Assembly (NCBI GenBank): GCA_030432465.1
Contig: JAUIHB010000001.1
Span: forward strand, 1 to 53,696
Origin: Gammaproteobacteria bacterium
GTDB lineage: Bacteria; Pseudomonadota; Gammaproteobacteria; Enterobacterales; Kangiellaceae
Direction of reading: 5' to 3'
DNA: 53,696 nt
In this document: positions 1 through 53,696 of the stretch, piece after piece
Position numbering within the stretch: the stretch's first letter is position 1
How the letters are laid out: each line of letters opens with the position of its first letter
Translations under genes and position numbers: made by a program
Notes under the pieces: model-generated
The model's database searches: none
Seen by the model: only the letters and a program-made list of their open reading frames with translations
What the model was told of the DNA's origin: nothing

Positions 1-2406
1 CAAACCTTAGTAAAAGATTTTATTGCACCAAAATATAAAGAAGGTTATGACAAGGGTGTACATGATTATGATGCGATTAAAATATTAAAACCTATTCTAA
101 CAAACTTTAATGCTGCCGGAAGTTTACGTTTTACACCAGAGGCTAGGGCTATTGCAACAATTTACTGGGTAAACAATCAGAATAAAGCAGAACAAAAACT
201 TTGGCCACAGCGTGCACAAAATGCGCTCAGAATGAGTGAACTATTTAGTACACATTCAGCTAAAGAGCAGTTTGGTCAAGAGATATCTCTTGCATTTAAA
301 GTCATGTTAGAAGCAGAAAATTTATCTTTCGATAAAAATTTACTAACCAGTGCTGCCGATTATTTAATTATGGAAATTGGTCAAACTAATATTCGTTTTG
401 CTGTTTCTAAATATGCCGATGAACTCGTTAAGTCATTTAAGCTTCATTTGGAAACTAACGATGCATGGCAAAATTATCAAAAAGCACTTGATAGTTTAAG
501 TGGACAAATCGGTAAGCGCTGGCATTTAACTTACCAATGGCTTACTGGATTTAATCAATTTTCTCAAAATACAACTTTAGCAAACTATATACCTGAAGCA
601 GTGGCACTGCTTAATGCAGAAAATCGCTTAGACAGGCATGTTCATCAAGTAGACTTAAGTTTTAAAGTTGATGACCTTATTGGTCAACATAAGCGCATTA
701 AAAATCAATCGATGACTTTGACATTAGATGAATTTTTACAGCGTTTAGCTCATCATGCAAATGTAGTTGTTCCCCGGTATCACCGATATCACGAAATTCG
801 TCAGCAACAAGTCGAAATTCAACGTAAAAAACTAAGAGTTGAAGACTTTATTCCAAAACCATTGACTTCATTTGTAAGAAACAAGTTAATTAATGAGGCT
901 TATCTACCAGTGATTGGCGATAATCTGGCGAAGCAAATGGGCACTGTTGGTGATAACAAAAGAACAGACCTAATGGGGCTGTTGCTCATGATTTCTCCTC
1001 CCGGCTATGGAAAAACAACACTGATGGAATATGTTGCAAGTCGTCTGGGACTAATCTTTATGAAAATAAATTGTCCATCTATCGGACACGATATTACGTC
1101 AATTGATCCAAGTCAAGCTAAGAATAGTGCGACCAGACAAGAACTTGAAAAACTTAATTTAGCACTCGAAATGGGAAATAATGTCATGTTGTATTTAGAT
1201 GACATTCAACACACTAACCCTGAATTTTTACAAAAATTTATTTCTCTGTGTGATGGAACCCGACGTATTGAAGGTATTTGGAACGGTAATGCTAAAACGT
1301 ATGATATGCGCGGTAAAAAATTCTGTGTGGTTATGGCTGGTAACCCTTACACTGAATCGGGAGAGTTATTTCGAATTCCAGATATGCTCGCGAATCGTGC
1401 AGACATATACAATCTAGGTGATATGTTATCAGGGCAGGAAGAAGTTTTTGAGTTAAGCTACGTTGAAAACTCGCTAACATCAAATGCGATACTTGCGCCG
1501 CTGGCTACCCGTGAAATGAGCGATATTTACAAACTTATTGATATGGCTAAAGGTGGCTCTACTGCTACAACCGATCTAAGTCATCAATATAGCGGAGCTG
1601 AAATTAATGAGATGACGAATGTATTTAAAAAGTTGTTTAAAATTCAAAAAACCGTTTCCAAAATAAATCAACAATATATCTTATCAAGCGCACAAGATGA
1701 TAAATACCGCGAGGAACCACCATTTAAGCTCCAAGGCTCTTACCGCAACATGAATAAAATGGCAGAGAAAATTTCTGCGGTAATGACTGATGATGAGCTT
1801 GAGAAAATGATTGATGATCATTATCAAGGTGAATCCCAGTTACTCACAACCGGTGCTGAAGAAAACCTTTTAAAGTTAGGTGATCTACGAAATAATTTAA
1901 ACGATGAACAAAAAAAGCGCTGGAATGCGATTAAACAAGATTTCAAACGCAATTTGTCTATTGGCGGAGATGATAGTAATGCTGGTGATAAAATAGTGTT
2001 ACAACTTAATGATCTTGTTAACCAGATATCTAAACTCAGCTCAACTTTTAATAGTAAAGTTGAGCATAAAAATAATGAAAAAGAAATTAGTTCCAGTGAG
2101 GCTGCAGTAAATATTCTCGCTAATAGGCTTGATTCATTTACCCAAAGTTTAAAGAGTTCTCAACCACCTAATGTTGAGGTAATTAATCAACCCGTTCCAG
2201 GTATTGAAAAATTATTAAGAGTAATTGCTGACACTTTTGAAAATAGTATTAAGCCTTTAATCCAAGTTATGGATGGTAAATTAAACTTAGATTTAAAAAC
2301 TCATGAAAAAATGACCGATATTGAAGGAAAACTTTCCCAATTAAATGATGTGGTAATATCAAAGCGAAAAAATCAAACCACCAATAAAGGCGATACTCGC
2401 AAATAA
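1..2406 (+). CDS. Large AAA+ ATPase ('DNA repair ATPase'/DUF3686-type family), 5'-truncated by the window
   Basis: Frame 1 is open from base 1 (QTLVKDFIAPKYKEGYDKGVHDYDA...) into the 232..2406 ORF. Walker A SPPGYGKT, Walker B YLDDIQH, coiled-coil C-terminus. Family recognised from motifs only. Confidence 0.75.
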   Translation, partial: QTLVKDFIAPKYKEGYDKGVHDYDAIKILKPILTNFNAAGSLRFTPEARAIATIYWVNNQNKAEQKLWPQRAQNALRMSELFSTHSAKEQFGQEISLAFKVMLEAENLSFDKNLLTSAADYLIMEIGQTNIRFAVSKYADELVKSFKLHLETNDAWQNYQKALDSLSGQIGKRWHLTYQWLTGFNQFSQNTTLANYIPEAVALLNAENRLDRHVHQVDLSFKVDDLIGQHKRIKNQSMTLTLDEFLQRLAHHANVVVPRYHRYHEIRQQQVEIQRKKLRVEDFIPKPLTSFVRNKLINEAYLPVIGDNLAKQMGTVGDNKRTDLMGLLLMISPPGYGKTTLMEYVASRLGLIFMKINCPSIGHDITSIDPSQAKNSATRQELEKLNLALEMGNNVMLYLDDIQHTNPEFLQKFISLCDGTRRIEGIWNGNAKTYDMRGKKFCVVMAGNPYTESGELFRIPDMLANRADIYNLGDMLSGQEEVFELSYVENSLTSNAILAPLATREMSDIYKLIDMAKGGSTATTDLSHQYSGAEINEMTNVFKKLFKIQKTVSKINQQYILSSAQDDKYREEPPFKLQGSYRNMNKMAEKISAVMTDDELEKMIDDHYQGESQLLTTGAEENLLKLGDLRNNLNDEQKKRWNAIKQDFKRNLSIGGDDSNAGDKIVLQLNDLVNQISKLSSTFNSKVEHKNNEKEISSSEAAVNILANRLDSFTQSLKSSQPPNVEVINQPVPGIEKLLRVIADTFENSIKPLIQVMDGKLNLDLKTHEKMTDIEGKLSQLNDVVISKRKNQTTNKGDTRK

Positions 2407-2733
2407 CGATGTTGAGGGAAAACGAAATGGATTTATTTTTCCTTTAATTGCGACTATAGCGCTTAAAATAGATAATGCTGAGGCAAGTAAAGCAATAAAG
2501 TAGACAAGAATAATCTGATGAGGAGAAAAAATAACATATACAAAGCCTGACGCGAAAAATAGCAATAGTAGGGTTGTATTGTGCCAACAATAATAGTTGA
2601 GCCATTTAGAAGCTGTAGGCAAGTTTTTATTTGCTAGTAATGGCTTTGCGACTACAGGCCCACCAATAAATGTGTGTACAGCAAAGGTTATAACGCTCAT
2701 CAATGCGCCCAAATATAGTAGTACCTCTTTCAT
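2359..2733 (-). CDS. Small multi-pass (about 4 TM) membrane protein, unknown function
   Basis: 124 aa, hydrophobic segments, RBS-like AAGGA upstream; 3' end overlaps the ATPase 3' end convergently. Confidence 0.7.
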   Translation of the reverse strand: MKEVLLYLGALMSVITFAVHTFIGGPVVAKPLLANKNLPTASKWLNYYCWHNTTLLLLFFASGFVYVIFSPHQIILVYFIALLASALSILSAIVAIKGKINPFRFPSTSLFASIAFIGGLIFSL

Positions 2734-2819
2734 TTATTATCCTTAATCAAAATAAATATATCCCATTATAATATTTATTCATCAAATAAACACAAGCACC
2801 ACAATTTATTTTTTCTATG

Positions 2820-2847
2820 AAAAAACCGCTTACAAATGTAAGCGGTT
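2820..2847 (-). terminator. Intrinsic terminator of the serine protease gene
   Basis: Inverted repeat AACCGCTTACA/TGTAAGCGGTT with an A-run on its left (U-tract on minus strand), 27 nt past the stop. Confidence 0.8.
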
Positions 2848-2874
2848 ATCTTCACAAAGTTTACTTTAATACTA

Positions 2875-4380
2875 TTACGGGTTTGCAGTAATATTTAAAG
2901 TAACTCCTGATGCAGAATTGTAACCATACAAATCAATGTACCAGGTATCACCTGCAGGCGATTCAAAGTTACAAGTTTCACTGTTACCGTTTTTATAAGG
3001 ACGGCAATCATAACTGGACAAAGTTGAAGGTGCGCCTCTTCTTACATACAAATCAGCATCACCACTTCCACCAGATATAGTCGCAGTTAGCGAAGAATAT
3101 CCAGCTGGTACAACTTGAGTGAAACGTGTCCAACTTGAGCGATCAACAGAAATATCAGTAATCGTTCTGTCAATAGGATCGTTACCATTTGGATCACTAT
3201 AACTTGCAACAACACTAACCCCTGAAAATGCAGAGTAGGCTTTTAAACGAACATAGTAAGTACCACCAGATTGTGTTCCTGTACAAGACTCAGCATTGCC
3301 ATTTTTGTACGGACGACAGTCGTAACTAGAATCTGTTGGAGCAGAACCAAATTTTACATACAAATCAGCATCACCTGAACCACCGCTCATTTCAAAGTTT
3401 ATATTAGAAGCGCCAGCAGGTACTTCAAAAGTATAATTTAATGAATTTCCACGAGTTGCACTTAATCCTGTTTTTGGTACACCATTTTCAAGATCACCAC
3501 CAGGAGGAGGTGTAGTACCACCAATTTTATCGTTAATCCAATTCACAAATTTGTAGGTATCTGCATATACACCATATTTATTGCGTCGAGCACAACCGTC
3601 TCCCCAACTTACCACACCAATACTATAAATTTCATTTTGATAAGCAGCTACAATCGGGCCGCCGCTGTCTCCCTGGCAAGCATCTTTACCACCTTGCTGA
3701 TAACCCGCACACATCATTGTATTATTAATTCTGCCATTATAGGCTTCTGGTTGATTACAAGTTGCATTAGACACTACAGGCACGTCTACTTCATATAATA
3801 CATCAGGACTTCCACCACCTTCAGATAAAGCTCCCCAACCAGAGACGGTTAACATATCACCTGGAGAGCCTGCGGCTTGAATAACTTCTGCAGTTGGTAG
3901 TTTAGCTCGAACATAACTACTATTGATTGTTCCACTAACTTTTAACAAAGCAACATCGTAACCACCACCAACACTATTGAAGTTCTCATGAACAATTTTT
4001 TCAACAACATTGTGTGTTTCACCTTCATTAGAGCTCAAACGATATACACCAACACGCACGCTATTTGGCCAGCTGTTAGATACACAGTGAGCTGCAGTTA
4101 AAATCCATTGATCGGCAATAATAGTACCACCACATCCACCATTACCTAAAGATACTTGATAGGTACGATCGCCCTGTGTTGCAGGGTTACCACCAACAAT
4201 ATATGGCGTAATATTGACAAACGGTACACTTGGTTTCGCGACTTTATTTGAGGCTTGCTCATCATCTTGCACAGAAGTTAATTCATTATCTTGTGCATAA
4301 AGGGTATTGCTTGCAAGCATGAGGGATACAGCAAGCGCTCCACTAGCGAGCTTAAGAGAGGCTATTAATTTTCTCTTCAT
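2875..4380 (-). CDS. Secreted trypsin-like (S1) serine protease with two C-terminal PPC domains
   Basis: Signal/propeptide, mature IVGG start, TAAHC, DVALL, DACQGDSGGP; two SGGSGDADLYV...YDCRPYKNGN.E.C repeats typical of pre-peptidase C-terminal domains. Confidence 0.93.
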   Translation of the reverse strand: MKRKLIASLKLASGALAVSLMLASNTLYAQDNELTSVQDDEQASNKVAKPSVPFVNITPYIVGGNPATQGDRTYQVSLGNGGCGGTIIADQWILTAAHCVSNSWPNSVRVGVYRLSSNEGETHNVVEKIVHENFNSVGGGYDVALLKVSGTINSSYVRAKLPTAEVIQAAGSPGDMLTVSGWGALSEGGGSPDVLYEVDVPVVSNATCNQPEAYNGRINNTMMCAGYQQGGKDACQGDSGGPIVAAYQNEIYSIGVVSWGDGCARRNKYGVYADTYKFVNWINDKIGGTTPPPGGDLENGVPKTGLSATRGNSLNYTFEVPAGASNINFEMSGGSGDADLYVKFGSAPTDSSYDCRPYKNGNAESCTGTQSGGTYYVRLKAYSAFSGVSVVASYSDPNGNDPIDRTITDISVDRSSWTRFTQVVPAGYSSLTATISGGSGDADLYVRRGAPSTLSSYDCRPYKNGNSETCNFESPAGDTWYIDLYGYNSASGVTLNITANP

Positions 4381-4625
4381 TGTTTTCTCCTTATTATTTA
4401 TATTATGTAGATTTGGGATAAATCCGTCAGTATGATAAAACTTGGAGAAAAGACAAAGTCTGCAACCACAAAATTTGTCTATTGGGTATATTTTTTTTAA
4501 TCAGAATATTACTAAGTTGCTATATAAAGAATAAGTAGCCTCAATTGATAAAAAATTTAACTTGATAAATAAATAGCTTTTATTTTTTTAACACATGAAC
4601 AATAATTTAACTCTGATTACTCCTA

Positions 4626-5339
4626 TTATTTTTTAAACGTACTAAAAGCTGTTTCTATTTGACGATATAAATCATGTACCCACAATGGCTTGTTTTTATC
4701 GACGGGAAAAAGTGTTTTTTCTCTTGGATCATGAGGTGCAATAATGACTTTAACATTTTCTTTGCCTATTACTTGCGTCAAATAAAATAGTTCTTCAATA
4801 GCTTCATCTCCTACAGCAAGACAACCAATAGAAACTGCTTTTCCGTGAATAAAAATATCGCTGCCAGGCTCTAACCTTCCTTCATCATTTGCATGTTTAA
4901 GATCAAATTTATTAGGATAATTAAGTTTGATTGATAAATGATAACTACTGTTTGGATTTAACCAAGGTATTGTATAAATACCTTCTGGTACTTGGCGATC
5001 ACCTTCACGTAATTTTGGCCCAGCAACACCACTTGCCGCAGTAACTTTATAAGAATGAACAAAATGCCAAGCACCTTGCTGATACGCCCAAACCTCTAAC
5101 TGCTTCTCTTGTTTTAAACCAAGTAGAGCTATCTTTTTTACTGGAAAAATAAGTTTAGCATTATTAAATTTTTTACCAATTCTAGATTTAGCATCTTTTT
5201 CTAAGCTATCCATAACCTCAGTCAATGTTTTCGCTCCTGCTATTTGAGAATAAAAGGGAAACCAGAGCGATCGAGCGTAGATATAAAATACTATTCCTGA
5301 AAAAACAATCAGCATACCTATCCAAGTCAATAGTCTCAT
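4626..5339 (-). CDS. L,D-transpeptidase family (YkuD domain; YafK/DpaA-like) protein
   Basis: N-terminal TM anchor; GPKLREGDRQVPEGIY, NPNSSYHLSIKLNYPN, IFIHG..VSIGC (His/Cys catalytic motif). Confidence 0.85.
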   Translation of the reverse strand: MRLLTWIGMLIVFSGIVFYIYARSLWFPFYSQIAGAKTLTEVMDSLEKDAKSRIGKKFNNAKLIFPVKKIALLGLKQEKQLEVWAYQQGAWHFVHSYKVTAASGVAGPKLREGDRQVPEGIYTIPWLNPNSSYHLSIKLNYPNKFDLKHANDEGRLEPGSDIFIHGKAVSIGCLAVGDEAIEELFYLTQVIGKENVKVIIAPHDPREKTLFPVDKNKPLWVHDLYRQIETAFSTFKK

Positions 5340-5368
5340 ATAATACCCATAATATTGATTATTAAAGT

Positions 5369-8035
5369 TTAATCCTTAATCCGTGTTAATAGATCATTAA
5401 TACAAATATCGCTATTTTCAAGCCATTCACTATAAGATAACGGATAAATAACAATACCTGCTCTTTTTAAAATCTGGTAAGTGGTTATCTCGAAAAAATT
5501 TTCCCAATGACCAGGATAACCAATTAAATCTATAGCAATATATTGATTATTTTTCTTAAAAAGAATATCAATATACTGGCCTGCCACAAAATATCCTTTC
5601 CAAACAGGTAGTGATAAATCACGTAGCTTTAGAGCGACTTCTTGTTGAAACTTATCAATCTCATCATGCTGAGTGTTTAAAGTTTTTTGTTGCTGAATAA
5701 AGTCTATATACTCGGAGAGTAAACTACCTTTAACAAGAAAATCATCATTAAATGACAAAAAAACAAATTGCTCAGTTTTTGCTCGAGTAATACAAACATT
5801 AAACATATCTTCTTTATTTAAATAACTAACCGCTCGTCGAGAAGAGTTATCAATTGAAAAAGAAAGTAGCATAATATCTCTTTCTTCCCCTTGAAAACCA
5901 TAAGGTGTAGCACATCGAATATTGAAATTTTTAATGTCTTTGGTATGAATATTTTTCTCAAGCAATTTATTTATATAATCAGCTTGAGCCCTAAATGGAG
6001 AAATAATACCAATACTAATCTGCTCTATTTTCTCTTGGTAAAACTGAATTAATTGAGAAACTTTTTCAATAACTGCTGTTGCCTCAATTCGGTTTACACC
6101 AGATGAATCTCTTTTTCCATTCACAGATAAAAGATGAATATTGCCAAGGCATTCATCAGGTCGATGCTGCATTATTTTTAGTCTTTGGTTGTAAAATTTA
6201 TAGTTACTAAAACCAATTATTTTGGGAACACTTCGAAAATGTTCATCTAAAAAGACACTCATTGGACTTTGAGCAGCTAGGTCTAAAATACTTTCATCTC
6301 TATAACTTAAAACACCTTTTTCCATAGATGTTAAACCAAGTTGAGTTAAGCAGTCTTGCTGCTCTTTACGCGAAACAAAAGAGAAATGTCTTAACTGTTT
6401 AATATCCCCAACAATCACTGCTCTTTTTGCTCGGTATAATGCAGGAATACAGGAGGCTATATTGCACTGTGTTGCCTCATCAATAATCACCAGATCAAAC
6501 AACTCTTTTTTAAGTGGTAAAACTTTATGCAGACTATCTAAGCTCACCAACCATATATTAAAAGCATGAGTTAATTGCTCATAGTTAATTGTATCAAACA
6601 ACTCTTTTTGTTTTAGTGATGTTCGCGCTCTTACCGCTTTATTCAATATTTCTAATTGTTCGCGGTGTTCATTTAATAATATTTTTTTTCTTTCACAGTC
6701 TCCAGCGATAAGAAACTCCGCTGAGAGTTTCTGTTTAACATCAATCAAATGATAAATTTTTTGTATCAATTCACGCTTATTATTACGATCAGAAAATTTA
6801 ACAAGCACTAACTGTAGTAGTTTAAAAAGATTAAGGCTTTTGTTTTTATTTTTATAAACCAGATAGCCATGAGAAATAGCTATTTTACACTGGCGAATAA
6901 AAATTTTTTCATTTTTACTGAGTTGTTTGTTGATATTTTTTAATTCTGCCTGTAAATCTTTACTATTTATTTTTTCATTTAAACTAACATATCCTTTTAA
7001 TAAATTATCGAGATAAGTTTTAAAACGTTTTAAAAAAGCTTTTTCTCCTGCTCTGATAACAGACCCTTCTAGCTTCGAAACTAGTGAAAATTTCTCTTCT
7101 ATTACATCAAGCGCATGTTCATTATTAGCAACAATAAGTACGCTTTTCCCTCTAGACATATGTTCTGCTGCAACGGCGGCAATGGTATAACTTTTTCCTG
7201 TACCAGGAGGCCCATAAATAGTTGAAAGAGCTTGATTAGCCGATATAAAAAGAGATTTTTTTTGCGCCTTACTTAGCAACATAGGCAAACAGCTATCATT
7301 GATTAAGACATCTGCTTTCTGGTTTTTACCGTTAGATTGTTCATCAAAAGCATGCCGTAATGGTTGAGATAAACTGCCACTTTCACAAATATTTTTTAGT
7401 TCGTGTAATATTCCTCTGCTTCCTCTAGCTTTGTCCACCAAAATTAATTGGGCAAAGGATAATAAAACCAAATTATTATTTTTTGTTTGCTTAATAATAG
7501 AGCTACGTGTTGACAGTTTGGGAAACCGAAAGGTATCTTTTACATCAATTTGAGGCGTATATTTTTGAAACCAACCAAGCCAGTTTGAAGGAGAAAAACA
7601 CTGGTCTTTATTGATAGGATAATTTGTTGAGTCTGGCGCTAACCACTTTAGTAAGTGAAAATTAAATTGCGGATTTTCTGGCGTTATGCTCAGATAATAT
7701 TTTTCACCTTGCAGACTTAATTCCGCATCGTAATAAACAAGTGGCGACGCAATTTGCTTTTCCTGCCCTTGGACTTCGCTAGTTCCCACTAAATAGCACG
7801 CTGTATAAATCAGCTTTTTTTCACGTTGATAAGTTTCAACATTATTCTGTATTTTATTAGCGACTTCAAAAGAAACAGGAACTCGGGGCAAGAAACCGCT
7901 AGTAAGTTCTTCTTCTTGGGGAGTCCAGTAGCTGTCTTTTTTAGCTTTTATTAAATTCCATAAACTTAACTCTCCAACATCCTTTTTATAGCATTCTCGA
8001 TAATAGTGAATTTTATTTTGAATTGCATCCCTCAA
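5369..8035 (-). CDS. Superfamily 1 (Upf1/DNA2-like) helicase with probable C-terminal restriction-endonuclease-like (Vsr/DUF559-type) domain
   Basis: GPPGTGKS, IIDEATQ, VGDIKQL, LDEHFRS, ISPFRAQ, FQGEERD, NVCITRAK; C-terminal FQQEVA..L...IDI...IAID...YQILKRAG pattern. TTG start uncertain. Confidence 0.85.
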   Translation of the reverse strand: MRDAIQNKIHYYRECYKKDVGELSLWNLIKAKKDSYWTPQEEELTSGFLPRVPVSFEVANKIQNNVETYQREKKLIYTACYLVGTSEVQGQEKQIASPLVYYDAELSLQGEKYYLSITPENPQFNFHLLKWLAPDSTNYPINKDQCFSPSNWLGWFQKYTPQIDVKDTFRFPKLSTRSSIIKQTKNNNLVLLSFAQLILVDKARGSRGILHELKNICESGSLSQPLRHAFDEQSNGKNQKADVLINDSCLPMLLSKAQKKSLFISANQALSTIYGPPGTGKSYTIAAVAAEHMSRGKSVLIVANNEHALDVIEEKFSLVSKLEGSVIRAGEKAFLKRFKTYLDNLLKGYVSLNEKINSKDLQAELKNINKQLSKNEKIFIRQCKIAISHGYLVYKNKNKSLNLFKLLQLVLVKFSDRNNKRELIQKIYHLIDVKQKLSAEFLIAGDCERKKILLNEHREQLEILNKAVRARTSLKQKELFDTINYEQLTHAFNIWLVSLDSLHKVLPLKKELFDLVIIDEATQCNIASCIPALYRAKRAVIVGDIKQLRHFSFVSRKEQQDCLTQLGLTSMEKGVLSYRDESILDLAAQSPMSVFLDEHFRSVPKIIGFSNYKFYNQRLKIMQHRPDECLGNIHLLSVNGKRDSSGVNRIEATAVIEKVSQLIQFYQEKIEQISIGIISPFRAQADYINKLLEKNIHTKDIKNFNIRCATPYGFQGEERDIMLLSFSIDNSSRRAVSYLNKEDMFNVCITRAKTEQFVFLSFNDDFLVKGSLLSEYIDFIQQQKTLNTQHDEIDKFQQEVALKLRDLSLPVWKGYFVAGQYIDILFKKNNQYIAIDLIGYPGHWENFFEITTYQILKRAGIVIYPLSYSEWLENSDICINDLLTRIKD

Positions 8036-8076
8036 GAGACTTCCTTAACTTAGCGTAATAATTTTATAACTGAGGT

Positions 8077-8508
8077 TCAACTTTCACTTTTATCAAAATT
8101 ACGTAAAGAACTAAAAAACATACCAGCTCCTCCCGCGATTAGAACTAACAATGTCATAATATCAAAAGCACTCATAGGAACTAAGGTCATGCGAATATTA
8201 ATAATAATTCCTGCAATTAATGCCACTACACTTGCCCCAGTGAGTAACCAACCAAGAATATTTTTACTATTCCAGAATATCATCACAACTCCAATGATAA
8301 ATGGAATTAAAATCATTCCGCCAGTCACGCCATAACCACCACCAAGAGAATAAAGGTGTGAGCCCATTCCAAAACCACGTGAAAAAGCTCCTGTTGTTAC
8401 CATAATTTTTGAAAGAAATAAGTAAGTACCAACCACCATCATCAGCAGACCAGCTAAGTATCGGCCTACTCCTCCGCTTGTTCCTCCTGCACCTTTAGGC
8501 TTATCCAT
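8077..8508 (-). CDS. Gly-rich 4-TM membrane protein, unknown function
   Basis: 143 aa, four hydrophobic helices; start overlaps the channel gene stop (translational coupling). Confidence 0.8.
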   Translation of the reverse strand: MDKPKGAGGTSGGVGRYLAGLLMMVVGTYLFLSKIMVTTGAFSRGFGMGSHLYSLGGGYGVTGGMILIPFIIGVVMIFWNSKNILGWLLTGASVVALIAGIIINIRMTLVPMSAFDIMTLLVLIAGGAGMFFSSLRNFDKSES

Positions 8509-9628
8509 TAATTTTTTTCTCCTTTTGAACAGTAATAATAATTCTTTCTATAGCTTCTTGAGTTGGGATATGATCTTGATGAACTAAAATGATAATCGCA
8601 ACACCGCTCGCCGGCCTTAGAGGCGCAGGATTTGTACTAACATTACCATCCTCATGCACATAGCCAACGGGTGTACCTAAACCTTGTTTTATAAACTCAC
8701 AAGCTAAGTCACTCCATTTCTCAACATCGAAGATAAAATCAAATCTTAAAGCGCTATCTCCAGCATGACCAAATAAGTTCTCCATAAATCGTTCTGTTCC
8801 AGGAGCCTCCATCGCACGAACAATTAATTCTGGATAGGCTCTTATAGGCCTGATAACTGCCGTCGCACCTAAATGCTGAAAGCGTTTTCTATTTTCATCC
8901 TTAACAACTTCTGCAATGATTGTCGCTGAAATTTTTTTCTGATGTAGATGAAATAATATATCTAAAGTCATTGAGTCAGAAGCAATATCACCACTATCTG
9001 GAGAGATTACTGCAACATAACATGCGGTTTGAATATTTGCTCTTTCCAGCACAAGATCTTCACGAGCATCACCATGCACATGTACTACATTTAAATCCAA
9101 CAAGCTCAAAGGCAGACCATTTTCAAACTTATCTGAAATAATACAAATTGGTAAATCTGAAAATTTGGGTGTTTGGCGTAACTGCCGACATAATCTCTCT
9201 AAATATAACCGCGGATGACTATTGGGAGTATTTATGATTACAATATGTTCTGTCATTTTTTGCCAGCTCCAAAGCCCTTTTATTTTACGTTCTTTTTTTT
9301 CAAATCGAAATTCTACATACTCTGTTGCTAGTTGTGCCATCAGAGTGATACCTAAACCATACATCAGAATAACCGTTGAAGTACGGCCTATCAATGTAGT
9401 ACTACTTAAGTCTCCATAACCTGTAGTATTGATAGTTGTTAAACTTAACCATAATGCATCACCAAAAGAAAACCCTTCAAAAATCATCATGGCAATTGCG
9501 TGAATCATTACAATTGCCATAACAAAAATAAATAAACGTCTTATCCTATGTTTTGACTCTATCATCAAACCACGAGAATACATTTGACGACGTTTATTAC
9601 GTAACAATTTGCGCAGTTGTTTTAACAT
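8501..9628 (-). CDS. 2-TM potassium channel with RCK/TrkA-N domain
   Basis: DALWLSLTTINTTGYGDL pore helix and filter between two TM helices; VHGDA...LERANI Rossmann-like RCK domain. Confidence 0.9.
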   Translation of the reverse strand: MLKQLRKLLRNKRRQMYSRGLMIESKHRIRRLFIFVMAIVMIHAIAMMIFEGFSFGDALWLSLTTINTTGYGDLSSTTLIGRTSTVILMYGLGITLMAQLATEYVEFRFEKKERKIKGLWSWQKMTEHIVIINTPNSHPRLYLERLCRQLRQTPKFSDLPICIISDKFENGLPLSLLDLNVVHVHGDAREDLVLERANIQTACYVAVISPDSGDIASDSMTLDILFHLHQKKISATIIAEVVKDENRKRFQHLGATAVIRPIRAYPELIVRAMEAPGTERFMENLFGHAGDSALRFDFIFDVEKWSDLACEFIKQGLGTPVGYVHEDGNVSTNPAPLRPASGVAIIILVHQDHIPTQEAIERIIITVQKEKKING

Positions 9629-9647
9629 TCTGACCTAGTTTTTAATC

Positions 9648-9962
9648 TTATTTTTCAGCGATATCTATAAGCTTTTTAGTAACCGCATGCTTTATGGCTA
9701 TTCGATCATCAGCATCAATAGAAAACATTTGTCCTAATTCCTGATAATCTTCATCACTAAGAGTTACAGTCAAACGCGGTCTAACTTTTTTCGTTTTAAA
9801 GGAAAGTCCTAAAATTTTTCTAATATAATCCGATGGTTTTAACTGATTTTCTACTGACTGTACTTGAATATGGTTATGTACACTTTCACTGACATCAAAA
9901 GCAACCTGAGTAGCTTTGGCTGCTTGTGCTTGTTTTTCCCACTTTTGATTTGATTTTGCCAT
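9648..9962 (-). CDS. Small basic protein, probable tandem ribbon-helix-helix DNA-binding protein
   Basis: ATQVAFDVSESVHNHIQVQSVENQLKPSDYIRKILGL and RPRLTVTLSDEDYQELG fit the RHH strand-helix-turn-helix pattern. CDS status is solid; fold is inferred. Confidence 0.6.
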   Translation of the reverse strand: MAKSNQKWEKQAQAAKATQVAFDVSESVHNHIQVQSVENQLKPSDYIRKILGLSFKTKKVRPRLTVTLSDEDYQELGQMFSIDADDRIAIKHAVTKKLIDIAEK

Positions 9963-9977
9963 AATATACTCTAATTA

Positions 9978-10616
9978 TCAGGTTTTTCCGTACAACCCTT
10001 TAATATCGGCAACAGGCCTTGATATGCCGACAAAAACATCTGTAGTGCCATCTTCCCAAACTTCAATATCCAAACTAAACATATCATCATCTGATGCCAA
10101 GCTAACTGATTCAAAGGGTTCTGAACCATCTTCTTCATATTGATTGCGTGTTTGGTTACGCTTATCTTGCTGATAGAAATAACCGCTATTCCACTCACCT
10201 TGTTGACGATAGCTTTTACCAAGCCATCTTTCATAATCACTAGCGTCACCTACTACTTCAACAGGCATTCTGCTAACGCCTTCATCAAATACTGCACCAA
10301 ATGCATCCATATCAAATAATTCTTCAACTTCTTCTCGATCAAGTTTCATCGTGAAATTAATCCATTTTTCACCATCTTCATTTTCAACACTCATATGAAC
10401 GGGCAATTGCTCTGGACCTTCTAATAAAAACTCAGTCACTTTTTCATGCTGGTATTCATAAGTATTAATTTCCATAACTTGAAATGTTTTTCCACGTAAC
10501 TCTTTAGGTAAGCCGAAAGAGTCAACTAGCTCTAGCATATCACCAACCTTGAGATCTTTAGGATCAGACAACTGTCGAATAGACTCTTCTTTTTTTCCAA
10601 AAAGTTTTTTAAACAT
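9978..10616 (-). CDS. Acidic DUF4178-like protein
   Basis: Amphipathic MFKKLFGK N-terminus, LKVGD motif, aromatic/acidic beta-rich body; position after pspA fits DUF4178/YjfK-type partners. Confidence 0.6.
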   Translation of the reverse strand: MFKKLFGKKEESIRQLSDPKDLKVGDMLELVDSFGLPKELRGKTFQVMEINTYEYQHEKVTEFLLEGPEQLPVHMSVENEDGEKWINFTMKLDREEVEELFDMDAFGAVFDEGVSRMPVEVVGDASDYERWLGKSYRQQGEWNSGYFYQQDKRNQTRNQYEEDGSEPFESVSLASDDDMFSLDIEVWEDGTTDVFVGISRPVADIKGLYGKT

Positions 10617-10656
10617 TTGATTTACTCTTTTGAACTTATACCTTCAGTAGGCAAAT

Positions 10657-10688
10657 AAAAAAGTCAGGTGAGTATTCACCTGACTTTT
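10657..10688 (-). terminator. Intra-operon intrinsic terminator / stabilising hairpin after pspA
   Basis: Perfect 13-bp inverted repeat AAAAGTCAGGTGA-gtat-TCACCTGACTTTT with U-tract on minus strand, 9 nt past the pspA stop. Confidence 0.85.
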
Positions 10689-10697
10689 CATGTTATG

Positions 10698-11381
10698 TTA
10701 CTTCTTTTTTAAACGAGCTAAAATGTCATTTGCTTGAGATTTGGTTTCTCCGATTCCCGCTTTAGCTAAACGATCTTTCAATGCTACATCTGTATTTTCA
10801 GCATTTAGTTCCTCAGAAGCTTTAATTTTATCTTCTGTTCGTTGCTGTCTTTCTTTAATACGATTTAAAGAGTCACGTGCTGCTGCTGTTTTCGATACAT
10901 TTGAAGACAAAGAATCATTTACCGAGACTCTAGCTTTTTGTACACTTTCAGTAGTTTTCACTACAGATAATTCACGTTTATTTTCTTGAATCGACTTTTC
11001 TGCTTTTCTGATTTGATCTTTCAAGCTAACAACACTCGCTTTGTAATTATCTAAAACAGGTTGCAATTCATTAACTTCATTCTCGTACTCAGCAATTTTT
11101 TCCGCAACTTCTAATGCTAAACCTTCGTCACCCTTTTCTAACGCTTGTGATGCATAAGTTTCGTGCTCACCAATGCGATCTTTTAATGCGTTAATCTGGC
11201 GCGCAGTCTTTGATTGATCCGCCATTACATCAGTTAACGAATCTTTCGCTCGAGCTATTGCATTTTCCTGATCAACAATTTCCTGCTCAAGAATACGAAT
11301 AGCATTTACATCAACAATCGATTCACCAACTTCTCTAGCTCCACCCCTAATTGCAGTTACAATTTTCTTTAATATACTCAT
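10698..11381 (-). CDS. PspA/IM30 (ESCRT-III-like) family protein, YjfJ-type
   Basis: MSILKKIVTAIRGG...RILEQEI, ALEKGDEGLALEVAEKIA, long coiled coil, C-terminal ILARLK; adjacent to YjfI rather than pspF/pspBC. Confidence 0.92.
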   Translation of the reverse strand: MSILKKIVTAIRGGAREVGESIVDVNAIRILEQEIVDQENAIARAKDSLTDVMADQSKTARQINALKDRIGEHETYASQALEKGDEGLALEVAEKIAEYENEVNELQPVLDNYKASVVSLKDQIRKAEKSIQENKRELSVVKTTESVQKARVSVNDSLSSNVSKTAAARDSLNRIKERQQRTEDKIKASEELNAENTDVALKDRLAKAGIGETKSQANDILARLKKK

Positions 11382-11432
11382 ATTCTTTCTCCTGACGCTA
11401 ATGTTAATTCAAATTCAATTTGTCAATTTCAA

Positions 11433-11849
11433 TTAATTTAAAAATTGTTCCAATGCTTCCAACGCTTCTAATGAGTTTTCAGCTTGAGTCACTAATTCGT
11501 GAGCAATATTTTCAACTAATGTCCCAACACTCATCGCACCAAATAAAACATATTGTTCATCGATGACACCAAATGAGCTCAGCGGTACATTGACGGTTAG
11601 TTGTAACAACGTACTATTTAACTCATTAACCAAATCAGGTTTAACTTCTGACTTAGTAAATAAATTAGTTACACATAAAATTTGCTCATCAGTTGCTGTT
11701 ACATAAACAGGTAATTCATCAAAACCTTCTACCGTTACTTGTAAAACAGTAATTTCGCCTTCACCATTTTCTTGCATTGGTAGTACATCTAGAGCAAAGC
11801 CATCTTGCACAAAACCATTCAGTTTAATTGCGAGTTCCTTTAATGACAT
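11433..11849 (-). CDS. YjfI (DUF2170) family protein, CesT-like chaperone fold
   Basis: ELPVYVTATDEQIL, VPLSSFG, YVLFGAMS motifs; directly upstream of the pspA homolog as in yjfI-yjfJ. Confidence 0.85.
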   Translation of the reverse strand: MSLKELAIKLNGFVQDGFALDVLPMQENGEGEITVLQVTVEGFDELPVYVTATDEQILCVTNLFTKSEVKPDLVNELNSTLLQLTVNVPLSSFGVIDEQYVLFGAMSVGTLVENIAHELVTQAENSLEALEALEQFLN

Positions 11850-11872
11850 GATGTAGATATCCTCATAGTTAT

Positions 11873-11885
11873 GACATAAAATGTC
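11873..11885. promoter_or_regulatory. Palindromic operator copy 1 (GACATAAAATGTC)
   Basis: GACAT-N3-ATGTC, identical to the copy at 11912-11924; lies just downstream of the predicted transcription start. Confidence 0.75.
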
Positions 11886-11897
11886 GTCGTTGCAGTT

Positions 11898-11926
11898 AAG
11901 ATAACGCTGCCGACATAAAATGTCAA
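11898..11926 (-). promoter_or_regulatory. Internal sigma70 promoter for yjfI-pspA and downstream genes
   Basis: Minus strand TTGACA (11926-11921), 17 nt spacer, TATCTT (11903-11898). Confidence 0.75.
11912..11924. promoter_or_regulatory. Palindromic operator copy 2 (GACATAAAATGTC) overlapping the -35 box
   Basis: Exact 13-bp repeat of 11873-11885, offset 39 bp. Confidence 0.75.
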
Positions 11927-11939
11927 CAGCAAATTTAAA

Positions 11940-13673
11940 TTATTTTTTAGCTGGAGCATAAACTCCAACATCACGCTGCCATGCTTGGGTGTGATACTGA
12001 TAAATCACCCCACTTCCTAAGTAATTAACCTTAGCGTCAGTTAAATCTTGATAATAGTTGCTGGGCATAGCAAAGGCCCCATTCAATAACGGTAAAGTCA
12101 CATAACCGTTATCTACTGGCAACTGAGTATTTTGTTTTATTCGCTCTGAAGGAGGACTGCCCATAATACTGGCAATAGTCCATCCCCATTCACCAAACGA
12201 AGGGACATTTTGTCGATATTGCTCTACATGGTCAAATCCAGCCTGTTTAACCGTTTTACCAATACTTAAAAAAGCACTCCGAGCATGAAATGGCGAAGTT
12301 GATTGAACCACCATAATGCCATCTCCACTGAGCAACTGTGCTACTCGAGCATAAAAGTAATCAGAATACAGCTTATTTAAATCGGGATGGCTAGGATCAG
12401 GCAAATCAATAATGACAGTATCAAATTTTTGATTGGATTCGAGTAATTTTTCAATTTCTATGAAAGCATCACCAAAAATCACTTCGACTCGGGAATCTTC
12501 AAATGCCGCTTCATTGAGCACCATCAATCGTTGTTTAAGTTGTAGAGTTTTTTCATCCGTATTTCTCGTGTACTTCTCTGAAAATAATTCCACAAGACCT
12601 TTATCCAAGTCAACCAAAGTAACCGCTTTAGGCTCCCACTTAAGCACATCGCGTAACCCTAACCCGTCACCGCCACCAATAATAAGTACCTTATCATGAC
12701 GAGCAGAAGCCAACATGGCGGGGTAAGTCAGCATTGCATGGTAAATCCTTTCATCTAAACTACTAAATTGTAATCGTCCATTTAAATACATATCTAATAC
12801 AGGTTCTTGACGAGAACCAAAAGAACGCTGAGTAAAGGTAATATTTTGGTATTGAGTATTGGCCTGATAAATCACCTTATCGCGGTATAAAACATTGGAA
12901 AAATCACTCATCCAACGTGCACCACTATCAGCTACGATAAGCAATAACCCTAATAGACATAAATGAAAAAAGACGAGCCAACCCGGTCGCTTGATTTTTT
13001 GCCAATAACGCCACAGAAAAATGCCACCAGCAACAACATTCAACAAAGCAGTTAACACAGCAGCCAGAGTAATGTCCAAAGATAACATTAATGTGACCCA
13101 GACAAACGCTCCCATACCTGCTCCGATGTAATCCGCTCCGTATATAGTGCCAACATTATTCTCTAGATGTTGACCGTAAACTGCTTCTCGGACTTTGGCG
13201 ATAAGCGGAATTTCCATCCCAATAAGTAAACCTAGAATAAAACCAAATATAAATGGTAAAAATCGTGCGTAGTATTGAAATTGCTCTATTACGCCCCCTC
13301 TTATTATGGTGTCTGGCGGCATATTATAGGTTGTTGATAATAGTTCGGGTAACAATCCAGTGAGCGCAATAATACCAGCAATTAGCAAGGTGGCGCTGAC
13401 ACCTATTAATGCAACTATTGCTTCTAACCATGCAAATGCAGAGAAAGGATCTTTGAACCACTTAGCAGTCCACGCACCAACCCCCATGGCAACGATCATC
13501 AATCCAATCATGGTATAAATGGTTGTTTCCATTATGCCAAGTACGCGACCTGCATAGTGAGACAACAAATATTCATAAATCAGTCCACAAGCTGCAAGAA
13601 CCATCATGATACCCATTAAAAAGATATCATGACGGATCAACTGCCAACGTTTCGTTTTTTCAGCAACAATCAT
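11940..13673 (-). CDS. Membrane-anchored polyamine aminopropyltransferase (spermidine synthase-like), paralog 1
   Basis: About 7 N-terminal TM helices (ACGLIYE, GMEIPL, ADYIGA); catalytic domain LQFSSLDERIYH, LIIGGGDG, IIDLPDP, VPSFGEWG. Confidence 0.9.
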   Translation of the reverse strand: MIVAEKTKRWQLIRHDIFLMGIMMVLAACGLIYEYLLSHYAGRVLGIMETTIYTMIGLMIVAMGVGAWTAKWFKDPFSAFAWLEAIVALIGVSATLLIAGIIALTGLLPELLSTTYNMPPDTIIRGGVIEQFQYYARFLPFIFGFILGLLIGMEIPLIAKVREAVYGQHLENNVGTIYGADYIGAGMGAFVWVTLMLSLDITLAAVLTALLNVVAGGIFLWRYWQKIKRPGWLVFFHLCLLGLLLIVADSGARWMSDFSNVLYRDKVIYQANTQYQNITFTQRSFGSRQEPVLDMYLNGRLQFSSLDERIYHAMLTYPAMLASARHDKVLIIGGGDGLGLRDVLKWEPKAVTLVDLDKGLVELFSEKYTRNTDEKTLQLKQRLMVLNEAAFEDSRVEVIFGDAFIEIEKLLESNQKFDTVIIDLPDPSHPDLNKLYSDYFYARVAQLLSGDGIMVVQSTSPFHARSAFLSIGKTVKQAGFDHVEQYRQNVPSFGEWGWTIASIMGSPPSERIKQNTQLPVDNGYVTLPLLNGAFAMPSNYYQDLTDAKVNYLGSGVIYQYHTQAWQRDVGVYAPAKK

Positions 13674-13753
13674 TGTAAGTACTCACTGACAAAACTCAAC
13701 TTGTGGTAAAATAACGTAATATAAATTACTCATTGTTGCTCTTAAGTCGGCTA

Positions 13754-14647
13754 TCAAACTAATGCGGTTAACACTAAGCCTAAAGAGATAAAAATAGCCC
13801 CCTCAACAGCGGCAACACCAACATTTTGTTCACGATCCACTTCTTCAGCCACATCAACTCCGGTCAACACCAGTTTTCTGACCAAAATAGCAAGAATGGC
13901 AAAAATAGGCATTGTCACCAAAGCGACTCCAGCCCATAGCACTGCCGATAACCAATAATGCTCAAGAGAAAAAGTCACAACGTGAGATGCTGTTGTTACC
14001 ATAAGTGCTGCACCGATGATAAATGCTGCATAACGCAAGGCTAGTGCGGTATTACCTTCAGAAATTGCCGTTTGTAAACAGTTATTTGAACCGGTATTAC
14101 GAACTTTAAACAGTTTCACTCGATATAAAGAAGCAACTAACATCACAATTTGCGACAATACAAAAGCAACTAATAATAAAGGGATTATGCTGAAATCCGA
14201 ATTAGGCATCCAAACCATAACAGAGCGGACAATTAAGCCAACCCCAACCATGTGGCCGACATCCACCAATGCACAAGCAACGTTACCTTTCGCCAACTCA
14301 CCATGAATATCCATTTGGCGAAGTACAAATTTATCTTGAATTAAGCGTCCAGCTAATATCAAAACCAACCCAATTGCACCAAACACAAGCATAGAGATCA
14401 CTTCAGCAATCATGGCATCAGCGGCTTCTCCGGAAGAAACGCCGGTCAACATAATGGCAAGTGCTAAAATAGCACCACCAAAGCTAATCCCAAAAGCTGC
14501 ATTATTATTAGCTACTAGTTCATTTTGCGAATGCACATTAGCTAATACCCCTTTCAAAAATTTCAAACTTACCAAAAGCGCCACAACGATTAATAAATCG
14601 AGAGCCAGCACTTGAGCATTCCAGATATACATTTGATTAAATTGCAT
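13754..14647 (-). CDS. DUF350 family membrane protein (duplicated domains)
   Basis: About 8 TM helices with repeated motifs ELVANNNAAFG, ELAKGNVACAL, ISEGNTALAL, EVDREQNVGVA. Confidence 0.85.
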   Translation of the reverse strand: MQFNQMYIWNAQVLALDLLIVVALLVSLKFLKGVLANVHSQNELVANNNAAFGISFGGAILALAIMLTGVSSGEAADAMIAEVISMLVFGAIGLVLILAGRLIQDKFVLRQMDIHGELAKGNVACALVDVGHMVGVGLIVRSVMVWMPNSDFSIIPLLLVAFVLSQIVMLVASLYRVKLFKVRNTGSNNCLQTAISEGNTALALRYAAFIIGAALMVTTASHVVTFSLEHYWLSAVLWAGVALVTMPIFAILAILVRKLVLTGVDVAEEVDREQNVGVAAVEGAIFISLGLVLTALV

Positions 14648-14665
14648 GATTATTTTCCCCTTAAA

Positions 14666-15610
14666 CTATTTGCCACGACGCGGACCACGGCTAGTTCGTG
14701 AACTGCCACGTCGTCCAGAGCTGGTAACGGTATTACGATACGATGAAGACTGACGAAAACTGCCAGATGATGGCCTTGCCTTACTAGTACGACTCATACT
14801 CGTCGCACCTGAGCGCTGCTTGGCGTACGGACTATTAAACCGTTTACCTTGTTGGCGAAAATTTTTCTCCGTACGTGTTTCTAATTGATTTTGTCGAGCC
14901 ATCGCTGATGGCTTAGTATACCGAGAGCGACCATAATCATGATAATAAGAATAAGGCCTATTTCCTGACCAGCTAGAATAGCGATACCGATGATCAGTCA
15001 AATTGGAAAATAACGCATACATACCATACCATTCCCAAATACTAATCCCGCTACTGTTGGTTTTCCAGTTTCCATACTGAGGGTTTCCAACTAACTGAGA
15101 ACCTACTGTATTTTGAGAACCGTTAATCCTTTGCTCTACATTTTTATCAACGGACTGCACTCGAGGTAACTTTCCATTAGACAGATCAGCCAATACGTTA
15201 ATTGTGTCAGACAAAGCGTCATTGAAGACTTGGCGGTCTAGTGCGTCTTTTAACGCCTGAGTTTCGGCAAGTGTCTGTTCTAACAAATTGGCAGTATCGC
15301 CCGGATGCTTTTTAACTTCCTCTAATCGTTCAACAAGTCCCTGTACAAAAGGACCATCAACTTCACCATTTTTGGCCAAATTATCGATCAGGGTCGCATG
15401 TTCCGGGGTAATTTTTTTTAGTCGTTTGGCATAGTCAGCTAATAATACCGCATTACTAACATTACCCGACTGAAGTGCTTGCTTGAGTTGTTCGAGCTTA
15501 CGCTCGACAATTGGTACCTCTGATTGTATTTGTTCATTCAACCGATCGGATTTACTACTACAAGCTGAAAGAACCAGTACAAAAAATATCAATATCCAGT
15601 GTTTGTACAT
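14666..15610 (-). CDS. Lipoprotein with helical body, aromatic-rich motif and Arg/Ser/Gly-rich tail ending RRGK
   Basis: Lipobox LSAC; LVGNPQYGNW...IWEWYGMYALF; low-complexity basic C-terminus; AGGAG RBS. Confidence 0.8.
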   Translation of the reverse strand: MYKHWILIFFVLVLSACSSKSDRLNEQIQSEVPIVERKLEQLKQALQSGNVSNAVLLADYAKRLKKITPEHATLIDNLAKNGEVDGPFVQGLVERLEEVKKHPGDTANLLEQTLAETQALKDALDRQVFNDALSDTINVLADLSNGKLPRVQSVDKNVEQRINGSQNTVGSQLVGNPQYGNWKTNSSGISIWEWYGMYALFSNLTDHRYRYSSWSGNRPYSYYHDYGRSRYTKPSAMARQNQLETRTEKNFRQQGKRFNSPYAKQRSGATSMSRTSKARPSSGSFRQSSSYRNTVTSSGRRGSSRTSRGPRRGK

Positions 15611-16195
15611 TTGAACTCCTAATTATGATTACAGATAATCAATCTGCCTAGCTAAAATGGAGAAATTTTGAACGAATCAAAACTTATTTTCTTGCTCTAC
15701 AATAGCAGAACGTTTTATCAAAAAAGATTAGCAACTTAATCATTTTGGTTAAGAAAATAGACCCATTCTTATATTGATAACCCACAACTTTTTATATTTT
15801 CATTAGAGTAAGTATTTAGACTACCCATTAATGATTCACTAATAAAACGTGGTATCTCCATCAACACGGAATCTATAGTAAATGCAGTGCAAACGCAAAC
15901 ACTCAGACCACACCACAATAATAATTTCCCTAGATGAATAGGCAATTCGCTTGCATTCTCTTCTCCATGGTTTCGAGCAAAACGAACAAAACGCTAAAAT
16001 ATTGCATATTATTGAGAAATCGATATTTTGGTTATTTTATGGACAGCCAGAGGTTCTTTATCGCTGTTATAGAGGTAATAGTGTCGACATCTCAAATTAA
16101 TTGCCTTTTTGCCGCCTAAAAAACTAATAAATTTGGGGTATTTTGATTTCTTGGCTAAGCTAAATTTATGATATCAGCGAAAGAAAAACGACTAT

Positions 16196-18880
16196 TTGAG
16201 TAATCCAACGTCACATACCTCGCAATCCGAGCCAGATAAACAGCCAAATCCCCAATCTAAACAGCTTGAGCTGCAAATGGTTGCGGAGGCCAAAGAGCAT
16301 GCTGAAAAAGTACAGCAAGCCTTATTAGATATCGCTAGCTTAGGCGGAGACGTAAAAAATATTCAGTCTTTTTATCAAGACATACATATGATCGTGAGCC
16401 GCTTAATGTATGCTCGCAACTCCTATATTGCGCTAATAACGCCTGATGGAAAGCATGTTAAATTTGAGTACTATATCGATGAAGAAGACGAAAAGGACGA
16501 CCCATCACAATGGGAGGCAGAGCCCATTAGTCGTTTTAAAAAACGTTTGACTGGATATATTTTACGCACTGGGAAAACTTTACTCGCCGATGGCTCACAG
16601 TTACAAGCACTCGAAGAACAAGGAGAAATAGTTTTACGAGGCGCACTTGCCTCTTATTGGCTAGGCGTGCCACTAATTTACGATAATAAGGTTATGGGCG
16701 TACTTGCGGTTCAAAGCTACCAAAAAGAAATAAGCTATAGTGAAGAAGATAAAAAAGTCTTAACCTTCGTCGGCCAACAAATATCAGCGGCACTTAAACA
16801 AAAAGTCTATGAACAGCAATTGCATTCATACAATGAGCAACTAGAACAAAAAGTTGCTGAACGTACCGCAATGCTTCAGAAAATTAACCAAGATATGGAA
16901 AAGGAAATTCAGGAAAGAAAGCGAGCCGAAAATTTACATGCCGCTCTCTTCAAAATATCAGAGCTCACCAATATTGCTCGAGATCTTAATGAGTTTTACT
17001 TGTCGTTACATAAAATAATCAATGGTATAATGCCATCAAAAAATTTGTATATTGCTATTTTAAGCGATGACAAAACACGCATATCATTTCCTTATTATGC
17101 CGATGAAATTGATAGTACGCTTCATGATAGAGAAATCAACTTTACTCAGCCAATAAAAACCGTTTCACCGACTGAACAAGTACTACGCACAGGAAAATCA
17201 ATTTTAATCAATAAAAATAATCGCCAAAAATGGGTTGATAGCAAACTTATTCAAGGTGTCATACCTGAAACTTGGTTAGGTGTTCCTCTCACAGAAAAAA
17301 AGGAAGTTTTTGGTGTACTTACGATTCAAAGCTACCTCAAAGGAAAATCTTATTCAAAACTAGATGCAGAAGTCTTAACATTTGTCGCACAGCAAATATC
17401 AACAGCGCTTACTCGTAGAAAAAGTGCTGAACATTTGCAAGCAGCTCATCAACAAATGAAACAAATAAATGATGAGCTAGAGCAACGCGTCACAGAGCGT
17501 ACCAGTGAGCTTTCTGTCACCAATAATTCACTGCAAAAAATGCTTGATGAGCGTAACCAAATGCAACAAAAGCTATCCTATGAAGCCTTTCATGACAGCT
17601 TAACTGGGTTACCTAACCGGACGTTGTTCATTGACAGAATGGATCAATTACTAAAACGCATTAAACGAGATGAAAATATCACTTTTAGCGTGTTTTTCTT
17701 AGACTTAGATCGCTTTAAAGTCATCAACGACTCACTTGGTCACATTATGGGGGATTTGTTGCTTAAACAAGTTGCAGTTCGCCTGCTAGAATGTGTTAGA
17801 CCCAATGATACTGTTGCCCGTCTTGGTGGTGATGAATTTTGTATTTTGCTTCAGGATATATCAAGTGAAAGGGATGCCGCAGTCATAGCAGGAAGAATTC
17901 TTCATTCCATATCAAGACCTTTTAAATTAAAAGATCACCAAGTTTTCACCTCAACCAGCATTGGTATTACACTCAACAACAAAAACTATACTAGCCCTGA
18001 AAGTGTGTTACGCGATGCAGATGCTGCAATGTATCATGCTAAAGAAAATGGTAAAGATCGCTACGCGCTATTTGACATTGAAATGCATGAGAATGCAATG
18101 AAACGTCTTAAGGTTGAAAGTGAATTGCGTAAAGCCATTCAACAGCATGAAATAAAAGTTTTTTACCAGCCCATTATAGATTTATGGGATAATAAAATTA
18201 TCGCTTTTGAAGCCCTTGCAAGATGGACACATTCACGTTTAGGGTTTATCAGTCCAGATGAATTTATTCCAATTGCAGAAGAAACTGGGCTGATATACAG
18301 TTTAGGCGACTCTGTATTAAATCAGGCTCTTCATCAGCTAAGTGAATGGCAATCTAAGTATCCTCAGGCTGAGTCGATAGCAATGAGTGTTAATTTTTCC
18401 TCAAAACAAATCGAACAACATGATTTATTTGCAGATATTAAATTATCTTTATCAGAAAATAATATTCAACCTGAGTGCTTGAAAGTTGAAATTACAGAAA
18501 GCCTTTTAATAGAAAATGCCAAGCTTGCTCAAAATTTATTACAGTCTCTTGCTGATCTTAAAATTCCTGTGTTATTAGATGACTTTGGTACGGGATATTC
18601 TTCATTAAGCTACCTACATAAATTTGTCTTGAACACCATTAAAATTGATCGCTCTTTCATATTCGCAATGGAAACTAATAAAAAGCACCACGCAATAGTC
18701 AAAACGATCGCCTTTATGGCCGCTAATTTAGATTTGGATGTCGTAGCCGAAGGTGTTGAAACAGAAAAGCATGCCTCCTTATTAAAAGAAATGGGGATCC
18801 GTTATGCGCAAGGTTATTTCTTTAGTAGACCAGTCCCTGGAGAAGAGGCTTTAGAACTTATCAAACAATATAATAATTAA
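16196..18880 (+). CDS. GAF-GAF-GGDEF-EAL diguanylate cyclase/phosphodiesterase
   Basis: Two GAF repeats (WLGVPL...GVL..QSY) each followed by coiled coil; HDSLTGLPNR, DLDRFK, RPND I-site, GGDEF, FEALAR, DDFGTGYSSL. TTG start uncertain. Confidence 0.93.
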   Translation: MSNPTSHTSQSEPDKQPNPQSKQLELQMVAEAKEHAEKVQQALLDIASLGGDVKNIQSFYQDIHMIVSRLMYARNSYIALITPDGKHVKFEYYIDEEDEKDDPSQWEAEPISRFKKRLTGYILRTGKTLLADGSQLQALEEQGEIVLRGALASYWLGVPLIYDNKVMGVLAVQSYQKEISYSEEDKKVLTFVGQQISAALKQKVYEQQLHSYNEQLEQKVAERTAMLQKINQDMEKEIQERKRAENLHAALFKISELTNIARDLNEFYLSLHKIINGIMPSKNLYIAILSDDKTRISFPYYADEIDSTLHDREINFTQPIKTVSPTEQVLRTGKSILINKNNRQKWVDSKLIQGVIPETWLGVPLTEKKEVFGVLTIQSYLKGKSYSKLDAEVLTFVAQQISTALTRRKSAEHLQAAHQQMKQINDELEQRVTERTSELSVTNNSLQKMLDERNQMQQKLSYEAFHDSLTGLPNRTLFIDRMDQLLKRIKRDENITFSVFFLDLDRFKVINDSLGHIMGDLLLKQVAVRLLECVRPNDTVARLGGDEFCILLQDISSERDAAVIAGRILHSISRPFKLKDHQVFTSTSIGITLNNKNYTSPESVLRDADAAMYHAKENGKDRYALFDIEMHENAMKRLKVESELRKAIQQHEIKVFYQPIIDLWDNKIIAFEALARWTHSRLGFISPDEFIPIAEETGLIYSLGDSVLNQALHQLSEWQSKYPQAESIAMSVNFSSKQIEQHDLFADIKLSLSENNIQPECLKVEITESLLIENAKLAQNLLQSLADLKIPVLLDDFGTGYSSLSYLHKFVLNTIKIDRSFIFAMETNKKHHAIVKTIAFMAANLDLDVVAEGVETEKHASLLKEMGIRYAQGYFFSRPVPGEEALELIKQYNN

Positions 18881-18927
18881 TCAGCATACTAGTTAATTGA
18901 TATCAGAATGTTTCTAATTTTTGAAAA

Positions 18928-19326
18928 TTAAGCAACACTATTATATTTTGCATAAATAATATTTTCTTCTTTATGTATACGTTGAGACAAGATTGCCAGC
19001 AATAATCCAAACTCTTTAGCAAACTCAATACCTGAACCACCATTTTCATATTTTTTAAAAAATTTCAGTGCATCATTAGAAATTTTATCCATATCCTTTG
19101 CAAACAATTCCAAGGTGCGCTTTAACTCTGGGCTCGTTTTTGCCTCTCGCTTTAATGTTGGGTACAACTGGTGATCTTCTTTTTCCAAATGTGCCAACAA
19201 TCCAGCCTTCGCTAAAGCGAGTTTTTTTTGACCTTCATCACTGGTAACCCCAAGCAATTTAATTTCATTCAATTGTGCAACAATCGATTGGTGCTCTCTG
19301 ATAAGCTCATCAACTAAATGCGTCAT
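18928..19326 (-). CDS. Hemerythrin-like (HHE) domain protein
   Basis: LIREH, AHLEKEDHQLYP, RIHKEENIIY four-helix metal-binding pattern; AGGAG RBS. Confidence 0.8.
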   Translation of the reverse strand: MTHLVDELIREHQSIVAQLNEIKLLGVTSDEGQKKLALAKAGLLAHLEKEDHQLYPTLKREAKTSPELKRTLELFAKDMDKISNDALKFFKKYENGGSGIEFAKEFGLLLAILSQRIHKEENIIYAKYNSVA

Positions 19327-19524
19327 ATACTACTCCTTTTTGAAATCTGGTACGGTAATTTTTATCACTTTAACAAATGTTTTATTAAACGTTGTTTTTA
19401 ATAAAAATAGCACACCGCAAAAGAGAAAACAGACAAAATCAATTATCATCACATCGGGAGATTTTAAAGAATCTAGTAGTATAAATAAAATTTTTTACAA
19501 GCATTTAAGGAATAAGATGGAGAG

Positions 19525-20142
19525 TTAAATTAAGAATTGTTTTAATAGAAGAATTCCATTTTCAGACAAAACAGACTCAGGGTGGAACTGCACTCCTTCT
19601 ACAGCAAACTCTTTATGCTTTATTCCCATAATGTATTCAACTTCACCTGGAGCACTTTCTGTCCATGCAGTTAATTGTAAACTATCTGGCAGACTATTTT
19701 TATCAATCACTAAGGAATGATAACGCGTTGCTGTAAATGCTTGAGGTAATCCCGCAAAAACACCGGTATTGTTATGATAAATAGATGAAGTTTTTCCATG
19801 CATAACTCGCTTGGCATTAATCACGTTACCACCAAAATATTGCCCGATAGCCTGATGCCCCAGACAAACCCCCAAAATGGGTAAGCTTCGATGAAACTCC
19901 TGAATAATATCTAATGAAATCCCTGCTTTATTTGGATTACATGGTCCTGGAGAAATAACAATATGTGAAGGAGCTAAAGCCTCAACCTCATTCAGTTGTA
20001 ACTGGTCATTTCGCTTCACGACAACCTGTGCGTCTAACTGCTGCAAATAATGAACTAGGTTATAGGTGAAAGAATCGTAATTATCGACCATTAATATACG
20101 TGGCGTTGAAGTATCACCCGAAAAGATATTTGGCTTTTCCAA
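19525..20142 (-). CDS. Aminodeoxychorismate/anthranilate synthase component II (class I glutamine amidotransferase, PabA/TrpG)
   Basis: DNYDSFTYNL, ISPGPC, GVCLGHQ, RYHSL, GVQFHPES. pabA versus trpG cannot be decided here. Confidence 0.93.
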   Translation of the reverse strand: MEKPNIFSGDTSTPRILMVDNYDSFTYNLVHYLQQLDAQVVVKRNDQLQLNEVEALAPSHIVISPGPCNPNKAGISLDIIQEFHRSLPILGVCLGHQAIGQYFGGNVINAKRVMHGKTSSIYHNNTGVFAGLPQAFTATRYHSLVIDKNSLPDSLQLTAWTESAPGEVEYIMGIKHKEFAVEGVQFHPESVLSENGILLLKQFLI

Positions 20143-20156
20143 CAGATTGTTCCGAA

Positions 20157-20834
20157 CTAATTGCCTGTTGTCTGACAGATCTGTTCACGCATCTGAGTAA
20201 TCGTTTGCGCATAATCTTTTGCATTAAAAATTGCTGAACCAGCAACAAATGCATCAGCACCAGCCGAGGCGATTTCGCCAATATTATCTACTTTGACACC
20301 ACCATCGACTTCTAATCGGATATCACAACCACTTTGATCAATTAATGCCCTCACTTGCTTAAGCTTATTCAGTGTCTGCGGAATAAAGGATTGGCCACCA
20401 AACCCAGGATTGACTGACATTAGTAATATAACATCTAATTTATCCATCACATGCTCTAAACATTGAATTGGAGTTGCAGGGTTAAGTACCAAGCCCGCTT
20501 GACAACCATGCTCTCTGATTAACTGTAAGCTACGATCAATATGCTCACTTGCTTCTGGATGGAACGTAATGATACTTGCCCCGGCTTCAGCAAAGTCGGG
20601 AATAATACGATCAACAGGTTTAACCATAAGATGTACATCTATTGGAGCTTGTATGCCATGATCACGCAAGGCTTTACAGACCATTGGACCTATCGTTAAA
20701 TTAGGCACGTAATGATTATCCATGACATCAAAATGAACCCAGTCAGCACCAGCCGAGATAACATTTTCAACTTCTTCACCTAGACGTGCAAAATCAGCAG
20801 ATAAAATAGACGGAGCAATAATAGGAGATTTCAT
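20157..20834 (-). CDS. rpe: Ribulose-phosphate 3-epimerase
   Basis: [39 protein letters not shown]. Confidence 0.97.
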
Positions 20835-21019
20835 GAGTACTTCTCATTAAAGGTTATTGATAATCTTTGAGGCGCCTATTCTATAAGAATGCGCTCAACC
20901 TTGCATGATTTTTTAGGTTATAGTGATAGAACAATTAGCATAATATGCAGCAACTTCGGATAAATCATGTAAACTAGCGGCAAACGCCAATTAACAAAAA
21001 CGGCTATCAAGTACACACA

Positions 21020-21793
21020 ATGACATTATCAGGCTCAAAATTTAAACACTTACCACACAGTAATAATTCGCCACTTGTAGGCCAACGCGTATTGCGATGC
21101 TTATTTTGGGTCGCCTTTTATTTCACAACCAGTGCTCAAGTTTTTTCAGCTGTCCTTGTTAAACAAAAAATGTGGCCTAAAAATAGCACCTTGAATGTTG
21201 TCTTTATTGATGGAAATATTGAACAAAAACAAAAAGTTAGACAAATAGCTCCGTTATGGTTAAATAACTCAAGTCTCAAGTTTCAATTTTTCGATAATTT
21301 TGCTACCGCCCCCAAACAAACTCATATTCGTGTCAGCTTTTCTTCATATACAGGCTCAACGCTAGGCAATCATGGTGATCTGTCATCCCAAACCCCGACA
21401 TTACTATTGGCCGAACTCAACCAGACAGATTTGCCTGAAATATATGCTAACCGCTTAATTTTACACGAATTCGGCCATGCTCTTGGTTTGGAACATGAAT
21501 ACCGTAATCCTGACTGGCCATTCGGACAGGCTCCGATTAATCAGCAAATAGAACACTGCCTACCACGCTTAGAGAGCTTAGGGTATGCAACGATGGAAGC
21601 AAAACATAAGTGCCAAGAAATTAATGCACCTTTAAATGAGAATAATATTTATAAAACAATTTATGATGAATTTTCAATTATGAACTACCCTCAAACCTTT
21701 ACATTAGCAGACCAAAGCCAAAAGCATATCCTTGCGGTAAGCAAGCTTTCTATTTTAGACAAACTCGCCATCGAAAGATGGTATGGAAAATAA
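21020..21793 (+). CDS. Secreted metzincin zinc metallopeptidase (astacin/matrixin-like)
   Basis: HEFGHALGLEH zinc motif, SIMNY Met-turn, hydrophobic signal-like N-terminal segment; exact start uncertain. Confidence 0.85.
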   Translation: MTLSGSKFKHLPHSNNSPLVGQRVLRCLFWVAFYFTTSAQVFSAVLVKQKMWPKNSTLNVVFIDGNIEQKQKVRQIAPLWLNNSSLKFQFFDNFATAPKQTHIRVSFSSYTGSTLGNHGDLSSQTPTLLLAELNQTDLPEIYANRLILHEFGHALGLEHEYRNPDWPFGQAPINQQIEHCLPRLESLGYATMEAKHKCQEINAPLNENNIYKTIYDEFSIMNYPQTFTLADQSQKHILAVSKLSILDKLAIERWYGK

Positions 21794-21942
21794 CACTTTA
21801 CCGCTCATAATCACGAAAACTATTAGTTCATTCAGCGTTAAATAATGCTAATTGAAAGCTTTTCAGCATTTAATTCAATTAATTTGAAACATTTTTAGTC
21901 TTCATCCATCTTTAAAATAGGATCAAATTAAGAGGAATAATA

Positions 21943-22464
21943 ATGTTGTTGAGAGTATACGAGCAATTAAATCCAGTTTGGGCAAAACTTACTACGTCTT
22001 TAGAGTCTGCTGGCAGCTGGGTAGGACTTTTGTTACTGAGGCTGTTACTTGCTTGGGAATTTTATGAAGCAGGAATCATTAAATTAAACAGTAAAAACTG
22101 GTTTGCCAGCGTAAAAGAAAACTTCCCTTTTCCTTTCAACTTGGTTTCAACAGATATCAGCTGGTTTTTAGCCACATGGTTTGAAATTCTGGGCGGAATA
22201 GGTTTAGCCATAGGCCTTTTTACCCGATTCTGGTCCTTCAGCTTGATCATTCTGACGATTGTTGCCATCCTCGGCGTCCATTGGCCTGCAGAGTGGAGCT
22301 CATTCTCAGAACTTTGGAAAGGCTATGCGATAACGGACAATGGCTATGGAAACTATAAGCTTCCGCTATTATTTATTTGTATGCTTATTCCTTTGCTATT
22401 ATCAGGGGCAGGTAAATTATCAATAGACTATTGGATTAACCGTTTTTTCCAAAAAGCTTCTTAA
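21943..22464 (+). CDS. DoxX family membrane protein (HvfX-like)
   Basis: RLLLAWEFYEAG, FPFPFN, ATWFE, GLFTR, GYAITDNGYGNYKLPL, GAGKLSID; GAGG RBS. Confidence 0.85.
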   Translation: MLLRVYEQLNPVWAKLTTSLESAGSWVGLLLLRLLLAWEFYEAGIIKLNSKNWFASVKENFPFPFNLVSTDISWFLATWFEILGGIGLAIGLFTRFWSFSLIILTIVAILGVHWPAEWSSFSELWKGYAITDNGYGNYKLPLLFICMLIPLLLSGAGKLSIDYWINRFFQKAS

Positions 22465-22645
22465 ATGATATTTCATTTTTATCTTCCATAAAAATTTGGT
22501 TTTTTCCAAAACGGACAACTCTTAAGTTTTGGGAAAAATCTCCCTTACTTTCGCTGTATAGTGTGCTGGAAACTGACCTATTTGTTACTCTGGATTAAAA
22601 GAGACTAATCTATTTCTAAATTTGCCAAATTAGCTGATTAATCAG

Positions 22646-22674
22646 TAGACCTCAGGCCTTTATCGCGTTAGGAT
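22646..22674 (+). promoter_or_regulatory. Candidate sigma70 promoter for sucAB
   Basis: TAGACC-N17-TAGGAT followed by GC-rich CCGCC; perfect palindrome CTGATTAATCAG immediately upstream (22634-22645). Confidence 0.45.
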
Positions 22675-23027
22675 CCGCCACAAATAGCGATTGTTCACAA
22701 AATAAAAACTAACAAGATTTAAAACAGTCACAAATGAAAAATGGACCAGTAGTTTTAAGTCAATACACATCATGACTTAAGCAAAAACTAATTATAGATA
22801 ACATGAGTTTTGATTAAATCGTTAACCGATAGCCTTATTGATAGATAGAAATACCAACAACCACTAATGTTCCTGATTTTACCGCCAAAATGACGTATTT
22901 AACCAAAAACTTCCTTATTTTAAGGTGTTTTAGCAAATGCTATCTACACTATAATTTAATCTACTCATTTTTCAGATCAATATTCAATTTAAACTAGTAA
23001 TAGCAATCATTAATTCAGAGAAATAAA

Positions 23028-25847
23028 ATGCAAGAAAAGTACATTGAACGTATGCTAAACACCAGTCACCTGTCTGGCGGCAGCGTTTCTTATGTTGAAG
23101 AACTTTATGAACAATATCTCGAGAATAAAGATTCAGTACCTGAAGAATGGCAGAGCTACTTTTCTAAGATGCTCCAAGAAGGAGATCGCCCGTCCAGTGA
23201 TGTTTCTCATGCCCGTATAAAACAACAGTTTTTTGAAATATCTAAAAATAAGCAAGTTCGCGGTACCGTTTCTCTGGAGCATGAAACTAAGCAGGTTGCG
23301 GTATTAGAACTTATTGAGTCTTTTCGAGTAAGAGGCCACCAAGCTGCACAACTGGATCCATTAGGTTTAATGGAACGCGCGAAGGTAGATGATCTGGATC
23401 TGGCATATCACGGCTTATCAGAAATGGATTTAAGCACAAAATTCCAAACCCAGACGCTATATTTTGGACAAGAACAATTAACTCTAAAAGAAATTGTTGA
23501 AGGTTTAACAAAAACATATTGCTCATCAGTTGGTGCTGAATTTATGCACATTGTGAACAGTGAAGAAAAAAAATGGTTTCAGGAAAAATTAGAAGAAGTT
23601 CAATCACACCCTCAATTTGCCCCCAAAATTAAACGTCACTTATTGGGCCGTTTAACTGCTGCAGAGGGTTTGGAAAAGTATTTAGGCGCTAAATACCCAG
23701 GAACCAAACGTTTTGGTTTAGAAGGCGGTGAGAGCTTAATTCCGATTGTTGATGAACTGATACAACGTAGTGGAACCTATGAAGCCAAAGAAATTGTTAT
23801 TGGGATGGCTCACCGTGGCCGCTTAAATTTGCTCATTAATACTTTAGGAAAAAAACCTTCTGAATTAATTGATGAATTTGAAGGCAAGGCAGAATATGCC
23901 ATGGGTAGTGGTGATGTAAAATACCACCAAGGCTTTTCATCTAATGTAATGACCCCCGGCGGTGAAATACACTTAGCATTAGCATTTAATCCGAGTCACT
24001 TGGAGATAGTATCGCCAGTTGTACAAGGCTCTGTCAGAGCACGCCAAGATAAACGCCGTGATGATTCAGGTGATACAGTATTACCAATCAGCATACATGG
24101 TGACGCTGCTTTTTCTGGACAAGGCGTGGTAATGGAGACATTTCAAATGTCACAAACTCGTGCCTATAAAACGGGTGGTACCGTACACATTATCATAAAT
24201 AACCAAGTTGGCTTCACCACCAGCCGAAAAGAAGATGCTCGTTCAACCGAATACTGCACCGATGTTGCAAAAGTTGTTGAGTCTCCCATATTACACGTTA
24301 ACGCAGACGACCCTGAAGCTGTGCTTTTTGTCAGTCAACTTGCGATTGACTATCGTTATAAATTTAAAAAAGATATTGTTATCGACTTAGTTTGCTACCG
24401 CCGCCGTGGACACAACGAAGCGGATGAACCATCGGGGACCCAACCCTTGATGTATAGCATTATAAAAAAATTACCAAGCGTTCTCTCTCAGTACAGTAAG
24501 CAGTTGGTTGAAGCTCAAACGGTTTCCAGTGATGAAGTTACCCAAATGGCTGACGAGTACCGCAACAAACTTGATAAAGGTCAGGTAGTCGTCGAAACTT
24601 TAGTTGAAAACCCTAACAAAGAGTTATTTTTCGATTGGACAGCTTATTTAGGCCATGATTGGAAAACCAAAGGTGACACCAGCTATGATGCAAAGGAGTT
24701 AGTTGAAATAGCTGAAGAGTTTTGTCACATACCAAGCGACTTTACTTTGCAACGTCAAGTTAAAAAAGTCATTGATGATCGCCTACTAATGGCTAAAGGC
24801 GAACAACCTATTAACTGGGGTTTTGCTGAAACATTGGCATACGCCACTATTTTAAAACAAGGACACTCTGTCAGGATTACAGGCCAAGATGTTGGGCGTG
24901 GTACTTTCTCCCATCGTCATGCTGCTTTGCATGATCAAAAAACCGGTGAAATTTATATTCCCCTACAACATTTAAACAATGTTGATAGACGTTTTACTAT
25001 CTATGATTCTTTTTTATCTGAATTAGCAGTACTCGGTTTTGAGTATGGATATGCAACAACTAATCCAAACACGATGGTCATTTGGGAAGCTCAATTCGGT
25101 GACTTTTCCAATGGTGCGCAAATGATCATCGACCAATTTATTACCAGTGGAGAGCATAAATGGGGTCGTCTATGTGGCCTGACCATGCTACTCCCTCATG
25201 GCTATGAAGGCCAAGGACCTGAGCACTCATCAGCACGTTTGGAAAGGTTCTTACAAATGTGTGCAGAAGAAAATATTCAGGTTTGTGTTCCGACAACGCC
25301 AGCCCAGATATTCCATTTATTGCGGCGTCAAACTATTCGTCCATTACGTAGACCTTTAGTTGTTATGTCACCAAAAAGTTTACTCAGACATAGACAAGCA
25401 GTTTCAACCATGAGCGAATTGGCAGAAGGCAATTTCCAAAACGTTATTGGAGAAACAGAAAAGCATGATCCGAAAAAGGTCACTCGTTTAATATTATGTA
25501 GCGGACGAGTTTACTACGACTTATTGGAAAAAAGAGAAGAACAAGGTGCGCCACATATCGCAATTGTACGCATTGAGCAACTCTATCCATTTCCTGAAGT
25601 CGAACTATCAGAAATTATTGCACCGTATAAAAATTTAGAGAAAGTCGTATGGTGCCAGGAAGAACCAAAAAATCAAGGGGCTTGGTACAGTACGCATCAT
25701 CATTTAAAAGAAGTTGTCACGAACCATAATGCAAAACTGAATGTTGAGTTTGCTGGTCGAGACGCATCGGCAGCACCTGCTGCAGGTTACATGGCACTTC
25801 ATTTAATGCAGCTTAAGAAATTTATTGATCAAGCAATTAACGAATAA
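23028..25847 (+). CDS. sucA: 2-oxoglutarate dehydrogenase E1
   Basis: RFGLEGGES, GMAHRGRLN, HGDAAFSGQG, WEAQFGDF, LLPHGYEGQGPEHSSAR. Confidence 0.98.
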   Translation: MQEKYIERMLNTSHLSGGSVSYVEELYEQYLENKDSVPEEWQSYFSKMLQEGDRPSSDVSHARIKQQFFEISKNKQVRGTVSLEHETKQVAVLELIESFRVRGHQAAQLDPLGLMERAKVDDLDLAYHGLSEMDLSTKFQTQTLYFGQEQLTLKEIVEGLTKTYCSSVGAEFMHIVNSEEKKWFQEKLEEVQSHPQFAPKIKRHLLGRLTAAEGLEKYLGAKYPGTKRFGLEGGESLIPIVDELIQRSGTYEAKEIVIGMAHRGRLNLLINTLGKKPSELIDEFEGKAEYAMGSGDVKYHQGFSSNVMTPGGEIHLALAFNPSHLEIVSPVVQGSVRARQDKRRDDSGDTVLPISIHGDAAFSGQGVVMETFQMSQTRAYKTGGTVHIIINNQVGFTTSRKEDARSTEYCTDVAKVVESPILHVNADDPEAVLFVSQLAIDYRYKFKKDIVIDLVCYRRRGHNEADEPSGTQPLMYSIIKKLPSVLSQYSKQLVEAQTVSSDEVTQMADEYRNKLDKGQVVVETLVENPNKELFFDWTAYLGHDWKTKGDTSYDAKELVEIAEEFCHIPSDFTLQRQVKKVIDDRLLMAKGEQPINWGFAETLAYATILKQGHSVRITGQDVGRGTFSHRHAALHDQKTGEIYIPLQHLNNVDRRFTIYDSFLSELAVLGFEYGYATTNPNTMVIWEAQFGDFSNGAQMIIDQFITSGEHKWGRLCGLTMLLPHGYEGQGPEHSSARLERFLQMCAEENIQVCVPTTPAQIFHLLRRQTIRPLRRPLVVMSPKSLLRHRQAVSTMSELAEGNFQNVIGETEKHDPKKVTRLILCSGRVYYDLLEKREEQGAPHIAIVRIEQLYPFPEVELSEIIAPYKNLEKVVWCQEEPKNQGAWYSTHHHLKEVVTNHNAKLNVEFAGRDASAAPAAGYMALHLMQLKKFIDQAINE

Positions 25848-25906
25848 TTTTTTAACTTTAACAATTGAATAGCTTTAGCATTTAACAATACCCAAAGGAA
25901 CCAACA

Positions 25907-27139
25907 ATGGCTACCGACATAAAAGCTCCCACGTTTCCGGAATCTATCGCCGATGGCACCGTTGCCACTTGGCATAAAAAGCCAGGAGAGGCATTTTCGC
26001 GAGATGAACTTATCGTTGACATTGAAACCGATAAGGTGGTCATTGAAGTTGTCGCACCTGATGACGGGGTACTTGGCGAAATACTCAAAGACGAAGGTGA
26101 CACCGTTTTAAGTGAAGAAGTCATTGGTCACTTTGAAGCTGGCGCAGCATCAGGCTCAAGTGATAAAGCAGAAAAAAAACCAACCACTAAAGAAAGTTCT
26201 CAAAGTGAAGCGAGTAACAAAGACGATAGTAGTCAAACTGACAGCAATGATGGTGCATTAAGCCCAGCAGTCAGAAAACTCATTCATGAATACGATATTT
26301 CGCCTAACCTGATTAAAGGTAGCGGCAAAAATGGTCGAATTCTTAAAGAAGATGTACTCTCATTCATCGAAAATCGCAGCCAGTCATCATCAGACAGTAA
26401 AAGTGACGTCGTCGTCGTACCAGCCGCAGCCCAAGGTGATCGCTTTGAGCGCAGAGAGCCAATGACGCGCTTAAGAGCAAAAATAGCTAATCGTTTAGTC
26501 GAAGCACAACAAAATATGGCTATGTTAACCACATTTAATGAAGTTAACATGAAGCCAATAATGAATTTGCGCTCGAAATACAAAGAGGAATTCGAAAAGC
26601 GTCATGATGTAAAACTAGGTTTTATGTCCTTTTTTGTTAAAGCGGCCGTTGAGGCACTAAAACGCTTTCCAGCCGTTAATGCATCGATTGATGGCAATGA
26701 TATTATTTATCACAGCTATCAGGATGTTGGGGTTGCCGTATCTTCACCTCGCGGCCTAGTGGTTCCGGTACTGAGAAATGTTGACAATATGAGTCTGGCT
26801 GAAATTGAAGGCGGTATCCGTGACTATGGTGTTAAAGCTCGTGATGGTAAGCTTTCCATTGACGATATGACCGGTGGAACTTTTACCGTTTCAAACGGTG
26901 GTGTATTTGGTTCTTTAATGTCTACACCTATTGTCAATCCACCACAAACTGCCATTCTTGGGATGCACAAAATTCAAGAGCGCCCTATGGCGGTTAATGG
27001 TGAAGTTGTTATTCTGCCAATGATGTATCTAGCCGTTTCTTATGATCATCGCTTAATCGATGGCAAAGAAGCTGTGGGTTTCTTAGTCACGATTAAAGAC
27101 TTACTGGAAGAACCAGAAAGACTGTTGCTAGGCCTATAG
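25907..27139 (+). CDS. sucB: Dihydrolipoamide succinyltransferase E2
   Basis: Lipoyl motif IETDKV, E3-binding SPAVRKL, catalytic YDHRLIDG. Confidence 0.98.
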
Positions 27140-27149
27140 CCCATATTAA

Positions 27150-27195
27150 TAAACAAAAATGCAGCAGTGTAAAAAACTACTGCATTTTTTGTTTA
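27150..27195. terminator. Bidirectional terminator between sucB and maeA
   Basis: TAAACAAAAATGCAG...CTGCATTTTTTGTTTA inverted repeat with A/T tracts on both flanks, between convergent genes. Confidence 0.8.
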
Positions 27196-27224
27196 GTGTT
27201 TGACAGCGAAGCAGTCGATTATTA

Positions 27225-28919
27225 CTAAAATGAAGTACGTCGATAATCTCGGTAAACTGGCAACCAGAAATTTTGTTCTACTGCCTGTTCTAAAACATCC
27301 TGCTCAACCTTAGTTGCCAGGCCTTGTTCCATAGCTTTCAGCCCGACTTGCACAGCAATATATTTACTTACTTTGCGTATTTCAGCCAGATCAGGAAGTA
27401 AATGCTCACTTTCACCTTTAACTAAAGGAGAACAAGCAGCTAAAGCTTCACTAGATACCATAAACATCTCTTCTGTAACTCGGCTGGCTCCACTTGCAAT
27501 CACCCCTAAACCAACACCTGGAAAAATATAGCTGTTATTACACTGCGCAATAGGATAAGACTTACCTGCATATTGCACAGGTGCAAAAGGGCTTCCTGTT
27601 GCAACTATTGCTTGGCCTTCTGTCCAGCGGATTACATCTTCAGGCAGTGCTTCTACTTTAGAGGTTGGGTTCGATAAGGGTAATATAATTGGTCGTTTAC
27701 AACTGATATACATCGCTTCAACCACATCTTGACTGATCAAACCAGCGACGCCTGATACACCAATTAATATCGTAGGTTTTGCATTTTTAACTAAATCGAG
27801 TAGCGACACAGCATTTTCATTACTGCCCCAATTAGCCACCAGACTTTGAGGTTTAGCAAACTTCTCCTGAAAGTCACGTAATGGCATACCTTCAATCAAT
27901 AAACCTTTACTACTGGTTAAATACACTTGCTCAACGGCTTGTTGCTCGGTTAAACCATCCTCAACCATATGCGCCACAATCTGCTCTGCAATACCACAAC
28001 CCGCCGAACCAGCTCCTACAAATACCACACGATGATCTTTTAGTTGAGTTCCCTGAGCATGACATGCTGCCAATAAAGTACCTACAGTAACCGCAGCAGT
28101 ACCTTGAATGTCGTCATTAAAACAACAAATCTGATCTTGATACTTTTTCAATAAAGGCGTTGCATTTGCTTGAGCGAAATCTTCAAACTGGATCAATGCA
28201 TTTGGCCAGCGGCGACGCACTGACTGAATAAAGTTGTCTACAAACTCAAAATACTCATCTCCGCTGATGCGTTTGTTTCTCCACCCCATATAAAGCGGAT
28301 CATCAAGCAGCTCTTGATTGTTAGTACCAACATCAAGTACTACTGGCAAAGTATAAGCAGGACTAATCCCCCCACACGCTGAATAAAGTGCCAGTTTACC
28401 AATAGGGATCCCCATGCCACCAATCCCTTGATCGCCGAGCCCCAATATTCGTTCACTATCTGTGACTACAATTACTTTAACATTTTGTTTGGTGGCATTT
28501 TGTAGCATCTCTTCAATGCGATCACGATCAGGGTACGACACAAACAACCCGCGTTTACGTCGATAAATTTGAGAAAATTTCTGACAAGCCAAACCAACCG
28601 TCGGCGTATAAATGATCGGCAACATTTCTTCTAAGTGATCGGTAATCAGGCGAAAGTAGAGTGTTTCATTAGTATCTTGAATATTACGTAAATAAATATG
28701 TTTATCTAAATCCTCGGCAAACTGAGAAAACTGTCGATAAGCTCTACGCGATTGTTCTTCAATGGTTTCAATATTGGCTGGCAATAACCCTTCTAAATTA
28801 AAAGCCCTCTTTTCTTCAACAGAAAATGCACTTCCTTTGTTAAGCAGTGGGGTCTCTAGCAATACAGGACCAGCGTAGCGAATATAGAGTGGTCGTTTTT
28901 TAGGAATAATTTCCGTCAT
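27225..28919 (-). CDS. maeA: NAD-dependent malic enzyme
   Basis: [56 protein letters not shown]; SfcA-type length. Confidence 0.95.
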
Positions 28920-29250
28920 TGTTTGACTCTTGTCGGTGATGGATTTGATTTGTGTTGTTTACAATTAAATTACTGCAAACACCTGTCAATATTGTGACAA
29001 ATATTTCAGCCTATAAAAATGTATCATTATAATGACGAAAGTCTTATTTACCTAGCGTCAATTTAACGTTTTTTCATGTTGATAATGCAAAATATAAGAA
29101 ACATAATATCAAGGTGCTTTATAACTTGTTTAGACCTATTTTAAAAGACGCATTTGTTTTTTAAACAGAATTAGCGGTTATTTTTCTTTTCAGGAAAAAT
29201 AAATATCCGCTTTTTAGCTTGAGAAAAAAAACAGGTTACCGCACAATATT

Positions 29251-31674
29251 TTGCCCTGTATTAGAATGATTAAAAGCTTAGTGGATAACACACAACCTAA
29301 ACCAACCAATTCAGCGGTTATCAATCAAGACTTTATCATAAGTGTAGCAATCTCCGTTCCGCTACGGCGGATATTTGATTATGAATTATCAGCTAACACG
29401 GCCATAACTCCGCAAGTTGGTATGCGAGTTAAAGTACCATTTGGTCAATCCAGCAAAATAGGCATTATTCATCAAATCACAAGTACACAAGATTATAAGG
29501 CTAATCTGGCAGCGAGCAAGGAGTCACTTGCAAAGCCAGTCACTTCAGATCGTCCTGCCCAACAATCAAGCCTCGATTTATCCCACAACGACTCTCTTAA
29601 TGAATCCCACAGTAATGACCGGGTAGAACATCGACAGTCAACCACATTAAAAGCTATTTCACTCATCATTGATGAAAAACCATTATTACCAGCATCTTTA
29701 ATTAAACTTTATCAGTGGATTGCAAAGTATTATCACGCACCTTATGGTGAAATTTGGCAAACGATGCTACCTACGGCTTTACTAAAAGGCAAACCGACCG
29801 AATACACTCGCCCTAGCCGTTGGCAAATCACTCTGCTGGGTAAACAACAAATTACGCAAAATTTACTGGCAAAAAATGCGGTCAAACAAAAGCTTACCCT
29901 CGAACAACTAGCTTCAGCTTCTGAAGGCATCAGTCACGATCAAATCAATCAATTGAATATAACTTATAGCCAACTAAAGACTTTGGCTGGAAAAAAGTGG
30001 GTTGAGCGAATATACCCTAAAAATGAAGCTAAAATCAGCGAAAGTTCATTTAAGATTCCACCAAACATTCAGCTAAATACACAACAAAACTCCGCGATTG
30101 AAACTATTAAGCAATCATTGAATCAATACCAAACCTTTTTGTTATTTGGCGTAACTGCATCCGGTAAGACTGAAGTGTATCTGCGTTTAATACAAAATGT
30201 TTTACAGCAGGGTAAACAAGCTTTGGTGTTAGTACCTGAAATAGGATTAACCCCCCAAACACTTAAACGTTTTCAGGATCGTTTTGCGGTAGATATAGTA
30301 CTGCTACATTCTGGTATGAGTGAACAGCAACGACTGCAAAGCTGGTTGAAAGCCAGTAATAACGATGCTCAAATTATTATTGGCACGCGCTCTGCTTTAT
30401 TTGTACCGTTAAAATACCCCGGTATAATCATTATTGACGAAGAGCATGACTTGTCATTTAGACAACAACAGGGGTTTCGCTATTCGGCACGTGATGTTGC
30501 GATGGTACGGGCAAATTTAGAGCAAATTCCTGTGGTACTGGGAAGTGCCTCTCCATCAATTGAAACGATGATGAATGTGCAAAAAAATAAAGTCACACAA
30601 CTCAACTTAACTCAAAAAGCACAAAACTCAACAGCTTTAACTTACAAAGTTATCGATCTGAAAAAACAGGTATTAAATAATGGTTTATCCGTTGAATTAA
30701 TAAAAACCATTAAAACTCATTTAAATAATCAAGGCCAAGTTTTACTCTTTTTAAACCGTCGTGGATATGCTCCTGTTTTGCTCTGTCATGAGTGTGGCTG
30801 GAGTGCTAGCTGTACTCGCTGCGACACCCACTTTACCTATCATTTTCAAAACCATTATTTACAATGTCATCATTGTGGTTCTAACCGCCGCGCTCCTCAT
30901 CAATGCCCAACCTGTCAGTGTGATGAAATGGTTCCTATTGGGCTGGGTACCGAACGTTTACATGAGACAATCACGCAGTTATTTCCCGATCACCAGGTTG
31001 CCCGCATTGATAGAGACACGACTCGAAAAAAAATGGCTATGCAAGGTTTCGTTGAATCAATAAAAGCAGGGGACATTGATATACTGATTGGTACGCAAAT
31101 GCTTGCCAAAGGTCATCATTTTCCAAACGTTACTTTGGTTGCGCTGATAGATATGGATGGCGCACTCTATAGCGCAGACTTCCGGGCGCCAGAATATGCA
31201 GCTCAATTAATCACTCAAGTATCAGGGCGAGCTGGACGTGCAGATAAGCCCGGAGAGGTTCTTATCCAGACTCATCATGCTGAGCATTCAATGCTGCATC
31301 AAGTCATCCATGAAGGTTATACTGAATTCGCTCAATCAGCTATTCAAGAACGGGTTGAAGCAGAATTACCGCCCCACGCTTTTGCTGCAATGTTTCAAGC
31401 AGAATCACCTCAGTTACCTCAGGTTAAAAGCTTTCTGCAAGACGTTACCCAAATCCTTGACCGTTATAGTGATTTAAAAGTGGAATTATTAGGTCCCGCA
31501 CCTGCTCTTTATGTTAAAAAAGCAGGCAAATTCCGCTACCAGTTATTTTTGCAAACAACAAATCGCAATCAGTTACACCAGTTATTAGATTTAACCTTAA
31601 CCGATATCGAAAAGCTGAAAAGCGCTAGCAGGGTAAGATGGCGTTTAGAAGTTGATCCTGTGGGTGACTCATAA
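29251..31674 (+). CDS. priA: Primosomal protein N' (replication restart helicase)
   Basis: GVTASGKTEVY, LVPEIGLTPQ, DEEHD, LNRRGYAP, four CxxC pairs, GTQMLAKGHHFP, QVSGRAGR. True start may be slightly downstream (e.g. GTG at 29281). Confidence 0.96.
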   Translation: MPCIRMIKSLVDNTQPKPTNSAVINQDFIISVAISVPLRRIFDYELSANTAITPQVGMRVKVPFGQSSKIGIIHQITSTQDYKANLAASKESLAKPVTSDRPAQQSSLDLSHNDSLNESHSNDRVEHRQSTTLKAISLIIDEKPLLPASLIKLYQWIAKYYHAPYGEIWQTMLPTALLKGKPTEYTRPSRWQITLLGKQQITQNLLAKNAVKQKLTLEQLASASEGISHDQINQLNITYSQLKTLAGKKWVERIYPKNEAKISESSFKIPPNIQLNTQQNSAIETIKQSLNQYQTFLLFGVTASGKTEVYLRLIQNVLQQGKQALVLVPEIGLTPQTLKRFQDRFAVDIVLLHSGMSEQQRLQSWLKASNNDAQIIIGTRSALFVPLKYPGIIIIDEEHDLSFRQQQGFRYSARDVAMVRANLEQIPVVLGSASPSIETMMNVQKNKVTQLNLTQKAQNSTALTYKVIDLKKQVLNNGLSVELIKTIKTHLNNQGQVLLFLNRRGYAPVLLCHECGWSASCTRCDTHFTYHFQNHYLQCHHCGSNRRAPHQCPTCQCDEMVPIGLGTERLHETITQLFPDHQVARIDRDTTRKKMAMQGFVESIKAGDIDILIGTQMLAKGHHFPNVTLVALIDMDGALYSADFRAPEYAAQLITQVSGRAGRADKPGEVLIQTHHAEHSMLHQVIHEGYTEFAQSAIQERVEAELPPHAFAAMFQAESPQLPQVKSFLQDVTQILDRYSDLKVELLGPAPALYVKKAGKFRYQLFLQTTNRNQLHQLLDLTLTDIEKLKSASRVRWRLEVDPVGDS

Positions 31675-31744
31675 ACCACTTGAGCAACCCACAGCGGGGT
31701 GTTAATTAGTTGTACTGCTTGGTAAAAATACAGAATTCTGCCTT

Positions 31745-32533
31745 TTATTCTGCCGACAAAAAATCCTGCATGGAATAAAAACCCGGAGGCTGAGTCGCGA
31801 GCCAAATTGCAGCAGCAACCGCACCTTCTGCAAAACAGTGCCGATTTTGTGCCTTGTGCTCAATGCTGATTATTTCATTATCTAAAGCAAATAAAACCTT
31901 ATGCTCACCAATAATTTCACCAGCACGAATCACTGACATTCCTATTTCGCCAGATTTACGAATCCTTTTTTCAAAACGACTTTCCGTCACTTTCAGCTCA
32001 TCGAATTTTTCACCCATCGCTTCTGCAATAGTGTGTCCCATACGAATTGCAGTACCAGAAGGTGCATCTATTTTATGTTTATGATGTGCTTCAATGATCT
32101 CAATATCAGCTTTTTTACCAAGCATTTTTGCCGCCATTGCAAGCAATGCAAGAGTAGAGTTCACTCCAATGCTGGTATTAGGAGCCAGTAAAATAGGTAT
32201 TTTTTTAGCCGCTTGCTCCAGTTGCTCTGTCTGCGCTTTATCGAAACCAGTTGTCCCGATTAATACTGCTTTTTTATTTTGTACTGCTCGCTGAACCAAC
32301 TGCATTGTGGCCTCTGGCAAACTAAAGTCGATAACCACATCACTTTGTTTTAAGCCTGCACTCATATTACTGGTGTAATTAACATCTGTTGTGCGTACAG
32401 TTCGTCCCAACAGTCTATGCTCAGCCCGACAAATAGCCGCAACCAACTCAACTGACTGATGACTGATAACCTGAGTAATAACTTGCTGCCCCATTTTGCC
32501 TGAAGCAGCGTTAACCGCAATCTTAGTCGACAT
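31745..32533 (-). CDS. dapB: 4-hydroxy-tetrahydrodipicolinate reductase
   Basis: ASGKMG, VIDFS, IGTTG, EAHHKHKIDAPSGTA, FAEGA. Confidence 0.96.
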   Translation of the reverse strand: MSTKIAVNAASGKMGQQVITQVISHQSVELVAAICRAEHRLLGRTVRTTDVNYTSNMSAGLKQSDVVIDFSLPEATMQLVQRAVQNKKAVLIGTTGFDKAQTEQLEQAAKKIPILLAPNTSIGVNSTLALLAMAAKMLGKKADIEIIEAHHKHKIDAPSGTAIRMGHTIAEAMGEKFDELKVTESRFEKRIRKSGEIGMSVIRAGEIIGEHKVLFALDNEIISIEHKAQNRHCFAEGAVAAAIWLATQPPGFYSMQDFLSAE

Positions 32534-32538
32534 AATGC

Positions 32539-33591
32539 TTATCTTAAACTCTCGTTAATCGCTTCTAAAATTTCACTGCCTGGACATAAGTCAGACTCAT
32601 TCATAGTATTTAAAGGACGCTTTGATGTATTAATAATTTCATGCGTATTTTGCGAATCAGTATTTAAGTGCAGCAATCCAGTTAATACCTGTTGGTTTTG
32701 CTTTGCTTCTTCCAAAGCCGTTAACACAGACTCTCGACAAGTAATATCAAGAGAGCCGGGCTGGCGTTGTAGATTAATTGTTGTACCGTCATGCAATTGA
32801 ATGCTTTCAGTTAAGTTTTCCGGATTTTGTACTTTAATCTCTTGCTCATGAGGTACAAGATCAATAGTACCCGTTGCCTCTTTATGATCACGCACCCATT
32901 CGTAACTTTTGGTAGATGCAGGGTTATTATTAAAAGTCACACAAGGAGAAATACAGTCAATGAGTGCGAAGCCGTTGTGCTTTATGGCTCCTTTGATCAA
33001 AGGAACTAACTGGGACTTATCACCAGAAAAGCTACGTGCAACATAGCCAGAACCGAGAGATATTGCCAACTCACAAAGATCCATAGGCTCGTACATGTTG
33101 GGAACACCTTTTTTGCTCGCACTCCCTAAATCCGCGGTTGCAGAATCCTGACCTTTAGTTAAGCCATAAACGCCGTTATTCATCACAATATAAACCATAT
33201 TAACGTTTCGACGCACCAAATGCATAAACTGCCCCATCCCTATGGAGGCTGTATCGCCGTCACCAGAAACCCCGATGTAAGTTAAATCACGATTAGCCAT
33301 GTTGGCTCCAGTAGTCACGGAAGGCATACGGCCATGAACAGAGTTAAAACCATGAGAGTTAGCCAGAAAATAGGCAGGAGTTTTTGACGAACAACCTATT
33401 CCCGACATTTTTGCGATTTTATGTGGTTCAAGCGCCAACTCAAAACATGCATTAATAATTGAGTTACTGATAGAGTCATGGCCACAGCCTGCACATAAAG
33501 TTGATAGTGCACCTTCGTAATTGGCTTGTGTATAACCCAGTGAATTTTTTGCCGCTTCCGGGTGGCGGAAAGTTGATCGTAAATAACTCAT
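32539..33591 (-). CDS. 2-oxoacid:acceptor oxidoreductase beta subunit (TPP-binding, KorB-like)
   Basis: LCAGCGH, SGIGCS, HGR, GDGD...NNGVYGLTKGQ, SPCVTFN. Confidence 0.92.
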   Translation of the reverse strand: MSYLRSTFRHPEAAKNSLGYTQANYEGALSTLCAGCGHDSISNSIINACFELALEPHKIAKMSGIGCSSKTPAYFLANSHGFNSVHGRMPSVTTGANMANRDLTYIGVSGDGDTASIGMGQFMHLVRRNVNMVYIVMNNGVYGLTKGQDSATADLGSASKKGVPNMYEPMDLCELAISLGSGYVARSFSGDKSQLVPLIKGAIKHNGFALIDCISPCVTFNNNPASTKSYEWVRDHKEATGTIDLVPHEQEIKVQNPENLTESIQLHDGTTINLQRQPGSLDITCRESVLTALEEAKQNQQVLTGLLHLNTDSQNTHEIINTSKRPLNTMNESDLCPGSEILEAINESLR

Positions 33592-35456
33592 GCGACTACC
33601 TCTTTACTGCTATTTTTTGCACTATTGGCGGTGGTAAAAGGGCTAACTTGCTCACCATTGAGCATTCTCTCAATTTTTCGCTTAATTCGACGCGCCCGTA
33701 TTGGCATCCCATCAATGTTCAAAATAGAACGTAATTTTTGTGTATTAGCGTCTAGCTCATTCAGCAACAAAGTTCGCATTTGCGCATCTCTATTTTGCTC
33801 AATCACAAATACAGTGTCGTGTTGCTCAATGAACGCTTTAATATCTTCATGGAAGGGAAATGATTTGATACGGCAAGTATTAATTTTAATTCCCTCTTCC
33901 TGTAAACCATCCAGTGCTTCATAGCTGGCTTGTGCGCTCGTGCCGTAAAAAATAGCCGCAACTTTAGAGTTTTCGTCACGGTATTTAATTTGTGGTCTTG
34001 GAGCCAGATCTTTGGCGGTTTCCCATTTTTTAACCAGCCGCTCCATATTTTCTTCGTAGTCGCTACTATTTTCGGTATAAGCAGCATATTCATTATGCGA
34101 TGAACCACGCGTAAAATAAGAACCTTTAGTTGGGTGAGTCCCGGGGTAAGTTCGGTAACCAATTCCATCACCATCCACATCCTTATAACGTCCCCAGCGC
34201 TCCTGCATATTATCCAGATCTTCTTCAGACAAAACTTTACCACGATCATATGCTCTATTATCGTCCCATTTCAGTGGGCGACTCACATGGTCATTCATAC
34301 CTAAATCAAGGTCTGACATCAATAAAACGGGGGTTTGCAGTCTTTCAGCTAAGTCAAATGCCGCTGCCGTCATTTCAAAACATTCAGCAGGATCACAAGG
34401 GATCAATAATACGTGCTTGGTATCACCATGAGAGGCATAGGCTGCCGAAATAATGTCAGACTGCTGAGTCCGCGTTGGCATACCAGTACTCGGGCCGCTA
34501 CGTTGAACATCAACCAGCACTACTGGAATTTCCGCAAAATAAGCAAGACCTAAAAACTCACTCATTAATGATAACCCAGGACCAGATGTTGCGGTAAAAC
34601 CGCGTGCACCGTTCCAGTTTGCCCCGATAGCCATACCAATGGCGGCCAATTCGTCTTCAGCTTGCAGTATCGCGAACTTATTTTGACCTGTCTCTTTTTC
34701 GATGCGGAATTTTTTGGCGTATTTTTCAAACGCTTCAACGACTGAAGTCGAAGGTGTAATCGGATACCAACCAACAACAGTCGCTCCCGCATAAACAGCG
34801 CCTAACCCTGTCGCACTGTTACCGTCGATAATAATTGAATCGCCAATATTGTCGCGACGATTAACCTTTAAACCGCAAGTGTCTGTAAAGTGTTCTTTGG
34901 CATAGTTATAACCTAGTTCTAAAGCTTTAACATTTGGCGCAATCAATTTTTCTTTTTTAGCAAACTGATCTTTTACCATACCTGTTAAGACTTCAAACTC
35001 CATATCAAACAAATAAGCTAAAGATCCAACATATATAATATTTTTAAATAACTGGCGCTGACGCGGGTTATCATAATTATCAATACACATTTGGGTCAGA
35101 GGAATACCAATTTCGATAATATCATCCCGCTGAAAACTTCTTGGAAGTGCTTTAGTTGAATCATATAGAAAATAACCGCCCGGCATCAAAGTATCATAGT
35201 CTTCCTGCATAGTTTGGCCGTTAATCGCCACCACAAAATCAACGTCGCCACGACTGCCTAGATGGCCTTTTTCTGTCACTCGAACTTCAAACCAAGTTGG
35301 CAAGCCTTGAATGTTCGAAGGAAAAATATTTTTGGGACTAACTGGAACGCCCATGCGAAAGACTGCTTTGGAAAACATATTGTTAGCACTAGCCGAACCT
35401 GTACCATTAACGTTCGCAAAGCGAATTACAAAATCATTAACCGCTTCTATGCGCAT
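33588..35456 (-). CDS. 2-oxoacid:acceptor oxidoreductase alpha subunit (fused gamma-alpha, KorA-like)
   Basis: NGTGSASAN, YPITP, QAEDELAA, ATSGPG, QRSGPSTGMPT. Start moved to ATG at 35456 (MRIEAVNDF), overlapping the upstream stop. Confidence 0.92.
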   Translation of the reverse strand: MRIEAVNDFVIRFANVNGTGSASANNMFSKAVFRMGVPVSPKNIFPSNIQGLPTWFEVRVTEKGHLGSRGDVDFVVAINGQTMQEDYDTLMPGGYFLYDSTKALPRSFQRDDIIEIGIPLTQMCIDNYDNPRQRQLFKNIIYVGSLAYLFDMEFEVLTGMVKDQFAKKEKLIAPNVKALELGYNYAKEHFTDTCGLKVNRRDNIGDSIIIDGNSATGLGAVYAGATVVGWYPITPSTSVVEAFEKYAKKFRIEKETGQNKFAILQAEDELAAIGMAIGANWNGARGFTATSGPGLSLMSEFLGLAYFAEIPVVLVDVQRSGPSTGMPTRTQQSDIISAAYASHGDTKHVLLIPCDPAECFEMTAAAFDLAERLQTPVLLMSDLDLGMNDHVSRPLKWDDNRAYDRGKVLSEEDLDNMQERWGRYKDVDGDGIGYRTYPGTHPTKGSYFTRGSSHNEYAAYTENSSDYEENMERLVKKWETAKDLAPRPQIKYRDENSKVAAIFYGTSAQASYEALDGLQEEGIKINTCRIKSFPFHEDIKAFIEQHDTVFVIEQNRDAQMRTLLLNELDANTQKLRSILNIDGMPIRARRIKRKIERMLNGEQVSPFTTANSAKNSSKEVVA

Positions 35457-37231
35457 TCTTTGCCTGCCTTTGTAACTGAATAAGTAAATTTTTGCATGTC
35501 CCAAGCTGCTGTTGGGCAGCGCTCAGCGCATAATCCACAATGCAGACAGACATTTTCATCTTTAACCATGACTCTGGTGGTTTTTAACTCACCAGAAACA
35601 TATAAATCCTGATCTTTTTCGTTAGCAGGCGCTAACAAACGACCTCGTAAATCTTCCTCGTCACCATTTTCAAGAAAGTTGATGCAACTAGTTGGACAAA
35701 CATCTGCACAAGCATCACACTCAATACATAAGTCATCAGTAAATACAGTCTGTACATCACAATTTAAACAGCGCATAGCTTCTTCGTAACCCAAATTTTG
35801 ATCGAAGCCTTTCTCAACTTCTATCTTCAGGTTGGCTAATGCCGTTTCTTTATCAACATGAGGTACTAAATGACGCTTATCATGATCAATATGAGCATCG
35901 TAAGTCCATTCGTGGAACCCCATTTTTTGCGATAACAAATTAACTTGTGGATCCAGACGTTCGGCAACATCTTCGCCCTGACAAAATTTATGAATAGAAA
36001 TGGCTGCTTGGTGACCATGAGCAACTGCTGTAATGATATTTGAAGGACCAAATGCCGCATCACCGCCAAAAAATACTCGCTCATTAGTCGATTGAAAGGT
36101 GGTTTTATCCACAACAGGCATATCCCAATCGCCAAATTCGATGCCTATATCTCGCTCAATCCAAGGAAACGCATTGTCCTGACCGATAGCAATAATAACT
36201 TCATCAGCTTCCATGAAGACTAGATCTTCACCAGTTGGTACTAAACTACGCTTACCGTTTTCATCATATTCGGCACGTACTTTTTCAAATTTCATACCTT
36301 TAAGCTTGCCATTTTCAACAACAAACTCTTTTGGTGTATGGTTTTCAAAAATAGGAATACCTTCGCCCAAGGTATCTTCAATTTCCCACGGCGAAGCTTT
36401 CATGTCGGATTGTGGGCTACGCACAACAACACGTACATTTTCTCCTCCCAAACGACGCGAAGTACGACAACAATCCATAGCCGTATTACCACCGCCTAAA
36501 ACTAAGACATTTTTTGCAATTGATTTTGTATGCTCAAACGCTACGCTGTCCAACCAATTGATACCAATGTGAATATTGGCATCACCAGCCTGACGTCCCG
36601 GTAATTTTGCTAAATCTCTTCCATTAGGCGCACCAGAACCAATGAAAATTGCATCGTATTCTTTGTTATCAACTAATTTCTTTAAACTATCGACATAATG
36701 TTTAAAATGAGCCAGAACTCCCATATTTAAAATGTAGTTAACTTCTTCATTCAGCACTTCGATTGGTAAACGGAAAGAGGGGATCTGGTTACGCATAAAG
36801 CCACCACCAATATCCTGTTCATCGAAAAGCTCAACTTCATAGCCCAACGGCGCTAAATCTCGCGCAACAGTCAAAGAAGCAGGACCAGCCCCAATCAATG
36901 CGACTTTTTTACCATTTTTAGGTGCTATTTCTGGTAAGCGAGCACTAATATCATCTTTGTTATCAGCTGCAACACGTTTTAAACGACAGATCGCAACAGG
37001 TTCTTCTTCAACGCGGCCACGACGGCAAGCTGGTTCACAAGGGCGATCACAAACGCGCCCTAAAATACCAGGAAATACATTGGACTCCCAGTTGATCATA
37101 TAAGCATCATCATAACGCCCAGCGGCAATTAATCGAATATATTCTGGTACTGGTGTATGCGCAGGGCACGCATATTGGCAATCGACAACTTTATGAAAGT
37201 ATTCTGGGTCTTTAATTTCTGTTGGCTTCAC
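35447..37231 (-). CDS. GltD-like FAD/NAD(P)H oxidoreductase with C-terminal 2x[4Fe-4S] ferredoxin domain (KorC-like)
   Basis: CQYACP, GRVCDRPCEPAC, IGAGPA, GGGNTAMD, RCLNC, CIECDACADVCP, CLHCGLCAERCP. Start moved to GTG at 37231 (MKPTEI), preceded by GGGGGATTGGA. Confidence 0.9.
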   Translation of the reverse strand: MKPTEIKDPEYFHKVVDCQYACPAHTPVPEYIRLIAAGRYDDAYMINWESNVFPGILGRVCDRPCEPACRRGRVEEEPVAICRLKRVAADNKDDISARLPEIAPKNGKKVALIGAGPASLTVARDLAPLGYEVELFDEQDIGGGFMRNQIPSFRLPIEVLNEEVNYILNMGVLAHFKHYVDSLKKLVDNKEYDAIFIGSGAPNGRDLAKLPGRQAGDANIHIGINWLDSVAFEHTKSIAKNVLVLGGGNTAMDCCRTSRRLGGENVRVVVRSPQSDMKASPWEIEDTLGEGIPIFENHTPKEFVVENGKLKGMKFEKVRAEYDENGKRSLVPTGEDLVFMEADEVIIAIGQDNAFPWIERDIGIEFGDWDMPVVDKTTFQSTNERVFFGGDAAFGPSNIITAVAHGHQAAISIHKFCQGEDVAERLDPQVNLLSQKMGFHEWTYDAHIDHDKRHLVPHVDKETALANLKIEVEKGFDQNLGYEEAMRCLNCDVQTVFTDDLCIECDACADVCPTSCINFLENGDEEDLRGRLLAPANEKDQDLYVSGELKTTRVMVKDENVCLHCGLCAERCPTAAWDMQKFTYSVTKAGKECA

Positions 37232-37649
37232 TCCAATCCCCCGTTGATGTTTGTGAAGTGGCCAGCACATGTCCATGACAAGTACTGCGCATTAATCGAA
37301 TCATTTAATGTTATATTGAAGAATATAATAGGACTCTCAAAACTCACTTAAAAGTGTTACATATTCTTGTCAATCTTCATAGCTACAATGATAGATTAAA
37401 TAACCTAAAGTGAGCGGATTATACTGATTTTTACGACTTTGTACCGATCTTTTTGTATAAAAAAAAACCTTGTAGTGCGTTATATTCGATAAAATTCTGA
37501 TACACGCCAATTCATTTTCTCTAGATAAAAATGAATCGCATTTAGAGAGACTTTTTAGAGCTCAATTTGTAATCTGTATTACTCATTCTTATTTTTAAAT
37601 AATAAATACCTATCACATTTATTGTTAAGAGTTTGGTGACTACAATTTG

Positions 37650-38060
37650 TTATCTTTCAGCTTTTGATGCAATTGCATCATTTACTTTTCTTAACGCATT
37701 TTCGATGTCTCTTAATTGAGCCTCATCAAGATGAGAAAATTTAGTTTGCCAAAAATCTTCACTCTGTTTTTCAGCATCAGCTAATTGTTGGATCCCTTTT
37801 TGGGTAGGAACGATCCAGCGTTGTCGTGCATCGTCTTTTGATTGCGCTCTTATCACCAATGCCTGATTTTGCAGCTCATCGACCAATTTAGACATAGTCG
37901 GCATGGAAACCTGCTGAATATCACAGAGTTGTCTCAAGGTCATGGGATTATGTAGCTTGACTAATCGCAAGACTTCTAAGCGGGCTGAAGACATTGACGA
38001 ATTCTGTGCGAGAATATTTAAATAGCGGTTGAGCCGAAAAAGTTGTGAACGAATATCCAT
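37650..38060 (-). CDS. MarR family transcriptional regulator
   Basis: Winged-helix pattern VSMPTMSKLVDEL...LVIR...DDARQRWIVPTQKG. Confidence 0.9.
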   Translation of the reverse strand: MDIRSQLFRLNRYLNILAQNSSMSSARLEVLRLVKLHNPMTLRQLCDIQQVSMPTMSKLVDELQNQALVIRAQSKDDARQRWIVPTQKGIQQLADAEKQSEDFWQTKFSHLDEAQLRDIENALRKVNDAIASKAER

Positions 38061-38071
38061 AAACCAAATAC

Positions 38072-38084
38072 TTAGCTAGACTAA
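38072..38084. promoter_or_regulatory. Candidate MarR operator TTAG-N5-CTAA
   Basis: Palindrome TTAGCTAGACTAA 11 nt upstream of the marR start; related TAGCTGGCTA at 38097-38106. Confidence 0.45.
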
Positions 38085-38180
38085 ATAAATAAATTCTAGC
38101 TGGCTAAGCAGTCTCTAGTCAACAAGCATAATACCTCAAACCACTTGCAGTGTTTTTATTAAGTTAAATGTACAAATTTT

Positions 38181-38207
38181 GCGTCTTTTTCAGCACTTTC
38201 TCGTCTA
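38181..38207 (+). promoter_or_regulatory. Candidate ECF sigma promoter GCGTC-N16-CGTCTA
   Basis: ECF-type CGTC -10 element with 16-nt spacer, directly upstream of the peptide/ECF operon; ECF factors commonly autoregulate. Confidence 0.6.
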
Positions 38208-38241
38208 CTTATAAATTCACAATTAAATGGGAAATTATACT

Positions 38242-38424
38242 ATGTCAGAATTAGCCACTAAACAAAACACTCCAACCATAAACAACAACGATGCCAGTCT
38301 CCCCGCCGTAGAAGAAACAATATATAATTGTTGCTCTCAACAAAAACAGCTCAATTGTTGTCAACCGGAAGATAAAAATGAATGCTGCGAAAAACCGAAT
38401 AAAAATCGTCTCTGTAACTGTTAG
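38242..38424 (+). CDS. Cys-rich small protein (CC-X7-CC-X7-CC-X8-CxC), metallothionein-like
   Basis: 60 aa from ATG 38242 (GGGA RBS 9 nt upstream; alternative ATG 38227); 8 regularly spaced Cys; between the promoter and the sigma gene. Confidence 0.65.
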   Translation: MSELATKQNTPTINNNDASLPAVEETIYNCCSQQKQLNCCQPEDKNECCEKPNKNRLCNC

Positions 38425-38457
38425 CTCAAATAGCAATTCTTTTTTAAGCCATTTTTG

Positions 38458-39036
38458 ATGCAATCACTTTCAGAAAAAGTCTGGTTGGAGTTCCGTCAGG
38501 AACTTCAACACTTTTTATTGTCCAAAACAGGTGATAAAGAACTAGCAAACGATTTAGTACAGGAAACTTTAATCAGTGGTTATCAAGCAAAGAATGAATT
38601 GAAAAATATTCATAAGCTTAAATCTTGGTTATTTAAAATTGCCCAAAACAAGCTCATCGATCATTATCGTAAATTATCAAAAAATCAGACCATTTCTTTT
38701 GATTTGGCCTATCATGATAAAGGAGTGATTGATACAGATTCTTACAACTCGCTGATCGAATGTTTAGATTTTTTAATCCAAATGCTACCTACTCAAGAAA
38801 GACATATTTTACAACATTGCGATCTTGCTAATCGCCCGCAAAAAGTCGTCGCAGCCGAATTATCAATACCGCTATCAACCTTAAAAAGTAAAGTTCAACG
38901 CGCACGTAAAAAATTAAGAGACAAGCTATTTGCTTGTTGTCCAAGAAACCCCACACAACAAACAAGGATAAAAGACGCAGTGTGTACTACGTCTTCACAG
39001 TCAGACTGTCAATGTTCTGGTTTAAATTCTCACTAA
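38458..39036 (+). CDS. ECF sigma factor, SigZ-like, with Cys-rich C-terminal extension
   Basis: Region 2 DLVQETL...KSWLFKIAQNKLIDHYR; region 4 QKVVAAELSIPLSTLKSKVQRARKKL; tail ACC...C...CQC. Confidence 0.88.
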   Translation: MQSLSEKVWLEFRQELQHFLLSKTGDKELANDLVQETLISGYQAKNELKNIHKLKSWLFKIAQNKLIDHYRKLSKNQTISFDLAYHDKGVIDTDSYNSLIECLDFLIQMLPTQERHILQHCDLANRPQKVVAAELSIPLSTLKSKVQRARKKLRDKLFACCPRNPTQQTRIKDAVCTTSSQSDCQCSGLNSH

Positions 39037-39570
39037 CAGAAACTTAAAACTTAAGTCTCTTTGTTCAATACTATGACTACTCTGAGATTGTCCTTTTTTA
39101 AACTCTTCAACCCATAACAGGTATTCAGTGTCCCCAATAGAAAACTCAACTATTTGTTTAGGTTGAATTTTTAATTGCTCATCAGGAAGATTTACAATTA
39201 GTGAGTTTTTATTTTGATCAGAATTTACCGTCAAACGAAGTGATTTTCCTTGTTCATTAACATCAATCCAAGGAAAAAGAGCTTCTTTTTTGATAGCTCT
39301 AAATTGACCTTCATGTTGTAACTTAAATGAAACTAAAGGCCCAGAAGGGTGCATTATTCTTTCAGGAAAAATCTGACAAGTTTTACATTGAGGAATACTC
39401 TCTTGCGACCAATCCACTAGTTGACCATCATAAAACAGATCACCTTGCAGTATTTGCCACAAAAAAGTTTCTTTTTCTTTGCTGAGCTTTAACGGCTCAT
39501 CAGCGTTAGGCTGACAAGCAGTTAAAGTTATCGCAGCAATTACCAATATGATGCGTAGCTTATTTAGCAT
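39022..39570 (-). CDS. Lipoprotein of unknown function (contains CxxC)
   Basis: Lipobox LTAC; CKTC; start overlaps the upstream gene stop. Confidence 0.75.
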   Translation of the reverse strand: MLNKLRIILVIAAITLTACQPNADEPLKLSKEKETFLWQILQGDLFYDGQLVDWSQESIPQCKTCQIFPERIMHPSGPLVSFKLQHEGQFRAIKKEALFPWIDVNEQGKSLRLTVNSDQNKNSLIVNLPDEQLKIQPKQIVEFSIGDTEYLLWVEEFKKGQSQSSHSIEQRDLSFKFLLVRI

Positions 39571-41980
39571 GAGTAATTTTTTTCAACTCTTTAAAGAAGC
39601 TTTCGCTTGGCGCTGTTTCATGGATCAGTTGTGGTTGATTAAACGTATTAATATCACGAACTTTTTGTTGTGATGTAGAGCTCGTTCGTTCACCACTCAC
39701 CGTACCACTCCAATAACGTGAAAAATCAAGTACCAGCATAGCCCACTCATTAACATCATTTAAAACATCAGTAGACGAACCATTACCATTAATATCAACA
39801 TCAACTAATATTTCGCTATCATTCGCGTTACAGTTAAAGTCAACGGCAACAGAATCAATATTTCCCAGCCCTAATACTTCATTAACTGATGACTCATCCA
39901 GAGAAGCATTTACTCCACTTGAATAATCCATTTTAAAATCAGCAGGTGAAACCGTAAAACCATTCAGCAGTTCATTACCTTCAAGATTACAATTCAAATT
40001 ATCTCTAAAGAATGTTCGATAATAACGATCACCTTCTCTCTCACCTATCGTTGGCAGTCCACTTAACTGATATAGATAATTCATACTACTCACATAATTT
40101 GGCTTGTAATTCAGATTATCATTACCGCCATGTAATAAACCTAAATTATGTCCCAATTCATGCAAAATGGTACCAGACTGGAAGTTTATAGTTGTATTAG
40201 CAGCTTCTTCTGTTTCCATAGTAAGCCCCCAACTTCCAATAGAAATTAATAGATCATTTCCCCATAGCTCAGCCACCCCTGAAGAGCCTGCTGCACCATC
40301 TTCTCTTTGGCTATTCGCCATTAACATATAGTGAAAAATTGGCTTTCTTCTAAGATCAAAGTTTTTGACTTTATGATCAATTAAACTCGGAGCGGTTTCT
40401 GTGGCAGCAAAAGTAGTTTGTGCATAGTATTCGATCTGGTTACCGCCACCCAAATCAAAGTCTGCCGCAGATAGTCCTTCGGCCTGATGATATAAATCAC
40501 CAGCATCAAAATGTACGGCGTAACCTTTTTGTGCAAATACATCGACTACTTTTTGCAAGGCAACTTGATGTGGTGTGATGCCGGGATCATCACTTTCCAT
40601 ATAATCTACTTCAATGAAAATATCTTTTATTCCTTGGCGCGCTCCCCAATCATACAAAGATAAGCCAGCAAAAGTAGCACCTTCAACTTCTGAACAATCA
40701 GGAATACCATCTTCATCAACATCATCATTGCATGTGACATCGTTCGGTCCCGCAGGCGTAACAAAAGCCGAGTAAGTCCAGTCAGTTGACATATTAGTAT
40801 CAACATTATCAATGCTTCTTACCAAGCTCATGCCTAAGTCTTCTGTAAGTGCTGGAGCAGAATCTTCACCAGTCCACCCCGCAGCATCGGTTGGTTCTTG
40901 TAAGTTTGCTCCAAACCGAACAAAATCAACGGTTTGATTACTTTCTGTATTCAGTAACTCTACAAAACCATTCAAATACCAATTTGGTCGAATGTTATCA
41001 GCTAAATTACCAATCAAAACTAATTGCTCAGATTGTTCGACACTGGTCTGCCAATATCCGTTAGCAAAACGCCCTTGAACAATAGCATATTCACCTGGTT
41101 CCAGTTCTAAAGTTGGAACAGGAAAAATCTGAATACCAGCATCGGTAAAATCATCCAGATTAATACTGCCTGTTTTTACAGAGTAATCAGCTAAATCGAT
41201 ATTGCCAGCGGTACCATTATAAACTTCGATCCAACGGTTATCATCCCAATACTTAGAAGCGGAAACTTCAGTAATTTTTAAGTCCGCTGATTCAACAGTA
41301 AAACTTCCCACAACCTCTTCTGCAGCAGATGTTCCGTGGAAGTTTTGTGTCTCATCAGTTACTTTAATTTGATAAGTAGCATCATTTTGTAAACCATCAG
41401 CAATGGTTAATTGAAATGTTCGATTATCATCGCTTAAAGATACATCAGAAAAAGCGGTACAAGTGGTAAAGTTATCAGCAGAAACCTGAATACCACCATG
41501 ACACTCTGTATTTTCTGGATCGTAATTAATCGAACCCATCACATCATCAAATGACACACTGATGCTACTCGTGTCTTCAACGCGTATAGCACCATCTTCC
41601 GGAGAAAAACCAGTTACTACTGGGGTAGTGTTATCAACAATATCAAAAGTAATTGTACCGATAGCTTCAGACTCACCATCACTCACTTTAAAATCAAATA
41701 ATGCACTCGAAGTGCTGGTAGCAGAAGGTGTATAAAGAAAAAGCTGGTTTTCTCTATCAATGGCAGTAATAAAACCGATATTAGGTTGTTTAACAATGCT
41801 ATAAGTAATAGCATCACCATCGGGATCGCTACCTTTTAAACTAAATTCGGTTGGGGTATTAAATTCTACATTGATAGTTTCTGTAACAGCTTCTGGCGAT
41901 TTATTAGGATCGCTACAAGCCATCAAAAATCCGCCAAGGCAAAGTGCAGCGGCAATACTTGGAACTCCTTGAATCTTCAT
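39560..41980 (-). CDS. Acidic multidomain lipoprotein: cadherin/Ig-like repeats, lamin-tail-like domain, zinc metallopeptidase
   Basis: Lipobox LMAC; SDPDGDAITY; ITEV...WIEVYN; DVDEDGIPD Ca-binding loop; DIFIEVDYM; HELGHNLGLLHGG; SSMNY Met-turn. Confidence 0.8.
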   Translation of the reverse strand: MKIQGVPSIAAALCLGGFLMACSDPNKSPEAVTETINVEFNTPTEFSLKGSDPDGDAITYSIVKQPNIGFITAIDRENQLFLYTPSATSTSSALFDFKVSDGESEAIGTITFDIVDNTTPVVTGFSPEDGAIRVEDTSSISVSFDDVMGSINYDPENTECHGGIQVSADNFTTCTAFSDVSLSDDNRTFQLTIADGLQNDATYQIKVTDETQNFHGTSAAEEVVGSFTVESADLKITEVSASKYWDDNRWIEVYNGTAGNIDLADYSVKTGSINLDDFTDAGIQIFPVPTLELEPGEYAIVQGRFANGYWQTSVEQSEQLVLIGNLADNIRPNWYLNGFVELLNTESNQTVDFVRFGANLQEPTDAAGWTGEDSAPALTEDLGMSLVRSIDNVDTNMSTDWTYSAFVTPAGPNDVTCNDDVDEDGIPDCSEVEGATFAGLSLYDWGARQGIKDIFIEVDYMESDDPGITPHQVALQKVVDVFAQKGYAVHFDAGDLYHQAEGLSAADFDLGGGNQIEYYAQTTFAATETAPSLIDHKVKNFDLRRKPIFHYMLMANSQREDGAAGSSGVAELWGNDLLISIGSWGLTMETEEAANTTINFQSGTILHELGHNLGLLHGGNDNLNYKPNYVSSMNYLYQLSGLPTIGEREGDRYYRTFFRDNLNCNLEGNELLNGFTVSPADFKMDYSSGVNASLDESSVNEVLGLGNIDSVAVDFNCNANDSEILVDVDINGNGSSTDVLNDVNEWAMLVLDFSRYWSGTVSGERTSSTSQQKVRDINTFNQPQLIHETAPSESFFKELKKITHAK

Positions 41981-42238
41981 ACTCTTTAATTTCCTCTTTT
42001 TCTTTTTAGAACAAACTTATTAATAAACAACAGCCTTAATAGCCAATTTCTTCAATAAATTCAAACGGTAATAATTACCTAATGCTTTTCGCAATAATAT
42101 ATTTCAGATATATTCTGTAAGAAACAGACTAACTTATTAATATTGCTCAGTATTTTTTATACCTACGAGATTGATCAGCAAGCCGGCAGTAAGATAAGCC
42201 AATATATCTTTTGTTTATAAAGCAAATAGCATGCTTAG

Positions 42239-42276
42239 AAATAACAAAGGCAGCTTTTTAGCTGCCTTTGTTATTT
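42239..42276. terminator. Terminator downstream of dnaJ
   Basis: Perfect 17-bp inverted repeat AAATAACAAAGGCAGCT-tttt-AGCTGCCTTTGTTATTT. Confidence 0.85.
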
Positions 42277-42337
42277 AGTATCCAGATGCATAATCGCTGA
42301 ATGAATACGCCAAATTTAATCAATTAAAGAATTAAGA

Positions 42338-43474
42338 TTAATTGGTCATTTCATCCCAGAAGTTTTTTACTCCATCCCACCAAGTCGATGATTTCGGCGA
42401 GTGTTGTTTTTTACTGCCTTTTAGATATTCATCGAACTCTTGTAGCATTTTTTTCTGATCTTTGTTCAGCTTCACAGGCGTTTCCACAACAACTCTACAA
42501 AGTAAGTCACCTCGCATACCACCACGCATGGGGGTAATACCTTTACCTCGTAAACGGAACATTCTGCCTGTTTGAGTCTCTTCCGGCACCTTCAATTTAA
42601 CGCGACCTTCTAATGTTGGAACTTCTAATTCCCCACCTAAACAAGCCGTTGTAAAACTAATCGGCATTTCACAGTACAGGTTATCACCATCACGCTCAAA
42701 AATAGGGTGTTGTTTAACATGCATTTGTACATATAAATCACCGGGAACAGCACCAGGCCCACCCGCTTCACCTTCACCAGTTAAGCGAATTCTATCGCCG
42801 GTATCAACGCCAGCTGGTACTTTAACCGATAAAGTTTTTTCTTTTCTAACACGTCCTTGTCCAGAACAAACCGTACACGGATCTTTAATAACCGTACCTT
42901 GTCCATGACAACTTGGGCAAGTTTGTTGTACGGAAAAGAAACCTTGTTGCATTCTAACTTGGCCGACACCTTTACAAGTACCACAGGTAGTTGAAGAAGA
43001 ACCTTTTTTTGCGCCGCTTCCATCACAAGGCTCACAATCTACATAAGTTGGTATTTTAATTGTCTTTTTAACGCCTTTAACCGCCTCTTCTAAAGACATT
43101 TCTAAATTATATTGTAAATCGGCACCTCGTCGCTGACGTTGACGACCACCACCACGGGCACCACCACCAAAAATATCACCAAAAACATCACCAAAAATAT
43201 CACTGAAACTTTCTGCGCCGCCGCCACCGTGAAACCCGCCTTGGCTTGGATCAACACCAGCATGACCATACTGATCATAAGCTTGGCGTTTTTGCGGATT
43301 AGTGAGTATTTCGTAAGCCTCTTTGGCTTCTTTAAAGCTTTCTTCAGCTTCTTTGGAGTCTGGATTTCTATCTGGGTGGTACTTCATTGCAAGACGACGA
43401 TAGGCTTTCTTCAACTCTTGATCGGTTGCGCCTTTGTTAACGCCTAGAACTTCATAATAATCTTTTTTAGACAT
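42338..43474 (-). CDS. dnaJ: Chaperone DnaJ
   Basis: [11 protein letters not shown] (start moved to 43474), HPD motif, G/F region, four CxxCxGxG repeats. Confidence 0.98.
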
Positions 43475-43508
43475 CTTACCTGATACCAAATTAAAACTTT
43501 CAGAAACA

Positions 43509-43568
43509 GTAACGCGGGGAGCATTTCCCCGCGCTACACTTATCGCAAAATGCGGCACCAAGCGCCGC
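43509..43568 (-). terminator. Two RNA hairpins in the dnaK-dnaJ intergenic region (partial terminator/stabiliser)
   Basis: Minus-strand GCGGCGC-UUG-GUGCCGC (43568-43552) and GUAGCGCGGGGA-AAUGC-UCCCCGCGUUAC (43537-43509); mismatches resolve as G-U pairs only on the minus strand. Confidence 0.7.
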
Positions 43569-43579
43569 GCGAGCTACAC

Positions 43580-45517
43580 TTATTTTTTATCGTCTTTTAC
43601 TTCTTCAAACTCAGCATCTACGACATCATCGTCACCGCTTTTAGCACTTTCATTTGAGTCTTGCTGAGGTTGCTCACCTTGAGCACCTGCTTCTGCTTGA
43701 GCCTGTGCGTACATACGCTCAGCCATTTTTTGAGAAGCTTGAGTCAAGACCTCAGTTTTAGCTTCGATTTCAGCTTTATCACCACCTTTCATTGCAGTTT
43801 CTAAATCGTTAATTGCAGATTCAATGGCTTCTTTCTCACCGTCTTCAAAAGTAACTTTATCATCTTCCATCGTTTTCTTGGTCGCATGAATCAGGCCATC
43901 AGCTTTGTTACGCACATCAATAAGTTCTTGGAATTTCTTATCTTCTTCAGCATGCGCTTCTGCATCACGTACCATTTTTTCAACTTCATCATCAGACAAA
44001 CCAGAAGATGCTTTAATAACAATTGATTGCTCTTTACCAGTAGCTTTATCTTTTGCTGATACATTCAAAATACCATTCGCATCGATATCAAAAGTTACTT
44101 CAATCTGTGGCATTCCGCGTGCTGCAGCTGGAATATCCTGTAAATCAAACTTACCTAATGATTTATTTTGCGAAGCCATTTTACGCTCGCCTTGCAATAC
44201 ATGCACAGTTACCGCTGTCTGGTTATCTTCCGCAGTTGAGAATACTTGATTCGCTTTAGTTGGAATGGTTGTATTCTTATCAATCAAATTAGTCATCACA
44301 CCACCCATGGTTTCAATACCAAGAGATAATGGTGTTACGTCTAATAGCAATACGTCTGTCACATCACCAGCTAAAACCGCACCTTGGATTGCTGCTCCCA
44401 TAGCTACTGCTTCATCAGGATTCACATCTTTACGTGGCTCTTTACCAAAATGGTTGGTTACCGCTTCTTGTACTTTCGGCATACGAGTTTGACCACCAAC
44501 CAATATAACTTCATCAATTTCAGAAACATTTAAGCCAGCATCTTTAATCGCCATTTTCACAGGCTCTAAAGAGCGCTCAATTAAATCATCAACCAATGAC
44601 TCTAATTTAGCGCGAGTTAACTTAATGTTTAAATGTTTAGGACCTGTTGCATCAGCAGTGATGTATGGCAGGTTAACATCTGTTTGTTGGCTAGACGATA
44701 GCTCAACTTTGGCTTTCTCACCGGCTTCTTTTAAGCGTTGAAGAGCTAGCGGATCATTGTTTAAGTCAATACCACTTTCTTTCTTAAACTCAGCAACTAA
44801 ATACTCAATAACGCGCATGTCGAAGTCTTCACCGCCCAAGAAAGTATCACCGTTAGTCGCCAATACTTCAAATGTGTGCTCACCTTCGACTTCAGCAATT
44901 TCAATAATTGAAATATCGAAAGTACCACCACCCAAATCATAAACAGCGATAGTCTTGTCGCCTTTACTTTTATCCATACCATAAGCCAGAGCTGCCGCTG
45001 TTGGCTCATTGATTATTCGTTTTACGTCTAATCCAGCGATACGTCCAGCATCTTTAGTTGCCTGACGCTGTGAATCGTTAAAGTATGCAGGAACGGTAAT
45101 AACCGCTTCAGTTACTTTTTCACCTAAAAAGTCTTCTGCTGTTTTCTTCATTTTCTTCAGTACTTCAGCACTTACTTGAGGAGGTGCTATTTTTTCACCT
45201 TTCACTTCAACCCAAGCATCGCCATTGTCTGCTGCAGTAATTTTATACGGCACCATCTTAATATCTTTTTGTACAACATCGTCTTTAAACTGACGACCGA
45301 TCAATCGTTTGATAGCAAATAACGTGTTGTGTGGGTTAGTCACCGCTTGGCGCTTGGCAGACTGACCTACTAAAGTTTCACCGTCTTCCGTATAAGCGAC
45401 AATAGAAGGCGTGGTGCGTGCACCTTCAGCGTTTTCAATAACACGCGTGTCTTTGCCATCAAGAACAGCCACACAAGAGTTGGTTGTTCCTAAATCGATA
45501 CCGATAATTTTACCCAT
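43580..45517 (-). CDS. dnaK: Chaperone DnaK (Hsp70)
   Basis: [33 protein letters not shown]. Confidence 0.99.
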
Positions 45518-45607
45518 CTTTATTTCTCCACAATTTCTGTTTTGATTTGCCTGTTTTACCGTTATCAGAATTCAGAGCAAATTCAATTTCAATCTTAGTT
45601 GCCCTTT

Positions 45608-45635
45608 ATCTGGGGGCTCAATTCATTAATTCAAG
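45608..45635 (-). promoter_or_regulatory. Sigma32 (RpoH) promoter of dnaK-dnaJ
   Basis: Minus strand CTTGAA-N13-CCCCCAGAT versus consensus CTTGAA-N13/14-CCCCATNT. Confidence 0.85.
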
Positions 45636-45641
45636 GAATTT

Positions 45642-46226
45642 TTATGCTTTTTCATCAATTTCTGGTGCTTTACCTTTTGCCACAATCACTCTGGCAGGTC
45701 TGATCAAGCGACCATTTAATGAAAATCCACTTTGCACAACGTGCATAACACTATTGGCGTCATGCTCATCGCTCTCTTGCATAATCATTGCTTCATGCTT
45801 TTCTGGATCAAAGGAATCACCTAGCGGGGTGATCTGCTCAACCGAAAATTTAGCTAAAATATCTATGAGAAGCTTATAAGTTAACTCAATACCCTCACGC
45901 ATAGGGTTAGCTGTATCACCTTCACTAGGTAATTCCAACGCTTTTTCAAGACTATCAACAACCGCTAAAATTTCCTTGGCAAATCGTTCTAAAGCAAACT
46001 TACTGGCATTACTGACTTCACGTTCAGCTCTACGACGAATATTTTCTGTCTCAGCTTTAGCGCGTATGGCAACATCCTTCTGCGTTTCAGCTTCTTTTAA
46101 TGCGGCCTCTAGTTCGGCAGACAAAGACTCAACTTTTTCTTCAAAAGATTCGGTAGAGTCAACACGTTCTTCGGTAGCTTCTGCTTGCTGCTCTTCGGTG
46201 TTTTGAATTTCCTCATTATTACTCAT
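45642..46226 (-). CDS. grpE: Nucleotide exchange factor GrpE
   Basis: RAKAETENIRRR, VVDSLEKAL, FDPEKHEA, GRLIRPARV. Start moved to ATG at 46226 with AGGAG RBS. Confidence 0.97.
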   Translation of the reverse strand: MSNNEEIQNTEEQQAEATEERVDSTESFEEKVESLSAELEAALKEAETQKDVAIRAKAETENIRRRAEREVSNASKFALERFAKEILAVVDSLEKALELPSEGDTANPMREGIELTYKLLIDILAKFSVEQITPLGDSFDPEKHEAMIMQESDEHDANSVMHVVQSGFSLNGRLIRPARVIVAKGKAPEIDEKA

Positions 46227-46325
46227 GTTTAAAGCTCCTAAAGCCCAAAAAGGAACAAAACTATGTCCCATAGTTAAATGGTGTTATCACTAAAAATTTG
46301 GATACATCAATCAAGATGCTGGCAA

Positions 46326-46353
46326 ATATGGGGGTAAGTTGACAATATTCAAG
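46326..46353 (-). promoter_or_regulatory. Sigma32 (RpoH) promoter of grpE
   Basis: Minus strand CTTGAA-N13-CCCCCATAT, near-perfect consensus. Confidence 0.9.
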
Positions 46354-46395
46354 CTAAAAAGTAGTGAAAAATAGAAAAAATCGTGATTAATTCTT

Positions 46396-47445
46396 CTAAG
46401 TATTGTGGGTCGCTTTATAAGTCAACGCGTTGGACAGAAGCTTAGCCGTCACATCAACTATTGGGATCACTTTATCATAGCGCATACGAGTAGGCCCCAC
46501 GACAGCAAGTACACCTATCGATTCCCCCTTTAATTTATAAGGAGCAGTCACGATACTACAATTGGACAAATTCTGGTTGCCACTTTCTTCACCTATAAAG
46601 ATTTTGACACCATCCGCGACCATCGAACGCTCAAGAATTCCTAAAATTTGCTGCTTTTGCTTAAATGCTTGAAAAATTCGCTCCAGATTGTCTAATTGTC
46701 CTAGACTCGCCATTGACACAAGATTAGTCTGCCCAGACAAATGAAAGCTATTTTCTATCGATACTTCTTTAGAGTCACCAGCCATACCTTGTTGAGCAAA
46801 AGAAATCGCTTGGCGAGTCAGCTCATCGAGTTGCTCTTTATCTGCCGTCATTTGATTTAAAATTTCTTGTTTTACAGCACGTAAATCTTTACCAACCATA
46901 TGTTGATTTAAGAAATTCGCCATAAGACTTAACTCTTGTCGATCAAAATCCCGATCAACTCGAATCACACGATTTTGAATTTCGTCATCCTGTAAAACCA
47001 AAACTACTAAAACTCGTCTATCGGACAGAGGCACAAAATCAATATGTTCTATTCTTTGGAAGGGTTTGCTTGGCATTTGTACCAGACTAGCCATTTTGGT
47101 CATTTCCGACAACATACTCGAAGCATTCCCTAGGATAGTCTTGGTTTCCTGAGATGGGTTTAAAGAATGTTTTAATCGAGCCAGCTTCTCATTCTGAATA
47201 TCTTTCACCTGAACTAACTGATCGACAAAAATCCTTAGTCCCTGCGTAGTTGGTATCCGACCCGCGGAAGTGTGTGGGGATAGTAACAGCCCTTGCTTCT
47301 CCAGATCCGCCATAATATTCCGAATAGTAGCAGCACTAACCGACAAGTTGCCGCGCTGATAAAGTGCTTTAGAACCAACAGGCAAACCTTCCCGCACATA
47401 GGACTCTATTAAAGACTTCATTAAGAGCAAATCACGTTCTTTCAT
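46396..47445 (-). CDS. hrcA: Heat-inducible transcription repressor HrcA
   Basis: PVGSK, SAATIRNIMADLE, PHTSAGRIPT, IFIGEE, VVGPTRMRY; likely start ATG 47445. Confidence 0.96.
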   Translation of the reverse strand: MKERDLLLMKSLIESYVREGLPVGSKALYQRGNLSVSAATIRNIMADLEKQGLLLSPHTSAGRIPTTQGLRIFVDQLVQVKDIQNEKLARLKHSLNPSQETKTILGNASSMLSEMTKMASLVQMPSKPFQRIEHIDFVPLSDRRVLVVLVLQDDEIQNRVIRVDRDFDRQELSLMANFLNQHMVGKDLRAVKQEILNQMTADKEQLDELTRQAISFAQQGMAGDSKEVSIENSFHLSGQTNLVSMASLGQLDNLERIFQAFKQKQQILGILERSMVADGVKIFIGEESGNQNLSNCSIVTAPYKLKGESIGVLAVVGPTRMRYDKVIPIVDVTAKLLSNALTYKATHNT

Positions 47446-47606
47446 ACAAACTACAACCAAAAATGAGGGTTATATTAGATAAAAAGGCTATTTAGTAAGC
47501 CAGTCTCTTGATAATCAAAATAAAACAGTCGATTATTAGGCATTCATACAAGCTAAGGATAATATGCGACCTGTCATGTCAAAATTCAAGTCGTTGAGTT
47601 ACGTTA

Positions 47607-48503
47607 ATGTCATTAAATAAAAATACAAAACCTGCATTTAACCGCATAGGCATCACAGGCAAGCCGGGCAGTCGAGCAGCCATGGAAACAGTAAGCTTAC
47701 TCTGTCAGCAATTAAAAAATGACGGTAAGCAAGTTTATATTCCTCAACGACATCACGAAGCAGTACAAGTTGAAGGTATTAATATCGTTAATTTTGAACA
47801 GCTTGGTCAATTATGCGATTTAGTCATCGTGGTGGGTGGTGATGGCAGCATGCTGAAAACCGCCCGCGCATTAATCGATAGCCAAGTGCCTTTATTAGGT
47901 ATTAATCGTGGACACCTTGGCTTTTTAACTGATATTCGCCCGACAGAAATTGTAACTCGCATTCCCCCAATTTTGGCTGGGGATTATACCTTGGAAAATC
48001 GCTTTTTACTATTTGCTCAAGTGTTTAGAGGTGAAACGTTAATCGGCTCGTCCTGTGCGGTTAATGATGTTGTTCTTTATCCAGGCGAAATAGCCCGCAT
48101 GATTGAGTTTGAGCTTTATATGGACGACCAATTTGTTTATAGCCAACGCTCAGATGGACTTATCGTCTCAACTCCAACAGGTTCCACAGCTTATGCGCTA
48201 TCTGGCGGCGGCCCGATTGTATCGCCAGAAACCGATTCGATAGTACTCGTTCCCATGTTTCCGCATACTTTAACTAGTCGTCCCATCACCGTTAACCGTG
48301 AGCGAATTATTGACTTAGTCATTTCAGAATCTAGCCCACACAACCCACAGCTGAGTTGTGATGGACAAGAAATTATTTCTTTAGAAGCTGGCGATCGGAT
48401 ACGAATCAAGCAATATCCCATAGAAATGCAGCTTGTTCACCCGCTTGACTACGACTATTTTGAAGTACTCAGAAGTAAATTAAACTGGGGACAACGGTTA
48501 TAA
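47607..48503 (+). CDS. nadK: NAD+ kinase
   Basis: GGDGSML, GHLGFL, ND, DGLIVSTPTGSTAYALSGGGP. Confidence 0.96.
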   Translation: MSLNKNTKPAFNRIGITGKPGSRAAMETVSLLCQQLKNDGKQVYIPQRHHEAVQVEGINIVNFEQLGQLCDLVIVVGGDGSMLKTARALIDSQVPLLGINRGHLGFLTDIRPTEIVTRIPPILAGDYTLENRFLLFAQVFRGETLIGSSCAVNDVVLYPGEIARMIEFELYMDDQFVYSQRSDGLIVSTPTGSTAYALSGGGPIVSPETDSIVLVPMFPHTLTSRPITVNRERIIDLVISESSPHNPQLSCDGQEIISLEAGDRIRIKQYPIEMQLVHPLDYDYFEVLRSKLNWGQRL

Positions 48504-48630
48504 AATCGAGCATGGTTATACAACAGAGAATTGTTGCGCAAAAAATCTAGGATTGAAAACTACATCTATCCAAAGCGAAATAACTAAGATAAAATGCTAA
48601 GCAGTCTTCATTAACTACTTGTATGATTAG

Positions 48631-50292
48631 ATGTTAAGTCGAATCGAAATACGAAATTTTGCAATAATCCAGTCTTTAGATTTAGATTGGTCGAAGGGCA
48701 TGACAGTAATAACTGGAGAAACCGGTGCAGGAAAATCTATTGTTATCGATGCACTTGGTCTAACCCTTGGAGAAAGAAGCGACCACAACGTAATTTACCC
48801 AAAAGCCAACCAAGCCGAAGTAACCGCAATTTTTGAGCTTCACTCTAATTCGGCTGCACAAGACTGGCTCAATGAGCAAGATCTTAATGAAGAAAGCACC
48901 TGTATACTACGTCGAGTAATTGTCAAAGAAGGGCGTAGTAAATGCTTTATCAATGGGCGCAGTGTCACTCAGTCCCAACTAAAAGAATTGGGCAGTTTGT
49001 TGGTTGATATTCATGGACAACATGCCCATCAAACCCTGTTGCGTAGCAAGGAACAGCTTAACTTAGTTGATCGTTATGCCAATCACCAACCTTTACTCGA
49101 TCAAGTAAAACAAGCTAGTCAGACGATAAAACAATTGGAGCTACGCAAACAAAAGCTACAAGAAGCCAAAGTGGCACGTGATGCCAAAAGAGATTTACTC
49201 ACTTATCAAGTGAATGAGCTTGCTGAAGCAAATCCTGAAGAAAGCTTTCTAAATGAATTAGAAGAAAAACATCGTCAAGCTGCAACGGTACAAGAACGAT
49301 TAGAAATTGCCCAACAAAGCCTCTTATGGCTGGATGATGATGATGGCAATAGCATTTTAAGCAATTTGGCACGTATAGTTGAACAAACAGACAAATTGCA
49401 ATCTCTGGATAAACAAGCGAACTCTTTGTATGAAACCCTTGTTCAAGCCGAAAGTTTACTTCAGGATGCGAAAGGTGACCTGAATCATTATTGTGACCGA
49501 CTAGATGGTGATCCCGAAGCACTTGCAGAACTCGATAGCCAATTAGCTCAATTTCATGATCTCGCTCGCAAACACCATATTAGATTGGAGCAACTTCCTG
49601 CACATTTCGAAGCCTTACAGCAAGAACTCATGCAAATTAATGCAGATGACACTGAACTCAATAATATTGAACAAGAATATCAAACAGCAATCGCCAATTA
49701 TCAGAGCAAAGCCATAAAGCTTTCTAAAAGTCGTACCAGCACCGCCAAAAAATTACAAAAACTGGTTACCGAGCAGATTCAATTATTAGCAATGGATGGC
49801 GGAAAGTTAGAAATTCAATTAAAACCCATAGAAAACACCTATAGTAGTCATGGCGCCGAAACAGCAGAATTTATGGTCTCAGCCAACCCCGGTCAACCAT
49901 TACAACCTCTCAACAAAGTTGCCTCTGGCGGCGAGCTTTCTCGGATCAGTTTAGCCATAGCCGTTATTACCGCACAACAACAACTTGTTCCCAGTTTAAT
50001 TTTTGATGAGGTGGATGTTGGTATTGGAGGCGGAACAGCAGAAGTTGTTGGGCGGCTATTAAAGCAACTTGGCGACAATCGTCAGGTCATCTGTGTCACT
50101 CATCAACCACAAGTAGCTTCTTGTGGACACCATCATTTAATTGCCAGTAAAACTAAACTTGCTAACGCAACAGTGACAAAAATGACATTACTAAATCAAG
50201 AACAACGCATCGAAGAAATAGGGCGCATGTTAGGCGGTTTGGTTATTTCCGAGAAAACCTTATCACATGCTAAAGAAATGCTGGGGGTTTAA
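48631..50292 (+). CDS. recN: DNA repair protein RecN
   Basis: TGETGAGKS, IHGQH, ASGGELSR, FDEVD, VTHQPQVA; conserved nadK-recN order. Confidence 0.97.
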   Translation: MLSRIEIRNFAIIQSLDLDWSKGMTVITGETGAGKSIVIDALGLTLGERSDHNVIYPKANQAEVTAIFELHSNSAAQDWLNEQDLNEESTCILRRVIVKEGRSKCFINGRSVTQSQLKELGSLLVDIHGQHAHQTLLRSKEQLNLVDRYANHQPLLDQVKQASQTIKQLELRKQKLQEAKVARDAKRDLLTYQVNELAEANPEESFLNELEEKHRQAATVQERLEIAQQSLLWLDDDDGNSILSNLARIVEQTDKLQSLDKQANSLYETLVQAESLLQDAKGDLNHYCDRLDGDPEALAELDSQLAQFHDLARKHHIRLEQLPAHFEALQQELMQINADDTELNNIEQEYQTAIANYQSKAIKLSKSRTSTAKKLQKLVTEQIQLLAMDGGKLEIQLKPIENTYSSHGAETAEFMVSANPGQPLQPLNKVASGGELSRISLAIAVITAQQQLVPSLIFDEVDVGIGGGTAEVVGRLLKQLGDNRQVICVTHQPQVASCGHHHLIASKTKLANATVTKMTLLNQEQRIEEIGRMLGGLVISEKTLSHAKEMLGV

Positions 50293-50310
50293 AGCAACTC
50301 CCATAGCCAT

Positions 50311-50763
50311 TTAGAGTTTTCTTTTTCGCATTAATAATTCGTCATATTCGGGAACAATAAGTGCCTCCAATGACCCTACCTGCTTAAACCCTGCAGCAAT
50401 ATACCAATTAAAAGCTTTTTTGTTAAAAGAAGAAACACATAAATAAGCATTATCAAATTCTTGAAATATTTTATTTTCCTCGAACTCCCACAAACGCTTA
50501 CCTAAACCTAATCCTCTATAATGAGAAGAAACCATTAAAGATTTTATAGAGCCTCCAGCAAACATACCATTGAGAATAAGAACAAGAAAGCCAGCTAATT
50601 CTTCATTAACCATTAACCTATAACAGTCATGTTCAGGATGGCTAAAATTTGAAACCGCCTGAGGCAAAGTACGTCCAACTTTTTTCTAAGGATCACTAGA
50701 TATCATTAGGTTAGCACAAGGCCCAATAAATTCAGAAGTTATCGACTTAATTGCTACTTTCAT
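50311..50763 (-). pseudogene. GNAT acetyltransferase interrupted by an in-frame TAG at codon 26
   Basis: ATG at 50763 reads MKVAIKSITSEFIGPCANLMISSDP*KKVGRTLPQAVSNF..., in frame with the 50311..50667 ORF carrying RGLGLG and N..A..WY...GF GNAT motifs. Confidence 0.75.
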
Positions 50764-50834
50764 AGATTAAATAACTCACAAATAACTATTAGAGGTTAAT
50801 ATGGAAGTTCCTGCTCAATACAATCATTTAATAA

Positions 50835-52412
50835 CTAATGCCCCAAATCTTCTAAATATAGGTGATACAACTTAGGCTCCATAATTGAATTTTCCGGCAC
50901 ATCAATTTTTGCAATATCGCTACTGAAATTTCGAGCACCTTGCATAACTTCTTTACTCACCCAGATAGGTTCATTACCGAAAATATATTCTGTTGGAAAG
51001 GCATTTTCTTTTGTCGCCATATGAAATCCCCAGACACCGAAGGAGGGCACTGTAATTTGAAAGCTTTCTGTTTTATCAAAAACAGTAGCCAGTGTTTTTT
51101 CAATTCCCCAATAAGTTCGACGAGTAAAAAAGGGAGAGGAGCTCTGGGAAACAAGAACACCATCAGCCGTCATTCGTCGTGCGATCATTTTGTAAAACTC
51201 TTTTGAATAGAGCTTGTTAATAGCTTCATTATGCGGATCAGGCATATCCACAATCACTCTATCATACAATCTGCCAGGTTGATTGATGAAATTAAAAGCA
51301 TCGTCGTTATGTACGAAAACTTTTTCATTATGTAAACTTTCTTTATTTAACATAGCGAGCATTGGGAGCTCTTTTCCCATACGCGTCATTTCAGGATCGA
51401 TATCAACCAAATCAATATGTTTAACATCTGAATATTTTAGTAGCTCTCGTGCTGCTAACCCATCACCACCACCTAAAATTAATATATTTTCTTTTTTTCC
51501 TTCAATAGACATAACTGGATGAACCAATGCTTCGTGATAGCGGTACTCATCACGCGATGAAAACTGAATATGTCCATCAATAAATAGCCGGTAATCCCGA
51601 GTACTATTTGATCGAGTTAAAGTTAATTTTTGATAAGGTGTTTGTTTTTGATAAATAATTTGATCAAAATATAAATGACTCTCCGCAAAACTGGTAAGAC
51701 GTGTTCCCATCACCATAAAAATAATTAGAGCGATTAATATTAACCAAGCGGTCGTCAGTAATAATTTATAATGCCTGAGATATTTTTTGAAAAAGACAAT
51801 ATTAATCAGCGCCGTTAAAATATTCGCAAGTCCTATGGCAAAAGACGATCGAATAAGTCCTAAATGTGGTAGTAATAGTAAAGGAAAACTAATTGAGCCA
51901 ATAAGCGCTCCGATGTAATCGAGAGACATAACATTTGCAATTGAATCTCGCATACTTTGTTTCTGCGACAAAATAGTTGTCAATATTGGAATTTCCATAC
52001 CAACTAAAGCACCGATGATGATGATTAATCCATACATCACCACACTATAAATGGCATTCGTTAAAGGAAATGCAATAAACAACAACATGCTGCAAGCACC
52101 ACCAACCAAAGAAATAACCACTTCGATTAAAATAAAATTGTGTATATGATCTTGACCGATGAGCTTAGATAAATAACTACCGATTCCCATCGCAAACATA
52201 AAAGTACCGATGGTTAAGGAAAACTGGTAAACACTGTTTCCTAAAAGGTAGGAAGAAACCGTTCCGATGATTAGTTGATAAGCGATGCCACACAAAGCAA
52301 CAATCAAGATTGATGCGAGTAAAATACCACTCTGGCGTTGACTAATGTCTATGATTTTTTCTTGATGGTGTGCATTCTGATTATCTACAGGCACAACAGA
52401 ATTATCGGTCAT
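50835..52412 (-). CDS. Membrane-anchored polyamine aminopropyltransferase (spermidine synthase-like), paralog 2
   Basis: About 7 TM N-terminus (CGIAYQL, GMEIPIL, LDYIGAL); IQFSSRDEYRYHE, ILGGGDG, VDMPDP, VPSFGVWG. Confidence 0.92.
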   Translation of the reverse strand: MTDNSVVPVDNQNAHHQEKIIDISQRQSGILLASILIVALCGIAYQLIIGTVSSYLLGNSVYQFSLTIGTFMFAMGIGSYLSKLIGQDHIHNFILIEVVISLVGGACSMLLFIAFPLTNAIYSVVMYGLIIIIGALVGMEIPILTTILSQKQSMRDSIANVMSLDYIGALIGSISFPLLLLPHLGLIRSSFAIGLANILTALINIVFFKKYLRHYKLLLTTAWLILIALIIFMVMGTRLTSFAESHLYFDQIIYQKQTPYQKLTLTRSNSTRDYRLFIDGHIQFSSRDEYRYHEALVHPVMSIEGKKENILILGGGDGLAARELLKYSDVKHIDLVDIDPEMTRMGKELPMLAMLNKESLHNEKVFVHNDDAFNFINQPGRLYDRVIVDMPDPHNEAINKLYSKEFYKMIARRMTADGVLVSQSSSPFFTRRTYWGIEKTLATVFDKTESFQITVPSFGVWGFHMATKENAFPTEYIFGNEPIWVSKEVMQGARNFSSDIAKIDVPENSIMEPKLYHLYLEDLGH

Positions 52413-52438
52413 ATTAAATCACTAAATATAAGAACACT

Positions 52439-52470
52439 AAAAACAAACTGGCCAGCAAAAAGCTGACCAG
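52439..52470 (-). terminator. Intra-operon hairpin/terminator between lipoprotein and aminopropyltransferase genes
   Basis: Minus strand CUGGUCAGC-UUUUU-GCUGGCCAG followed by UUUGUUUUU; one U-G wobble. Confidence 0.7.
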
Positions 52471-52497
52471 CGTAATAAAACTAAATTATTAAAACTC

Positions 52498-53070
52498 TTA
52501 TTTACCGCGAGTGTGGCTACCTGAACTAGAGCGAGTACGCGCGCTACTATATTGAGATTTTGACATGGCCGATTTATTACTTAGCGACTTAGGATTAACG
52601 CCTGCCGCTCTTTGACGACTTAACAAGCTGCCAATTAATAAACCAGCAAGTAATCCTGTTCCACTGAAACTGTGATCACGAACATAACCATTAGTGTCAG
52701 AAGCAATCAAACGTTGTTTTTCACCGTCAATTTCAACTTTAAATAAATCTTTTTCACCTGAATCACGTTGCTGATTATCATTTTTATCATAATAACCCGA
52801 AAAAGAACCATCTTCGTTTGCGTTGATACCTACGGGCCCAGGATGAACGCCAGGATTTGCAGCACGCATATTCGTTTGTAATGCCGCAGCGAAATCTTGT
52901 ACTGCGGTTTCTTGTTGCTTGGTCTCTTCTTTTTCAAACTGATATAAAGTATCAGAGGTGACATCTAACACACGATCAAGATTAGCACTCTCAACTTTCT
53001 CAGAGCATGCCGTTATTAAAATGGTTGTCGAAAGAATCCCACTTGCAATTAATGTTTTTAGATTTAACAT
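52498..53070 (-). CDS. Lipoprotein with Gly-zipper-like hydrophobic segment and Ser/Arg-rich tail ending TRGK
   Basis: Lipobox ITAC; DKNDNQQRD EF-hand-like loop; GTGLLAGLLIGSLL; tail SSARTRSSSGSHTRGK; AAGGAG RBS. Confidence 0.8.
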   Translation of the reverse strand: MLNLKTLIASGILSTTILITACSEKVESANLDRVLDVTSDTLYQFEKEETKQQETAVQDFAAALQTNMRAANPGVHPGPVGINANEDGSFSGYYDKNDNQQRDSGEKDLFKVEIDGEKQRLIASDTNGYVRDHSFSGTGLLAGLLIGSLLSRQRAAGVNPKSLSNKSAMSKSQYSSARTRSSSGSHTRGK

Positions 53071-53131
53071 TGTTACTCCTTACTCTTTTATTTAATATAT
53101 TTACTGAACTTTTTACTATGAAAAACAGAAA

Positions 53132-53696
53132 TTAACTTTTCTCTGCTTGTTTTATTTGAATCTGATAGTGCACTTCATCGACCCCATCTTCGTAATAATC
53201 TTTTAAACACCCCACAACATCAAAACCTGCATTGAGTAATATTTTTTGTATTTTGTGGTAAGTTGAAGGAAAGCTTAATACCACTTGCTGAGCACCTGCT
53301 GCATAAGCAGCATCTAATCCGGTATAAATATCTGATACGCCAAAGCTGCCTTTCCACCATTTGGCAGGCTCCCACTCAAAACTATAAGTTGCTTCTGTCT
53401 CAGATACACAAAACATACCTACAAATTTAAGTGCTGGTTTTTCTTCTGCGTGTTGTGGTGTAGCATCACTCGGAATAAGTCTCAAACCTAAAATAATCAT
53501 CGATTCATCGAGATCATAGTAATTAGCTAGTTTAACTTCTTCTTCAAATTCAAACTTCTGATAAAGCTGTAATGCCGCAGCGTAAATAGGGCCATCTTCT
53601 GGATCTACATAATCGCTAATCTTTATAAATACTTTTCGTGCACCAAGCGTTTTTAACTCATCAATGATGAATTCCATCATTTGACGACCATAGCCT
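53132..53696 (-). CDS. Tandem-GNAT acetyltransferase, 5' end outside the window
   Basis: Frame open to the window edge (GYGRQMMEF = acetyl-CoA-binding motif); two repeats of LYQKFEF...LANYY / LLNAGF...LKDYY. Confidence 0.75.
   Translation of the reverse strand, partial: GYGRQMMEFIIDELKTLGARKVFIKISDYVDPEDGPIYAAALQLYQKFEFEEEVKLANYYDLDESMIILGLRLIPSDATPQHAEEKPALKFVGMFCVSETEATYSFEWEPAKWWKGSFGVSDIYTGLDAAYAAGAQQVVLSFPSTYHKIQKILLNAGFDVVGCLKDYYEDGVDEVHYQIQIKQAEKS

What the first reader, a model, noticed from the sequence alone, without database searches (positions are those of the whole stretch)
4626..15610. 11-gene envelope-stress-like system: lipoprotein, DUF350, aminopropyltransferase, YjfI, PspA, DUF4178, RHH, K+ channel, TM protein, helicase-nuclease, L,D-transpeptidase
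Seen: eleven co-directional genes with gaps all under 100 bp. Established: YjfI-PspA(YjfJ)-DUF350 plus a lipoprotein form the E. coli yjf cluster, where the enzyme is an ATP-grasp glutathionylspermidine-synthase-like ligase (YjfC), and PspA is an ESCRT-III-like membrane-protective protein. Here the enzyme slot holds a membrane-anchored spermidine-synthase-like protein, there is no pspF/pspBC, and the locus adds an RCK-gated channel, a putative repressor, a helicase-nuclease and a peptidoglycan enzyme. Inference: a self-regulated unit coupling membrane repair, ion flux and polyamine chemistry, possibly with an anti-phage arm. Parts of this neighbourhood have been noted in comparative genomics; I know of no functional characterisation of this configuration.
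Basis: partly seen in the sequence, partly recalled or inferred. Interest (0 to 1): 0.85.

Follow-up and report, generated by a model that had tools for sequence, protein, structure and literature searches.

The report
PspA–polyamine envelope operon with repressor switch

Summary
All eleven genes are real, co-directional and closely spaced, but they are not one system. Lipoprotein–DUF350–membrane aminopropyltransferase–YjfI–PspA–DUF4178–RHH is exactly the 'second group' operon of Ravi et al. 2024. The K+ channel and 4-TM gene follow it in 6 of 17 related loci; the helicase and YkuD gene in 0 of 17, so the anti-phage arm is unsupported.

Two features were not found in print. (1) A tandem palindrome GACAT-N3-ATGTC covers an internal promoter before yjfI. 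It occurs in 26 of 61 genomes, all with the RHH gene (28 of 61), and all 30 sites precede yjfI or pspA. (2) The lipoprotein ends in Lys in 106 of 106 complete copies, and lacks it in the 3 genomes without the enzyme. Unrelated partners of the same enzyme family also end in Lys (32 of 39 loci), including a second pair in this window. E. coli's counterparts end Gly-Gly beside peptide–spermidine ligases. Both mechanisms are inferred, not tested. This scan noted both ideas earlier on other DNA.

The parts
14666..15610 (-). Lipoprotein (Ctha_1186 type), 314 aa: lipobox Cys17, helical domain, Arg/Ser/Gly-rich tail ending in Gly-Lys; predicted acceptor of the aminopropyl group
   Evidence: Ravi et al. 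supplement row
13754..14647 (-). DUF350/YjfL membrane protein, 297 aa, two DUF350 repeats, 8 hydrophobic segments
   Evidence: Pfam PF03994 E 3e-37; hydropathy
11940..13673 (-). Membrane-anchored aminopropyltransferase-like protein (PRK03612 family), 577 aa; Q276, H312, GGGDG 333-337, D423 and D426 invariant in 21 of 21 aligned
11912..11924 (.). Palindrome box 1 (GACAT-TTT-ATGTC on the minus strand), overlapping the -35 hexamer
11898..11926 (-). Predicted sigma70 promoter: TTGACA (11926-11921), 17 nt, TATCTT (11903-11898)
   Evidence: one of two 10/12 matches; the scan as a whole is at chance level; TT before box 1 kept in the aligned promoters
11873..11885 (.). Palindrome box 2, just downstream of the predicted start site
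11433..11849 (-). YjfI/DUF2170 (CesT/Tir-like chaperone fold), 138 aa
   Evidence: Pfam PF09938 E 5e-29; fold of the homologue BacA from PMC10948618 section 36
10698..11381 (-). PspA/IM30 (YjfJ type), 227 aa
   Evidence: Pfam PF04012 E 3e-41; far below the TIGR02977 PspA cut-off
10659..10688 (-). 13-14 bp hairpin followed by a U-run after pspA; terminator- or stabiliser-like
   Evidence: gap folds at -26.2 kcal/mol, z -6.6
9978..10616 (-). DUF4178 protein, 212 aa
   Evidence: Pfam PF13785 26 bits, cut-off 25
9648..9962 (-). Tandem ribbon-helix-helix protein, 104 aa; predicted repressor of the promoter before yjfI
8501..9628 (-). 2-TM K+ channel with TTGYG filter (68-72) and RCK/TrkA_N domain, 375 aa; accessory member (7 of 17 related loci)
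8077..8508 (-). 4-TM protein of no known family, 143 aa; accessory member (8 of 17 related loci, once moved upstream of the lipoprotein)
5369..8035 (-). SF1 (Upf1-like) helicase with weak C-terminal nuclease match, 888 aa; not conserved with the operon
4626..5339 (-). YkuD-domain protein, 237 aa, HGKAVSIGC motif, best NCBIfam match DpaA/LdtF (below cut-off); not conserved with the operon
1..2406 (+). 3' part of the giant AAA+ ATPase gene that ends a rhomboid-yqiJ-flotillin-ATPase operon converging on this locus (5' part on contig C221)

Best explanation
The stretch is a known PspA-linked envelope operon built from two modules, followed by two genes that are likely passengers: the membrane enzyme likely transfers an aminopropyl group onto the C-terminal lysine of the co-encoded lipoprotein, and the tandem RHH protein likely represses an internal promoter that drives yjfI-pspA. 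Module 1 is lipoprotein-DUF350-aminopropyltransferase. Shown: the three genes are always together in the loci examined, the enzyme keeps its active-site motifs, and the lipoprotein ends in Lys. Inferred: decarboxylated SAM is the donor, DUF350 presents the substrate in the membrane, and the product is a polyamine-tipped, strongly basic tail, chemically close to the Gly-spermidine end that YjfC/YgiC would make on the Gly-Gly tails of YjfM/YgiB. Module 2 is yjfI-pspA-DUF4178-RHH-K+ channel-4TM. Shown: two 13-bp palindromes cover the -35 and start region, and they co-occur with the RHH gene. Inferred: the RHH binds them and represses; stress lifts repression, most likely through YjfI or PspA as partner; PspA then polymerises on damaged membrane; the hairpin after pspA keeps repressor and channel levels below PspA. 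The helicase and YkuD genes fill the variable junction between this operon and the converging flotillin-ATPase operon.
For: Identity with the published operon. Synteny in 17 loci: first three genes 17/17, yjfI-pspA 15/17, DUF4178 14/17, RHH 11/17, channel 7/17, 4-TM 8/17, all nine in order 6/17, helicase 0/17, YkuD 0/17. GC3 is 0.33-0.35 for the first three genes and 0.20-0.26 for the rest. Operator: in 11 of 17 loci, the same 11 that carry the RHH; 26 of 61 genomes, all among the 28 of 61 with the RHH, reversed-pattern control 0; the two RHH genomes without an exact pair have one exact box before yjfI; 30 of 30 sites directly precede yjfI or pspA; 77 of 120 sites of a GTDB-wide scan do so too. 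RHH fold. Terminal Lys: 17/17 loci picked by the enzyme; 106/106 complete copies from 108 genomes; among 44 loci picked as weak or early-ending matches, 41 have enzyme and GK and 3 have neither, and those genomes gave no enzyme match. Unrelated Lys-ending partners at 32 of 39 loci of the enzyme family across the phylum; background 8 of 2376 ORFs in this genome, two of them the two partners. E. coli YjfM and YgiB end in Gly-Gly next to genes annotated as peptide-spermidine ligases. A speD fragment with a speE-like gene behind it is present in this genome.
Against: No binding, activity or transcript was measured. The operator could be read by another factor that travels with yjfI-pspA; 13 of 85 A/T-centred sites in the GTDB scan had no yjfI/pspA next to them, and related genomes are not independent. 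The loss of terminal Lys with loss of the enzyme rests on 3 genomes in 2 lineages, and two of those lipoproteins lost most of the tail. 7 of 39 distant enzyme loci showed no Lys-ending neighbour, and the partners were picked partly by eye. A lipoprotein tail should be periplasmic while decarboxylated SAM is cytoplasmic; no clear transmembrane segment was found in the mature lipoprotein. 5 of the 17 relatives with the enzyme had no PF02675 SpeD match. One of 7 other helicase loci lies 2.8 kb from a pspA-flotillin operon (L051), so a loose link is not excluded.
Confidence: 0.62

Rival explanations
1. Same operon and operator, but the enzyme acts on a small molecule or lipid (an unusual polyamine, an amino-lipid or an envelope precursor); the terminal Lys is a sorting, turnover or DUF350-binding signal and is not modified.
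For: The catalytic domain is closest to soluble spermidine/thermospermine synthases; Ravi et al. propose polyamine monitoring or aminopropylation of other substrates; the topology problem for a lipoprotein tail.
Against: Terminal Lys follows the enzyme, not DUF350: the three loci that keep DUF350 but lack the enzyme lost it, and the second pair in this window has the Lys-ending lipoprotein directly before the enzyme with no DUF350 gene beside it.
Confidence: 0.25
2. One reading: all eleven genes are one co-regulated unit in which the helicase-nuclease is an anti-phage arm and the YkuD protein remodels the wall during the same stress response.
For: Short gaps and no obvious terminator between the 4-TM gene, helicase and YkuD; partial matches of the helicase core to Mokosh, Hhe and ProA models; one homologue near another pspA operon.
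Against: 0 of 17 related loci have either gene; helicase in 2 of 60 relatives and 5 of 399 class genomes, none in this arrangement; YkuD in 8 of 60, none with a psp or helicase gene within 1.5 kb; defence matches cover only the shared SF1 core and are far below the NCBIfam cut-offs.
Confidence: 0.07
3. The palindromes are read by a different, global regulator, or the RHH is an activator or antitoxin-like partner rather than the repressor.
For: Only co-occurrence links protein and site; fold scores are low, best Z 4.6; a few A/T-centred tandem sites lie away from any pspA operon.
Against: Presence and absence of site and RHH agree within four genera that have both states; most genomes have a single tandem site, which does not fit a global regulator; the boxes cover the -35 and start region, the usual place for a repressor; E. 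coli yjf has neither an RHH gene in the locus nor the box.
Confidence: 0.12

Closest known systems
Ravi et al. 2024 (PMC11237479) 'second major group' CesT/Tir-PspA operon; archetype Shewanella oneidensis SO_3765 neighbourhood
   Same: Same seven genes in the same order: lipoprotein (Ctha_1186 + low complexity), YjfL/DUF350, TM + spermine synthase, CesT-DUF2170, PspA, DUF4178, RHH (section 19 read in full; supplement row).
   Different: Here a K+ channel and a 4-TM gene follow (the paper lists the channel only with the ATP-grasp group). In the passages and supplement searched, the paper gives no operator, no internal promoter and no substrate.
E. coli yjfIJKLMC and ygiBC (DUF1190 lipoprotein + ATP-grasp peptide-spermidine ligase)
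   Same: yjfI-pspA pair, DUF350, a lipoprotein with a Gly/Ser/Arg-rich tail, and a polyamine enzyme.
   Different: Enzyme is an aminopropyltransferase, not an ATP-grasp ligase; the lipoprotein is not homologous to YjfM (hhalign probability 0.6%) and ends Gly-Lys, not Gly-Gly; DUF4178 replaces DUF2491; E. coli has no RHH in the locus and no box before yjfI.
Pseudomonas aeruginosa bac operon / CesT-PspA + YqiJ + flotillin + AAA+ ATPase (Ravi group 1; PMC10948618)
   Same: Same YjfI-PspA pair; in many relatives this operon type carries the same RHH and tandem box; its flotillin-ATPase half converges on this locus.
   Different: bac has no spermidine-synthase-like gene and a proposed sigma54 promoter (passages); no tandem box was seen before the flotillin operon of this genome.
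CopG/Arc/NikA ribbon-helix-helix repressors; AvtR as a two-repeat example
   Same: Beta-alpha-alpha unit (NikA Z 4.6, rmsd 2.3, 49 aligned; Arc Z 4.3, rmsd 2.8, 43 aligned; CopG and AvtR among weak Foldseek rows).
   Different: Two RHH units in one chain; no Pfam family over cut-off; no sequence match in the PDB.
Canonical pspFABC system
   Same: PspA/IM30-family effector.
   Different: No PspF, PspB or PspC in the locus; the genome has that system separately; control here is predicted to be sigma70 plus a repressor instead of sigma54 plus PspF.

Membership tests
Ravi 2024 group-2 CesT-PspA operon | CesT/DUF2170-PspA dyad | tested here: met
   PF09938 and PF04012 over cut-off, adjacent
Ravi 2024 group-2 CesT-PspA operon | N-terminal multi-TM domain fused to a spermine/spermidine synthase domain | tested here: met
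   PF01564 at 308-504, PRK03612 over cut-off, 6 hydrophobic segments at my threshold
Ravi 2024 group-2 CesT-PspA operon | 8-TM YjfL/DUF350, Ctha_1186 lipoprotein with low-complexity tail, DUF4178 | tested here: met
   S. oneidensis homologue of the lipoprotein at 42% identity (P0037). No Ctha_1186 profile was available, so that name rests on position and this homologue
Ravi 2024 group-2 CesT-PspA operon | Gene order ending in an RHH gene | tested here: met
   order equals the supplement row for SO_3765
PRK03612 membrane aminopropyltransferases | Score over curated cut-off and intact motifs | tested here: met
   591 vs 472 bits; GGGDG, DE..YH, DLPDP invariant in 21 of 21
PRK03612 membrane aminopropyltransferases | Aminopropyl transfer and acceptor identity | not testable with these tools
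   acceptor inferred from terminal-Lys conservation
E. coli yjf / Ravi group 3 | ATP-grasp GSP-synthetase-like ligase | tested here: not met
   no such family among the eleven proteins
E. coli yjf / Ravi group 3 | DUF1190 lipoprotein and DUF2491 | tested here: not met
   no Pfam hit to either; no profile match to YjfM
Ribbon-helix-helix DNA-binding proteins | Beta-alpha-alpha fold | tested here: met
   model pLDDT 86 with two extended-helix-helix units; top rows of the wide fold search are RHH proteins for residues 12-54, best Z only 4.6; the second unit was barely tested
Ribbon-helix-helix DNA-binding proteins | Sequence-specific binding to the palindromes | not testable with these tools
   co-occurrence only
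Canonical pspFABC | pspF, pspB, pspC in the locus | tested here: not met
   absent from the locus; present on contigs C294 and C56
Helicase-nuclease anti-phage systems (Mokosh, Hhe, ProA, PLuB) | Full-length match over family cut-off, with partner genes | tested here: not met
   ProA 165/1500, Hhe 90/2000, PLuB 109/999 bits; PADLOC hits cover the SF1 core only
Helicase-nuclease anti-phage systems (Mokosh, Hhe, ProA, PLuB) | Protection against phage | not testable with these tools
   a stand-alone defence role for the helicase remains possible
L,D-transpeptidase (YkuD) | YkuD domain with His/Cys motif and transpeptidase activity | tested here: inconclusive
   domain and motif present; best NCBIfam match is the amidase DpaA/LdtF at 90/365 bits, so it may be a hydrolase

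The most novel reading that the evidence does not exclude
Bacteria have a widespread, undescribed protein modification: membrane-fused aminopropyltransferases of the PRK03612 family build a polyamine on the C-terminal lysine of a co-encoded membrane protein or lipoprotein, converging on the same polyamine-tipped tail that YjfC/YgiC ligases would make on Gly-Gly ends. In marine Gammaproteobacteria this is coupled to a PspF-independent PspA response switched by a two-repeat RHH repressor whose regulon spans both the aminopropyltransferase-linked and the flotillin-linked PspA operons.
Probability: 0.45. Interest if true: 0.8.

Novelty: new member of a known kind. Interest (0 to 1): 0.55.

Why it matters
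The operon itself is published and the eleven-gene 'system' does not hold. What matters is that two open points become directly testable. First, the acceptor of this large family of membrane-fused spermidine-synthase-like enzymes is unknown; the terminal lysine gives a single residue and a single mass shift to look for. Second, the control of YjfJ-type PspA proteins, which lack PspF, is unknown; a 13-bp operator and its candidate repressor give a way to switch the module on and find its phenotype. Both can be tested in Shewanella oneidensis MR-1, which carries the seven-gene core.

Tried and rejected
Anti-phage arm and wall-remodelling arm: rejected as members of the unit. Metagenome scan for helicase loci found no confirmed relative. 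Search for RHH fused to a longer protein such as YjfI: none scored (weak evidence). RHH profile against PDB sequences: none; Foldseek gave no match at E<=0.001 for the RHH or the lipoprotein model (pLDDT 68, tail disordered). Promoter/terminator scan of the region was at chance level overall (42 vs 41.7 promoters), so only the conserved site was kept. Single boxes elsewhere in this genome lie inside coding regions in the three cases checked; no tandem box before the flotillin operon. The 120 of 120 GK endings are partly circular (the profile holds the tail) and were not relied on. No RNA holder was listed. The protein Atlas gave no answer for the 4-TM protein. Two papers were not held (Li et al. 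2019; a recalled PMC id for the 2009 amidoligase survey). GC-centred tandem matches in Patescibacteria and others (30 of 35 without yjfI/pspA) were treated as a different element.

Full report
OBSERVATION. The eleven ORFs are present on the minus strand at the stated coordinates, with gaps of -8 to 90 bp. The 104-aa protein has no family over cut-off, but an alignment-based model (55 sequences, pLDDT 86) shows two extended-helix-helix units, and the best structural matches to the first unit are RHH proteins such as NikA (Z 4.6, rmsd 2.3, 49 aligned) and Arc (Z 4.3). These Z values are low, as expected for so small a domain.

THE CORE IS PUBLISHED. Ravi et al. [quoted passage not shown] The supplement row for S. 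oneidensis SO_3765 has the order seen here. They list a K+ channel only for the ATP-grasp group. The nearest named homologues of the lipoprotein are from Aliikangiella, Pleionea and other Kangiellaceae at 52-62% identity.

WHAT TRAVELS TOGETHER. Of 60 other genomes, 22 had a match to the enzyme. I took the 17 full-length matches at 50% identity or more and left out 7 distant ones at that stage. With 13 kb downstream (less for L042, cut by a contig end), one search gave: lipoprotein-DUF350-enzyme 17/17, yjfI-pspA 15/17, DUF4178 14/17, RHH 11/17, K+ channel 7/17, 4-TM gene 8/17, all nine in order 6/17, helicase 0/17, YkuD 0/17. In L027 and L028 a yqiJ-flotillin-AAA+ ATPase operon converges on the 4-TM gene. 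The same holds here: the window starts in residues 965-1728 of that ATPase and contig C221 ends in residues 1-953. So the helicase, YkuD, a trypsin-like protease and a 124-aa gene fill the junction between two operons. The helicase has full-length homologues in 2 of 60 relatives and 5 of 399 class genomes (one genome not scored). None of these 7 loci repeats the arrangement; one (L051) lies 2.8 kb before a pspA-flotillin operon with an opposite-strand gene between, and L054 has a similar neighbourhood without the helicase. YkuD homologues were in 8 of 60 relatives, none near a psp or helicase gene within 1.5 kb, and never in a helicase-bearing genome. Defence models match only the SF1 core, far under the NCBIfam cut-offs. 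A stand-alone defence role for the helicase is possible but untested.

AN INTERNAL PROMOTER AND OPERATOR. The 90-bp gap before yjfI holds two copies of GACAT-N3-ATGTC (11912-11924, 11873-11885). Box 1 overlaps TTGACA, which lies 17 nt from TATCTT; box 2 follows the predicted start. The pair is kept in 11 of the 17 loci while the flanks diverge, and these are the 11 with the RHH gene. Over whole genomes the tandem pattern is in 26 of 61 (reversed control 0) and the RHH in 28 of 61; all 26 are among the 28, and 33 have neither. The two exceptions have one exact box before yjfI. Both states occur within four genera. All 30 sites directly precede yjfI or pspA. The five before pspA have no RHH beside them but one elsewhere in the genome, and four of them head flotillin-ATPase operons, which points to a small regulon. 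Where a genome has two yjfI-pspA copies (G020, G003), the box goes with the RHH-bearing copy. E. coli yjfI has no such box. After pspA there is a strong hairpin with a U-run (z -6.6); of 15 relatives, 11 have a gap long enough to fold, with z from -1.5 to -5.9, and 4 have almost no gap. Binding, repression and the inducing signal are inferred. YjfI is a candidate partner because yjfI-pspA-RHH is the smallest unit seen (L064) and the BacA paper notes likeness to ExsC, a chaperone that is also a regulator (PMC10948618, passages and section 36).

A CANDIDATE SUBSTRATE. The enzyme keeps the motifs of aminopropyltransferases (Q276, H312, GGGDG, D423, D426 invariant in 21 of 21; the roles of these residues are recalled, not read here). 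The lipoprotein has a basic tail (23 Lys/Arg, 2 Asp/Glu in the last 89 residues) ending RGK. It ends in GK in 17 of 17 loci picked by the enzyme. In 108 genomes found by a profile search of 401, 106 copies were complete: 105 end GK and 1 SK, with the enzyme downstream in 105 and one locus cut by a contig end; two were dropped (one truncated, one without a match). I then picked 44 weak or early-ending matches from 263 matching genomes of two families: 41 have the enzyme and GK, 3 have neither. Two of the three repeat L107 and L121, so this is 3 genomes in 2 lineages; the genomes gave no enzyme match and keep DUF350, yjfI, pspA, RHH and the operator. Across the phylum the enzyme family matched 41 times in 40 of 371 genomes. 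Of 39 loci examined (2 not fetched), 32 have a nearby protein with a Gly/Ser-rich tail ending in Lys, from several unrelated types: DUF4178 fusions, 45-90 aa membrane peptides and lipoproteins; 7 showed none, one of them with only 1.5 kb in view (judged partly by eye). In this genome 8 of 2376 ORFs of 150 aa or more meet a similar rule, and two of them are the partners of the two enzymes in this window. The second pair (52498-53070, 50835-52412) has a lipoprotein unrelated to the first that also ends RGK. E. coli YjfM and YgiB end in Gly-Gly beside genes annotated as peptide-spermidine ligases; a review says their physiological substrate is unknown (PMC11762307, passages). An aminopropylated Gly-Lys end and a Gly-spermidine amide are chemically alike, which suggests convergence on a polyamine-tipped tail (inference). 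From recall of Li et al. 2019, which I could not read, such fusion proteins do not make spermidine in E. coli; Ravi et al. cite it for 'aminopropylation of other substrates'. Against: topology is unresolved, and 5 of 17 enzyme-bearing relatives had no PF02675 match (class 2 decarboxylases were not searched). This genome has a speD fragment before a speE-like gene at the end of C325, and speD-like genes flank the enzyme in L035, L041 and L042.

IS IT IN PRINT? Searches for PspA/DUF350/YjfI, AdoMetDC-aminopropyltransferase terms, the box sequence, S. oneidensis locus tags, RHH + PspA + operator, DUF350 + aminopropyl, YgiC/YjfC terms, aminopropylation + C-terminal lysine and Shewanella/Pseudoalteromonas + pspA (122) found the operon but neither the operator nor the terminal-Lys idea; most results were seen as listings only. 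The library lacks most subscription papers, including Li 2019 and Pederick 2023, and preprint supplements were not seen, so either idea could be in print there. I also read passages of PMC12492005 (E. coli yjfIJKL raised in heat-adapted strains) and PMC11107197 (only reference-list hits). After finishing these analyses I looked up this scan's earlier notes: both the terminal-Lys idea and the RHH operator were noted on other genomes. They are unchecked AI notes and add no support.

VERDICT. Observation confirmed; interpretation partly supported. A new member of a known operon type with a two-gene extension, and two passengers. My odds: membership 0.97, helicase and YkuD as passengers 0.85, RHH as repressor at the boxes 0.8, terminal Lys as acceptor 0.55. 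Interest 0.55, because two open questions about a widespread system become simple experiments.

Noticed in passing
window 50835-53070 (-): A second PRK03612-family membrane aminopropyltransferase (525 aa, over cut-off) directly behind a 190-aa lipoprotein of no Pfam family that is unrelated to the first lipoprotein yet also ends RGK; a GNAT gene follows, no DUF350 gene adjoins. A similar pair is in L026.
   Followed up: partly
window 1-2406 (+) and G000:C221:2774-9031: The window starts inside a giant DUF3686/DUF7902 AAA+ ATPase gene; C221 holds its 5' half with rhomboid, yqiJ-like and flotillin-like genes, so the two contigs are probably adjacent and both PspA-associated operon types meet tail to tail, as in L027 and L028.
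   Followed up: yes
L051, L053, L054, L055, L056: Second copies of the tandem box precede pspA genes that lack yjfI and RHH beside them; four head rhomboid-yqiJ-flotillin-ATPase operons, pointing to regulation in trans.
   Followed up: partly
L071, L076, L077, L084, L088, L110, L113, L122 and others: Patescibacteria and some other genomes carry repeated GACATC(C/G)GATGTC palindromes with no yjfI/pspA nearby; apparently a different repeat or operator.
   Followed up: no
L126, L148, L179, L180: A/T-centred tandem boxes in Motilimonas, Colwellia, Shewanella and one unnamed gammaproteobacterium sit before small unrelated membrane-protein genes; possible further members of the RHH regulon.
   Followed up: no
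G000:C294:4117-6381 and C56:2322-2989: A canonical pspF-pspA and pspA-pspC exist on other contigs, so this genome has both Psp types.
   Followed up: partly
L400, L401, L403, L404: In several betaproteobacteria the Lys-ending peptide, DUF4178 protein and speD lie on the strand opposite the enzyme gene, as a divergent pair of operons; a polyamine-oxidase-like gene (label recalled from Ravi et al., not scanned) follows the enzyme.
   Followed up: partly
window 2359-4380 (-): A trypsin-like protease with two PPC domains and a 124-aa membrane protein whose 3' end overlaps the ATPase gene's 3' end by 48 bp; neither was seen in the 17 related loci.
   Followed up: partly
G003, G021, G041, G046, G054: Genomes (98-100% complete) with the intact enzyme but no PF02675 SpeD match; the aminopropyl donor there is unexplained.
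   Followed up: no
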